The position numbers were made by a program, and so were the translations under genes. Below are positions 1 to 64,000 of a stretch of DNA of 64,000 bases, piece after piece. Source of the stretch: Antedon mediterranea (Eukaryota; Animalia; Echinodermata); NCBI RefSeq assembly GCF_964355755.1, contig NC_092678.1:9316422-9380421 (forward strand). The letters run 5' to 3'. The notes under the pieces are model-generated. The model ran no database searches. It saw nothing but the letters and a program-made list of their open reading frames with translations, and was not told where the DNA came from. Every line of letters begins with the position of its first letter. The stretch's first letter is position 1.

Positions 1-2
1 CT

Positions 3-1331
3 AAGGCATTTTCTGATGTGCCTGGAAAAACTAATGTACTTACACATACAGTAAAAACTACTCATGAAACACCAATCAGACAACGTGCTTACAGGACACC
101 ACATTCAATGATGACAAAAGTCAAAGAAGAGGTGGACAGTATGTTGAGTCTAGGGGTCATTGAGAGGTCAACTAGTGCATATGCATCTCCTATTGTCGTT
201 GTACCAAAACCTAACGGTGATATTCGCGTGTGCACTGATTACCGTGCATTGAACAAGATAACTGAATTTGATCCTTATCCTATTCCTAGGATAGATCAGA
301 TACTTGATGAAGTAGCTAAAGCTAAATATATCTCAACCCTAGATTTGACTAAGGGATTTTATCAGGTACCTCTAGATCCGCAAGCTAAAGCAAAATCAGC
401 ATTTGTGACACCTTTTGGGCAGTTTGCATATAGGGTCATGCCGTTCGGTATGATGAATTCTAGTGCGACATTTCAAAAGCTAGTTGATACTGTGTTGATG
501 GGATGTTCCGCATTTTGCAGACAATATATTGACGATATTGCGATTTTCTCTAATACGTGGCAAGATCATTTAAATCATTTAGATATTGTATTAAGTAAAA
601 TTTCAGAAGCTGGTCTTACTATTAAGCCATCTAAATCGAAATTTGCTAACAGCACTGTAAACTACCTTGGACATACCATAGGGGATGGCCAAATAAAGCC
701 TATGTTAAATAAGATAGAGTCGGTAGAGAAATTCCCTACCCCTCAAACTAAGAAGAATGTCAGGTCATTTTTGGGATTGACAGGGTATTATAGGAAGTTT
801 ATTCTACACTATGATGACATAGCAAGACCCTTGATAAACTTGACTAAAAAAGCCGAACCTAAGAGAGTAAATTGGACGCCTGAGTGTGATAAAGCATTCA
901 CAGATTTAAAATCTCAGCTTATTGCTCACCCCATTTTAAGAGCACCAAGCTTTGATAAACCATTTTTACTACAAACTGATGCATCGAAAACAGGAATTGG
1001 AGCTGTTTTAAGCCAGTTAGATACTGATTGTAATGAACATCCTATTGTTTACCTTAGTAGAAGGATGTTGCCCAATGAGTTAAATTATTCAGTTGCTGAA
1101 CAAGAATGTTTAGCTATAGTATGGTCAATTAACAAGTTACGATATTACTTACAAGGGCACAAATTTACAGTTATAACTGACCACAAGGCGTTGAAATGGC
1201 TTGACAATACCCGCCATTCAAATAATAGACTAATGAGATGGTCAATGACTCTACAACAATTTACTTTTGATATACAATACCGCAAAGGTATAACAAACAC
1301 CAATGCTGACAGTTTGTCACGTCGATGTTAG
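3..1331 (+). CDS. pol: Gypsy pol, reverse transcriptase + RNase H (5'-partial, frame open from window start)
   Basis: RT motifs VCTDYRALN, LDLTKGFYQ, MPFG, YIDD. RNase H motifs QTDAS, EQECLAIVW, ITDH, NADSLSR. Confidence 0.95.
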   Translation, partial: KAFSDVPGKTNVLTHTVKTTHETPIRQRAYRTPHSMMTKVKEEVDSMLSLGVIERSTSAYASPIVVVPKPNGDIRVCTDYRALNKITEFDPYPIPRIDQILDEVAKAKYISTLDLTKGFYQVPLDPQAKAKSAFVTPFGQFAYRVMPFGMMNSSATFQKLVDTVLMGCSAFCRQYIDDIAIFSNTWQDHLNHLDIVLSKISEAGLTIKPSKSKFANSTVNYLGHTIGDGQIKPMLNKIESVEKFPTPQTKKNVRSFLGLTGYYRKFILHYDDIARPLINLTKKAEPKRVNWTPECDKAFTDLKSQLIAHPILRAPSFDKPFLLQTDASKTGIGAVLSQLDTDCNEHPIVYLSRRMLPNELNYSVAEQECLAIVWSINKLRYYLQGHKFTVITDHKALKWLDNTRHSNNRLMRWSMTLQQFTFDIQYRKGITNTNADSLSRRC

Positions 1332-2243
1332 TAATTCAGGGAACATACGGTACATCGCATTATTTTAATTTATAGTTAAGTGAGTACACAAGCTTCATCA
1401 GACCAAAATGTGTATGTTATAAGGATTATCACAAATAATCCCACTTTATATAGTAAAATTAAGTATTAAGATACAAACGAAATGATTCTCACAAAGAATC
1501 TATATATATTGTGACCATTATAAAAATTGTGTAAAATTGGTTAAAAAAAAAAAAAAAAAAAAAAATTATAATATCTGTATTGTCAGTAAAGATTATATTT
1601 AGCATCACCAACTAACAATTGGCCAGAGCACTTCACAATATTGAAGGTTATATGTACTACCAACTTACACTTGGTATTAGACACTTTACTGTATTGTAGT
1701 ACAGCTTTATTATGATATTATATTATTTAAGATGTAGAATTAAGCATAAAGTGCATCTCGAACTGTTGCCATAAAATGTTATGAATGTGACCATTAACCC
1801 CATCATCTTCTTTTATACAAACTTTGAACACTGTGACATGTTTATGAACTCTTACATTTATGATTGACAGCAGTGCAACAGTGAAATGAGGAGCATTGAA
1901 GAAAAACTTTTATGTAATTAATTTGATTGATATTTTACTTTTGACAGCGTGATTTTTGCAGAACTGCAGAACACTTTATGATTTTGAAGTTAAATTTAAC
2001 ACAGTGGACACCATACCATTGATGAACAATAACTTGAACAATGAACTTTACATTTTGAGGATGTAGCAGTAGAAATTATAAACAATGCATTTTTAATTTT
2101 AATACTGCAAGCTAAACATTTGAAACTACTTTGAACATTTTCAGTTTTATATTCTCATATTATATTGGTTTAGTTATTAAGTACTGTAGTTAAGGACATA
2201 CTATTTTTAGAAGAGTGACACACTCTTTTATTCAGTAGGGGGG

Positions 2244-2677
2244 TGTGATAATAACTCATGCTAAAGAGGTTATTATCCAGTAACCTTTAGTTACTCCTCT
2301 TACAGTTACACATATCATATGGTACCATGTGGCCTAGAAAAAAGCCCCAGACAAAGTTAACGGTAATTTTGTCTCAATTTTTGAAAAAGGCTAACTTATC
2401 AAACTACTTGGAATATTGTTGGCCAATCAGAAGTCAGAGTGGGGTTTTTAAATAGTTAAGATGATATGTTTTAAGTTTAGTTTTAGTTTTGGCATGAAGG
2501 TGAACAGACACAGGCCAGCAAGAGCGCCTGTTCATTAAAGAAATATACTTTTACTTTAACTTTACTGCATTTTTGATGTTCATCTTTGTCTGATAACTTT
2601 AAATATTAAACCGCTCGGACGTTTCTCCTATATGACTATATAAGCAAACCGCTCGGACTCATGCGAAGCCCGTAACA
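2244..2677 (+). repeat. 3' LTR (434 bp, TGT...ACA) of the first Gypsy copy
   Basis: Direct repeat of 5047-5481 and 7535-7969; follows the polypurine tract. Confidence 0.95.
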
Positions 2678-3094
2678 ATTAGACTAAATATTAGATTTAT
2701 TTTCTTAACATTTTGAGCCCATTCTCAAATCTCTGAGATTGCGTGTTATTGAGATATTAGGCAATCAAGGTCAAAGGTCAAACTGAAAAATAAAGCCTTT
2801 GCGGCCATTTTTGTACAATTATTTTCATTATAGCGAATATAAATATATATCTTCCAAGCATTTTGAAAAAAAAAATAAATGTAAAATGTCTCTGCGTTGT
2901 CAAGATATGGCGATTTTTAGTTATATAATAGAAAAATATAAAAATTGAGGTCAGAGGTCACAGAGGTCAAATCAGATTTCCAGTAACTTTGTTTTGGCAT
3001 CTCCACACTATACTCTACCAAACTGCTATACTGAAAAATTTGTATCCAGTCTGGTAACATCCCACCCCTTTTTCTCCCCTTAGGGACTGGACTA
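2678..3094. mobile_element. Right end of a DNA-transposon-like repeat (terminus ...GACTGGACTA, Academ-like TAG end) into which the Gypsy inserted
   Basis: Ends GGGACTGGACTA; a similar terminus TAGTCCGGTC begins the repeat at ~18488. Only one end is visible. Confidence 0.35.
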
Positions 3095-3270
3095 TATATA
3101 TGAAAATGTTTCAAGAAAAACAAGCATTAGGAAATAAAATGGAATTTGAATGATGGATTTATAGGAAAGCAAAAAAAAGCATAAAAGGTACAAAAGTTGA
3201 AGAATCAACCACTCTCATTCCTTGACTTTCTTAATGGCAACGAGGATGCTGACACAATAAATGTATGGTA

Positions 3271-4333
3271 TCTATTATATATAAATTATGGTTAATTCTG
3301 ACATAGACGAGCACAATGCAAAAACTTTGGTACAAATCTCCGCCTTGGATACCTACGGGTACCTTATCTATTTCAGATGTACCGCGAAACGTAGATTTGA
3401 TAACATTAGTTTTCACATCGACGCTATTGTTCCATATTTCTATGTTAGGAAGATATTATAAAGAGTTTTTTAACAAAATTTATGATTTCAACAGTAGATT
3501 TTCAACTCAATTTCAATTCTTCGCAAGTCAAAGTAATTTCCGGGTTCACCTTGTAACAACCTGGTTTCAACTATTTTCTCTCTTTTATACACAAGGGAGC
3601 AGTTAAAATAATAGCTTTGACCCTAAAGGTAACTGGAAACAGGTAGCAGGACTGGAGCTTAAAGTTGCATAGCCATTTCAGTTTTTTGTTTATTTTAGGA
3701 ACGAACCGCGCGTGTGTGAAGGTACAGTAGTTAAAAAATAAAAATTATACTGCAAATTAATAAAGATCAAATTAAATATACTCCATACAGAATCGGAATA
3801 TATTGTGGGAAATAGTATTATAAAATTACATAGGGAGATTTGATGATAAGACAATTTCTTTAAAATCGAGTGAAATCCCGATAGTTGATTGAGTAAGCTG
3901 GCAGGAATAACTATAGGCTATCTGTGTCCCGTTAGGACCGAGATGTCTGCCCATGTTGCAAGCCGTAATGTCTTCTTTCTTGGGCCCACTCTGTCACGGC
4001 AGTTAGTTTCAAAAGATGTTTAAATTAAATAATGTATTAATAATTATTAGGATGGTATTTATTTGAATAAACGCCTCTCCTCTTACTTTGAATAATAATC
4101 ATTATACTAGTTGTAGTAGAATTCATCGCACTGTTATCTACAATTTACCGAGCATTTGTTATTCTTTTTTACCACTTTTCATATCTATTAGAGGATTTCA
4201 TTTGATTATAAATGTTACCATATTATTAAAACTAACAAAATTAACATATATCCCTCGAATAAAACGTACAAGGAGAACATTTTTATCATTCCGAGAACCA
4301 TCGTCTACACTTCCTAGAGGGGGAGCAAGCGAG
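3271..4333 (+). mobile_element. Non-autonomous Helitron-like element, copy 1 of a head-to-tail pair
   Basis: Starts A|TCTATTATATATAAATT. Ends GAGAACCATC...CCTAGA...GAGCAAGCGAG, resembling the 3' end of the Helitron at 28881-30530. Aligns with 4334-5013. Confidence 0.6.
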
Positions 4334-5013
4334 TCTATATAAATTGTGGTTAATTCTGACATAGGTGAGCACAATTGAAAAACTTTGGGACAAATCTTTG
4401 CCTTGGTTACCTACTTTATCTATCTCAGATGTACCGTGAAACGGACGTAGATTTGATAACATTAGTTTCCACTATTACGATATTGTTCCATATTTCTATC
4501 TTAGGAAGATATTATAAAGAGTTTTATAACAAAATTTATGATTTCATCGGTAGATTTTTAACTCTACGCATGGTGGAAGTAACTTCCGGGTCCGCAGTAA
4601 GGTGTGACAATCACCTTGCAACTTCCTGAATGGTTGGTTACCATTTTAGTTTTTTGTTTATTGCCGGACCGCGCATGTGAAGGTATAGTAGTACATAAAG
4701 ATTAAATTAAATATATTCATAAAACATAGAAGTATATGTGTGGAATAAGTATATAAAATTACATCGAGAGATATGAGCTTTTGTTTGAAATCGAATGAAA
4801 CCCCGATAGTTTTTTAGTTAGCTGCCAGGACTGTATTGCACTATCTGTGTCCCGTTTGACACTGTGAAAACAGGTTAGTGAGTAGGTTTAGTTTTACGAA
4901 TATCAAGCATTTCAATAGTGGTAACCGACCGAAAACGTCCTGTCAAGAATGTTCTTCTAAAACCTTTTTACCCGAGTCATTATCATTCAGAGATCCATCG
5001 TCTACACTTCCTA
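4334..5013 (+). mobile_element. Non-autonomous Helitron-like element, copy 2 (diverged, shorter)
   Basis: Starts TCTATATAAATTGTGGTTAATTCTGACATAG like 3271; shares internal blocks and the end CCATCGTCTACACTTCCTA. Confidence 0.6.
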
Positions 5014-5046
5014 CATAGTTGATGTAATTAATCCTGTTTTTGAGCT

Positions 5047-5481
5047 TGTGATAATAACTCATGCTAAAGAGGTTATTATCCAGTAACCTTTAGTTACTCC
5101 TCTTACAGTTACACATATCATATGGTACCATGTGGCCTAGAAAAAAAGCCCCAGACAAAGTTAACGGTAATTTTGTCTCAATTTTTGAAAAAGGCTAACT
5201 TATCAAACTACTTGGAATATTGTTGGCCAATCAGAAGTCAGAGTGGGTTTTTTAAATAGTTAAGATGATATGTTTTAAGTTTAGTTTTAGTTTTGGCATG
5301 AAGGTGAACAGACACAGGCCAGCAAGAGCGCCTGTTCATTAAAGAAATATACTTTTACTTTAACTTTACTGCATTTTTGATGTTCATCTTTGTCTGATAA
5401 CTTTAAATATTAAACCGCTCGGACGTTTCTCCTATATGACTATATAAGCAAACCGCTCGGACTCATGCGAAGCCCGTAACA
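5047..5481 (+). repeat. 5' LTR (435 bp)
   Basis: TGT...ACA, followed immediately by the PBS. Confidence 0.95.
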
Positions 5482-5495
5482 TGGTGGCAGCGGTG
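5482..5495 (+). promoter_or_regulatory. Primer-binding site complementary to the tRNA-Leu 3' end
   Basis: TGGTGGCAGCGGTG abuts the 5' LTR; complement of ...CACCGCTGCCACCA-3'. Confidence 0.85.
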
Positions 5496-5815
5496 CTGGA
5501 AACGTTTTTAACCCGTTACTATTAACATTAGACGAACTGTGCTGTGGTGGACCACTTCACAATTTTTTTTGATGGATTGTTTGACTTGAATTTTGATCTG
5601 AAACAAGACTTTACCAACATTGTGGATGACATTGTTTTCATGCCAGAAACGCTAAGGGAAGGAAAACTTTCTGTCTATATCATCAATGAGTTCCAAGTTA
5701 AAGGTACATTTTTCATTTTGTGGTAAAAGTTTGTGATGCACTATAGTTTAAGTTTTGTTATATATATCTTACTAAGTCTTAAGTCATAGTCATTATATAT
5801 TGTATAAGTACATTA

Positions 5816-6448
5816 ATGCCTAAACATAAGTCAAGTAGGATCTTAAGATCTCAACAAAGTTCCATAATGAATACCGATGAAGCACAAACTTCTCAGGCTG
5901 CTTCTCAAAATAGTACTGTTGTACCAGCTATACCTGAAACCACTCAAAATACTGGTAACGAGACCGACATTCCGGATATGGTACTTGATAAAATTTCTGT
6001 AGAAATTGGGGGTCAAATGATTTTGATGCACATGCATGATTGGTTGGCCTATCAAAAAATCGAAATGGAAAAAGAAAAGTTAGAATTAGAACGGAAAAAG
6101 ATTGAATATGATAGAGAGATTGCAAATAAGACATTAGCACGAGACGAAAATGTTGAAACTATAAGAGCTCAAATACAACGAGAGAGTAATGATGGTCATA
6201 GCACCACAAGTTCATATGCCTCCACAAAAATAGATCGATATAAACAAAAACTAACTAATAATATCGATGCTGACGCTTATTTTACGGCATTCGAAAGTTA
6301 TGCTAAAAGGGAACAATGGGAGGAATCCACTTGGGTTCGACGCATCTCCCAATGCATTGAGGGAAAGGCTCGAGACGCCATGAATACCATCATGGACGAA
6401 AATTTTGATTACGAAACCCTAAAATGTACGATACTGGAAGTGTTTTAA
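5816..6448 (+). CDS. gag: Truncated Gag N-terminus (coiled coil plus capsid N-terminal region typical of Gmr1/SCAN-type Gag)
   Basis: DAYFTAFESYAKREQWEESTWVRRI...EGKARDAM...DYETLKCTILEVF; the stop is created at the deletion junction. Confidence 0.85.
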   Translation: MPKHKSSRILRSQQSSIMNTDEAQTSQAASQNSTVVPAIPETTQNTGNETDIPDMVLDKISVEIGGQMILMHMHDWLAYQKIEMEKEKLELERKKIEYDREIANKTLARDENVETIRAQIQRESNDGHSTTSSYASTKIDRYKQKLTNNIDADAYFTAFESYAKREQWEESTWVRRISQCIEGKARDAMNTIMDENFDYETLKCTILEVF

Positions 6449-6814
6449 CTGACCACAAGGCGTTGAAATGGCTTGACAATACCCGCCATTCAAATAATAG
6501 ACTAATGAGATGGTCAATGACTCTACAACAATTTACTTTTGATATACAATACCGCAAAGGTATAACAAACACCAATGCTGACAGTTTGTCACGTCGATGT
6601 TAGTAATTCAGGGAACATACGGAACGGTACATCGCATTATTTTAATTTATAGTTAAGTGAGTACACAAGCTTCATCAGACCAAAATGTGTATGTTATAAG
6701 GATTATCACAAATAATCCCACTTTATATAGTAAAATTAAGTATTAAGATACAAACGAAATGATTCTCACAAAGAATCTATATATATTGTGACCATTATAA
6801 AAATTGTGTAAAAT

Positions 6815-6858
<44 letters not shown>

Positions 6859-7534
6859 ATAACATCTATATTGTCAGTAAAGATTATATTTAGCATCACC
6901 AACTAACAATTGGCCAGAGCACTTCACAATATTGAAGGTTATATGTACTACCAACTTACACTTGGTATTAGACACTTTACTGTATTGTAGTACAGCTTTA
7001 TTATGATATTATATTATTTAAGATGTAGAATTAAGCATAAAGTGCATCTCGAACTGTTGCCATAGAATGTTATGAATGTGACCATTAACCCCATCATCTT
7101 CTTTTATACAAACTTTGAACACTGTGACCTGTTTATGAACTCTTACATTTATGATTGACAGCAGTGCAACAGTGAAATGAGGAGCATTGAAGAAAAACTT
7201 TTATGTAATTAATTTGATTGATATTTTACTTTTGACAGCGTGATTTTTGCAGAACTGCAGAACACTTTATGATTTTGAAGTTAAATTTAACACAGTGGAC
7301 ACCATACCATTGATGAACAATAACTTGAACAATGAACTTTACATTTTTGATGATGTAGCAGTAGAAATTATAAACAATGCATTTTTAATTTTAATACTGC
7401 AAGCTAAACATTTGAAACTACTTTGAACATTTCAGTTTTATATTCTCATATTATATTGGTTTAGTTATTAAGTACTGTAGTTAAGGACATACTATTTTTA
7501 GAAGAGTGACACACTCTTTTATTCAGTAGGGGGG

Positions 7535-7969
7535 TGTGATAATAACTCATGCTAAAGAGGTTATTATCCAGTAACCTTTAGTTACTCCTCTTACAGTTAC
7601 ACATATCATATGGTACCATGTGGCCTAGAAAAAAAGCCCCAGACAAAGTTAACGGTAATTTTGTCTCAATTTTTGAAAAAGGCTAACTTATCAAACTACT
7701 TGGAATATTGTTGGCCAATCAGAAGTCAGAGTGGGTTTTTTAAATAGTTAAGATGATATGTTTTAAGTTTAGTTTTAGTTTTGGCATGAAGGTGAACAGA
7801 CACAGGCCATCAAGAGCGCCTGTTCATTAAAGAAATATACTTTTACTTTAACTTTACTGCATTTTTGATGTTCATCTTTGTCTGATAACTTTAAATATTA
7901 AACCGCTCGGACGTTTCTCCTATATGACTATATAAGCAAACCGCTCGGACTCATGCGAAGCCCGTAACA
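7535..7969 (+). repeat. 3' LTR (435 bp)
   Basis: Preceded by PPT AGTAGGGGGG; matches the 5' LTR. Confidence 0.95.
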
Positions 7970-8529
7970 GAGCTCCAGTTTCTTATCAGGAAAAATGTAA
8001 AAAGTATAGCAATTAACATTCCAGGAAAAGTGCAGGAAGAATCAATTGGACTACATCATTTTAGTGAAGTGGATGTTAGGAAAATAAATACAGTGCAATG
8101 AATTTCTGCTGTAACTTTTACTATTCTCCAAAGTTGTTACATAGATAAATGTGCTTACTTAGTAGTAAATAAAGTATAATATTTATAAAATATATTAAAA
8201 CTAAATATGTGAATTAGGTATTCAAATGATATGTAAACCCATTTTTTAATCCCTACCACAAATAATTGCCGATACATGCTCAATTAATAGATAAATGCTT
8301 ATACAAGTTCTTGTTTATTAGGTCAAAGGTCAATAACTTTACATTCTGGTCATTTTCTAACAATTTGAAACCATTTTAAAATTGGTTATTGTTATTGTCC
8401 ATTCCGGAAGTGCTGGGTGACGCCGCACTACATAACATCAGGGAAAATAACATCAAATAGTTTTTCCACACTTTATTTGTTTCAAAATATTTATGTGAAG
8501 GTTTTAAGGATGTGTTTGGGAAGGTGTAG

Positions 8530-9337
8530 AAAGTCTTTAAACACAGGAAGTTTAAATGTTCGCGGTATTAGAAGCGATTTTCAGAAACGAGAACTAGCCA
8601 GCGATGCAGCTAAATACAAGCTTGACATTCTCGGGGTCCAATCGCACCACCTGGCGGGTAGCGATGTCATTCAAATCAGGCCTGACGATAACAAAGGCAG
8701 ATATGATTTCTTCTACACTGGACCCGCAAACAACACAAGACATGGCGTTGGAATTCTAGTTGAGAGCAGTTTTAAAGCAGAATTTAAGGAAATATTGGAG
8801 AGAGCAATTACAGCCCGAATCAACATAGAAAGTAGAGGAGGTAAGCCTGGGTCGAGGCGTAGGCCAAAACCCAGGAATGTACTTTTCGTATGCGCATATG
8901 CACCTACTTTAGAACATAGTGAACAACAACCTTGGGATAGAGATAGGTTCTATGACGAAGTACAAGAAGCATTAAATGAAGCAAAAAACAGAGATATCCT
9001 AATATTAGCTGGAGATATGAATGCAAAAACGGGGGACAGCCATCATGATTACCCACAATGTGTAGGAAGATATGGTAAAGGAAAAACGAACAATAATGGA
9101 ATTCAGCTAGTTGAATGTGCACTAAGAAATAATCTAGTACTAACAAATACCATGTTTAAACATAAGATGTCACATAGGACTACGTGGGAATGCCCGCAGA
9201 GACGCGATCAGCATAACGATCAGAAGAGTGGAGAGATCAGACGCAACCCCTACAGAAACCAGATCGATTACATTCTAGTTAAGAATTCACACATGAAGCT
9301 AGTCACTAACGCAAGAGCATACGAGAACATACACTGA
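8530..9337 (+). pseudogene. LINE apurinic-like endonuclease domain fragment
   Basis: EEP motifs GDMNAK and IDYILV; frameshift before the final TDH motif. Confidence 0.85.
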
Positions 9338-10052
9338 TCATAGATTAGTCAAGACAACTTTAACACTACAATGGTATAAATTAAATAGTAACGCTAAGAA
9401 AACCAAACAAATAGATGTGTCAAAACTTCAAGCACAACAAAACAGACAAACATATCAAAGAGAGGTATCGAGATGTATACAATCTGTAAACATCCAGGAC
9501 CTGGAACCACAAGAGAAATGGACCAAATTAACGACAGTCTTTCAGAATGTAGCATTGGAAGTGGTTGGTTACAGGAGAGCAAAGTCTAAATCAAACAATA
9601 AATATATACAAGAGTTATCGAAGAAGCAGAAACAGTTGAGGTGCGACATAAATTCATCAAATGACAAATCTAAGAAAACAAAACTTAGAAAAGAAAGAAA
9701 TCAAATCATAAAGAATATTCATACTGAACTTAATAAAGAAAAAGAAGACACACTAAAAGAAAAGATAGCTGAAATTGAAAAATTCAAAGATGACTCAACA
9801 AGAATGTACCAAGCAGTAAAAATCCTAAAACTTAACGAAAATAAAAGACTTGTGGTAGAAACAGAGTTCGGTATAACAACAAACGAAGAAGAGCAGGTAG
9901 AAATAATTAGCAATTTCTTTGAAAACGTCTATCACAAATCACAAGAAAAACCTATAAACGAAAACATTAAACCTATTGAAATGAAGTCTCCCTTTACAGG
10001 TGATGAAGTTGCCAAAGCAGCGGAATGCTAAAAAATAATAAAAGCCCAGGAA

Positions 10053-11237
10053 GTGACTCAAGTATACTCTGAAATGGTAAAATATGCACCCATAGAAGTT
10101 TTTAACCACATAGCAGAAATATATAACCAAACAGCTAAAACAGGAAACATACCTAAAGAAATCAACGAAGGCATATTGCATCCAATACCGAAACCAGGCA
10201 AGAAAAAAGGTCCACCAAAAAACATCCGACCCATCATCCTACTGTCGGTTCTTAGGAAAATGCTAGCAATATGCTTACTAAATAGGATAAACGACAGATT
10301 AGATGAACATGTCCCTGTAACACAGGCCGCGTATCGCAGAGGACGAAGCACTACCGAACATGTACATACATGCAAAATGTTAGCAGAAAAGGCAATTGCG
10401 TCATCTAACTACGAAATAATATTACTACTACTTGACATGACCAGTGCATTTGACACGGTGCGGAGGAATACTCTATTCGACATACTGACACATATATTAC
10501 AAGATGATGAACTACACATGTTGAAAGTTTTGATAAACAATGTAAAATTAAGCGTTCGAATTGGAAAACAGACAGGAAAATTGTTTACTACTACACTAGG
10601 AGTACCACAAGGTGACTGTATGTCTCCGATACTGTTCACACTATACCTAGCAAAGGCACTCGAATCAGCAAACACAACACCACTACCCCTACAACAGCTT
10701 AATATCCAGATGCAGTATGCAGATGACATTTCATTTATTAGCGACTCAAAAGAACACATAACTAAAATAAAGAAAAATGTAACAGAGAAATTAGCAGAAT
10801 TCAATCTAAAGAGAAACGAAAGTAAAACAGAAGAATACCTAATAGGAAGAAACACCGATAGTAAATGGGAAGAGTGCAAATACCTCGGTAGTAACTTGGA
10901 CACAGAAAAAGACATTAAAAGAAGAAAATCACTAGCAGCTATGGCATATAACAAGCTGAAGCCGTCGCTAGAACACAAAACGATGTCTATAGACGTGAAA
11001 TCCTGTTTGTTTGACGCATACATAGCAAGTATTTTCTTATATAACAGTGAACTCTGGGTACTAAACAAAAAATTACAAGAGAGTATAGATATATATCACA
11101 GGAAAATGTTGCGAAAGATGATAGATATTAAATTAACAGATAGAGTGTGTAACACGAAAATATACGAGATAACAAAACAAGAATGGAGTGAAAGAATTAA
11201 ACGAAGGAGACTAAAATGGTATGGACACATACTGTAA
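10053..11237 (+). pseudogene. LINE reverse transcriptase domain fragment
   Basis: GVPQGDCMSP, YADD, RRRLKWYGH. Confidence 0.88.
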
Positions 11238-11480
11238 TTAGATTACCGGATGATACCCCAATCAAACAAACAATGAAGGAAACTAACAGGAAAGTAAAAC
11301 CAAGAAAGAAGACCAAGAAATAACTGGATGAATCAAATAAAGAAAGACTTACAAGGACTAGTAGACACTAACACAATAACGAACCATCCTGCCATAAACA
11401 GAAAAAAATGGAAACAAATTGTGGAAAGCGTAATGTCGGAAGACGGAAAACGTTAGCAACAATTGTTAGAATCTTTTTTT

Positions 11481-12712
11481 GGTTATCCACACTTGGCGGA
11501 TAACCCCTTGATATTGTCAGGATCTTATTCTTTAATTCCACGAATGTTGCAATATGTATCTCTAACTCTTGTAACCTAACATTGTTTAACTTTGTCAGAA
11601 GATTGACTTCTAACTGTAGTGTGCAAGAAACTTCAGAGTCGCGCAGCATAAGTTAAGTGCGATTTATTAAATTGATGGTTGATCATAAATTCTGAACCAC
11701 AACATTTTTTTTAATGAAATTTTACAAAAGTAAACTTCATAATATGGCCGAGCAATTTTTTAGATGATAAAATTAGTGTGCTACGCAAGAAAATATGCGA
11801 ACAGTTTAAAAATGCGCACAATTAATTTCTAATCAATTTTTTGTACATTTCAGGCCATTTTGAGAATTTCAAAATTTGTGGCACATGCAAGTGAAATCGA
11901 ACATAAGTCACACGTGTAGATTTGGAGAAACAGCCAAAAACAATGAAAGACTGAAAAATTACATTTTTTTTATTTTTATAGAAAATGATAGCTGAAACAA
12001 TATTTATTTACATTACCTTGGTGTTTTTCTATTTTGAGACAACTGAATAAATACAATTTAACATTTTGTGTTAATGAGTTCCCCATTTTCTCCTAGATTT
12101 TAATATGTTCTAAATCAAATTTATTTTTATTACGTCATCATACCAAAAAATTATAATAATGTGAGTTCCTTAATTTCATCTATTCAATATATTTTAATCT
12201 GTTATAGCTCATCGGAATGAAAAGTGACCCACATGATTAAAACTTATTATGGAAGCTGTTGAATTGTAGATGAATTCATATAAAAATGTTGTCTATCTGA
12301 TGAAATATGACGTCATATCATATGGCCAGTTGAATTCAAAAAGTCTGATTTTCATCTCTTTTGTAAAAGTTCATCATGTTTAAAAGAGAGCGCAACTCAA
12401 TTTTACGTGCCCAAAAATGTAATTAGATTATTATCTTCTATCATGTTTCATTTGATGACGTCATGTTAAAAATTGTAATAAAAGATGGGTTTTGTAATTT
12501 CTTTTATGCTACACTGTATATATACAATATTCAGTGTATTCCATAAAACTGTTATGCTTTATGACACAAAATAGTTACAGCACTGTAAACATATTTAATT
12601 TGTGTCATAGGATGGCATAATAATTGACGCCATTCATATTTTAACGTATGTGCATGTTGCGTTTTGCACGGATAACCCAAACTCGTCAAAGAAGATGAGT
12701 TCAAATCTAGTT
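11481..12712 (+). mobile_element. Helentron-associated non-autonomous element (HINE/DINE-like); a truncated second head follows at 12713-~12755
   Basis: 5' hairpin GGTTATCC...GGATAACC after a T run; 3' sub-terminal copy GGATAACC at ~12670; stem-loop AACTCGTC/GATGAGTT; end CTAGTT. Confidence 0.6.
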
Positions 12713-13252
12713 GGTTATCCGCTCTTGGCGGATAACCCCTTGTTATTGTCAGGATAAAGGACATCTCTAGGTGGTCGAAATTGGTACTCTTGCACATGAA
12801 ATTCATGATAAAATGGCACCTCCCACTAGTCTGGTTGGCATCAGCAAAACGATTGTACTTTTTCTGCCGGTATACAATATCTTTTTCCTTTGTTAGAGGT
12901 GGGAACCATCGATTGTCATACAGTCAATGGTTTTGTTTTGTTTTGCGTTAGTTATTCCCCTACCTTATTGACACATTACTACAGGTGTGATGAAACATTG
13001 ACCTGACTTGCATGTTGATGTAATAATGTGATTCGAATTCCATGAGCTTCTTCTTTTTAGAGAGGGATTATTTCTAGTTTTAGGTTAAGTAATATGAGGC
13101 CTGACATCAGAAAAGCGGCGCATAGTCGCAACTCCAACTTTTAAGATATTTTGCCTAGAAGTTCACAATGTGAAAACAATTGATAAAATTCTGTGTTTTC
13201 TATTATTGTCTTCCTTTTTCAATGAGAAAGATCTTTCAATTATTCATTTTAG

Positions 13253-13326
13253 GCAACAAAAAATCCATTTTATTTGCGAGTTGGTAGTGAAATTCTTCAA
13301 AGTATTGAAAAGCATTCAAGAACCAA
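13253..13326 (+). CDS. EDEM1: EDEM1 (ER degradation-enhancing alpha-mannosidase-like 1, GH47) internal exon
   Basis: AG|GCAACA...ACCAA|GTAAGT encodes ATKNPFYLRVGSEILQSIEKHSRT, matching EDEM1 ATKNPFYLHVG; phase 2 joins the next exon. Confidence 0.9.
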
Positions 13327-13656
13327 GTAAGTCTGATAACAAGACAGTACTAAAAATCTTGCCCATTTAGCTTGGATATATACACTGCTCTCAGTGTTTG
13401 TCATTTATTCAATGCATTGTCATTATACACTAACATTAGTATTTCAGAGGTCTGTAAAGCCTTATTTTGCTCACCACAAATGTAGTACTTTATACTTTGG
13501 TCTTTGCACAAATCCAAGCACCATCCCTGATGTAACAAATATATAAGTCGGCCATTACCAACTTTTATAAAAGCCTCAGTTAACCTGAACTATAGTTTTG
13601 TTGGTACATTTATTTTATTTATCTTTACTTATTTTTATTTATGTTTATTTTTATAG

Positions 13657-13753
13657 TTGTGGATATGCCACTTTGCACAACGTTGTTGACAAAACACATG
13701 AAGACAGAATGGAAAGTTTCTTTTTAAGTGAAACATGTAAATATCTATTTTTG
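13657..13753 (+). CDS. EDEM1: EDEM1 internal exon
   Basis: TAG|T TGT...TTG|GTGAG encodes [32 protein letters not shown], the GH47 [14 protein letters not shown] motif in EDEM1-type context. Confidence 0.95.
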
Positions 13754-14095
13754 GTGAGAAAACCTCTTATAATCATGTACATACCCTATGTTGCTTTTTC
13801 AATGTTTTTTGTTATATAGGCCCTGTTCAGACCCATGCGTTTTTGCATACTGTAAGCTAAAAATGTGTCTGAACAGTTGGGGATTACCGTATGACGCGTA
13901 GTATAAATGGAAAACGGTTGACAGTACCGTTTTAGCGTTCGATGAGATCTAGACCTACACAGTAAAAAATCTGTGCACTATGGGCAAGTTATTGCAAATT
14001 TGTGTAAAAATATTCCCATTATCTCTGCCAATGGGGTTATATTTTTGTCTGCAAATTTTGTTGTGCGTTTGTGAGCAAGGTAACAGAAAAACTAA

Positions 14096-14852
14096 GGGGC
14101 CTGTTTCTATTGAGCAGAAAATACGGTTTTGAATACCGTTCTTTTCAAGAACGAGTTTTTCTTGCCAGCAGAAATGGGTCTCCACAAAAAAGAATTGATC
14201 TTAAAAACGGTTTAAAAAACCCGAATTAATTCCTATCTCGATCGCAAAGAACCGTTCTGAAACCGGTTTCTGTGGAGTAATTTTTAGCAACACAATCGAG
14301 GTCTCAATTTGACCCCAAGAACTGAACTCTGCTGCACTGGGACGATTGCGGTCAACTCGCAGCGATAGGACCAACAGTAGGCCTAGTCATTTTCATTTGT
14401 CTAGATATAGTGAGTATTTTATTTAACTAAAAAATGTGGACCTATATGCAATTACGAGGTTCGTAATAAATATGTGGGGAGAAGAAAAAATGAGGGGGAG
14501 GCTAGCCAGGAGTCGGAGAAGACTCACATGAATATTGTAAAGCGTGTGAAAGACGAGTTCAACTTATCGGAGGGTGCAACATACCTATACTTTAACCAAG
14601 GCATTTCAGATAATAATGACAGGCTTAATGGATGCAATGCTTGGGATCGCGCTATGCGAAAAAAATAAACATGACCTCGATTTAATTGCGCTTCAGCCTA
14701 ACGAACCGCATTGTGGTATATAATGACATAACAAACAACAAACAAACGCACATGGACGGAACCGGTTTATTGGAGTAAAAATTGAGCTGTAATGCGATCT
14801 TTATTTATAAAAAAAAAAAACGTTCTTTTTATTTTTCAATAGAAACAGGCCC
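14096..14852. mobile_element. PIF/Harbinger-type MITE in an EDEM1 intron
   Basis: TIR GGGCCTGTTTCTATTGA / TCAATAGAAACAGGCCC flanked by TAA on both sides. Confidence 0.8.
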
Positions 14853-15181
14853 TAAAAGACGGATATTAACCACATTTAAACCACTGATAGATGGTCACAA
14901 ACAACTCCATTCAATTTTGGGGGAAATCTGGACAAAGATCTCAATTCTCGACCACTTTTTAATATTTACTAATTTTAAATGGATCTTTTTTTAAATGACT
15001 GAAATTTATATAGCTACAAAATGATTGTAATGAGGCAATCCAGATCCGGATCCCTATCATTTTTAATTTTGGAAGTTAGCTCTTGTCGGAGGTGTGTAAT
15101 CTCTGATTGCTCTTGTTTAAATCTAGTATTGTTACTCAGAATGAACGGTAACCCACATATTTTTCTTTATTTTTATTAATA

Positions 15182-15277
15182 CAGTACTATAACTCTCCCA
15201 CTACTGGACACCTTTGAGCTTGGGCATTAAGAATAGTCTGGTTTTGAGAGGGTTTCCGGTATTGGGAGAGTCTACTG
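15182..15277. mobile_element. Short Tc1/pogo-type MITE
   Basis: TA|CAGTA...ACTCTCCCA and TGGGAGAGTCTACTG|TA imperfect TIRs with TA flanks. Confidence 0.6.
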
Positions 15278-15442
15278 TATAAAATTCTAAAATAGGAGAT
15301 TATCCCACAAAATGAATCTTACTTAAAAAAATTAAGTACCCCCATATAGAATTTTGTTAAATGACATCTCTAGATGGCCAAAAATTATGCTTTCACACTA
15401 ATATTCATAATAATTTGTATTTATTTTTTTATCAAATGTTAG

Positions 15443-15604
15443 TTATTTGATGTTGATAATCATGTGAACAAAGAAAGCAATAAATATATATTTACAACTG
15501 AAGGTCATATACTACCAGTACTAAAAAGGGGTAAAGTTGATGTAACTATACGTCAGAATGATCATTGGAAGACATGTATTCGACCAGGAACAAACGAAAC
15601 AGAT
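15443..15604 (+). CDS. EDEM1: EDEM1 penultimate coding exon
   Basis: AG|TTATTTGAT...GAT|GTAAGT, 162 bp, phase 0-0; LFDVDNHVNKESNKYIFTTEGHILPV (GH47 FTTEGH motif). Confidence 0.93.
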
Positions 15605-15837
15605 GTAAGTATAATCTTTAATACTATAAACGACATTCATTGTTTTACGGTGTATATTATACCACTCATGTCAACAGTGGAAGCAGAACGTACATTGCAA
15701 TATCAGTATAGTAGTCTGAAGGCTAAATGCGGCTCTCAAGGCGCCTCCCCTTTTTGAAAAGTGTAAACAAATTTGTTCATTTCCTTTTTCTGCTATACAT
15801 ACAAACAAATTATTTTCTATTAATCAATTTGTTTCAG

Positions 15838-15924
15838 TGTGCAAGTTTTCCTGATGAAAGAAGATATTTTTTGCCTATGAAAACACAGTATTTGGAACAA
15901 ATCGACCGTCTTATTGGTTTATGA
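15838..15924 (+). CDS. EDEM1: EDEM1 last coding exon
   Basis: CAG|TGT...TGA; CASFPDERRYFLPMKTQYLEQIDRLIGL* matches the EDEM1 C-terminus (PDERRYSLPLK...QIDQMVGL). Confidence 0.93.
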   Translation, partial: CASFPDERRYFLPMKTQYLEQIDRLIGL

Positions 15925-16799
15925 TGAAGACTATAGGGTTGTTTTTAAAAATGTTATATACCAATTTATGTTTTTATAGTTATTATACACATACAGATAA
16001 GCTGACAATCAAAATTACCTTGTTTTTTATATTGTCACAATATCATTGTCTGACTATTTCAATAATAGTTATAAATATTTTCATTAAGGTGATCTTCGCA
16101 AGGATCAAATGCTAACCAGGCACCTTTTCAGGTTTCAGGTGCAGGTTGACCATCCTATTTGTGTATTTTTGTTATTGTACAAATCTTGGTCTGTCAAGTC
16201 AACTTTGTCATAATCAAAATTTTGAGATATGTTTTGTATCATTTCAAGGAGAATCATAATAGTGATAAATAGTTAAATAAATATAATACAAATTACTATT
16301 TTTTGAAATTTTGATTAAATAAATGACATGCCATGTACAGATTAAAATCGTTTAATACCATCTTCACATAGACACATGTATGCAGTAGAACCCATCCGCT
16401 GGGAAACCTAAATTAAGAAAGAACATTTTTCCCATCACAAAAACAACAAAGAAGACCAAATAATTATGTTCATTTATGTCATAATACAAAAATGGATATC
16501 ATAATTATAATAATTATGATAATGAGGCTTTGATAATGTGTACTTTTTATGGATTTACATTGTTTACAGTGGTAAAATGTTGGCTACTAAATTTAAATTT
16601 CTCAATTTACTTTTATTCATTTCATATTCAAATGATCAATACTGTAAAATGATTTTATACTTCTTCATAATATGATTTTTCATTCATCATTCACACATCA
16701 TTCATTTTTGCATGTATGTTATATTATATTAACCCTGTTAATGGTGACGTATGGTCACTGTAAGGTGAACAAATATATAAAATAAGGAAATATAGTCTT

Positions 16800-17190
16800 G
16801 AGCTGCTCTTTGTTAAGTAATTTACATGGGATCGCCACGACAGATCAATCCGTATAATAATGCCTAAACCTAGTAGAATTTCACATTTTAATTATATCGG
16901 AGAAAAGGAAGATTTGTTTTTACCCTTACAATGACTAGTATCTCGACTGTTAAGGATCATTTTATTGTCCGAAGACCATTCGCAGATAGAATCGGTAAAC
17001 ATTTGGAAATTAGTGTGGACTTTTTAGGAATTCTTTCGGACAAAGAAGCGTCATATATGTACATAACAAGTTTAGCTTACGGTACTTATCGGGAGTGCGT
17101 GCTACAATGGTGTAAAGACGTGTTTTTAATAGTGGAGCACCAAAAGTTCCTGCAGAATCAAAACAGGGTGGCAGGCCTAAATATCTATAC
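16800..17190 (-). pseudogene. Highly decayed CR1/L2-like RT fragment
   Basis: Minus strand reads ...AGTFGAPLL, a degenerate YxDD (YIYD) and FQMFTDSICEWSSDNKMILN across shifting frames. Confidence 0.45.
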
Positions 17191-17372
17191 AATCTTGCAA
17201 AATAATAATCATAAATTTTTTCCATTGATGTATTTGAAAAAAAATCACTATGGAAACTGAAAAACAAGACAATCAAATCACTTACCACCTGAGATCGACA
17301 AGGGCGGACACTGATGAAAGTGAACCGGTGGCCAGGAATTGGAGCAGCTCACCCGTCCAATTCAATACTTAA

Positions 17373-17921
17373 AGATGTATTGTCCCTTTGACTAATTCCC
17401 CCAAATTTTATTTTTATATTTCGAAAAAAAAACTGGGTCATTTTGAAGTATCATAATAGTTATTAACTTTCACCAAAAATTAGTTGAATAAATAATGATT
17501 TAACCGAAATACGGACGTTTTTTTTGTTAAAAAAATAACTTTGACTTCCATTCAAAGTTTTTTCGATCAAAACATATCTCATAATGCAACGCGCTTGTTT
17601 GGCTACTCTGTATGCATAATCATAAACTTCCTCGCGATCTGTGTGAAAACACCTTCTCAACCGCGACGAGTTGTAAACAATCCTGCACACTTTGATGCAT
17701 CATGCATACTCGTGGTTTGAAATCTTTGTTTACTTTCGTTCGTGACGATTTTCCAGACGAAATGTAATCAAACTAATTTACCTGGTAACTACGTAAACTT
17801 GTTTGTTTTTACCTCAAATTTTCGATTTAAAGTGAATAACTTTAATATTACGGTACTTTGATATGGCCAATTTAAATTTAGAATATTTTTATTTTTATTT
17901 TGTTAGTTTCAAGGGACAATA
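17373..17921. mobile_element. Kolobok-type MITE, right terminus eroded
   Basis: TTAA|AGATGTATTGTCCCTTTG at left and inverted CAAGGGACAATA at right. Confidence 0.5.
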
Positions 17922-17969
17922 AAAAATGTAATAATAATGATCATCCGAAAGTTATAGTCAATGGATAAA

Positions 17970-18487
17970 CAAGTGTGCACAGAATAGCCTAAAATCGCAC
18001 TTGGAAACGTGTTAGACCATTTTGAGCATTTCAACAAAACTTTTTCACACAAAACATCAAAGTGTACAGAATAGCTTAATATCGTATTTGGAAACGTTTT
18101 GGACCATTTTTGAGCATTTCGACGAAACTTTTTCATACAAAACATCAAAGTGCACGAAATAGCTTAAAATCGCATTTGAACATGTTTTTGACCATCTTTA
18201 GTATTTCGACATCAAATGTTTATACAAAAACATCAAAGTGCACAGAATCGCTTAAAATCCCATTTTGAAACGTTTTAGACCATTTCAAACATTTCGATAA
18301 AACTTTTTCACACAAAAACATTAAAGAGCAAAAACGTCTTCAAAACGCATTTGGAGACGTTTTAACCATTTTGATTATTTAGACAAAACTTTTTCACACA
18401 AAAACATGAAAGTGCACAAAATAGCTTAAAATCGCATTCGAACATGTTTTAGACCACCTTTAGTATTTCGACAAAACTTTTTCATAT
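17970..18487. repeat. ~88-bp tandem satellite, ~6 diverged units
   Basis: Unit AAAGTGCACAGAATAGCTTAAAATCGCATTTGGAAACGTTTTAGACCATTTT...; same family at 40680-41800. Confidence 0.9.
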
Positions 18488-19069
18488 AGTCCGGTCAAAC
18501 TACGGTTTGACCTAGACAAAATTAAAACCAAATTTATTTTTGTTGTAGGTACTTCCTACGACAATCTGAACAACATAGAAAATATGGAGATGAAGAAAAA
18601 TTGCTAAATTGCATAAAACTAAAATGGCCGTTTTCTCTCAATTTTACACCCAAATATCAGTATTAAAGCATCCGATTTTGGCAAATATTTGTTCAACCAC
18701 AGTCATTAAAATATATATTTTGCAAGAAACTATCGTTGGAGATACTGTAATACAAATAAATTGTTCAATTTTTAAAAATTCAAGATGGTAAATATACTTC
18801 AAAATGGCTGCCATTTTTCTCAAAGGGAAAAGTTTGAGAAAGATGTATAGTTATCCTCTTAATTTTAGCTTTAAAGCAGAAATGTCAACACCTATTTGAG
18901 TATTTGAGATGATTGTTTAGGTATAATAAAATATATATTAAGTTTTTCGAAATTTGTTATGCAATAAATAAATAATATTATCACTCTCATTGTAACTTAA
19001 AATAAATCAAAATAAATGTAACAAGAAATATTTCTTACAAAAAACGCCGCGTAACTTTTTGACTGGACA
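18488..19069. mobile_element. Possible non-autonomous DNA transposon with TAGTCC-type termini
   Basis: TAGTCCGGTCAA at left, TTGACTGGACA at right (imperfect). Confidence 0.35.
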
Positions 19070-19566
19070 GTTGTAAGAACAGTCTTCATTAATCTAATAT
19101 AATAGGTCGGCCAATCAAAACGCAAGTGAACAATTGGGACTTTACTTGTGATTTATGTCATTGGCCTGTCAGCACAGTCGTTTCTTTCTAGAATTAAACG
19201 CACAAATTTGTATTGGCAATAATGTATATGGTTATTACTATCGCATTTAGGTATTGATAATAATAATAATATGGCTTTTGAATATATAATTACTGTCTGT
19301 AGAATAACATTTATACATTTTCGGTTCGCGATGAAAAGTTATATGAATGGATTTTTAATAGGTATTTATAATAATAGTATATGGGTTGCATTATTGCTAA
19401 GCTATCACCAAATCGCGTTATAACATTATTTCTCAGGGTTTTTTGCACCATTGATCAATACCAAACGCGTATCGGTATTATAGTTTTTAATGAATCATTA
19501 CATTAATAAAAATACCCAATTAAATCAATCGCGTCAGTCCAATTCCGACTTATGTTTCGATCACAT

Positions 19567-19725
19567 AGTTCTGTGTCTACACTGTCCCAACTAGTTTAAC
19601 AAAAAAAGTGTGATGTGCCCAAATATGGTAGTGATATGCCCGATTATCGTAGTGATATGACATCGTCATGTCTATATAATATGGGCACATCATATTTTAT
19701 TTAGTTTGATAGTATAGACAGAGCT
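19567..19725. mobile_element. Small palindromic MITE
   Basis: Imperfect TIRs AGTTCTGTGTCTACACT / AGTATAGACAGAGCT and internal inverted GATGTGCCCA / TGGGCACATC. Confidence 0.6.
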
Positions 19726-19751
19726 TAAGGATTATATTTAAAAAATGTTTT

Positions 19752-19975
19752 CTTACATTTTGAACGGAAGTATTTATTTGTTTATAAGCCCAATTTTCCA
19801 GTCTTAATTTTACATTTTGAAAAAAAGTATTTTATTTGTTGATAAGCCCAACTGTGCAGTCTTATTTTACATTTTGAACGAAAGTATTTATTTGTTGATA
19901 AGCCCAATTTTGCAGTCTTATTTTACATTTTAAACGAAAGTATTTATTTGTTGATAAGCCGAATTTTCCAGTTTA
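19752..19975. repeat. ~57-59-bp tandem repeat (4 units), with further copies at ~20145 and 20510-20670
   Basis: Unit TTACATTTTGAACGAAAGTATTTATTTGTTGATAAGCCCAATTTTGCAGTCTTATT. Confidence 0.85.
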
Positions 19976-21022
19976 ATAATAATGACCCCTTCCACAGTGC
20001 TTATACCATATACATTTTACATGATATTGACCGTGGGTTCTTTACGCCTCTGATGCATTTGTTTTTATTGTACCTTTTTAATAAATTATTATATGTTTAG
20101 GCCTAATCACACCCAATTTAATGAAACGGTCAGATTCCGATTTCAATTGAACGAAAGTAGTACTGTATTTATTATTCATTGATAAGCCAAGGGTCCCATG
20201 GCGTTAGCCGATATCTTGAGCATTTGACTCTTGTAACACAAATCATTCTTCAAAATCTAAAGAAAGAACCTCACACGTCTTTTTTGTGAGTGATACACTA
20301 TGGATATGCCCACGGAAATAATATGTGGACATTGCAAACAATCATAGGCCTACAGTAACAAACATAACATGGCTAATAAGCATAACATTCAGACTTGCTT
20401 GTTTTCTAGTGGATTTTTATTTACTTTAGCATGTAGAATAAAACTAGTAACAGTGGCTATATTAATAATTATACTGATTATCCTTGATGTTATCGCGTCT
20501 AATAATAAAATATTTTGTTGTTGATAAGCCCAATTTTTCAGCCTTGATTTTACATTTTGAACGAAAGTATTTATTTGTTGATAAGCCCAATTTTGCAGTC
20601 TTAATAATGACCCTTCCACAGTGCATTTTACATGATATTGACCGAGGGTTTTTACGCCTCTATAGGCACTGATCAATACCATAATTAATGTACTTTTTTA
20701 AATGAATATTGAAATGTTTCAACACTCCCAGATTTCCTCATCTTTATCGTTTCAAAAATTAATTAAATAATTTTCAGTGTATCACCGGGCGGTTTGGAAT
20801 TTATTTCTATGCCTGTTGTGTTATGAATTCACCAACACTTTCAGGCCCGGGGCCGAGTTGTAGACCAGACTTCCATGCACAGCCACATGTTAAGGAATAT
20901 GAATCTCTTTATGATTTTAATATGGTTCGAAATGATATTACACAACAACGATTAGACAGCAACTGTGCAAGAGTCAAACTAATAAAATCGGAATGATCAA
21001 TTAATTGAACATTTACAGCATA

Positions 21023-21383
21023 AGGCCCATACACTAGGACGATAACGATCGACGATAAATAGACAAATGTGCATTTTTAATACATAAACCAAAAGAAATA
21101 TAAAAAATTCCTTTGATGAAAATTATATTTTCACACGTCCAATCAAATGACGTCATGATTAGTAAGACCAATAATATCGTGACAATACAGCGATTTTATT
21201 GTTTTTATTTATCATGACGTCATTTGATTGGAATTTGAAAAACATTATTTTTATCAAAGACAGCATAAATGATTATCCTATAGGTCTAGAACGAAAACCT
21301 TTCTAATTTCTTTTGGTTTATGTAAAAAAAATGCATGCTATATATTTATCGTCTGTCGTTATCATCATAGTGTAATTGGGCCT
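21023..21383. mobile_element. Fold-back (almost fully palindromic) Harbinger-like MITE
   Basis: TIR AGGCCCA..TACACTA..ACGATAACGA / TCGTTATC..TAGTGTA..TGGGCCT; internal CCAATCAAATGACGTCATGAT and its reverse complement. Confidence 0.75.
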
Positions 21384-22782
21384 TTATACAAAAAAAATAA
21401 ATTGATTACGAAGTTACATGTCATTTTCACCTATCACCAAAAAACTAACCTTTTCAAAACTAATTAATTGTTACGAAGCCAATTTATATTATATATTTCA
21501 TTAAAACTGAACTTTACGGTAAATGAAGAGTAAGTATCAGTTAATAGGAATAATATAACTAGTAGGTCTATGAACTTGCGTCCAGACACAGAACTGTGAC
21601 ATTACTATCATAAATGTTGAAACCACTTATAAAACCTTTTTTTAAAGAAAATATAATTGTGTTAGGAGAAGGCTAATAAACAAATAGATAATGTTCAAAC
21701 CTTTTTCTGGATTAATTAATGGAGCAGGCGTTCCTAATAATCTTCTGTAGACTGATTGTTCACCTTCTGACGATAATTGATTGGACCCCCCACGGCATCT
21801 GATAACCAACAAAAAATTTACGAGGACTGTTTCAATGATTTAATATCTGACGGCGTATTATTATAACATTGGCCTAGATTGAAAGTCAAAGAAAGTCATT
21901 GTAAATACCTCCCTTTATGTTGACAGAGCCAAAATAAAGTTTTGACCATTATCGAATGATTATTTGACAGTGACTTATTATAATACCGCCCTGGTTGACA
22001 GCAAAAACGAAGTTATTATTTATTGATCAAGATTTTACAGATTTCCGTCTACATCTCAATAATACTGTATTATCAGCAAAGGCTTTCATATAGACTCTCT
22101 TCTCCCAGACGTTTTTTGGGTCCAGCAGCTACCTATAAATTATAGTCGAGTTTCCAAATTCACAAAACTGTCAGCCTTAGATACTAAAGCTACCGCTATG
22201 AAACAGCTTATTAATGAATGTGTCCTCCTGGGACATAGCTGGCTAGAGCCGCGGCGCGAAAATAACAAAAATTAATGTAGTCTAGTAAATACACAACATA
22301 GTCTACCGCCACCAACGGTTAGACTTGCTATCAAAACCAAAGAGATAGTGTCACTATCTTTGTCAAAACATAGCCAGTAGTAGGATAGGAGAGGCTAGAG
22401 TAGTATTAGCCGCCCGCCGTGCACGTGACGTGCCCGCCGGGAACTCCACCTTTGTGGTCCTTTGTCGGGTCTTCGACGGTATGCTAACAATAACAATATT
22501 TTCACTACTATAAAAAATAAGGAAATGCGATATTATCTTTAATTTTGAATCATTCTTAGAAATTACTATAAAAATATGGGTGTGCATGATTTCACAATCT
22601 GTCGAAAAAAACCTTGCGCAATTTGCAGATTACTTGCGCAATTTAATACGTTGCTTGCGCAATTTGAAACAGATGTTTCAATTCAAATTGCGCAAGGAAT
22701 TCTTTGCGCAATTTTAAATTGCGCAAATCGTTCAAATCGTGCATAACAAGTAGGCCTACATGAAAAAGCCAATCCTCGCAAA

Positions 22783-24180
22783 ATGTATTCCGATTTCGAA
22801 GAAGAAACTTTTCCGTTAGAAATTCAGCCATACCACAATATGAGCCTTTGAGAAAGGCTGGGGAATTTGAAAATTATCTTCCGATGAGGAAGAAGAAGAC
22901 GATGTTGAGGCAGAAGGAAGGGAGGAAAGAGAAGGAAATTTAACATGGTATGTTTAAATAGGCTACTCGGGAGCGGGCTCGGGAGGCTACTGTAGCCTAT
23001 CAATTAGCTAGCATCGGCTCCGTCATAGGCGCGGCCTAGGCCTACGTTATATTTGTTAGTTATACCGATCGTAAAACAGTCTTTAAATCTTCCTTATTGC
23101 TGTTTTTATAATAAAATCATTTTAATACTGTATTATTCGTTAGTTAGCTAAGTAACTGTTATGTGTAGCCTTTTCACAATTGTGATTCACCAAAAAAAAA
23201 AACAAATCACGGCCATACATATGCGGCCTGCGAGGAAGGTAGTGGGAAAGACATTTTGTTTTGGATCAAATTTGTTGATTTTACTAGGCTTTTGAGTATA
23301 TTTACTGTAATAAAATGTAATTATTTTTTTCGTAATTATAGGCCTGCTACACTCTATAATACTAAGGCCAATACTAATAGGCTAGCCACAGTAATAGGCT
23401 TATTCTATTTCTACAAGGCTAGCTACAGTACAGAAGCCTAGCTTTTATTTGGGGCTTTTTTGGTGGGATTGGGAAGACCTTGCTTATATTGATTTTCATC
23501 TATTAATTAGTATAGTAACAGTATATAGTATATATTTGAGTGCTGTAATGTTGATTCTATGCAGGTGCAAGTGCTCACATTGTACAGCAACAACTGCTGT
23601 TGAGTCTGTATGTTGTTATGAGACAGAGGAGATGGTAGAGAAAATGGGGGAGCAAGCGGTTGGATGCATAACACAGCATACCGGGTTCAAAAACAACTGT
23701 CTGGACCGCGATGTTCTTCTGGCATTATGTTAAACAGGAAGGTCTATTTGACGATGATCATCCAGTGAATCAGTAAGTTTGAGTAAATACTATATTTGAA
23801 TTAACGCTCAACAGTTTGTAAGTATAACAGTATTGTAGTGGAAATCAGATTTTTAATGACAAAACTGACAACATTAAATTAACAAATTCAATAAACCAAC
23901 TACCGACCCAAAGGTCCGGCAAGTTTCCATAAAAACAATGCAACTTCTTGTCTTGTAATGAGACATTAAAGATGGTAAATTTATTTTGTTAACTAATCAC
24001 AATTTTCTTTATGTTTTCAGACTATATCGCCATGTTGCCTACCGGAGGTTTACAACTTGGATATGGAAGCTACTTGGGAAGGGCAAAAGAAAAATACTTC
24101 CGTCTTGCGTAGTGTCAACTATTAGGAATGTATTTCCTGCGCAACAATATGTAGGCTTTAAATATCCCAAAATTCCATGA
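22783..24180 (+). pseudogene. Spliced P2X7 cytoplasmic ballast-domain-like (KolX/nanor-like) zinc protein; exons 22783-22947, 23565-23772, 24021-24180; frameshifted
   Basis: IQPY.YEP + acidic tract, W|CKCSHC...ESVCCYE...CITQHTGFKNNCL, YRHVAYRRFTTWIWKLLGKGKRKILPSCVVSTIRNVFP..YVGFK; GT-AG introns with compatible phases. Confidence 0.85.
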
Positions 24181-24445
24181 CTAATTAGCACATTGTACAG
24201 TCACATTGTACAGTTGCATAGATTGGAAATCCACCAGTTTCACCAAAGTTCAGTTCCTACAATTAAAACAATAAACAAAAGAGTTATTTAGTTAAGTTTA
24301 TTCATGATTGAGGATAAAGAAAAAAAATTTTGAAAACTATTTTTATAAGTTTATACTGACAAGAACATATATAATTACTGTATGTTTCGCCATGTGTATT
24401 GTAAGACATGCAAATAAGGACTTTGTTACCTTGATTATTAAAATG

Positions 24446-24614
24446 TTATTTAGTTGGAAAACGAGTACATCTTTTCTTGACCAAGTCTGCTTTGTCATAC
24501 GGTTGGTATGTGGCGTTAACGGCCGGTGGTGCTTTTGCATAATTCATAAGAGCATCTTGACTGACTTCGCTCGTCTTCTTTCAAACACTACAGTTAGCAA
24601 CTTTTCAATATATT
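24446..24614 (-). pseudogene. Last exon of a Kolobok-like transposase (C-terminal tail), one frameshift
   Basis: After acceptor TTTTAATAG: YIEKLLTVVFERRR...APPAVNATYQPYDKADLVKKRCTRFPTK*. Confidence 0.6.
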
Positions 24615-24935
24615 CTATTAAAAAAATATAAAAGAAATGATTTACACTGGACATATTATTTTCAATAAACCACTTTAGTTCTGTAGAAGTAAAAGTAACT
24701 TGTATTACTATTATTATGCAAATAATATCAAACATGAATAAATTAACTACTGAACCGAATTAGCAATAAAAAAAAAAAACCTTCCTGAATTATTTTTATT
24801 GTAAGTACATAAGCTATTTTATAAAACATATTGTTAATGTTATTTGACATATAATAAATAAAATAATAATATAGGCCTACTTAAAATTGTTGCATTATCA
24901 GCACACACCACCTCTCATTCACATCATTTATATTA

Positions 24936-25689
24936 CGCCGTGGTTAGGATTCCGGCACCGGAACTCAAACTGCCCAGCGTTAGGGAATCCGACACGCTAT
25001 TGCGCATGCCCAGAGCGAGGTAATCGGCGACTCTATACATCAACAACAGCGATGGATCATTTCATAGCTGCGCCACACACGGCGAACTAGCCTAGATGCT
25101 GCCTACTAATACGGTATCCACTAATCTAGGCTAGGGCTACCAGTTAGACGTGACCAGTGGGCCTATTTATTTTGTAATTAAAAAGTGGTTGCTTCATTCA
25201 TATATAAACTTCATATCATTATGAATTATATAATTACATGACTAGTTTTATGATTTTTCATAACGCATTATACTGTACATAACAACATGCAATCACAAGT
25301 TGATTTGTTGACGGCAGCCACGTCGTGGATGTGAAAAAACTGTTCGGAAAGTCAGGGTCGCAACGCTAAAAACAGCATTACGACTCTTAGATTGATACTT
25401 ATTAATATCATCGTAATTATTTTAACGCGTGGCGTAGTGGTATTTTAATTATTAATTCATGTATGGCATAGGCCAAGTTTCATCCATCGCTCTCTCGCTC
25501 GCGCAAGGACTATCTAGGCTACAGTAAATCCATATAACACTCCGACTCTCGGTGGTGTGGTGTGTGTGGCACGCACTGTAAGTGCAAGCTATAATTCACT
25601 TCCCAGAGCTATGGGCATGCGCAATAGCGTGTCGGATTCCCCCTAACGGTGGGCAGTTGAGTTCCGGTGCCGGAATCCTAACCACGGCG
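24936..25689. mobile_element. MULE/Mutator-type MITE with ~75-bp TIRs and 9-bp TSD
   Basis: TIR CGCCGTGGTTAGGATTCCGGCACCGGAACTCAA...; TTTATATTA at 24927-24935 and 25690-25698. Confidence 0.88.
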
Positions 25690-25859
25690 TTTATATTATA
25701 ATCCAAACTGACAAGGCATATTATTATTAATATTAATCATTAAAATGAGAATGTGTGGAGGTTAGGCATAGGGCCTGTCCTGTCCATCCAGGCAGGTAAT
25801 TTCGGCGGTGGTGGTGGTAAGCCTAGTTAGTGCAATAATGAAAAAGTAAAAACACTTAC

Positions 25860-26250
25860 TTCTCTTCGCCTACGTTTTTGAAAGGCGCCTCTACTACTAC
25901 TCTACTAGCAGCTGGGCCTGGCCTGGGATCTTCTCGGTGGCGGTGCTTTCTGAAGGCAATGTAACCTTCGAAGGTATTGCCCCGTCTTTCAATTTCAAAT
26001 TTACTTTTTCTTTGAATCCCATTTCACGAAGTTTAGGTGGGTATTTCGCAAAGTCTTCTTCCAAGAAGTGCTCCGAACATATTTTTGCGAATTTGCTAGG
26101 CTGGAAATGTTTTCGTCTGACGGGGTGGATCCATGCCTTTCTCAGACCCGAAGACTTTGGGAAGGAAAAAAAAAAAAATCCTATATTCCGGTCGCGATTT
26201 TATCCTCCACTTGTTGTATTGGTACAATTAAATACTGCACAATACGGCAT
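25860..26250 (-). pseudogene. THAP zinc-finger first exon of the transposase gene (in-frame stop)
   Basis: MPYCAVFNC..*..FSFPKSSGLRKAW...ICSEHF...LKLKDGAIP, later RGAFQKRRRRE followed by a GTAAGT donor. Confidence 0.85.
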
Positions 26251-27449
26251 TGTGTTTTGATTTAACACCAACAAAAGTTAACTTTAACAAAAGTGCCGAG
26301 ATGACGTCACGGAAATATTTCTGCATACGAACCGGAAGTAATTGAATTGCTCAAGTGGCTATTTTAAATTTGCTTTTTCGTGATAACGACGAAATCTTAA
26401 AAGTAACGCTATGGATGAGCCGTTTTTATTAGTGTATTACTTTATATGGATTTTATTAATGTTTTAGTGACATTTCTGCTTTAATAACAGTTTTGTGTAA
26501 ATTTTGTTTTTGAGGTTACAATCATCTCGACAACGACAATTAAATTTTATTTTTGTAAACAACTCTAAAGTGGGTATACATTCTTAATGTATACAGTATT
26601 ACAATATTACAATTTTATTAGGTTATGTATTTCATTCTGGAACTAGGCAGCCTTCATCCAGCTTCGCCTTCTTTGTAGTACCAGAATGGTCTGTTGCACT
26701 CAGTTGGACAACATCAAACTGTTTCTGAAAATGTTGTACCACTGTATGATGGTGTGGCAAACCATTTGCAATGTAGGCCTACCATAATTTGTTATTGTGA
26801 CATCCACAAATTTTACATGAACCACGCCTTTCCGCAAAGGGTGTGTTGCAATACAATTACTTATTTTAGGCATTACTTACCTTTTTAATTTAGCATTTTC
26901 AGTCGGTAATTTTGAATACAGATCTTCTTGCCACTCACTGGAAGGAATAGAATATTTATAGAGATAATACTAGAAGAATAGAATAACAGAATAATTAATA
27001 TATTATTTATTTAGTTGCATGGGAATTATATAGCCTAGGCAGCCTAGTTTTTACTATAGTATAGGCTAGCCAGGCTAAGGCCTTTATACTTTACTAGACC
27101 TATATGCCTATGCTAGGGTGGATAGGCATACTACTGGATACCTACTATTACTAACCTAGGCATAGATAGGTTACCGTATGTCTAGGCCTACTATAATAAA
27201 CGTAGCCTAGGCCTAGGTAGCAGGCAGGCCTAGTTTAGGCCACATTTAATAGGGCCTTATAGCTATAGCTACTGTAGGCCTACAGTCTGAGTAGCTAGTC
27301 TAGCTTGGCCCTAGCTAGGCCATTATCCCTTAAAAAAAAAAAAAAAAATCCCTTAATATTATTAATATTGTACCTAACTACGGCCCTCAGGCTAGGCCTA
27401 CTACTACTAGCCTAGGCTATACATAATACACGGCTGGCTATAAATGATC

Positions 27450-28527
27450 GGGTGTCACGAAACCTAAGACCACGAAACCTAAGACCCCCTAAGACCTAAG
27501 ATCACGAAACCTAAGACCCAAGACCTAAGATTACAAATATTTATCTTTCGCACCTGCCTTGTATTTTAACTCCCAACATTTATTCTGAATACCACACCTT
27601 AGAATTGGCACTTTCATGAAAAAGAATCACATAAAAAGTAACAAATGCATTTTTAAATTGATGATTTTACAGACGTTTTTCTCGCACACAAAATGACTAG
27701 CCTACACAGTACAGTTCAGTAGGCCTACCCCATGTTCAACGTTTTTGTTTCTATGGAACGTCAAAAGAGCAAAAATTATATAGAGGGCTGAAAACTCTGT
27801 GGAGTCCATCTACAGTGTGGATGGAACAATGTAAAATTAAAATTGTAATGATAATAGTATAATCATGCAAGTACGAGAAAATAAATACTGGCAAATAAAT
27901 TTTAATTAAAAAATCATGATAAGTTTTTTTGTTTCGTTTTCTTTCTGTTTTTATACTTGTACTATTATTGTTGCTCTTTTGGCGCTCCATAGAAACAAAA
28001 ACATTGAGCATTGAGCTCGAGGAGTTACATTACAGTATACAAAGAAACACATCTGTAAAATCATAAATTTAAAGGATTTATTTATTTGTTATTATGTGTT
28101 TCTCCTTCTGAAAGTACTTATAAGTCCTAATTTTAAAGTGTGGTGTTCAGGATAAAGTTAGTCAACAAATTTGGAGTCAAAATACAAGAAAGGCAGGTGC
28201 GTAAGAAAAACATCCTCTGAACCAACACAATGGAGTAAATATATACAAACAAACACCCCGTCAAGTTTGTTTGTTGTAAAGAAAAAATATACATTTACTC
28301 AACGGGCGAAAATAATGTGAGTTTATCTATGTTTTGCGGTGGTATTAAATTATATTTATGGTAATAAATGAAACCTACTGTGTTTAAAATTATGTATGGA
28401 TAAACAAGTATTGTTTTTAAGCTGTAGTATATCTTAGAATTTGTAATCTTAGGTCTTGGGTCTTAGCTTTTGTGATCTTAGGTCTTAGGAGGTCTTAGCT
28501 TTCGTGGTCTTAGGTTTCGTGACACCC
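27450..28527. mobile_element. MULE-type fold-back MITE with 10-bp TSD
   Basis: TIR GGGTGTCACGAAACCTAAGACC with sub-terminal CCTAAGA repeats; ATAAATGATC on both flanks; nested internal inverted repeats. Confidence 0.9.
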
Positions 28528-28880
28528 ATAAATGATCAGACTATATTATAGTCTGATCATTTATAGCCAGCCGTGTGAGAACATCGCCAATTAGGACTTT
28601 CTGTCCTAGCCTAAGCCTCGCCTAAATAAAAGGCTAGTAGGCCTCTTCTAGCCTTTTATTTACCTAGTCTAGGCCCTCTGTCTAGCTACTACTACTAGGC
28701 TTAGGCTAACCGGATGTACGTCCTCCTAACTCTAACTAGCCTAGGCCTAGGTAGGCCTACTACTACTAGGCCTATGCCTACTACTAGGCCTTGCCCAAGT
28801 CTATCTCATGACTTAATCGGAATAAACTATAAACAGTGTTTAACAACGATGGACCACCTTCTCATAGGTCATAATCGATA

Positions 28881-30530
28881 TCTATATATAAATTTACGTA
28901 AGGGCAAAATTCGGTAAATCGTGCCTTACTTCTATAATTTTTACTCGATGGTATATAAAGTTGGTTCGTACTTTCGGTACTGATTTTAACCACCTGATGT
29001 AACCCTGTTTACTAATTAAATTAAGTTAGATAATAAGTTATTGACGGTTAAAACGAATTTAGGTTCCAAGATTTGCCCCAAATAGGGGTGTTTTCCGACC
29101 GTGGTATACACTGTATAATGGATGTCCGTCTTGAAAAATACCCGCCACAAAAATGCGAGGAGGCTTCGCATTTTCCTATCTCCTCCTACGATAATTGTTT
29201 TTAATAGCTGAAAACCGGTTGAACAGCTAGAGTACACCATCATAATGTTGAAGACAGGCCGATTTTCTTTAAAAAATACTATTTTGATACATTTAATATA
29301 CGTTTTTACAAATGTATTGATTTGTGATGAATGGAACATTCCAAATTATTTGGTTTAACCATACAGGTATAGATTTAGATTTATGGGCCCCCTTGGAGAA
29401 TAAACATAAATAGTATTGCTATGCTGTACAATACTGTTAAGGTATTAACCACTTTTGATCGCAATTTGAATCGCAAATTTCTTACTGTGAGTGTTGGTAC
29501 TGTTAGATGTAATATAAAAATATATACAAATAAACTTTATTACTGTGAGTGTGGGTAGGCCCTACTGTTAGATTATAAACATATAATATACAAATAAATA
29601 AACGTTATTACTGACAGTTGCTTCTCAACGTTTGTATTAATTAATAATTTAAAAATATATAAACGTCGTAGTGGTGTATCGTTACATGTACTTTACTATT
29701 TCAATCGACTATGACAGTGAGAGTTTTAACAAAGTACCGTATTAAATCGTAAATGTTTTACTGTATTTAGTGGTATATTATTTATAGGGCTATAAAACAT
29801 TAAAAACAATATTTCGTTACTGAGTGGATAAGAATATATTTTAAAATGTTTCCTCTTTGTACCTATCTTCTTCCCCCATCCCTCAACCCTTAATGTTACA
29901 TACAAAACACAAATTGGGTTTGTTTAAATGAGTCCAAATAAAAAAATTTAAAAAAAAGTTATTACTGACAGTTGCTTCTCAACGTTTGTATTAATTAATA
30001 ATTTAAAAATATATAAACGTCGTAGTGGTGTATCGTTACATGTACTTTACTATTTCAATCGACTATGACAGTGAGAGTTTTAACAAAGTACCGTATTAAA
30101 TCGTAAATGTTTTACTGTATTTAGTGGTATATTATTTATAGGCCTATAAAACATTAAAAACAATATTTCGTTACTGAGTGGATAAGAATATATTTTAAAA
30201 TGTTTCCTCTTTGTACCTATCTTCTTCCCCCATCCCTCAACCCTTAATGTTACATACAAAACACAAATTGGGTTTGTTTAAATGAGTCCAAATAAAAAAA
30301 TTTGACTCATTTTGTTTCTCTCTCGGAAGTAATTCTCAGGGTGCTAATTTTGGTTGACTACATAAATCATTGTGTATATTTATTCGTTTCTGTAAACGAC
30401 AATGTATTATAGTCCTGCAGTACGTACATTTGAAATCTCCATTTTTTTCTCGCTGGAAATACTGTGTATTCGAGAACCATCTGTGGGCACGACCTAGATG
30501 GTACGCGAGCGAAGCGAGCGTGCCATCTAG
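28881..30530 (+). mobile_element. Non-autonomous Helitron
   Basis: A|TCTATATATA start; 3' hairpin GATGGTACGC...GCGTGCCATC then CTAG|T; no TSD. Confidence 0.8.
29604..30303. repeat. Near-identical ~346-bp tandem duplication inside the Helitron
   Basis: 29604-29949 vs 29958-30303. Confidence 0.92.
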
Positions 30531-30667
30531 TATACTTAATTAAAGCATATTATTAAGTTATTAAAACACATTTTCATTAGTTGGGACGCAAATCCGACTA
30601 GGCCTATTCAGAAAAATGTAAACAAATCAAGTGGTAAAACTTACCGTATCCGGATATTCACCCCCTG

Positions 30668-30828
30668 CGCCAGTAAGGCAAAAGGCACACCACAATAAAG
30701 ACGACCGGACACGTAAGACTCAAGTAGAATAAGATCTTTATTCGTCAAAACCAAATATCACAACAATAACATAACAACCAGCGGCCATGATATATGAGTC
30801 AACCCAGATAGGGGGCGCTAGACTGGCG
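30668..30828 (-). repeat. 3' LTR (161 bp)
   Basis: Exact repeat of 35952-36112; preceded on the minus strand by the purine tract AGAAGAG(A)n and a short TGATTA spacer. Confidence 0.95.
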
Positions 30829-30947
30829 TAATCATTTTTTTTTCTCTTCTCATAAAACACAAAAGTCAAAAACAAAACAAAGCAAGCAAAAGCACTCAAA
30901 ATCTACATTGAATGGTCGAAACTTAACTATATAATACGAATGAAACA

Positions 30948-33266
30948 TTATAAATCAAGAACGTAGTCAGAGAGATGACTAGGAAATCTGCGTGAACGTG
31001 TGGATGTGCGATGAGACAACTGTGCTGGAACTTCCATTGGTGATTCTTCCGGGGTCTGTATGGATGATGACTTGTCGTTCACCTCATTAGGAGAGGCAGA
31101 AAGAGTTGACGGTACCTCGGGTGGAGGAAATGGAGACGGATCAACTGTGAAATCAGGTTCTTCATCAGAGGTGTCGCAGTGGCGTTGTGAGGTTGGTGTG
31201 GGAGAATGATGAACGTCAGTCGGTACAGTAAAACACTCTGATTTCTTTACACGATAAGTAGCGCTTCTCAATTGTGAGTGCGTAAACTTTCGGACGTTGC
31301 ACCACTTTCCATCTACAGAAACAACGAGATAGCGATCTCGTGCACAGGTCTTGCGACGATCTGTCCACAGGTAGACTAAATCACCAACCGTAATAGAAAC
31401 GTCAGGTGCTGCACACGCGACGGGTGCCTTAGACTTTTCGCTGTGCGCGTGATTAGAGGCTCTGAGGTGCTGTTGGCTGATAATCAACTTGCGGTCAGAA
31501 ATAGGGATTTGGTCATGAGTGAACTGATCTCGCTGTGTCCACATTTCGCGAGACGACAATCCTCGTGTTCGGATACGGGAGTTAAGACGAGATGTGGCGA
31601 CAGCAAGCACCGTCGGTGAGATGGGACCACCACCAGGCTCTTGCCGAAGTAACTCTTCTGACAATTCGCGTACAGCTTTCTCTCCAACCGGGTTTTTGTT
31701 GATGTTCTTAACTCTGCCAATTTCGATCGAAATCCTATGTTTCAGTAAGACGGGATCGTGGACGAGTGCCATGAAGCCCGGGGCAGGGTCTGTGCGGATG
31801 GTTGCTGAGGGGCCCTCCACGGGGCACATGCCAATGCATAAGCGAATTAAGGTATCACGGAGAGTATCGTGCTTCTCATCGCTGATTAAACACGAAAGGG
31901 TGTAAGACGTCACCGTCTCTCTGACAACAAGAATAAGTTGACGCTCGCGTTTTAGGACATCGGCGGCAAAGGTGACTCCGAGCTTCGACGGAGGATCATC
32001 AGTGGACTGCTCAATTGCAGTGGTGGGTACAGTACGGATCGAGGCACAGTGATGACACGATTCTGACACCTGTTCGATGGTTTTGTCCAAGTCAAGCGCA
32101 AAGAAGTGGCGGCGAACGGATAACTTAAGTTGGTGACTAGTTGGGTGATCTAGCCGCCGGACGTGAAGTGATGTCAGCAGTCCGTTTAATACGGGGCGAG
32201 GGACAATGATACATTCATGCTTAAGTGAGAGTGGTTCAGTGCGGTTGACTACAAGGAGACCATCTCTTCCAATGGAACAACAGTTAAGGTACCGTTTAAT
32301 GTCCCTGACCTTGGTTAACTTTTTTGGTGGACGGGTTCCTTGAATAAGATGAGCTTTTACACGCCGAAGGTCTGGACACTCGGATTGGATGGCTAGCCAA
32401 GCTGGCCGACTGGTGAACGGGAGTTTGGCATCTCCAGTAATGAAATCACGTATCGATGAACGTAGTACCGTTGACTCTATCGCGCCGTTGACAAATGAGC
32501 AAACCTGACAGTTGTCAACTGAGCATGGTGGAGCGTTGCGACTAGCAAAGTCGGATGGGACGTTGGCTGAGCCTGCCAGGTGCCGAATAGAAATCTGGTA
32601 CCTGCTAGCGGTGGACAGGAAGGTGGACACACGGGGACTGACTGAGAATTCTCCCCTGCATAGCTTTTCAAGCGCTTGGACGCATGGCTTACTGTCAGTT
32701 AGGACACATGTGTTATGTCGAGACTGGATAATAAAAGGACTAAAATGTTTAACGGCTGCCGCAATAGCCAAAGCTTCGATCTCGCAGGGTAGCCATGTGA
32801 CCTGACGTGCACGGAGTTTAGCACTAAAAAAGCCGGCTAACTGTGGTTTGGATTCACGAGTAACGTATAAGGTTGCGCCCAGACCATGACTTTTAACAGC
32901 ACCATCCGTAACGATCCACAGTTGGTCATCGGGATGAGGTAAAACTATGACCTTGTTTGAGTCAAGTGCGTTCTGTGCTACTTTAAATGCCTCATGTAAG
33001 GCATCGTACCAATGTATTGTTTCTTTGGACTGTAAGCCGGCTATGGCTTCTTCCAGTGGAGCGATGAGAGATGCGCACTGAGGTAAAACGCGTGCTAACA
33101 CCTTATATGCCCCGATAAAGGAGCGTAAACCTCTTACCGTCGGTGGTGGAGTGCATGCCTTTAACGTTGAAATACGATGAGTATTTGCGCAAATAGAACC
33201 TAGGGACCAGGTCCACCCAAGAATGGTTGTAGTTTGTGGACAAATCACCGTTTTGCTAGCAGACAA
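30948..33266 (-). CDS. pol: Pol C-terminal part: RT thumb, RNase H, integrase (HHCC, DD35E)
   Basis: LRSFIGAY, WIVTDGA, CEIEALA, LTDSKP, PSDFASR; H...H...CHHC; FAADV, IRTDPAPG, NPVGEK. Confidence 0.9.
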   Translation of the reverse strand: MSASKTVICPQTTTILGWTWSLGSICANTHRISTLKACTPPPTVRGLRSFIGAYKVLARVLPQCASLIAPLEEAIAGLQSKETIHWYDALHEAFKVAQNALDSNKVIVLPHPDDQLWIVTDGAVKSHGLGATLYVTRESKPQLAGFFSAKLRARQVTWLPCEIEALAIAAAVKHFSPFIIQSRHNTCVLTDSKPCVQALEKLCRGEFSVSPRVSTFLSTASRYQISIRHLAGSANVPSDFASRNAPPCSVDNCQVCSFVNGAIESTVLRSSIRDFITGDAKLPFTSRPAWLAIQSECPDLRRVKAHLIQGTRPPKKLTKVRDIKRYLNCCSIGRDGLLVVNRTEPLSLKHECIIVPRPVLNGLLTSLHVRRLDHPTSHQLKLSVRRHFFALDLDKTIEQVSESCHHCASIRTVPTTAIEQSTDDPPSKLGVTFAADVLKRERQLILVVRETVTSYTLSCLISDEKHDTLRDTLIRLCIGMCPVEGPSATIRTDPAPGFMALVHDPVLLKHRISIEIGRVKNINKNPVGEKAVRELSEELLRQEPGGGPISPTVLAVATSRLNSRIRTRGLSSREMWTQRDQFTHDQIPISDRKLIISQQHLRASNHAHSEKSKAPVACAAPDVSITVGDLVYLWTDRRKTCARDRYLVVSVDGKWCNVRKFTHSQLRSATYRVKKSECFTVPTDVHHSPTPTSQRHCDTSDEEPDFTVDPSPFPPPEVPSTLSASPNEVNDKSSSIQTPEESPMEVPAQLSHRTSTRSRRFPSHLSDYVLDL

Positions 33267-33330
33267 TCGCAGACCACACTTGTAAATGCATTGGAGTAGA
33301 CGCCGTCAATTGTAAATTAACTCCTCTAAA

Positions 33331-33790
33331 CTAACTGTCCCCTCCACAATAAAGGTCATCCGCAAGCTTTGCTACTACTCCCTCCTTAATCAAATCCCCC
33401 AGTACCCGACAAGTCAGCTCTTCGAGGGCGGTCTCTGAACCAGGCATACCCATGGCACACCGGGCATAAACTCTCACACCTCGAAATGGTGTGGCAACGC
33501 CGCAGTACTTCATAGAAGCGCGAGACAAAGGAATCTGGTAAAAGGCCTTTGTGAGGTCAGTAGTGATTAAGTGCTTCCATTTTGCGATGTTACGTAGAAC
33601 GGAGTTGACATCCGGCATAAGGGAGGGTTGGGGTTTTGCATATCGTCCGACCTCGGCGAATGCTGTAACCAGACGGTAACCACCACTCTCTTTTTTGACA
33701 AGGAAAGATGGGTTAAGATATTCGACTTGGACACCGACGTCCTCGGGGCGAACAAATACTCCCACTTCCTCAAGCTCATCAAATTTGTCC
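33331..33790 (-). pseudogene. pol: Reverse transcriptase core between two frameshifts
   Basis: [41 protein letters not shown]. Confidence 0.88.
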
Positions 33791-35753
33791 TGAGCTCAAC
33801 CAGTTTATCTCTGGAGTACTGAGGAACTCGACCTTTCCTCTGAGGAGGCTGTACAGGTCCCATGTTAACAACAGCCTGGAATGGGCCAACAGAGCCGTTG
33901 TAGGCTTTAATCATAGGATCGAAAACAACATCGTATTCAGTAAGAATGGATTGGAATTGGGATTTCACATTCTGTGGGAGGATATGGTCTGGATCTAGCT
34001 TGACATAATCAGAAAACGCGACAGAGGAAGGAGGCTTACAGGGCTTAGATGGCGACTTTTGGGGAATAGCATTTTCGGCCGACAATGGCACAAAGGTGGG
34101 TCGGACTTGGCAAAAATGTTCGTGTCGTTTGATGACCTGAGGTGTGTCGGTGGAGTTTGGGATACGTACCCTTCCCGCAACACTAGAGACCAAGTCAAAC
34201 TTTGGCCAGGTTCGAGGAAACGTACCCTTACTATGTGGTTCGAGAGCAAACACGTCATCTTGTTGGATGAAGTCAGACGGAATGGCTACCTCGATAAATT
34301 CTCCCGGCCATATAGTGGTCTCCCCTTCAGGAGCACGAAGCACACAAGCACGGCGAACCGTGTTATGGTGAAGGCCCTGTACCTGGGAACCATAGATGTA
34401 CGTGGTACCGTCACCCAATTTGATTTCCCGCTTCGCAGGTCGGAGGGCGATATCATTTAGCTCCATAAAAGGAGTTCCGGCAAGAATGTCGACGTCAAGT
34501 TTTTCGACAACAAGGCCCTCAAATTTGAATTCCCTGTCGTCCCTTGTGAGAATAATTGTGGTTTCGCCTACGACCGAAAGTGGGGAAGATCCGTCAGCCC
34601 GATGGGCAGACTGAGAGCTACTTTTAATGGTGGCGCCAAGGGCAGTGGCAGCAGTAAAGGCAATCATGTTTCCTGTAGCCCCACTGTCTAGTGTGATTCT
34701 GGCTGTGTGGTGTTGGTGAAATGTGTCAAGGTATGGGGACTGGCGAACTTGGACTCGTAAAGCTGTCGACGGTGCACTATTATCACCAGGCTCATCCGAG
34801 GTGTTATCATCATCGATGATGCCAACGATTTGTCGGGCTTTAGCCATGTATTTCCTGTCTGACTCGGGCAAATGAGGGCATTCACTGAGGAAATGCTTGT
34901 CGTCCGATCGGCCGCTCTGTTTACAGATAGGACAGGACTTGTGTTGGGAAAACTGTGGTCGGGAGAATGACTGCCGAGGATTGGAATTTCGGCGTGAATC
35001 AGTGGAGCGGGGTGTGAAAGCTGAAGGAGAGCGAAATGTGGATGACCGAAAAACACGCGCATCATCCGCAGTTCGTAACTCTTCTAAGAGAGAGTCTAAA
35101 GCCTGAGAAATCTCCGGTTTCACTGACGCTAGAGTTCGAGTGCGGAGCTCAGTACCATACCTTTGCTTAACCAACTTAGGAAGGCCTTTGTGGATGAGAG
35201 AGAGCCAAGTAAGAACTACCAAATTTTCCAACGAGGGTGAAAGTTCTTCGTCCTCCTGTATTTGGGCATCATGGTGGGAAATTCCCCCGTCTTGACGTAG
35301 TAAATTATCATGGACAAAAGCAACTAAGCGCTGATAGAGATCTTCCGGCCTTTCATTATCTTGTAAATGTATATCAGCAAAATCAATAAAATGGGCGCCG
35401 GTTGACTGGAATCCATAATGCAGTCGGATAGTTTGCCAAATTTGTGAAAGTGAGGAGGAGCTTTTAACAATGGTATTCCGGGAAATTATAGGGCAAAAAT
35501 TAGCGATCTGACCGAGCATGAGTTCAAGGATAGTGAGTTTTTGTTGGGCGGTATGACGACGTGCAACAGGTACCTCCTCATTGTCGTCAGTTAAGCCGCG
35601 AAGGGGGGATGCCCTGGTTTTGGGACGCCAAACAGAACCATCTAGGAGAAATGGTGAGAGTGTGTAGATAAGGTTTTGCTTCCAGTTTTCGAATGTATTT
35701 ATAGTTTCATTCTTGGTTAAGCACCATTGCTTGGGTGCTCTAGTACCGGCCAT
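33567..35753 (-). CDS. gag: Gag with zinc knuckle plus aspartic protease and RT start; true frame lost near 33790
   Basis: ATG at 35753 ([10 protein letters not shown]); [19 protein letters not shown] knuckle; LDSGATG and DILAGTPF protease motifs. Confidence 0.85.
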
Positions 35754-35941
35754 GGTAGGAAATATATACAGAAGTCTAGGTGTTGTCAGTTGCACGTGTG
35801 AAGCAACAGCCGATCGGCGCCTGTGAAAGCGTAGAGTATGTGATGATATGCTAGCTCGATTTGTTGGGCTAGGCCTACTAGATTGGGTAGGCTACTCACC
35901 AGTACTAGTCGAATAATGGTGGGTGGGCTCGTAATCGTATA

Positions 35942-35951
35942 GCTGCCACCA
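35942..35951 (-). promoter_or_regulatory. Putative 10-nt PBS (tRNA-Leu 3' end)
   Basis: Minus strand TGGTGGCAGC immediately after the 5' LTR. Confidence 0.7.
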
Positions 35952-36112
35952 CGCCAGTAAGGCAAAAGGCACACCACAATAAAGACGACCGGACACGTAA
36001 GACTCAAGTAGAATAAGATCTTTATTCGTCAAAACCAAATATCACAACAATAACATAACAACCAGCGGCCATGATATATGAGTCAACCCAGATAGGGGGC
36101 GCTAGACTGGCG
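35952..36112 (-). repeat. 5' LTR (161 bp)
   Basis: Exact repeat of 30668-30828; carries AATAAA on the minus strand. Confidence 0.95.
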
Positions 36113-37413
36113 CTGGACATTTACCCCCCGGAAAACTACCCCCCGGACAACCACCACCTGGACCACTACCCCCTTAGGACAACTACCCCTTTAGGACAAC
36201 TACCCCCCGGACAAATACCCCCGGACAACTGCCCCCTTAGGACAACAACCCCCTTAGGACAACTACCCCCTGGACAACTGCCCACCGGACAATTACCCCC
36301 TAGGAACAATTAACCCCCGGACAATTAACCCCCCCGGACAATTACCCCCCGGACAATTACCCCCTCCCCCCCGGGTAATTAACCCGCGGACAACTACCTC
36401 TGACACAATACTCCCCGTAGGACAACTACTTCCTGGACAATACTCCGAGGGCAAATAATCTTTTAGGACAACTACCTCCGTAGGACAACTAACCCCTGGA
36501 CAACTAGCCCCCGGACAATTACCCCCTAGGAACAATTACCCCTGACAATTACCCTCCGGAGAATTACCCCCCCCCCCCCGGGTAATTACCCCGCGGACAA
36601 CTACCTCTGACACAATACTCCCCGTAGGACAACTATACCTCCTACCTGGACAATACTCCGAGGGCAAATAATCTCTTAGGACAACTACCTCCGTAGGACA
36701 ACTAACCCCTGGACAACTACCACCCAGAAAACTATCCCTTTAGAACAACTACCCCCCGGACGGACAACTACCACCCAGACCATTCAACAACCTGACTCTG
36801 CAACAGTGTATAATAGGAATTAATAACTATATTTTAATTCGTTACTTTGACGAATTACTATTCATTATTGTAAACAAAAGTAAAAGATTGAACATAAATA
36901 TAGCCTGGTATAAACTGAAGATTGTCACACATGATCATAGGATAGTCGAACGTATTATATAGTACTCCCTGTATTTACTGTAAAGACTGGGTTTGCTAAT
37001 AATAATAATAATTTTTGCGTCAGGACAATGCTTCGATAACCACTGGTCTTAAAAGAATTAATTTTTGTCTCAAATTTTTCATATATGTGTTTTTGTACAC
37101 TTGAAGAATAATATCACTTTTGATATTTGACCTCAATGTTCACTCACCGAATAAACGGCGATCTTTAAATAAATTCCCCTCAAATAAACGGTGACCATGT
37201 CACTCCCATGAAACATCATATGGAATAATCGGCGTCTATTTCCATTAGATTATACCCCCTCCCATTTAATAAACAACTTTCTTCCAATAAATGTCCACCT
37301 AAAAACCACCTAAACAATAAACAGCCCAGGCCGTTTTTTCAATAAATACGGTACTTTAAATCTAGCACATCTAGGGTCTAGCGTGCTGTTAAACAGAATA
37401 ATCGGTTAAAAAC

Positions 37414-37838
37414 GGGTGTTTCAAACTAGAGACCCGAGACCAGAGACCCGAGACCCAATACGAAAAGGGAGACCCACGTACGAAAAGGGAGACCCCACTA
37501 TACGAAAAGGGAGACCCCACTATACGACGAAAAGGGAGACCCTAATATACGAAAAGGGAGACCTAAATATACGAAAAGGAAGACCCAATTATACGAAAAG
37601 GGAGACCCAAATATACAAAATGGGAGACCCAAATATACGAAAAGGGAGACCCACTATAAGAAAAGGGAGACCCCACTATAAGAAAAGGGAGACCCCACTA
37701 TACGAAAAGAGAGACCAAACTATACGAAAAGGGAGACCCTAATATACGAAAAGGGAGACCCAAATATATCTTTATACCCTTTTCGTATTGGGTCTCGTGT
37801 CAGGTCTCTGGTCTCGGGTCTCTAGTTTCGAAACACCC
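37414..37838. mobile_element. MULE-type MITE with 9-bp TSD and internal ~22-23-bp minisatellite
   Basis: TIR GGGTGTTTC(G)AAACTAGAGACCCGAGACCAGAGACC; GTTAAAAAC on both flanks; tandem TATACGAAAAGGGAGACCC units. Confidence 0.92.
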
Positions 37839-38974
37839 GTTAAAAACAGATGATTTCATTTTTACAGAAACCGGTCATATATATTTGTCTACTTTTGGAT
37901 TGGGGGGGGGGGGGGAGGGGTAGTTGACCGGGGGGTAGATCCTAAGGGGGTAGTTGTCTAAGGGGGTGGTTGTCCGGGGGATAGTTGTCCGGGGGGTTGT
38001 TATCCTAAAGGGGTAGTTGTCCTAAGGGGGTAGTTGTCCGGGTGGTAAACATCCGGGGGGTAACTGTCTAGGGGGTATGTGTCCTAGACCCTGCAACTTT
38101 TCCGAACCAGTGACTTACGGAGAAAATTAACTTTATCATCTGATTTTTCTCCAAATGAAATCGATTGGCTAACAAAATATACTTATTAGGAGACTTGTTT
38201 ACCAAATTAGAAAAATTATAATATTTGAATATTCAAGATATTATTCTAATTATAACTTCTGTTTTTTTTCAAGTTTTTTTCGCGTGAAGCTTCGTCAAGT
38301 TTTGTAACGTATGAGGGCGCTACACAACTCAATCGAACAAAATAGATGAAAAACGTTCGATTAACAGAATTATCGCGAAGTGGCTTTCCCACTGGTTAGG
38401 GATATTTTGGTTCACTTTTACTGAAGTATTTTGGAAAAAAAATGACCGGAAGTACCAGTTTTAACATTTGACCCATATTTTAAGGAATTGCCATATCTCA
38501 GTAAATAGTTGTCAGAGACAGTTGATTTTGGTGTGAAATTGTTCAGAATATATATGTTACTATTTTAGTTTAATGAAAAATTTCATCCAAAAATGCCAGG
38601 GAGTACGCAGTTTTGCCTTTGACCTTTAAGATGATTACTGTCTATGGTCGATTTCTTCTTTTTTTAAAATTTGAAAATCTTTGAGAACCACAAAGCTAGA
38701 CGGACCAAGGATTACTTAGGTCTGGAGGACAGACATCTTCAGTCCCTTGATAAATCCCCTTCAGTCGTGGTTCGTGCTATGGCAATATTAGTATGAAGCA
38801 TTCCTCAGTTTTAAGGCACTTTTTAAGAGAAATGTAACAACATGAAATTGTTATGCAACAGCAAACACTAACTTTCCAAAAAGAAACTGGGAATGGATTT
38901 CATCAGTACACATTATTATTATTATTATTATTATTGTTGTTTAACATGTTTTAGACCATTTCGATAAAACTCAA

Positions 38975-39170
38975 CGTTCTCTGGTCCTCAAGCTTAACTG
39001 GAAACGAAACTCCGATTAGGCCCTCCGCGGACCCACGGCAGCCATCAGTACAGCGCCTACCAGATCAGAACACCAGGAAATGATCCCCTACTCTTTGTAA
39101 AAATTGAACAACAAGTTCTTTAACGTGCACTCTACTGTATGTACACAGGACCAACGGCTTTATATCCCAT
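38975..39170 (-). mobile_element. 5'-truncated SINE sharing the central core of the adjacent SINE
   Basis: Core CCCCTACTC...GTTCTTTAACGTGCAC...GGACCAACGGCTTTAT parallels 39278-39350. Confidence 0.6.
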
Positions 39171-39474
39171 TGATTGAAATTTATATTTATACTGGGTAAC
39201 CTCTTCAGTCAAAGACTGGTCTCCCAGAGGGCCCAGTTGGTGATCAGTGGCTGTGATGTACTAATACACCGGGGTAACCCCCTACTCGTTGATGTACTAG
39301 GTTCTTTAAAGTGCACACGAGCTAGATGTGTACACTGGACCTACGGTTTATAGTCCTTATCCGAGAAGACTCGTTCTACCACCAGAACCATGGAGTGAGT
39401 GAGCCTCGAACCCCTGCCGATGTTATTGCTACGTAATTACGGTTCACTGTCTTAACCGCTCGGCCACTCACTCA
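39171..39474 (-). mobile_element. Full-length tRNA-derived SINE (MetaSINE-like core, family by recollection)
   Basis: Minus strand: A box TGGCCGAGCGG, B box GGTTCGAG, acceptor-like stem GAGTGAGTG/CACTCACTC, core ATAAACCGTAGGTCC...GCACTTTAAAGAACC, short repeat tail. Confidence 0.8.
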
Positions 39475-40679
39475 CACCATCTCACTTTCAAAATCGATAT
39501 CTCGTTTTTTAATACCATGGGTTGGAATGTCTATGATCAACTTAGAACTACTAACCAAGAAAACCATAATTTTCACATCAGGTTTATAACCACACATCAC
39601 AATACTTTTATGACATGCGAGTGTGTAACTTAGTTGAGTTTTTGTATCCGAAAATAATATCATTCATTCATCTTTTATTTCAGAATATCATGGTGACATA
39701 ATATATCCATAGCAAAAGAGAGAAAAAAAATCTTAATCTAAGAGCTCATAGAACAAAAACAAAAATATATAAATATATAAAGTCAATGCAACAAGGCATT
39801 CCATTGTATGTGCATTCTTGACACATTAAGAATGTGGCGATTAATGGCCATGATCAAAGAATTACTACTTGCGTTCACACGATTTTTAAAACTCTAATGA
39901 ACTCAACAAAGCATGGGACGTCATTTAAGATAGACATCATGCTTGCACTACAATTTCTAGGCTGCTTCAGCAGCAAACGTAAGGCATTGTTATAACATAC
40001 TCTCAGAGTGCTCTTATTATATCTACACCATAAGGTTGAACATTATTGTATTGTTATAGTAATCTATTAATGAGGCCATAGGCATTTTGCCACCCGCAGC
40101 CTGTTGCCAGTACATCAAAAATGCACAAATTACCAATGGTTGGGCCTGTGGCAAAGCGAATTTTGTTAACTGACACCCCTGGCTGGATATTGTACTCTTG
40201 CACGTAAAAATATCTAGTTGGTCGGAAATGACACTATAATAATAGCGCGCTCGCAATCGGCAAAACGATCGTAGCCAGCTATTTTTTCCGCCGGTAAACA
40301 CATTTGCGTTCTTTCTATTATTCTAATGTTTATTGTAGAAGTTCGCAGTTGTTCAGTCAAGTTACACACTCCTTTGCAAACTACAGAAAAATAGCGTCGT
40401 AGAACCAGTTGGTAGGTTATTAAATCCACGTCCTAAAAGGAGATTCCCACCTGTATATTAATAACGAACTATGCATCAAAAGCGTTCATTGCCCCGTCGC
40501 TAGGCTACGGACTCGCCGCACGTAAACACAGGGAAAACTGTAGTTGTAAAATGTAATCCTTTTTGTAGATTCTACAAAACTGAGAACATTTCACATATAG
40601 ATAAGTGTATAATTGATAAGAAGTTTCAGTATCGCGACCCATCCATTTTTTTTCGCGACCCAAACATAGGTTGCGGAAT

Positions 40680-41800
40680 GGCGTTTTAGACCATCGTTAG
40701 TATTTCGACAAATGTTCATACAAAGCATTAAAGTGCACAGAATCGCTCAAAATCGCATTTTGGAACATTTTAGACCACTTCGAGCATTTCGATTAAACTT
40801 TTTCACTCAAAAACATCAAGAGCAAAAAGTCTTCAAATCGCAATTGGAGACGTTTTAAACCATTTTTGGTCATTTCGACAAAACTTTTTCACACAATAAC
40901 ATCAAAGTGCACAAAATAGCTTAAAATCGCATTTGAACATGTTTTAGACCATCTTTAGTATTTCGACAAAAACTTTTTCACATATAAACACCAAAGTACT
41001 TTGAATAGCCTCAGACATTTTAGACCATTTTGTGCATTTCGATGAAACTTGGTCACACAAAACATCGAAGTGCTTAGAATAGCTTCAAATTGCATTTGGA
41101 GACGTTTAGACCATTTTTTTTGCATTTCGGTGAAACTTTTGAAACACAAAATCATTAAAGTGCACAAAATAGCTTAAAAACGCATTTAGAAACGTTTTTA
41201 ACCACTTTGATCATTTCGCCAAAACTATTTCACACAAAAGTACAGAATAGCTTAATATCGTATTTGGAAACGTTTTAGACCATTTTGAGCATTTCGATAA
41301 AACTTTTTCACACAAAATCTTCAAAGTGCATAAAATAGCTTAAAAGCGCATTTGAATATTATGGTTTAGATCATCTTTAGTATCTCGACAAAAATTGTTC
41401 ACACAAAAACATCAAAGTGCACAGAATCGCTTAAAATCGCATTTTGAAACGTTTTAGACCATTTCGAGCATTTCGATCAAACTTTTTCAAACGAAACATC
41501 AAAGTGCTTAGAATAGCCTCAAATCGCATTTGGAGACGTTTTAGATCATTTTGTGCATTTCGATGAAACATACAAAAACAACAAAGTGCTTAAAATCACA
41601 CTTGAAACCGTTTTAGACAATTTTGAGCATTTCGAAAAAATCTTTTCGACACAAAAACAATAAAGTGCACAGAATAGCTTAAAATCGCATTTGGAAACGT
41701 TTTAGACCATTTTTGAGCATTTCGTTCAAACTTTTTCACGCAAAAACATTAAAGAGTAAAAACGTCTTCAACTCGCATTGGAGACGTTTTTAACCATTTT
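40680..41800. repeat. ~88-bp tandem satellite, ~13 diverged units
   Basis: Same unit as 17970-18487. Confidence 0.9.
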
Positions 41801-42189
41801 GATGCGGCACTCGATTTTAGAAAACTTAAACTGTAACTGGAATTGGAGCGTGAAAAATGCCAAGCCGACTATGAGCGGTGGAATGCTGAGATATGGATAA
41901 AAGAGGAGGGTGCTAAGCTACGGTGCAGTAAAGACGTGTATACTTGTAGCTCCTGAAATTTACACACAAACCATCACATTTTTTTAGCGCTCCGTTCAAA
42001 AACAACTAATTCAGTGTCGTATATACATAATTTTTACACTGAAAGTAAAACTCTCCTTTGAGAAATCGAAAGCTGAAAAGGAAAAAAAATAACCTATCAT
42101 CTGAGGTCCACCCCTAGCCAAGACAGTTAAGGGTCAGATTCGGAGCTGAAAAAATCTGGGTGCGGCTCAACTAAACCAGAAACTCAGCC

Positions 42190-42870
42190 GTCAAATGCGA
42201 TACTCTCTTCAAAACTTGACTTAACACTCAACAAACTGGAGTCGATGGATCAACGAGTCAATAAGCTAGAGGGTAAGGTGACCAAAATTGAGGAAAAGGC
42301 GAAAAAAACCACAGGAGCAATCACAGAGATAACACGATCGCTAGAATTCATGGAAAAATCAGTGGAGGACAATAAAAACAAATGTAAAGTCAGTTAATGA
42401 AACTTAATAGATACTATTACCTATCTAGAAATGAAAGTAGACGATCTCGAAAATAGATCGAGGAGGAATAATATAATCATTCATAACGTACCTGAAGATT
42501 ACGAGAAGGGAGGCAATTTATCGTGCAAGGAATTTGTAGAATTGTTATCACTTCGCACATGAAATTAGAGAATGGGGACGACATAGAAGTGGAACGAGCC
42601 AACAGAACTCCCGCAAGGCGCTCATCATCGCGGAGACCAAGACCAATTCACTGTAAACTGTTGAGATACGTGGAAAGGCAATTTGTTCTAAGCTAAGCAG
42701 TGAAAACAGGGCAATCCACTAAACAATAAAACTATTTATATAAGCGATGACGTATCTCATAAGGCAAGACTTCTAAGACAAACACTAAAAGAAAAACATT
42801 AGGCAAAGATCGGACGTAAAGTTTGCCTTTATCCCTTTTAGTGTACCAACAGTAATCAAGTACAAGACAT
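42190..42870 (+). pseudogene. L1 ORF1p remnant (coiled coil + RRM)
   Basis: VDDLENRSRRNNIIIHNVPE, IEVERANR, RPRPIHCKLLRY, broken by frameshifts. Confidence 0.8.
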
Positions 42871-43972
42871 GACTTTTTAAAATTATATGTTAGATAAACA
42901 ATAATTTAAAACAGGAGAAACAAGTAATTTTGCTAAGCCCTATAAAACAATAATTGTATTGCACTAGTCTGACATTATATGACTTTGCAAATGTATGTTA
43001 AATTTTGTATGTTTGTTTTTTTATTTCTGCTATAAGGTAGTAATAGTAAAACAGTCATTTTTCATAGCAATACAGGTAGCCATTTAAACAGTACAGTAAA
43101 GCAGTGGCAAGCTCAACGTTTACCATATTTTGTACATGCTAAATAACCAAACAATAGAAACCAATAGAACGATGCTCATGAACAATGCTGTACATGCCAA
43201 CATACCATACTCAATGAGTTGTATGGCTAACGTCACTACGAATACGATGGTTCGCAACCAACGTATCTTTGAAACAGGGATATTCATTATTGCTTAAAAA
43301 ATGTATGTAGTATGTTTATTATTATTGATTATTAACTGTAAATTACTGTAATGATTTGTTATAAGCTAAGACGATTACATAGTAAACGATGGCAAAAACA
43401 CACCATATTTGGATAATATTGCTAATTATCAATCAACCAATAGGAACCAATAAAATAGCGTTCATGAATAACAATACTCTTGCCTACATAATGCCGGTAC
43501 GTCGTGCAGGGCAGGCATTTGCCGAATACACCATGGGTATTTTGGTTAATAACTATACTAAATAAAAGTTCATCATATTTCAAATTCCACACCAAAACAG
43601 GTTATTATCTACCTTCTTAATTATAATTACATGACGCTCACGTGTGAAGTACCGGAAATATGTAGGCTAGGCATAGTATGTTTATTTTTTCTCTTATTAT
43701 GGAACAATGCTTACTCGTGGGAGCTGTTGTTTAGCGGTAAAAGGACGAGCAATGTAGGCCTGGCTACCTTTTTTCCTTTTTTTTTTAAACCATACTATGT
43801 TTTTGCACTTTTATATGTGTATGTTATTACTACCTTTTTAATGTATGAATTGTATATAATTATATATTGTATTCATATTGGCCATGAGTATTAACCCTAA
43901 AGCAATACGCTGTTATAGTATTGATCATAAAGAAAGTAAACCAAAAATAATATTTAACAACCATATGTCACT

Positions 43973-46001
43973 ATGGCAAATGTAGAAATATGTAGTTTGA
44001 ATGTAAGGAACTCGTTTAAGCGTCGGACGGTTTTTAATTGGTTACATGATCATTCTTTTTCCATTTATTTTCTACAAGAAACACACTGCACAAGCGAATT
44101 GGAAAAGCATGGCGAAAATAATGGGGGCACAACATATTATTCAGTAATGGCACATCCAATTCTGCCGGAGTATGTGTACTTTTTAAACCGAATGCTACAT
44201 ACAAATTTGATAATGTTTATCGGGATGACAATGGTAGAATAATCATTGCAAACATGTCAATTAAGGAAAAATCATTTACCATTTGCAAACATTTACGGAC
44301 CCAATAATAATAATGGCAGTAACTTTTTCGAACTTTTATGTGACAAAATTGAGGAATTCGGAAAAAAACCTATTATCATTGGAGGTGATTTTAATACACT
44401 TTTGAATTCGTCTGTCGATAAAAAACATGGCAAGGGACAAACCCATCCAAAATGCACCAAGCTAATTAATAAAGTTATAGACAAATTAGATTTAATTGAT
44501 ATTTAATTAATTATTTACATGGCACTCAAATCACTCCCCACCAATATTTTGTAGAATTGACTATTTTCTTATTTCATACTCTCTATGGGCACACGTAAAC
44601 GACACTGCAATTATATCAGGCTTTAAAACTGACCATTCATTAATATCACTTTCAATAAATGGATTAATACAGAAAAGAGGCCCTGGTTTTTGGAAGCTAA
44701 ACACTAGTTTATTATAGGATCCTAACTACGTAAAAGGATATTATAGAAACAATAAAAACCACCAAGATAGAATGTGCAGAAAATAACCCTAACACTATTT
44801 GGGAAATGACAAAATGTAACCTAAGAAGAACAACAATCAAATTTGCTAGTAAACAAAATAAAATGAAAAAAAAATAACATTAAACAATTACAAAATGAAA
44901 TACAAATTTTAGAAGAGCAATTTTGCGATACAAATGATCAAACACTAAACGAACAAATTAAATTTAAAAAAAAATGAACTTGAACAACTTTATGAATTTA
45001 AAACACGTGGTTCTATGATTATATCAAGAGCCAAATATGTGGAGGAAGGTGAAAAAAATACGAAATACTTCCTAAATTTAGAACGTGGAAATTATAATTT
45101 AAAAAAAAATTACAAAACTTATTACTGAGAACGGTGAAATTACCGATCCAAAACTATTGGAAAATAAACTTCATATTAAATGAAGAAAATTTTTTTACAA
45201 AGCATTGTACAATTCTGAAGAAAATAACGACCTACAACACGCCTTTCTTAAACAAAGATAAAACAAAATGTGAACTCCCATTCTCCGGAAAAGATTATTT
45301 TGAGGCCCTAAATGAAATGGATAACAATAAAACACCAGGAACCGATGGTCTCTCAGCTGAATTTTACAAATGTTTTTGGACTGAAATTAGCCAAACCCTA
45401 ACAAATTCATTCAAATACTCCTTTCAAAGAGGAAGTCTTTCTATTTCACAAAGGCGTGGGGTAATATCATTGATTCTCAAAAAAGACAAATCGTCAATGT
45501 TGTTAAACAAGGCCAACAGCCATAAGTCGCGTGATAAAACGCATAGTGATACCGGACCGACAGACCGACCGACCGACATACCGACATAGTGAGCTATAGA
45601 GTCGCGTCCACGCGACTAAAAACTGGCGTCCCATCTCATTACTGAACGTCGATTATAAGATCATTTCCAAGACCATTGCGACACGACTAAAAGGATTATT
45701 ACCATCTGTGATTAGCCCTGATAAAACTGGATTCCTTAAGGGACGATACATTGGCGAGAATATAAAACTGCTCTTTGACATTATTGAACATGCACAAAGA
45801 AATAATCTTCCGACGAATATACTTTTTTTCGTAGATTTTGAAAAAGCATTCGATAAAATAAGATGGGACTTTGTTTACTATGCACTGGAACAATTTGGAT
45901 TTGAAAATAATTGTATAAATTGGATAAAACTTCTCTATAATGATATTTTTAGTTGTGTTATTAATAACGGATTTTCTTCTGAATTTTTTAGTCTTAGTCG
46001 T
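43973..46001 (+). pseudogene. L1/Tx1 ORF2 5' part: endonuclease and RT N-terminus
   Basis: SLNVR, LQETH, NIYGPN, GGDFN, RIDY, TDH, KTPGTDG, NWRPISLLNVDYK, VDFEKAFD. Confidence 0.88.
45506..45618 (-). mobile_element. Minimal HINE/DINE-1-like element (~112 bp) inserted in the L1 RT
   Basis: Minus strand: AGTCGCGT/ACGCGACT hairpin, (GTCG)n microsatellite, second ACGCGACT, small stem-loop, CTTGTT end; inserted in an A/T run. Confidence 0.75.
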
Positions 46002-46476
46002 TGTTATGTATGTGCATCGCACCTTGATACCTTGATATGTAAATTAGGCTAGTCACGATTTGTTGTAGTCACTGTTCATTGTATGAGAGCGGTGCACTAT
46101 AGGCGATACGTTGTATTAACGTTGTTGTACACCTTCAATGCTCCGTGTGGAGACATAATCATAGATAAGTGAGCCCTAGTATCAGGTATTTACATTATAT
46201 AATTTGTATTTATTATTTACTGATGAATTAGTTAGGTTTGATAGACATAATGATGATAGTATGCCCATGTTAACGGCGAATTATGTGTGATAAGCCGTAG
46301 TATACATCAGGTACGTGCTTAATGGCGCCGTTTCAATTCTTTCTCTGTTTGTTTTGTTTTAGTTTACCGGATGATCGGATGAGTAGAAATAAAGTGAGCA
46401 AGTATAGCTCAAGAAAGAGAAGCTATTCTTCTGTGGTTTTGTCCGCGTTTAAACTGCGGGGGTTCCATGCAGAACA
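46002..46476 (+). repeat. BEL/Pao 5' LTR
   Basis: Direct repeat of 53109-53583. Confidence 0.95.
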
Positions 46477-46532
46477 GTAAACTGATATTACTGCGGTTTA
46501 ACAAGGCATCGTAGTACTGTGCTTGTTCCGCC

Positions 46533-49500
46533 ATGTCAGATACAGGAGCAGCTAACCCTGAGAGACGGGAAAGCAGAGGTGAAGAGCCGGATGATGCTCA
46601 TAAAAGAGAAAGAACTCGGACTGAAAAAGGAAGAGAATATAAGTTAGAGTTAAAAGAAAAAGAGTTTAACGGTTGCGTTAAACATGTCAAGAAAGCCATA
46701 GCAACTGTCCAACATTTGATTGCTCAGTCTGTGGATATTCATGTAATCCAAACGGAAATTGCAAAAATGGTCACAGTTACAGGAACGCTTGGTGACATTC
46801 AAGCAGATATGTATGAGGTATCGAGTGTAGAGAGACGAAAAGAATTGTATGATCGTTATGATTATTACGATAGGATCGTATTTGAAACCAGACAATCTGC
46901 AAATGTAAAATTCAAGGAGTTGTTAAGTATGGAAGAAGAGCAATTGTCAAGTAGAGCTAGCAGAGCAAGTAGACATTCTGTTCGTTCGACAGTTAGTTCT
47001 AGCAAGTCTTCTGTAAAACAAAGCAAATATGAGTTAGCAGAGGCTGGAGCAGCAATTAAAGTGGAATTTTCGTTTATGGAGAAAGAACGTCAAATAGAGG
47101 AGAAAAGACTACAACAGGAAAGATTGGCTAAAGAGTTAAAGTTACAGAAAGATTTGGCAAAAACATGGCGAAGATGAGCGTCTGTCTGAAAGCAGAAGAA
47201 GAAGATTATTTTTCTGTTGAGCAGGTAGTTGAAGGATTACCCGGAAAAGATAAACAACACGACATGAAACGATTTCTTAATGATGTGTATTCAAAGGTTG
47301 ATACTGGTAAAGATGTTCCGATCGTGGGTGTAGTTAGTGAACCACAATTACCTACTACAGAGATTGTTTTAGATCCTGTTGCCTCCATATATCAACGAGT
47401 TAATATGGAAAACCAAGACATGACTGTTGTTTCGTCTTTGACGCCTCATCCAATTTTATATGGTAGAAAGGTTACGCAACCAGTGTCTGTGAGCTTTGCC
47501 GTTTCTGACTATCCCATTGCGCCTACAAATGTAACAACACAGAGCCATTACAGCACAGTGGATCAATCTGTTATGTACACAACGCCTGCCTTATCGGACC
47601 GTCCAGTGTGTTGTTATCCAAATACCTTGCCACAATCGTTGGTCTCTTCTCACGTTCACGCTAACCCAGTTACATTGTTGTATGGAGTACCTGTATATGG
47701 TCAAGCAGCTGAGATGGTATCGACGAACAATGTTGTAAGTGAATCGCCAATATCAACAGCAAATTTAATGAAACAGATCGTTGATTCTATAAGGCTTCCG
47801 GCATTAAAAGTTTAGGTTTTTAGTGGTGATCCACCTAAGTACCCGATGTGGGAATCTTCTTTTAATGCTCTGATTGAATCAAAGGCAATTAATATTGACG
47901 AGAAGCTGAACTTGTTAAGTCAACATTTGGCTGGTGAGCCAAAGAATATGATCAACAACTACTACTATGGAATTGAAGGAACGATACGGTAATGACAGTG
48001 TCATTGCGAAAGCTTTTACAGACAAGCTCAATGCATGGCCAAATATCCGCGTACGTGATGCTTCCAGCTTGCAGAAATTCTCTGACTTTGTAAATGAAGT
48101 GAATGTTGCGATGCAGAGAATTCCGTATCTAAAAGTGTTGAATTTCCCACAAGAGAATGCGAAACTTGTTACAAAATTGTCATTATATATTGAAGCAAAG
48201 TGGCGTCATATTGTCCAAGAACAGCGGCCTATATTTCCAACGTTTACTAAATTTGCTAAATTCATCAAAACACAAGCACGTGAAGCAAACATACCTGCCT
48301 TTGACCAACGTTACAAGAGTGATGAAGTCAAAGGAACTACAAGGTCAAGACAACAAAGGATACAAAATGAGAATACTTCATCGTTGGCCACAGTAGCGAA
48401 CGATGAAACAAACCAAAGAAAAACTGTGAACTTTGATGGTAAAAAATGTCCGTTTTGTGAAGAGGCTCATCATGTTGACGAATGTGGAAAGTTCAAGAAT
48501 CTAATCCGGAAGGAGAGAAAAGAATTCTTGAGAAAAAATAGGTTATGTTATGGTTGTGGAATGACTGATCAACATCAATTAAACACATGTGAAAACAGAA
48601 TCAAATGTAAAACATGTTCTAACGAACACCTTACTAGCCTACACTTTGACAGGAGGCTAGTGCCTACCACTTCTCATCGTACTTTGGTAAACCGACAGAA
48701 TATTGATAATTCAATGGTGGTACCTGTATGGGTCCGAAAGAAAAATGATGTTTCGAATGAGATTCTTCAGTATTGTATTATGGATCCACAAAGCAATAGC
48801 AGTTTTATTTCAGATGATCTGTTTAATCAACTTCAAGTTTATGGGCATGCAACTCAACTCTCACTGTCTACGATGCTAGAAGCAAACGTGATGATACCTA
48901 GTAGGAAAATTCATGATTTGGAAGTGTTGAGTTTTGACAGAAAAGAAATGGTTCCTCTATCGAGTGTTTACAAGAGACCAGATTCCAATAGGAAGATCAC
49001 AAATACCCAGACAGCAAGATGCGAATAAATTCTCACATTTACAGCGCATTGCTAATCTGATTGTACCATACTTACCAGACGTAAAAGTTGGGATCCTTAT
49101 TGGTAACGATATACCCCGATGTTTATCATGCTATAGTAACTAAGTATATCAAAAAATGAAAAGGTCAAAAAATTGTCATTTTTCGAAATTTACCTTGTAC
49201 TCGAGCAATAAGACCACGTGAGATTGTGGCTGGAGATGAAAACGATCCTTATGGCCAACGTTCCATTCTGGGATGGGGAATAATTGGAAATGTTAGCAAA
49301 ACTTTCAAAAATTTATCTGATTCCCATAAGCAATCTTCTAGAAATCCAGGCTGCGTTGACACAGTCAAACATCCTAAAAACAGACTTACTCATGCTACCA
49401 AGGTGAAAGAAATAATCAGCATGCAACAGGTTAGGGAGATGTTTGAGATGGATTTTGTAGAGCATGTATCAACAAAAAAGGGATATTCTGTGGAAGATCA

Positions 49501-52500
49501 TAGATTTATTTCCATACTTTCCAGTAAAAATGTCAAGAGAAATGATGGTCATTATGAGATGCCATTGCCGATGTGTCGTGATGATGTACGATTTCCAAAC
49601 AATCGTTTAGCAGCCGTGAGACGGGCTTTGCAGCTTAAGAGAAAGTTTAAAAGAAATTCAACATTTAAAGAACACTATATAGCCTTTATGAATGGTATAC
49701 TTGCAGGCTATGCAGAAAAGGTACCTGAATCTGAGTACGGCATAACCGATGGTAGTGTTAATTACATACCGCATTCAGGCGTGTACCATCCAAAAAAAAA
49801 CAACGAATGAAATAAGAGTTGTGTTCGACTGTTCAGCGAAATACGAAGGCGTCTGTTTAAATGATTACCTACTTCAGGGTCCAGATTTAATGAATGGTCC
49901 GATTGGTATTCTATGTCGGTTCCGGAAAGAAGAGGTTGCCATCATGGCCGATATAAAAGGGATGTTCCATCAATTTTATGTAACTCCCAAAGATCGAGAC
50001 AAACTACGGTTCTTGTGGTGGGATGGTAGTGACTTTGAACAAAACATTGTGAAATATCGTATGAAAGTTCATTTGTTTGGTGCTAAAAGCTCTCCCGGGT
50101 GTGCAAACTTTGGCTTGAAGCGAGCTGCCGACGACGGAGAAGGAACGTTTGGTGAAATTGCAGCCAATTTCATTTGAGATGACTTTTATGTAGACGACGG
50201 TTTAAAGTCACTGCCTACTATTCAGCAGGCTATCGAACTTGTCAAGAGCAGCACGGAACTTTGTGCATCAGCTGGCTTGGTGCTACACAAATGGATGTCA
50301 AATAAAAGAGCTGTTCCAGAAGCAATTCCTGAAGAGCAAAGAGCTAAGGGTCTGAAGACGTTAGACATCAAGACCGATCCGCTACCAATTGAACGTGCAT
50401 TGGGTGTCACTTGGTGCGTGGAAGCAGATACTTTTCAATTTCGAATAGTATTGAAAGATTGTCCTTTGAGTCGAAGAGGCGTTTTATCAACAATTAGCTC
50501 CATATACGATCCACTAGGATTCGCAGCACCTGTTGTCCTCGAAAGAAAGATTATTCTTCAAGAGATGTGCAGAGAAAATGTTGGATGGGATGAACCAATA
50601 CCTTCGTATCTATACTCAAAATGGGAAAAGTGGAGGAAAGAAATCGTTGCGCTTGAGCAATTAAAGATCCAACGTTGTTACAAAACAAGTGATTTTGGAG
50701 AAATCCACTTCGCTTCACTACTTCTCCGATGCGAGTGAGTTTGCGTATGGACAGTGCACATATCTAAGAATAATCAACCGGAATAACAGATGTGCTTGCT
50801 CATTAGTAATTGCGAAAGCCAGAGTTAAGAAGGGTGTACACAATTCCACGTCTTGAATTATCTGCTGCAGTTATCTCAGCTAGAATGAGCAAATTCGTCA
50901 AAGAAGAATTAAACTACGACCATCATAAAGTGAACGAATTCTTCTGGACTGATAGTCAAGTCGTGTTAGGATATATTAACAACGAGGCTAAACGATTCCA
51001 TGTGTTTGTTGCTAACAGAATTCAGCAGATTCACGAATTCAGCTCACGTAGTGATTGGTATTACGTAAACTCCTCATCTAATCCTAGTGATATTGCCAGT
51101 CGTGGAGTCAGTGCCAAGAAATTAATGGAAACTCCTAGTTGGTTTAACGGTCCAGAATTATTTAATCAGGATGGTCCTTTTTAAAACGTGCAAGTGCCTT
51201 TCACTTCAGATGATACAGTTCAAACTGAGATTGTGAATGAAATGAAGAAAGCCACTGTGTTTACTTTGGTGAATAGTGAGATGGATGTGCATCAGTCAAT
51301 TATTACACGATTTGAGCGATTCTCTAGTTGGTTCCAACTCAGACGAGCTATTGCAAATTGTCAACGCCTGAAAGGGTATCTGTTAGCATCTTCTCGTACA
51401 AATGGAAAATGTATACCGCCGATGTCTGTAGCAGACCTCAAAGATAGCGAACGATTCATTTGTAAGTGTACACAGGCGGAGTACTTTAAATCAGAAATTG
51501 AAATTCTCCGAAAAGTTAAGCAATCTGGTGAGATTACCGAACGAAATTTGGCACGAATGAGGAAGGTTACTCTAAAACGGACAAGTTGCATGTATAAATT
51601 AGACCCCTTTCTAGATGAGAATGGCATCCTTCGAGTAGGTGGTAGAATCCGGAATGCAATGTTGCCTTTAGATGTCACTAATCCCGTAATCTTGCCAAAG
51701 AAGTGCAAGGTTACTGATCTCATAATACAACATTATCATCAAGAGATTAACCATATGGGTCGGAGCACTACACATAACCGCATTCGCCAGAGTGGATACT
51801 GGATAATTGGAGCATCGTCTGCAGTTTCAACAATTATTCACGGATGTGTAACGTGTCGTAGGCTAAGGGGTGGACTGCAAACACAGAAGATGGCAGATTT
51901 ACCAAAGGATCGTCTGGAAAACCATCCACCTTTTAACTACTGCGCTGTAGATATTTTTGGACCGTTCTATATTCGAGAAAGAAGAAGTCGATTGAAGCGA
52001 TATGGGGTGGTGTTTACATGCATGTATTCAAGGGCAGTTAATACTCTTGAAACAGATTCGTTCTTGAACGCCCTTCGACGGTTTTTAAGTATCCGTGGTC
52101 CTTGTAGGCAGATAAGATCCGATCGTGGTACAAACTTGGAGGGTGCGAGAAATGAATTGAAAAAGGGAATTCAAGAGATGGATGAAACTAAGTTAAACGC
52201 ATTTCTTCTGAAGCAGAATTGCGATTGGATTGAGTTCAAGTTTAACGTTCCTTCTGCCAGTCACATGGGCGGAGTTTGGGAACGACAGATCCGTACTGTA
52301 CGAAGTGCGTTGGCGCTACTATTAACGCAATCTGGTGATCATCTAGATGATGAGTCATTCCGTACTTTTCTATCGGAAGCACAAAATATCGTGAATTCAA
52401 GGCCACTGACAACTAATTTGCCAGAAGTTCAAGTACCAGAACCTCTAACACCTAACCATCTGTTAACGATGAAGGCCAACGTTGTACTTCCACCGCCTGG

Positions 52501-52876
52501 TAATTTTCAAGGAAAAGATTTATATAGCAGGAAAAGATGGCGCAGAGTGCAGTATCTGGCTAACGAATTCTGGCATCGCTGGAAGAAAGAATATCTGCAA
52601 ACGCTTCAACCTAAAAGGAAATGGTGTGATAAGAAAAGAAACATGAAAGTCGGTGACGTTGTGATCGTCAAAGATGAAAGTCTACCTCGCAACGCTTGGA
52701 GGGTTGGAAAAGTCTCAGATGTATATACAAGTGAGGATGGTCTTGTACGAAAAGTCAAGCTAACGATGGCATCTAGGGACCTAGATAATCGTGGAAAAAG
52801 AAGTCAACCACTTTCTACATTGGAGAGACCAATACATAAATTAGTTCTGCTAATGCCAACAGATATAAGTAATTAA
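46533..52876 (+). pseudogene. BEL/Pao gag-pol polyprotein, fragmented by frameshifts and stops
   Basis: Triple Cys-His Gag (CPFC..H..C, CYGC..H..C, CKTC..H..H), protease [25 protein letters not shown], Pao RNase H TIPRLEL/WTDS/NPSD, integrase in the intact 51188-52876 frame. Confidence 0.92.
51188..52876 (+). CDS. BEL/Pao integrase-containing ORF fragment
   Basis: HYH..HMG..CVTC, VDIFGP, SDRGTN, GGVWER, LTPNHLL, RPIHKLV. Confidence 0.85.
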   Translation: MQVPFTSDDTVQTEIVNEMKKATVFTLVNSEMDVHQSIITRFERFSSWFQLRRAIANCQRLKGYLLASSRTNGKCIPPMSVADLKDSERFICKCTQAEYFKSEIEILRKVKQSGEITERNLARMRKVTLKRTSCMYKLDPFLDENGILRVGGRIRNAMLPLDVTNPVILPKKCKVTDLIIQHYHQEINHMGRSTTHNRIRQSGYWIIGASSAVSTIIHGCVTCRRLRGGLQTQKMADLPKDRLENHPPFNYCAVDIFGPFYIRERRSRLKRYGVVFTCMYSRAVNTLETDSFLNALRRFLSIRGPCRQIRSDRGTNLEGARNELKKGIQEMDETKLNAFLLKQNCDWIEFKFNVPSASHMGGVWERQIRTVRSALALLLTQSGDHLDDESFRTFLSEAQNIVNSRPLTTNLPEVQVPEPLTPNHLLTMKANVVLPPPGNFQGKDLYSRKRWRRVQYLANEFWHRWKKEYLQTLQPKRKWCDKKRNMKVGDVVIVKDESLPRNAWRVGKVSDVYTSEDGLVRKVKLTMASRDLDNRGKRSQPLSTLERPIHKLVLLMPTDISN

Positions 52877-53108
52877 TTAATATCTGAAAAGTAAAAGGAA
52901 AAAATGAAGACACTTAGAAAATAAATCAAACTAAAAGTAGAAATGATTAGTGAAAGAAGTACGTTTTATTTTACGAAAATATTTACAATATTTATGAAAA
53001 AGTTTAGTATTATTGTAATCAATTCCCCGTCAAGGAGCCACTATTGTTGTGTATGCAAAGCAAAAGTGATGATACAGTCGGTTCATAATTTATCTTTGCA
53101 GGGAGCCA

Positions 53109-53583
53109 TGTTATGTATGTGCATCGCACCTTGATACCTTGATATGTAAATTAGGCTAGTCACGATTTGTTGTAGTCACTGTTCATTGTATGAGAGCGGT
53201 GCACTATAGGCGATACGTTGTATTAACGTTGTTGTACACCTTCAATGCTCCGTGTGGAGACATAATCATAGATAAGTGAGCCCTAGTATCAGGTATTTAC
53301 ATTATATAATTTGTATTTATTATTTACTGATGAATTAGTTAGGTTTGATAGACATAATGATGATAGTATGCCCACGTTAACGGCGAATTATGTGTGATAA
53401 GCCGTAGTATACATCAGGTACGTGCTTAATGGCGCCGTTTCAATTGTTTCTCTGTTTGTTTTGTTTTAGTTTACCGGATGATCGGATGAGTAGAAATAAA
53501 GTGAGCAAGTATATCTCAAGAAAGAGAAGCTATTCTTCTGTGGTTTTGTCCGCGTTTAAACTGCGGGGGTTCCATGCAGAACA
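53109..53583 (+). repeat. BEL/Pao 3' LTR
   Basis: Preceded by GCAGGGAGCCA. Confidence 0.95.
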
Positions 53584-53588
53584 GTCGT

Positions 53589-54980
53589 GGTTTACGACAA
53601 GGATGCCCTCTATCACCATACCTGTTTATTCTATGTGCGGAAATCCTAGGCAATGCAGTCCGTCAAACAGAAAAAATAGAAGGTATATCCTATAATAACG
53701 TAAACATTAAATTAAGTCAATTTGCTGACGACACGGTATTCTATATAAACGATTCCAATTCAATCAAGCCCACTTTAGACTTTATCCTCCTCAGGGCTTA
53801 AGATAAATTATGAAAAAAGTAATATAATGAGACTGGTCTCATTAAAAAATTCGGATTATAAAATTCCCACCAAACAAAACATAATATGGAATAACGAACC
53901 CATACGATACCTTGGTATAAATTTTTTTAAAGTAATTTAGATAATATATTTGATTTAAATTGTCCACAAAAATCTAAAGATATCGATAAAATACTAAACA
54001 TGTGGAGAAAAAGATCCCTAACCTTATTTGGCAAAATTACTATAATAAAAACACTGGTTCTGCCTATTTTAACGTATCACTTTTCAAACTTACCGGACCC
54101 ACCAAATCACTTCTTCAATAATATACAAAGTAAGATGTTTAATTTTTTATGGAACGGAAAACCTGATAAGATAAAGAGGAAAATCATGACCAACGAATTA
54201 GAAAAGGCAGGGTTGAAGATGCTACATTTTCAAAGTTACTGTCAAGCTCTAAAAGCATGTTGGGTTAAAAGATATCTAGGAAAAAACGATTGTAAATGGA
54301 ATTTTTTTTTTCAAAGCGACCTACATAAATTTGGAAACGACTTTATTTTTTATAGTAACTTTTCAAAATCTTCCGCGATTCTTAAACAGTTCAATGGTTT
54401 TAATAAGGACGTTCTATTAGCTTGGAGCGAGTATAGTTTCAAAGAACCGAGCTGTTTAAGAAATCTTATCACAATCCTTATGGAATAACTCTTATTTTGA
54501 AATCAAGGAATTCATAGCAACCGAATTCCTAACTTAGAAGAATTCGAAGAACGATTCAATTTTAAACCAAATTTTTTATTTTACCATCAAATTGTACACT
54601 CGATTCCAAGGCACTGGAAGCAAATAATATTTGAGAATATCGATACAAACCCATCAAATTTAATAATCGAAAATTCTAAAATAAATAATTTGATGAAAAC
54701 AAAAAGAAGCTGTAAACACTTGTATTCTCATTTCGTTAAAAAAATATGCAACAGTACCAGATAGAATCGAGTCCAGATGGGAAAATGATGAAATTCACAA
54801 CTTTGCATAAATACACAATCAATACGAAACTTAAAAAACTTTCAATATAAATTTATTCACCGTATCATTTATACTAACTCTTTTCTACATAAGATATCAA
54901 TTGTTGAATCACCAATTTGTGAATTTTGTTTAGAAAAAGAACAAACTTTAATACACATGTTCGTGGAATGCAAAGTAATT
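53589..54980 (+). pseudogene. L1/Tx1 ORF2 3' part: RT core and C-terminal zinc knuckle
   Basis: GLRQGCPLSPYLF, QFADD, RYLGI, LTLFGKITIIK, CEFC...HMFVEC. Confidence 0.88.
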
Positions 54981-55009
54981 TATATCATAACAGTTTAAAA
55001 GAAAAGTGA

Positions 55010-57097
55010 CTTTAGATAAAGAAAGGATAGGTTTTGGTATTTAAAAAATATTTTTTTAAATAAAAGTATACAATAACTTCCAAAGTGGTGTTTTTATATC
55101 AACGAGGTTTTGTTGATAGTCAGTAGATTTTTCAACAATAATCACGAAAAAAAAGTGGAGTAAATTTTGTTCATAGGTTTTGTGTTGCCAGGAAAATACG
55201 GAAAATACAAAAAAATACAAACAAAATATTAACAAATAAAACACATGAAACAAAATTTAAATATGGCTAATCCAATAATAAAATATATATTTGGCTTGTC
55301 ATAATGCTACTAGAGTCATACGAATAGTTTAGATAAAATAGGAGAATGTGTTGCCAGGTTTATTTCAATTAATTGCCAGAAAAACAGTATTTTTCATTGA
55401 AATATTTAGTTGATGGAAAATAATGTTAAACTTTGAAATAATTACGTCGAGGTTTTTATAAATTTTTTCATCTATTTTGTGTAAAAAGATACAGAAAGAC
55501 ATCCAAAAAAAAATCTAACCTATTAAATAGGTCATTTGAGGTCAAAAGGGGTCAGAATGCAAAACAGGTACAGCTCCCCACTTTACTACAACTATTAATG
55601 TTTTATCAAAATTTACAAGATAGTTCATCATAAGAATTCTCAACAATTTTCTAACGCAACGCGCCTCTCAATTTTCCAGCTAATTGTATTATCATTTATA
55701 ATCAGGTGGTTTAGTATTTTTTTTAGCATTTTCAGACAAATTTTAAAAGCTTTTATCATATGAAAAATGGTCGGTCAAAATCTAAATAATATCTCAATAT
55801 TAGTTACCATAGTATTTGTTGCTATGCACAACTAAGGGAAATTAAATAATTATCAGATAATTATTAATTAATAATTACTACTGAATCCAACCATCACAGT
55901 AAAAAAAATATAGAATTTAAAACCAATATTTAGTATAGTGCGATATTTTACATGCTGACCTTAAATGAAATTAAATTTCACATCAGGGCTTCAATATTTG
56001 TTATGTAGCATTAACATACGCCTGAGTATCTCATTGACTTTTGATTTTTTCAATTTTGAGGAGGGGAAAGTGGTGGATCCAAGAGTTTGAAATAGTTAGA
56101 GGTTGGAGGCGAGGGTCTAAAAACTTAACTTTATGTCCTATCTTTTGCATTGCATTTTTTAATGGATGGAGGAGTTTAAATCCGTCTATTGGTTGGGGCA
56201 ATGGTAGCGACAGTGTTGGTGGTACTTGTCTGCATGAATTTGCGTATAGAAGCATATAGAAGAAGTAAAAAAATGAACGAGGAGCTTCAAAATAAGAGAG
56301 GAGTTATCTGTTGCAGAGATTAAAATTCAGAACGATCTGATAATTTATTCAAATTTCTAGAGGATATAACCTATAAAATGACATTAAAACTGGGAATTAC
56401 AGAATCTATAATTAAAAATATTAGTTTTTTTCTCACAACACAACTAGAACTATATAAAACATTAAGAATTATTCTGACCAATGAGTTTCAAATCAGATAA
56501 TCAAAGAAAATAAAATGTTTTTACTAATATACCATGTTTTTTTTTTATAAAAATGTTTCTCGCAACACTGCTTGTAGATTTTTAAATTACCCCAGTATTT
56601 TATTTCAGAAATCACTTATTAAACATTCGAACTACATATTTGTAATAAATCAGCTAAAAAAATATACCACTTTGGGCGTTATGGTGAAGTAAAGTTTAGC
56701 TGCTTTTAACAATTTAAAAAAACTGAAAAACACCTTTTTTTAAATAAATGGTATCTCCCAAAGTATAAAATCAAAATATTAAAAAAAAATATGAAACAGG
56801 TACACATTGCATTGTTATTATGCATACACTAATTATTTTTTATAATTAAATGAACAAAATAAAAATATTGTTCATCAAAGTTGTGCCAATATCCATTTTA
56901 AAAAACCTTAAAAAAGGACAAAATTTGTCAAAAACACAAAATTGGCCGTAGCCATGGAAATATATATGTGAAATAAAAAATACTTCATATTTGATTTCTT
57001 TCAACACATATGTAGCCATGTGCAAAATTTGAAAGAAATCCATTTTTTTAGTCTGCCACTCTTTTTGATATTTCTTTGATTCTTACAGACAATGGCT
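55010..57097. mobile_element. AT-rich DNA-transposon fragment interrupting the L1 3' end; right end ...GGCTC|TTAA (Sola3-like)
   Basis: L1 coding resumes right after TTAA at ~57098-57101 (LILIAKLYIYNCK); degenerate long inverted blocks; left terminus not found. Confidence 0.45.
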
Positions 57098-57433
57098 CTT
57101 AATAGCTTAATACTGATTGCAAAATTGTATATTTATAACTGCAAAATTAACGAACAAAAACCTCACATTAATCACTTCAAATCGGTATATGAGAGGTATA
57201 AAGAAATTGAAAAGTACATTGTTTTTAAAAATAGTTAGACTTTCATTTCGCATCATTCTTTTTTTTTGGTTTAAATGAAATCTGTTTTGATATTTATGTA
57301 TATAGCCATATATGTTTTGTAACTTGAAAGGGTTACTTTATTATTATTTTGTATTTGTAAGGTAACTAAGTTAAGTAATGTATACTGTTTTTATGAAATA
57401 CAGAAAATAAAATAATAATAATAAAAAAGAGAT

Positions 57434-58278
57434 ATGGATAAAAGAGTTAGAGATACAAGGTGCCAGACCAGATCCGGAGACTATCCGAGTTCCGTTCGAT
57501 GCGACAAAAGTGGTGCGAAAAGAACAATAAATTTGCATGATACGACTGTTTTGGCTGATGAGTACAAACTTGCGCATACAAGCATATCTGCCGTTCTTGA
57601 TCGATTCCGAATTATGTTCTCCGATGTAGAATCCACAACACCTATCAAGCAGCATCCTTATCGAGTTAATCGTCTAAAGCATGAACAGATAAAGAAAGAA
57701 ATCGAATATATGTTAAATAACAATATAATAGAGCGCAGCACCAGTGAGTTGTCCTCTCCGGGGTTTTTAGTTCCAAAACCGGACGGGACGTGGAAATTCT
57801 GCACCGATTTCCGAAAAGTCAATTCGGTTAGCAAGTCCGACAGTTTTACAATCCCTCGCCTCGATGACTGCATAGATCGCGTCGGCAGCGGCAAATTTAT
57901 TACTAAATTCGACTTGTTGAAGGGGTATTGGCAAGTGCCACTCTCTTATAGGGCAAAAGACATATGCGCGTTTGCGACACCGGACGGCCTGTATCACTAT
58001 AACGATATGCCTTTTGGGGTCAAACGCCCTTGCGAAATTCCAAAGAATGAACGATTTGGTTTCGCGCATAGAGGGATGTTAGTCATACATTGATGACGTT
58101 ATCATAGAAAGTAACGACTGGTCCACCCATATTTTTCGCATTATTTTATTTTTCCGAAAGTATTCTGAAACGGGTGTAACCATTAATCTAAGCAAGTGTG
58201 AGTTTGCAAAAGTCAAGAGCATAATTAATATGCCTGCACCTACGAATAAAAAGGTGTTATGAGGTTCTTGGGAATGTG
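57434..58278 (+). pseudogene. pol: Gypsy (Gmr1-like) RT fragment from a different family, no LTRs
   Basis: PIKQHPYR, FCTDFRKVN, FDLLKGYWQVP, MPFG, then after a frameshift YIDD and RFLGM. Confidence 0.88.
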
Positions 58279-58289
58279 CGTGTTGTTGT

Positions 58290-58546
58290 TTCCTCTCTCT
58301 CTCTCCTCTCTCTTTCCTCTCTCTCTCCTCTCTCTTTCCTCTCTCTTTCCTCTCTCTCTCCTCTCTCTTTCCTCTCTCTTTCCTCTCTCTCTTTCCTCTC
58401 TCTTTACTCTCTCTCTTTCCTCTCTCTCTTTCCTCTCTCTTTCCTCTCTCTCTTTCCTCTATCTTTCCTCTCTCTCTTTCCTCTCTCTTTCCTCTCTCTC
58501 TTTCCTCTCTCTTTCCTCTCTCTTTCCTCTCTCTCTTTCCTCTCTC

Positions 58547-58590
<44 letters not shown>

Positions 58591-58664
58591 AGCATATCTC
58601 TCTATAGCATATCTCTCTCTCGCTGATCTATCTCTTTCGCTGATATCTCTCTCTCTCTCGCTGA

Positions 58665-58746
<82 letters not shown>

Positions 58747-58777
58747 ATCTCATTCTCTCTCGCGCTGGTCTCTCTCG
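58290..58777. repeat. CT-rich compound microsatellite
   Basis: (CT)n with TTCC and CGCTGAT interruptions. Confidence 0.97.
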
Positions 58778-59838
58778 CGTGAGAGAGAAAAATCAGAGAG
58801 AGAGATCAACGAGAGAGAGAGAGAGAGAGAGAGTGAGAGATCAGGGAGAAAGATCAGCGAGAGAGAGATCAGCGAAAGAGATCATCGAGAGAGAGATAGA
58901 TAGAGAGAGAGAGAGAGAGATCTGAGAGAGAGAGAGGGATCAGCAAGAGAGAGATCTGCAAATGAGAGAGATCAGCAAGAGAAAGATCAGTGGGAAAGAG
59001 ATCAGTGAGAGAGAGAGAGATCTCAGCGAGAGAGAGATAGATCAGTGAGAGAGAGAGAAAACCGAGAGTGAGAGAGATAAGCGAGAGAGAGATAAGCGAG
59101 AAAGAGATCAGCAAGAGAGAGAGATCAGCGAGAGAGAGATCAGAGAGAGAGGGAGATTTCAACGAGAAAGATCAGCGACAGAGAGAGAGAGAGAGATCAG
59201 AGAGAAAGATCAGCGAGAGAGAGAAAGATCAGCGAGAGGGAGATCAGCGAGATAGAGAGACAGATCTGCGAGATAGAGAGAGAAATCAGCAAGAGAGAGA
59301 TCTGCAAATGAGAGAGATCAGCGAGAGAGATATAGATAGATCAGCGAGAGAGATATAGATAGATCAGCGAGAGAGATATAGATAGATCAGCGAGAGAGAT
59401 ATAGATAGATCAGCGACAGAAATATAGATAGATCAGCGACAGAGATATAGATAGATCAGTGACAGATATATAGATAGATCAGCGACAGAGATATAGATAG
59501 ATCAGCGACAGCGAGAGAGACAGATCAGCGACAGAGAGACAGATCAGCGACAGAGAGACAGGTCAGCGACAGAGAGACAGGTCAGCGAGAGAGAGACAGG
59601 TCAGCGACAGAGAGACAGGTCAGCGAGAGAGAGAGATAGTCAGCGAGAGAGAGATAGATCAGCGAGAGAGAGAGATTGATCAGCGAGAGAGATAGATCAG
59701 CGAGAGAGATATTGATCAGCGAGAGAGAGATAGATCAGCGAGAGAGAGATAGATCAGCGAGAGAGAGAGATAGATCAGAGAGAGAGAGATAGATCAACGA
59801 GAGAGAGAGAGATAGATCAGCGCGAGAGATTAAATAGA

Positions 59839-59879
<41 letters not shown>

Positions 59880-62800
59880 AAGAGAGAGAGAGAGAGATAG
59901 ATCAGCGAGAGAGAGATAGATCAGCGAGAGAGAGAGAGATAGATAGATCAGCGAGAGAGAGATAGATAGATCAGCCAGAGAGAGATAGATGGATCAGCGA
60001 GAGAGAGATAGATCAGCGAGAGAGAGATAGATCAGCGAGAAAGAGATAGATCAGCGAGAGAGAGAGATAGATCAGCGAGAGAGAGATAGATCAGCGAGAG
60101 AGAGATAGATCAGCGAGAGAGAGATAGATCAGCGAGAGAGAGATAGATCAGCGAGAGAGAGATAGATCAGCGAGAGAGATATAGATCAGCGAGAGAGATA
60201 TAGATCAGCGAGAGAGAGATAGATCAGCAAGAGAGAGATAGATCAGCGAGAGAGAGATAGATCAGCGAGAGAAAGATAGATCAGCGAGAGAGAGAGATAG
60301 ATCAGCGAGACAGAGGTAGATCAGCGAGAGAGAGATAGATCAGCGAGAGAGAGAGATAGATCAGCGAGAGAGAGATAGATCAGCGAGATAGAGATAGATC
60401 AGCGTGAGAGAGATAGATCAGCGAGAGAGAGATAGATCAGCGAGAGAGAGATAGATCAGCGAGAGAGAGATAGATCAGCGAGAGAGATAGATCAGCGAGA
60501 GAGAGATAGATACATCAGCGAGAGAGAGACAGATCAGCGAGAGAGAGATAGATAGATCAGCGAGAGAGTGATAGATCAGCGACAGAGAGATATATAGATC
60601 AGCGAGAGAGATAGATCAGCGAGAGAGGGATAGATAAATCAGCGAGAGAGAGATAGATCAGTGACAAAGAGATAGATAGATCAGCGAGAGAGAGATAGAT
60701 CAGCGACAGAGAGATATATAGATCAGCGAGAGAGAGATAGATCAGCGAGAGAGAGATAGATAGATCAGCGAGAGAGAGATAGATCAGTGACAGAGAGATA
60801 GATAGATCAGCGAGAGAGAGAGAGAGATAGATCAGCGAGAGAGAGATAGATCAGCGAGAGAGAGATAGATCAGCGAGAGAGAGATAGATCAGCGAGAGAG
60901 AGATAGATCAGCAAGAGAGAGATAGAGTAGCGAGAGAGAGATAGATCAGCGAGAGAGAGATAGATCAGCGAGAGAGAGATAGATCAGCGAGAGAGAGAGA
61001 TAGATCAGCGAGAGAGAGATAGATCAGCGAGAGAGAGATAGATCAGCGAGAGAGAGATAGATCAGCGAGAGAGAGATAGATCAGAGAGAGAGAGAGAGAG
61101 ATAGATCAGAGAGAGAGAGAGAGATAGATCAGCAAGAGAGAGATAGATCAGCGAGAGAGAGATAGATCAGCGAGAGAGAGACAGATAGATCAGCGAGAGA
61201 GAGATAGATAGATCAGCGAGAGAGAGATAGATAGATCAGCGAGAGAGAGAGAGATAGATCAGCGAGAGAGAGATAGATAGATCAGCGAGAGAGAGATAGA
61301 TAGATCAGTGAGAGAGAGATAGATAGATCAGCGAGAGAGAGATAGATAGATCAGCGAGAGAGAGAGATAGATAGATCAGCGAGAGAGAGATAGATAGATC
61401 AGTGAGAGAGAGATATATAGATCAGCGAGAGAGAGATAGATAGATCAGCGAGAGAGAGATAGATAGATCAGCGAGAGAGAGAGATAGATAGATCAGCGAG
61501 AGAGAGATAGACAGATCAGCGAGAGAGAGAGAGATAGATCAGCGAGAGAGAGAGAGATAGATCAGCGAGAGAGAGAGAGAGAGAGAGAGTGAGATAGATC
61601 AGCGAGAGAAAGATAAATAGATCAGCGAGAGAGAGATAGATCAGCGAGAGAGAGTTAGATAGATCAGCGAGAGATAGATAGATAGATCAGCGAGAGAGAG
61701 AGATAGATCAGCCAGAGAGAGATAGATAGATCAGCGAGAGAGATAGAGATAGATCAGCGAGAGAGATAGAGATAGATCAGCGAGAGAGAGAGATAGATCA
61801 GCGAGAGACAGATAGATCAGCGAGAGACAGATAGATGAGCGAGAGAGAGATAGATCAGCGAGAGAGAGATAGATCAGCGAGAGAGATATAGATCAGCGAG
61901 AGAGAGAGATAGATCAGCGAGAGAGAGATTGATCAGCGAGAGAGAGATAGATCAGCGAGAGAGAGATTGATCAACGAGATAGAGATAGATCAGCAAGAGA
62001 GAGATAGATCAGCGCGAGAGAGGTAGATCAGCGAGAGAGATAGATCAGCGAGAGAGAGAGATAGATCAGCGAGAGAGATAGATCAGCGAGAGAGACAGAG
62101 AGAGATAGATAAGCGAGAGAGAGGTAGATTAGCGAGAGAGAGATAGATCAGCAAGAGAGAGATAGATCAGCGAGAGAGAGAGAGAGATCAGCGAGAGAGA
62201 TATCAGTGAGAGAGAGGGAGAGATCAGCGAGAGAGAGAGATTAGCGCGCGAGAGAGAGAGAGATCGAGAGAGAACAGCGAGAGAGAGAGAGAGAGATCGA
62301 TCAGCGAGAGAGAGATTAGCGAGAGAGAGAGAGAGAGAGGGAGAGAGAGGGAGAGAGAGATCAGCGAGGGAGAGATCAACAAGAGAGAGGGATCAGCAAG
62401 TGAGAGAGAGAGATCAGCGAGAGAGAGAGATCAGCGAGAGAGAGGGAGAGATCAGTGAGAGAGAGAAATCAAAAAGAAAGAGAGAGAGATCAGCGAGAGA
62501 GAGATCAGCGAGAGATCAGCGAGAGATCAGCGAGAGAAAGAGAGATAAGCGAGAGTGAGAGAAAAAGATCAGCGAGAGAGAGATCAGTGAGAGAGAGAGA
62601 GATCAGCGAGAGAGAGAAAGATCAGCGAGAGAGGGAGTGAGATAAGAGAGAGAGAGAAAGATCAGCGAGAGAGAGATCAACGAGAGAGAGAGATCAGGGA
62701 GAGAGATCAGCGAGTGAGAGATCAGCGAAAGAGATCATCTAGAGAGAGAGAGAGAGAGAGAGAGGTCAGCAAGAGAGAGAGAGAGACATCGACAAGAGGG

Positions 62801-63413
62801 AGATCAGCGAGAGAAAGGTCAGCGAGAGAGAAAGATCAACAAGAGAGAGTTCAGCGAGAGAGAGAGAAAGATAAGCGAGAGAGAGAGAGAGATAAGCGAG
62901 AGAGAGATCAGCGAGAGAGAAATCAGTGAGGGAGAGATAAGCGAGAGAGAGATCAGCAAGAGAGAGATCAGTGGGAGAGATCAGCGAGAGAGATAGAGAT
63001 AGATCAGCGAGAGAGATTTAGATCAGCGAGAGAGAGATAGATCAGCGAGAGAGAGATTGATCAGCGAGAGAGAGATAGATCAGCGAGAGAGAGATTAAAT
63101 CAACGAGATAGAGATAGATCAGCGAGAGAGAGATAGATCAGCGCGAGAGAGGTAGATCAGCGAGAGAGAGAGATAGATCAGCGAAAGAGAGAGATAGATC
63201 AGCGAGAGAGATAGATCAGCGAGAGAGACAGAGAGAGATAGATAAGCGAGAGAGATGTAGATTAGCGAGAGAGAGATAGATCAGCAAGAGAGAGATAGAT
63301 CAGCGAGAGAGAGAGAGAGAGAGAGATCAGCGAGAGAGATATCAGTGAGAGAGAGGGAGAGATCAGCGAGAGAGAGAGAGATTAGCGCGAGAGAGAGAGA
63401 GAGATCGAGAGAG

Positions 63414-63451
<38 letters not shown>

Positions 63452-64000
63452 AGCGAGAGAGAGATTAGCGAGAGAGAGAGAGAGAGAGGGAGAGAGAGGG
63501 AGAGAGAGATCAGCGAGGGAGAGATCAATAAGAGAGAGGGATCAGCAAGTGAGAGAGAGAGATCAGCGAGAGAGAGAGATCAGCGAGAGAGAGGGAGAGA
63601 TCAGTGAGAGAGAGAAATCAAAAAGAGAGAGAGAGAGATCAGCGAGAGAGAGATCAGCGAGAGATCAGCGAGAGAAAGAGAGATAAGCGAGAGTGAGAGA
63701 GAAATATCAGCGAGAGAGTGATCAGTGAGTGAGAGAGAGATCAGCGAGAGAGAGAAAGATCAGCGAGAGAGGGAGTGAGATAAGAGAGAGAGAGAAAGAT
63801 CAGCGAGAGAGAGATCAACGAGAGAGAGAGATCAGGGAGAGAGATCAGCGAGTGAGAGATCAGCGAAAGAGATCATCTAGAGAGAGAGAGAGAGAGAGAG
63901 GTCAGCAAGAGAGAGAGAGAGAGACATCGACAAGAGGGAGATCAGCGAGAGAAAGGTCAGCGAGAGAGAAAGATCAACAAGAGAGAGTGCAGCGAGAGAG
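58778..64000. repeat. GA-rich compound satellite, core GATCAGC(GA)n(GATA)m, runs off the window end
   Basis: Hundreds of variable ~18-26-bp units over 5.2 kb. Confidence 0.97.

What the first reader, a model, noticed from the sequence alone, without database searches (positions are those of the whole stretch)
30665..36115. LTR retroelement that breaks the TG...CA / 4-6-bp TSD rule: CG...CG ends and a 3-bp TSD
Seen: two identical 161-bp repeats bounded by the 7-bp inverted repeat CGCCAGT/ACTGGCG, with CTG on both outer flanks. Removing the element plus one CTG restores a host minisatellite unit (CCCCTGGACA), which independently fixes the boundaries. Established: retroviral, Gypsy, Copia and BEL integrases almost always process CA-3' ends and make 4-6-bp TSDs. 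Inference: this DD35E integrase joins CG-3' ends with a 3-bp stagger, i.e. a different intasome geometry. From memory this fits the little-studied Troyka lineage, so the lineage may already be named even though the mechanism is poorly explored.
Basis: partly seen in the sequence, partly recalled or inferred. Interest (0 to 1): 0.88.

Follow-up and report, generated by a model that had tools for sequence, protein, structure and literature searches.

The report
Troyka retrotransposon copy with CG ends
This is a real, likely recent but frame-broken copy of Troyka, an already described group of jumping genes of aquatic animals whose published hallmarks are exactly these CG ends and 3-base target duplication; how its integrase would make them is still untested.

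Summary
Two identical 161-bp LTRs (30668-30828, 35952-36112) end CGCCAGT...ACTGGCG with CTG on both flanks. Contigs from 3 of 4 runs join the two flanks with one CTG. The element (minus strand, 5,445 bp) is a Troyka LTR retrotransposon (= Kuafuortervirus). CG...CG ends and 3-bp TSDs are its published signature (Kojima 2025, PMC12440569). It also meets the protein criteria: CX2CX9HX4C knuckle, LADD RT motif, no tether, no GPY/F, DD35E integrase. Exact RT strings occur in published Kuafuortervirus alignments. This copy has two frame breaks in RT. The scan found Troyka before on other DNA. Leads I did not see in the papers read: the PBS abuts the terminal CG in 27 of 27 contexts; RYYR precedes the 3' LTR in 18 of 22; and a near-invariant K-N-x-N-K-N-P loop sits where retroviral integrases have the DNA-end cradle. 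The integrase mechanism is untested. Interest is low.

The parts
30665..30667 (.). Left target-site duplication CTG
   Evidence: one CTG at the empty site in 3 of 4 runs
30668..30828 (-). 3' LTR, 161 bp, CGCCAGT...ACTGGCG
   Evidence: other copies end at the same places
30829..30832 (-). RYYR tetranucleotide (ATTA on the minus strand) directly before the 3' LTR
   Evidence: RYYR in 18 of 22 PPT-like contexts of relatives against 95 of 1,721 other contexts
30835..30851 (-). Polypurine tract, 17 purines
30948..33305 (-). Open frame: RT C-terminal part, RNase H, integrase (HHCC; D449, D506, E542 at codons starting 31961, 31790, 31682; C-terminal domain without GPY/F)
   Evidence: model matches integrase cores, e.g. 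Z 18.1, rmsd 2.2 A over 133 residues with 8fnj_B
33331..33795 (-). RT palm piece in another frame, LADD motif; bounded by two frame breaks near 33790 and 33335-33340
33790..35753 (-). Gag (first Met at 35753), CX2CX9HX4C knuckle (34878-34934), aspartic protease (LDSG at 34691) and RT N-terminus in one frame
35942..35951 (-). Primer-binding site TGGTGGCAGC, flush against the 5' LTR's terminal CG; matches a tRNA-Leu 3' end (tRNA identity recalled, from no call)
   Evidence: 27 of 27 distinct contexts in relatives have no spacer
35952..36112 (-). 5' LTR, 161 bp, identical to the 3' LTR; AATAAA at LTR position 87
36113..36115 (.). Right target-site duplication CTG
36116..36790 (+). Host 15-bp minisatellite array, part of a multicopy host repeat; the insertion sits in its first unit, whose left part ends at 30664

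Best explanation
The element is a Troyka (Kuafuortervirus) LTR retrotransposon copy on the minus strand, inserted into a multicopy host repeat with a 3-bp duplication, likely recently, and broken by two frame shifts in its reverse transcriptase. Shown: the boundaries, the TSD, the empty site, the order Gag-knuckle-protease-RT-RNase H-integrase, the motifs and the breaks. Inferred from how LTR elements work: an intact family member makes one Gag-Pol polyprotein and reverse-transcribes its RNA from a tRNA (likely Leu) at a PBS flush with the LTR and from the polypurine tract. The DD35E integrase joins the two CG-3' ends to target strands 3 bp apart, and host repair gives the 3-bp TSD. My preferred guess for the DNA ends is Ty1-like blunt ends with no 3' processing (about 50%), because the PBS has no spacer; trimming of 3 nt (about 30%) or 1 nt (about 20%) is not excluded. 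The near-invariant loop K533-N-x-N536-K537-N-P539 before catalytic E542 likely does the job of the Tyr-x-Pro-Gln-x-x-Ala cradle of retroviral integrases, and is the best candidate for reading a terminal G and holding the shorter stagger. This copy cannot make RT by ordinary translation, so it would need helpers.
For: Ends CGCCA and TGGCG are the majority Troyka ends (573 and 522 of 603 LTRs, Kojima 2025). The 161-bp LTR lies in the published 100-400 bp range. The knuckle is CX2CX9HX4C here; 120 of 120 relatives have X8-10 and none has the canonical X4. The RT motif is LADD, and 110 of 120 relatives have L/I/VADD, as published for Kuafuorterviruses. An 18-residue RT string of this copy occurs 5 times in the Kuafuortervirus supplement; all five places shown are in or beside the Oxygymnocypris, Phoronis and Anabarilius rows. 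Two shorter strings occur 21 and 11 times. By my hand count, 110 of 130 aligned RT positions equal the published Phoronis sequence. The best solved relative, Ty3, is distant (E 2.8e-31 for a 27-sequence profile) but collinear through RT and RNase H, so there is no tether. Relatives are single ORFs of 1,392-1,707 aa at 54-66% identity; the named ones come from abalone and corals.
Against: No tree with labelled Troyka references was built. The empty-site joints have short sides and come from a repeat. Only one related locus had both outer flanks: L004, CAG on both sides, but its 3' LTR is half missing. Six of 120 relatives lacked my RT pattern and 4 had another. GP[YF] occurs in the last 330 aa of 9 of 120 relatives, at offsets -143 and +25 from GDxVY, which I read as off the motif position. 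The loop equivalence rests on counting back from the catalytic Glu, not on a printed structural alignment, and the model is weakest there (pLDDT 64 over residues 191-200). Identical 161-bp LTRs date the insertion only loosely: the body differs from other runs' contigs by about 0.4-0.7% plus indels.
Confidence: 0.96

Rival explanations
1. It is an ordinary Ty3/Gypsy element whose true TG...CA ends and longer TSD were miscalled or have mutated.
For: Domain order is that of Gypsy; Ty3 is the best solved relative; TG precedes the left LTR by way of the CTG flank.
Against: No CA follows the right end, and LTR identity stops at CG on both sides. Flanks of 4-8 bp do not match. The empty site has one CTG. 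Other copies end at the same bases, and 27 of 27 PBS contexts in relatives follow CG. The knuckle, RT motif and lack of GPY/F fit Troyka.
Confidence: 0.02
2. The element is Troyka, but the 3-bp flank match is chance or an assembly effect within a minisatellite, and the real stagger differs.
For: A 3-bp match has a chance of about 0.018. The target is a degenerate repeat, and single contigs show skips of 5,445, 5,447 and 5,449. One 4-bp TSD is on record for Troyka.
Against: The commonest joint (7 contigs in 3 runs) skips exactly the element plus 3, with 3 letters fitting either side. 3 bp is the published norm.
Confidence: 0.02
3. Sub-rival on mechanism: the linear DNA carries 3-nt extensions at both ends (YYR before the U3 CG, TGG after the U5 CG) that the integrase trims, instead of being blunt.
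For: RYYR precedes the 3' LTR in 18 of 22 PPT-like contexts against 95 of 1,721 others. YYR (CCA 5, TCA 5, TTA 4, TTG 3, CTG 1) mirrors the PBS-side TGG, whose complement is CCA. Di- or trinucleotide processing is the retroviral norm (PMC5329712 passage).
Against: Ty1 integrates blunt ends with no processing (PMC8487063 passage). RYYR may simply be the RNase H cut signal at the end of the plus-strand primer. A TGG extension would need RNase H to leave the tRNA's CCA attached, which has not been shown.
Confidence: 0.3

Closest known systems
Troyka LTR retrotransposons (Kapitonov and Jurka 2008, seen only as a reference; Kojima 2025, J Gen Virol, PMC12440569; proposed superfamily, possible family Trojicaviridae)
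   Same: CGCCA...TGGCG ends, 3-bp TSD, LTR 100-400 bp, Gag-Pol order knuckle-RP-RT-RH-IN, CX2CX8-10HX4C, no tether, no GPY/F, no envelope.
   Different: This copy is frame-broken in RT. Whether its family is one of the 581 catalogued could not be checked, because the supplement is not held. I saw no account of the PBS, the PPT or the integrase loop in the main text.
Kuafuorterviruses (Gong and Han 2024, Virus Evol, PMC11673190), stated there to include Troyka
   Same: 5-6 kb length, LADD RT motif, exact RT strings shared with published members. Published elements show the same CG-flush PBS in their printed 5' ends.
   Different: That paper's main text does not discuss the termini or the TSD.
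Ty3/Gypsy (Metaviridae)
   Same: Domain order, RNase H type, DD35E integrase, PBS and PPT layout.
   Different: TG...CA ends and 4-6-bp TSDs, CX2CX4HX4C knuckle, YXDD motif, and usually a GPY/F motif.
Retroviral intasomes (PFV, HIV-1, MMTV, RSV)
   Same: Predicted integrase has the same fold (Foldseek E 1e-13 to PFV; VIA Z 17-19). A Pro three residues after the second Asp (116 of 120 relatives) matches MMTV Pro125.
   Different: CA-3' ends and 4-6-bp staggers. MMTV Tyr149, Pro151, Gln152 and Ala155 correspond, by counting from the catalytic Glu, to Lys (120 of 120), a variable residue (Pro in 45), Asn (120) and Pro (120).
Ty1/Copia (Pseudoviridae)
   Same: Ty1 integrates blunt ends without 3' processing, a possible model for the flush PBS here.
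   Different: Integrase lies before RT in Copia (recalled); ends are TG...CA.

Membership tests
Troyka | 5'-CG...CG-3' LTR termini (mostly CGCCA / TGGCG) | tested here: met
Troyka | 3-bp TSD | tested here: met
   (empty site in 3 of 4 runs, probably paralogous)
Troyka | LTR 100-400 bp, internal part 1,553-7,691 bp, no envelope | tested here: met
   161 bp and 5,123 bp; no further long ORF in the element
Troyka | Gag knuckle CX2CX8-10HX4C | tested here: met
   CX2CX9HX4C
Troyka | Order RP-RT-RH-IN without a tether domain | tested here: met
Troyka | No GPF/Y motif in the integrase | tested here: met
   none after residue 560 of the 785-aa frame
Troyka | Single Gag-Pol frame (majority) | tested here: inconclusive
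   Gag to RT start is one frame, but this copy has two frame breaks in RT; relatives are single ORFs
Troyka / Kuafuortervirus | RT motif IADD, VADD or LADD and close RT similarity to published members | tested here: met
Troyka / Kuafuortervirus | Placement in the Troyka clade of an RT or Pol tree | not tested
   labelled reference sequences could be read but were not available as tool inputs
Troyka | Aquatic animal host | tested here: inconclusive
   host unnamed; the named relatives are from abalone and corals
Ty3/Gypsy (Metaviridae) | TG...CA termini and 4-6-bp TSD | tested here: not met
Ty3/Gypsy (Metaviridae) | CX2CX4HX4C knuckle and YXDD motif | tested here: not met

The most novel reading that the evidence does not exclude
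Troyka integrases process and join DNA ends differently from all studied LTR elements. A near-invariant K-N-x-N-K-N-P loop replaces the retroviral Tyr-x-Pro-Gln cradle to read CG-3' and hold a 3-bp stagger. The mirror pair YYR|CG ... CG|TGG marks symmetric 3-nt extensions, one of them copied from a retained tRNA CCA, that the enzyme trims.
Probability: 0.25. Interest if true: 0.5.

Novelty: new member of a known kind. Interest (0 to 1): 0.2.

Why it matters
As a discovery it matters little: the lineage, its CG ends and its 3-bp TSD are published. What stays open is how a DD35E integrase reads CG-3' and cuts 3 bp apart, when the solved intasomes use CA-3' and 4-6 bp and the shortest stagger needs the sharpest bend (PMC9410886 passage). 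The intact integrase frame here, the conserved loop and the end patterns give concrete starting points for that test. The element is also easy to miss in annotation: Pfam gave no integrase-core hit and only sub-threshold RT and protease hits.

Tried and rejected
No whole genome is held, so copies and solo LTRs could not be tabulated genome-wide. No other copy of the LTR ends lies in the window, and no tRNA gene. No RNA holder is listed; this says nothing about expression. The 81 related loci were mostly short-read contigs with collapsed or cut LTRs; only L004 gave both outer flanks, and a candidate end in L064 proved to be chance. A target preference for CWG was considered. The 4 distinct left-flank triplets of this family end in G (biased, since matches to the window's own flank are listed apart). 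Ten hand-picked flanks of relatives (CAG, CAA, ATG, CTG, TAA, CCA, AAG, GAA, TAA, TTG) do not support CWG, though all end in a purine. The PBS count used a stricter pattern chosen after a looser one: the loose pattern gave 35 distinct contexts, 27 after CG and 8 others that I read as chance matches. Kojima's supplement and figures could not be seen and may list this family. Searches for a '3-bp target site duplication' integrase paper and for Ty1 end processing with four terms gave 0 papers. The wide structure search was not run; the second-look search was. No complex was predicted, no tree was built, and no host was named.
Full report
Observation. The window holds two identical 161-bp repeats at 30668-30828 and 35952-36112. 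Their identity stops at the first base beyond each end, the perfect terminal inverted repeat is 7 bp (CGCCAGT/ACTGGCG), and of flank lengths 2-8 only 3 matches, CTG on both sides. A 3-bp match alone would arise by chance about 1.8% of the time, so I looked for the empty site. Laying four public runs on 30310-36360 gave the joint 30664->36113, which skips the 5,445-bp element plus 3 with 3 letters fitting either side, in X1 (4 contigs), X5 (1) and X6 (2), and not in X9. The short sides are 20-24 letters, and single contigs show skips of 5,445, 5,447 and 5,449. Summed depth on the flanks is far above that on the element (about 281,000 and 67,000 against about 550 in X1; not a copy number), so the target is a multicopy host repeat and these empty sites are probably paralogues. 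In a second lay on one LTR, depth drops and contigs turn to other flanks at 30666-30668 and at 30828, so other copies share these ends.

Anatomy. The element reads on the minus strand. The 5' LTR is followed with no spacer by TGGTGGCAGC (35951-35942), a primer-binding site that matches a tRNA-Leu 3' end (recalled, not tested). A 17-purine tract (30851-30835) ends 6 bases before the 3' LTR. The coding region falls into three frames. Against three intact relatives it covers one Gag-Pol from Met 35753 to 30951, with frame breaks near 33790 and 33335-33340, both in RT. The best-covered contigs of 4 of 4 runs differ from the window at both places, so the breaks look private to this copy or its assembly. 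Gag ends in CX2CX9HX4C, the protease has LDSG, RT has LADD, and the integrase has HHCC and D449-D506-E542 with 35 residues between the second D and the E, and no GPY/F. Pfam found RNase H above its cut-off and RT, protease and the integrase zinc finger only below it.

Relatives. A search among longer proteins found 684 hits in 7,980 scored candidates; the best 120 are 1,392-1,707 aa and 54-66% identical, and the named ones come from abalone and corals. All 120 have the X8-10 knuckle and none the canonical X4; 110 have L/I/VADD. Among 81 related loci, a strict PBS pattern occurs in 36 loci and 27 distinct contexts, all 27 directly after CG (a looser pattern gave 8 more contexts that I read as chance). 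RYYR stands directly before the 3' LTR start in 18 of 22 PPT-like contexts, against 95 of 1,721 other contexts. Only L004 had both outer flanks, CAG and CAG, and its 3' LTR is half missing.

What is known. Kojima 2025 (PMC12440569; parts 1-4 of 5 read, which is the whole main text; figures and supplement not seen) defines Troyka by CG...CG termini and 3-bp TSDs. It reports CGCCA in 573 and TGGCG in 522 of 603 LTRs, 256 species, the CX2CX8-10HX4C knuckle, no tether and no GPY/F, and proposes a new superfamily. Gong and Han 2024 (PMC11673190; main text, supplement parts 1 and 3 of 29, and a string search showing the first five places of each term) describe the same lineage as Kuafuorterviruses with IADD/VADD/LADD. 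An 18-residue RT string of this copy occurs 5 times in their supplement, and by hand count 110 of 130 aligned RT positions equal their Phoronis sequence. The 2008 Repbase report was seen only as a reference, and a 2026 meeting report only in passages. Every criterion I could test is met except the single open frame, which this copy has lost; a tree with labelled references was not built. The scan's index lists two earlier Troyka reports on other genomes and two on CG-ended Copia elements of diatoms (unchecked); the latter suggest that CG ends alone are not diagnostic, which is why the protein criteria matter.

Mechanism. The general path is inferred from other LTR elements: tRNA-primed reverse transcription, then concerted joining of two 3' ends, with the stagger setting the TSD (PMC5329712 passages). 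The AlphaFold model of the integrase stretch (mean pLDDT 84.9, pTM 0.56) matches retroviral integrases (PFV E 1e-13; core Z 18.1, rmsd 2.2 A over 133 residues). In the MMTV strand-transfer complex, Pro151, Gln152 and Ala155 cradle the viral end, Tyr149 and Pro125 clasp the target, and Arg159 follows the catalytic Glu158 (PMC9410886 section 20). Counting from the catalytic residues, Troyka keeps the Pro125 equivalent (116 of 120) and a basic residue after Glu (119 of 120). It has Lys (120 of 120) for Tyr149, a variable residue for Pro151, Asn (120) for Gln152 and Pro (120) for Ala155. This loop is my candidate for reading the terminal G and for the short stagger; the register is assumed and the model is weak there. 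The flush PBS suggests blunt ends as in Ty1, which needs no 3' processing (PMC8487063 passages). The mirror pair YYR|CG and CG|TGG leaves room for 3-nt trimming. I saw neither point in the two Troyka papers' main texts, and searches listed no biochemical or structural study; Repbase entries and most subscription papers are outside the library.

Verdict. This is a member of a named lineage, and its surprising feature is that lineage's published signature. Interest 0.2; the remaining value lies in the untested integrase mechanism.

Noticed in passing
window 30310-30664 and 36116-36790; 37917-38086: The target is a very abundant host repeat with a 15-bp minisatellite (GGACAACTACCCC-like). A second, inverted array of the same unit lies at 37917-38086 (83% over 169 bp). 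Its kind was not determined.
   Followed up: partly
window 37390-37850: A 22-bp tandem array (14 copies, 37458-37768) flanked by what look by eye like inverted arms (about 37410-37470 and 37780-37840), resembling a fold-back or MITE-type element.
   Followed up: no
window 8369-11237 (+): Non-LTR retrotransposon with endonuclease and RT domains, in several frames (Pfam).
   Followed up: partly
window 46515-52876 (+): BEL/Pao-type LTR element in pieces (DUF1759, DUF5641, integrase zinc finger).
   Followed up: partly
window 57425-58093 (+); 45098-46052 and 53931-54488 (+): An RT fragment that looks Gypsy-like by eye (RVT_1), and LINE-like RT fragments (by eye).
   Followed up: no
window 29595-30303; 17975-18484; 40683-41754; 58293-64000: A 354-bp tandem duplication at 99% identity just left of the element; an 88-89-bp satellite at two places; long CT and GA-rich arrays at the window end.
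   Followed up: no
L023:1263-6950; L043: L023 shows a 3' LTR followed again by a PBS, and L043 a 4.5-kb exact repeat; tandem Troyka copies or assembly collapse.
   Followed up: no
L080; L081; proteins P0096, P0116: Troyka sequences filed under a cyanobacterial MAG, a viral-contig collection and Candidatus Thiodiazotropha MAGs; likely animal host DNA carried into those records.
   Followed up: no
flank triplets: The base just 5' of the LTR's first C was a purine in 10 of 10 hand-picked related flanks and G in 4 of 4 distinct sites of this family; a weak target preference is possible, but the samples are small and biased.
   Followed up: partly
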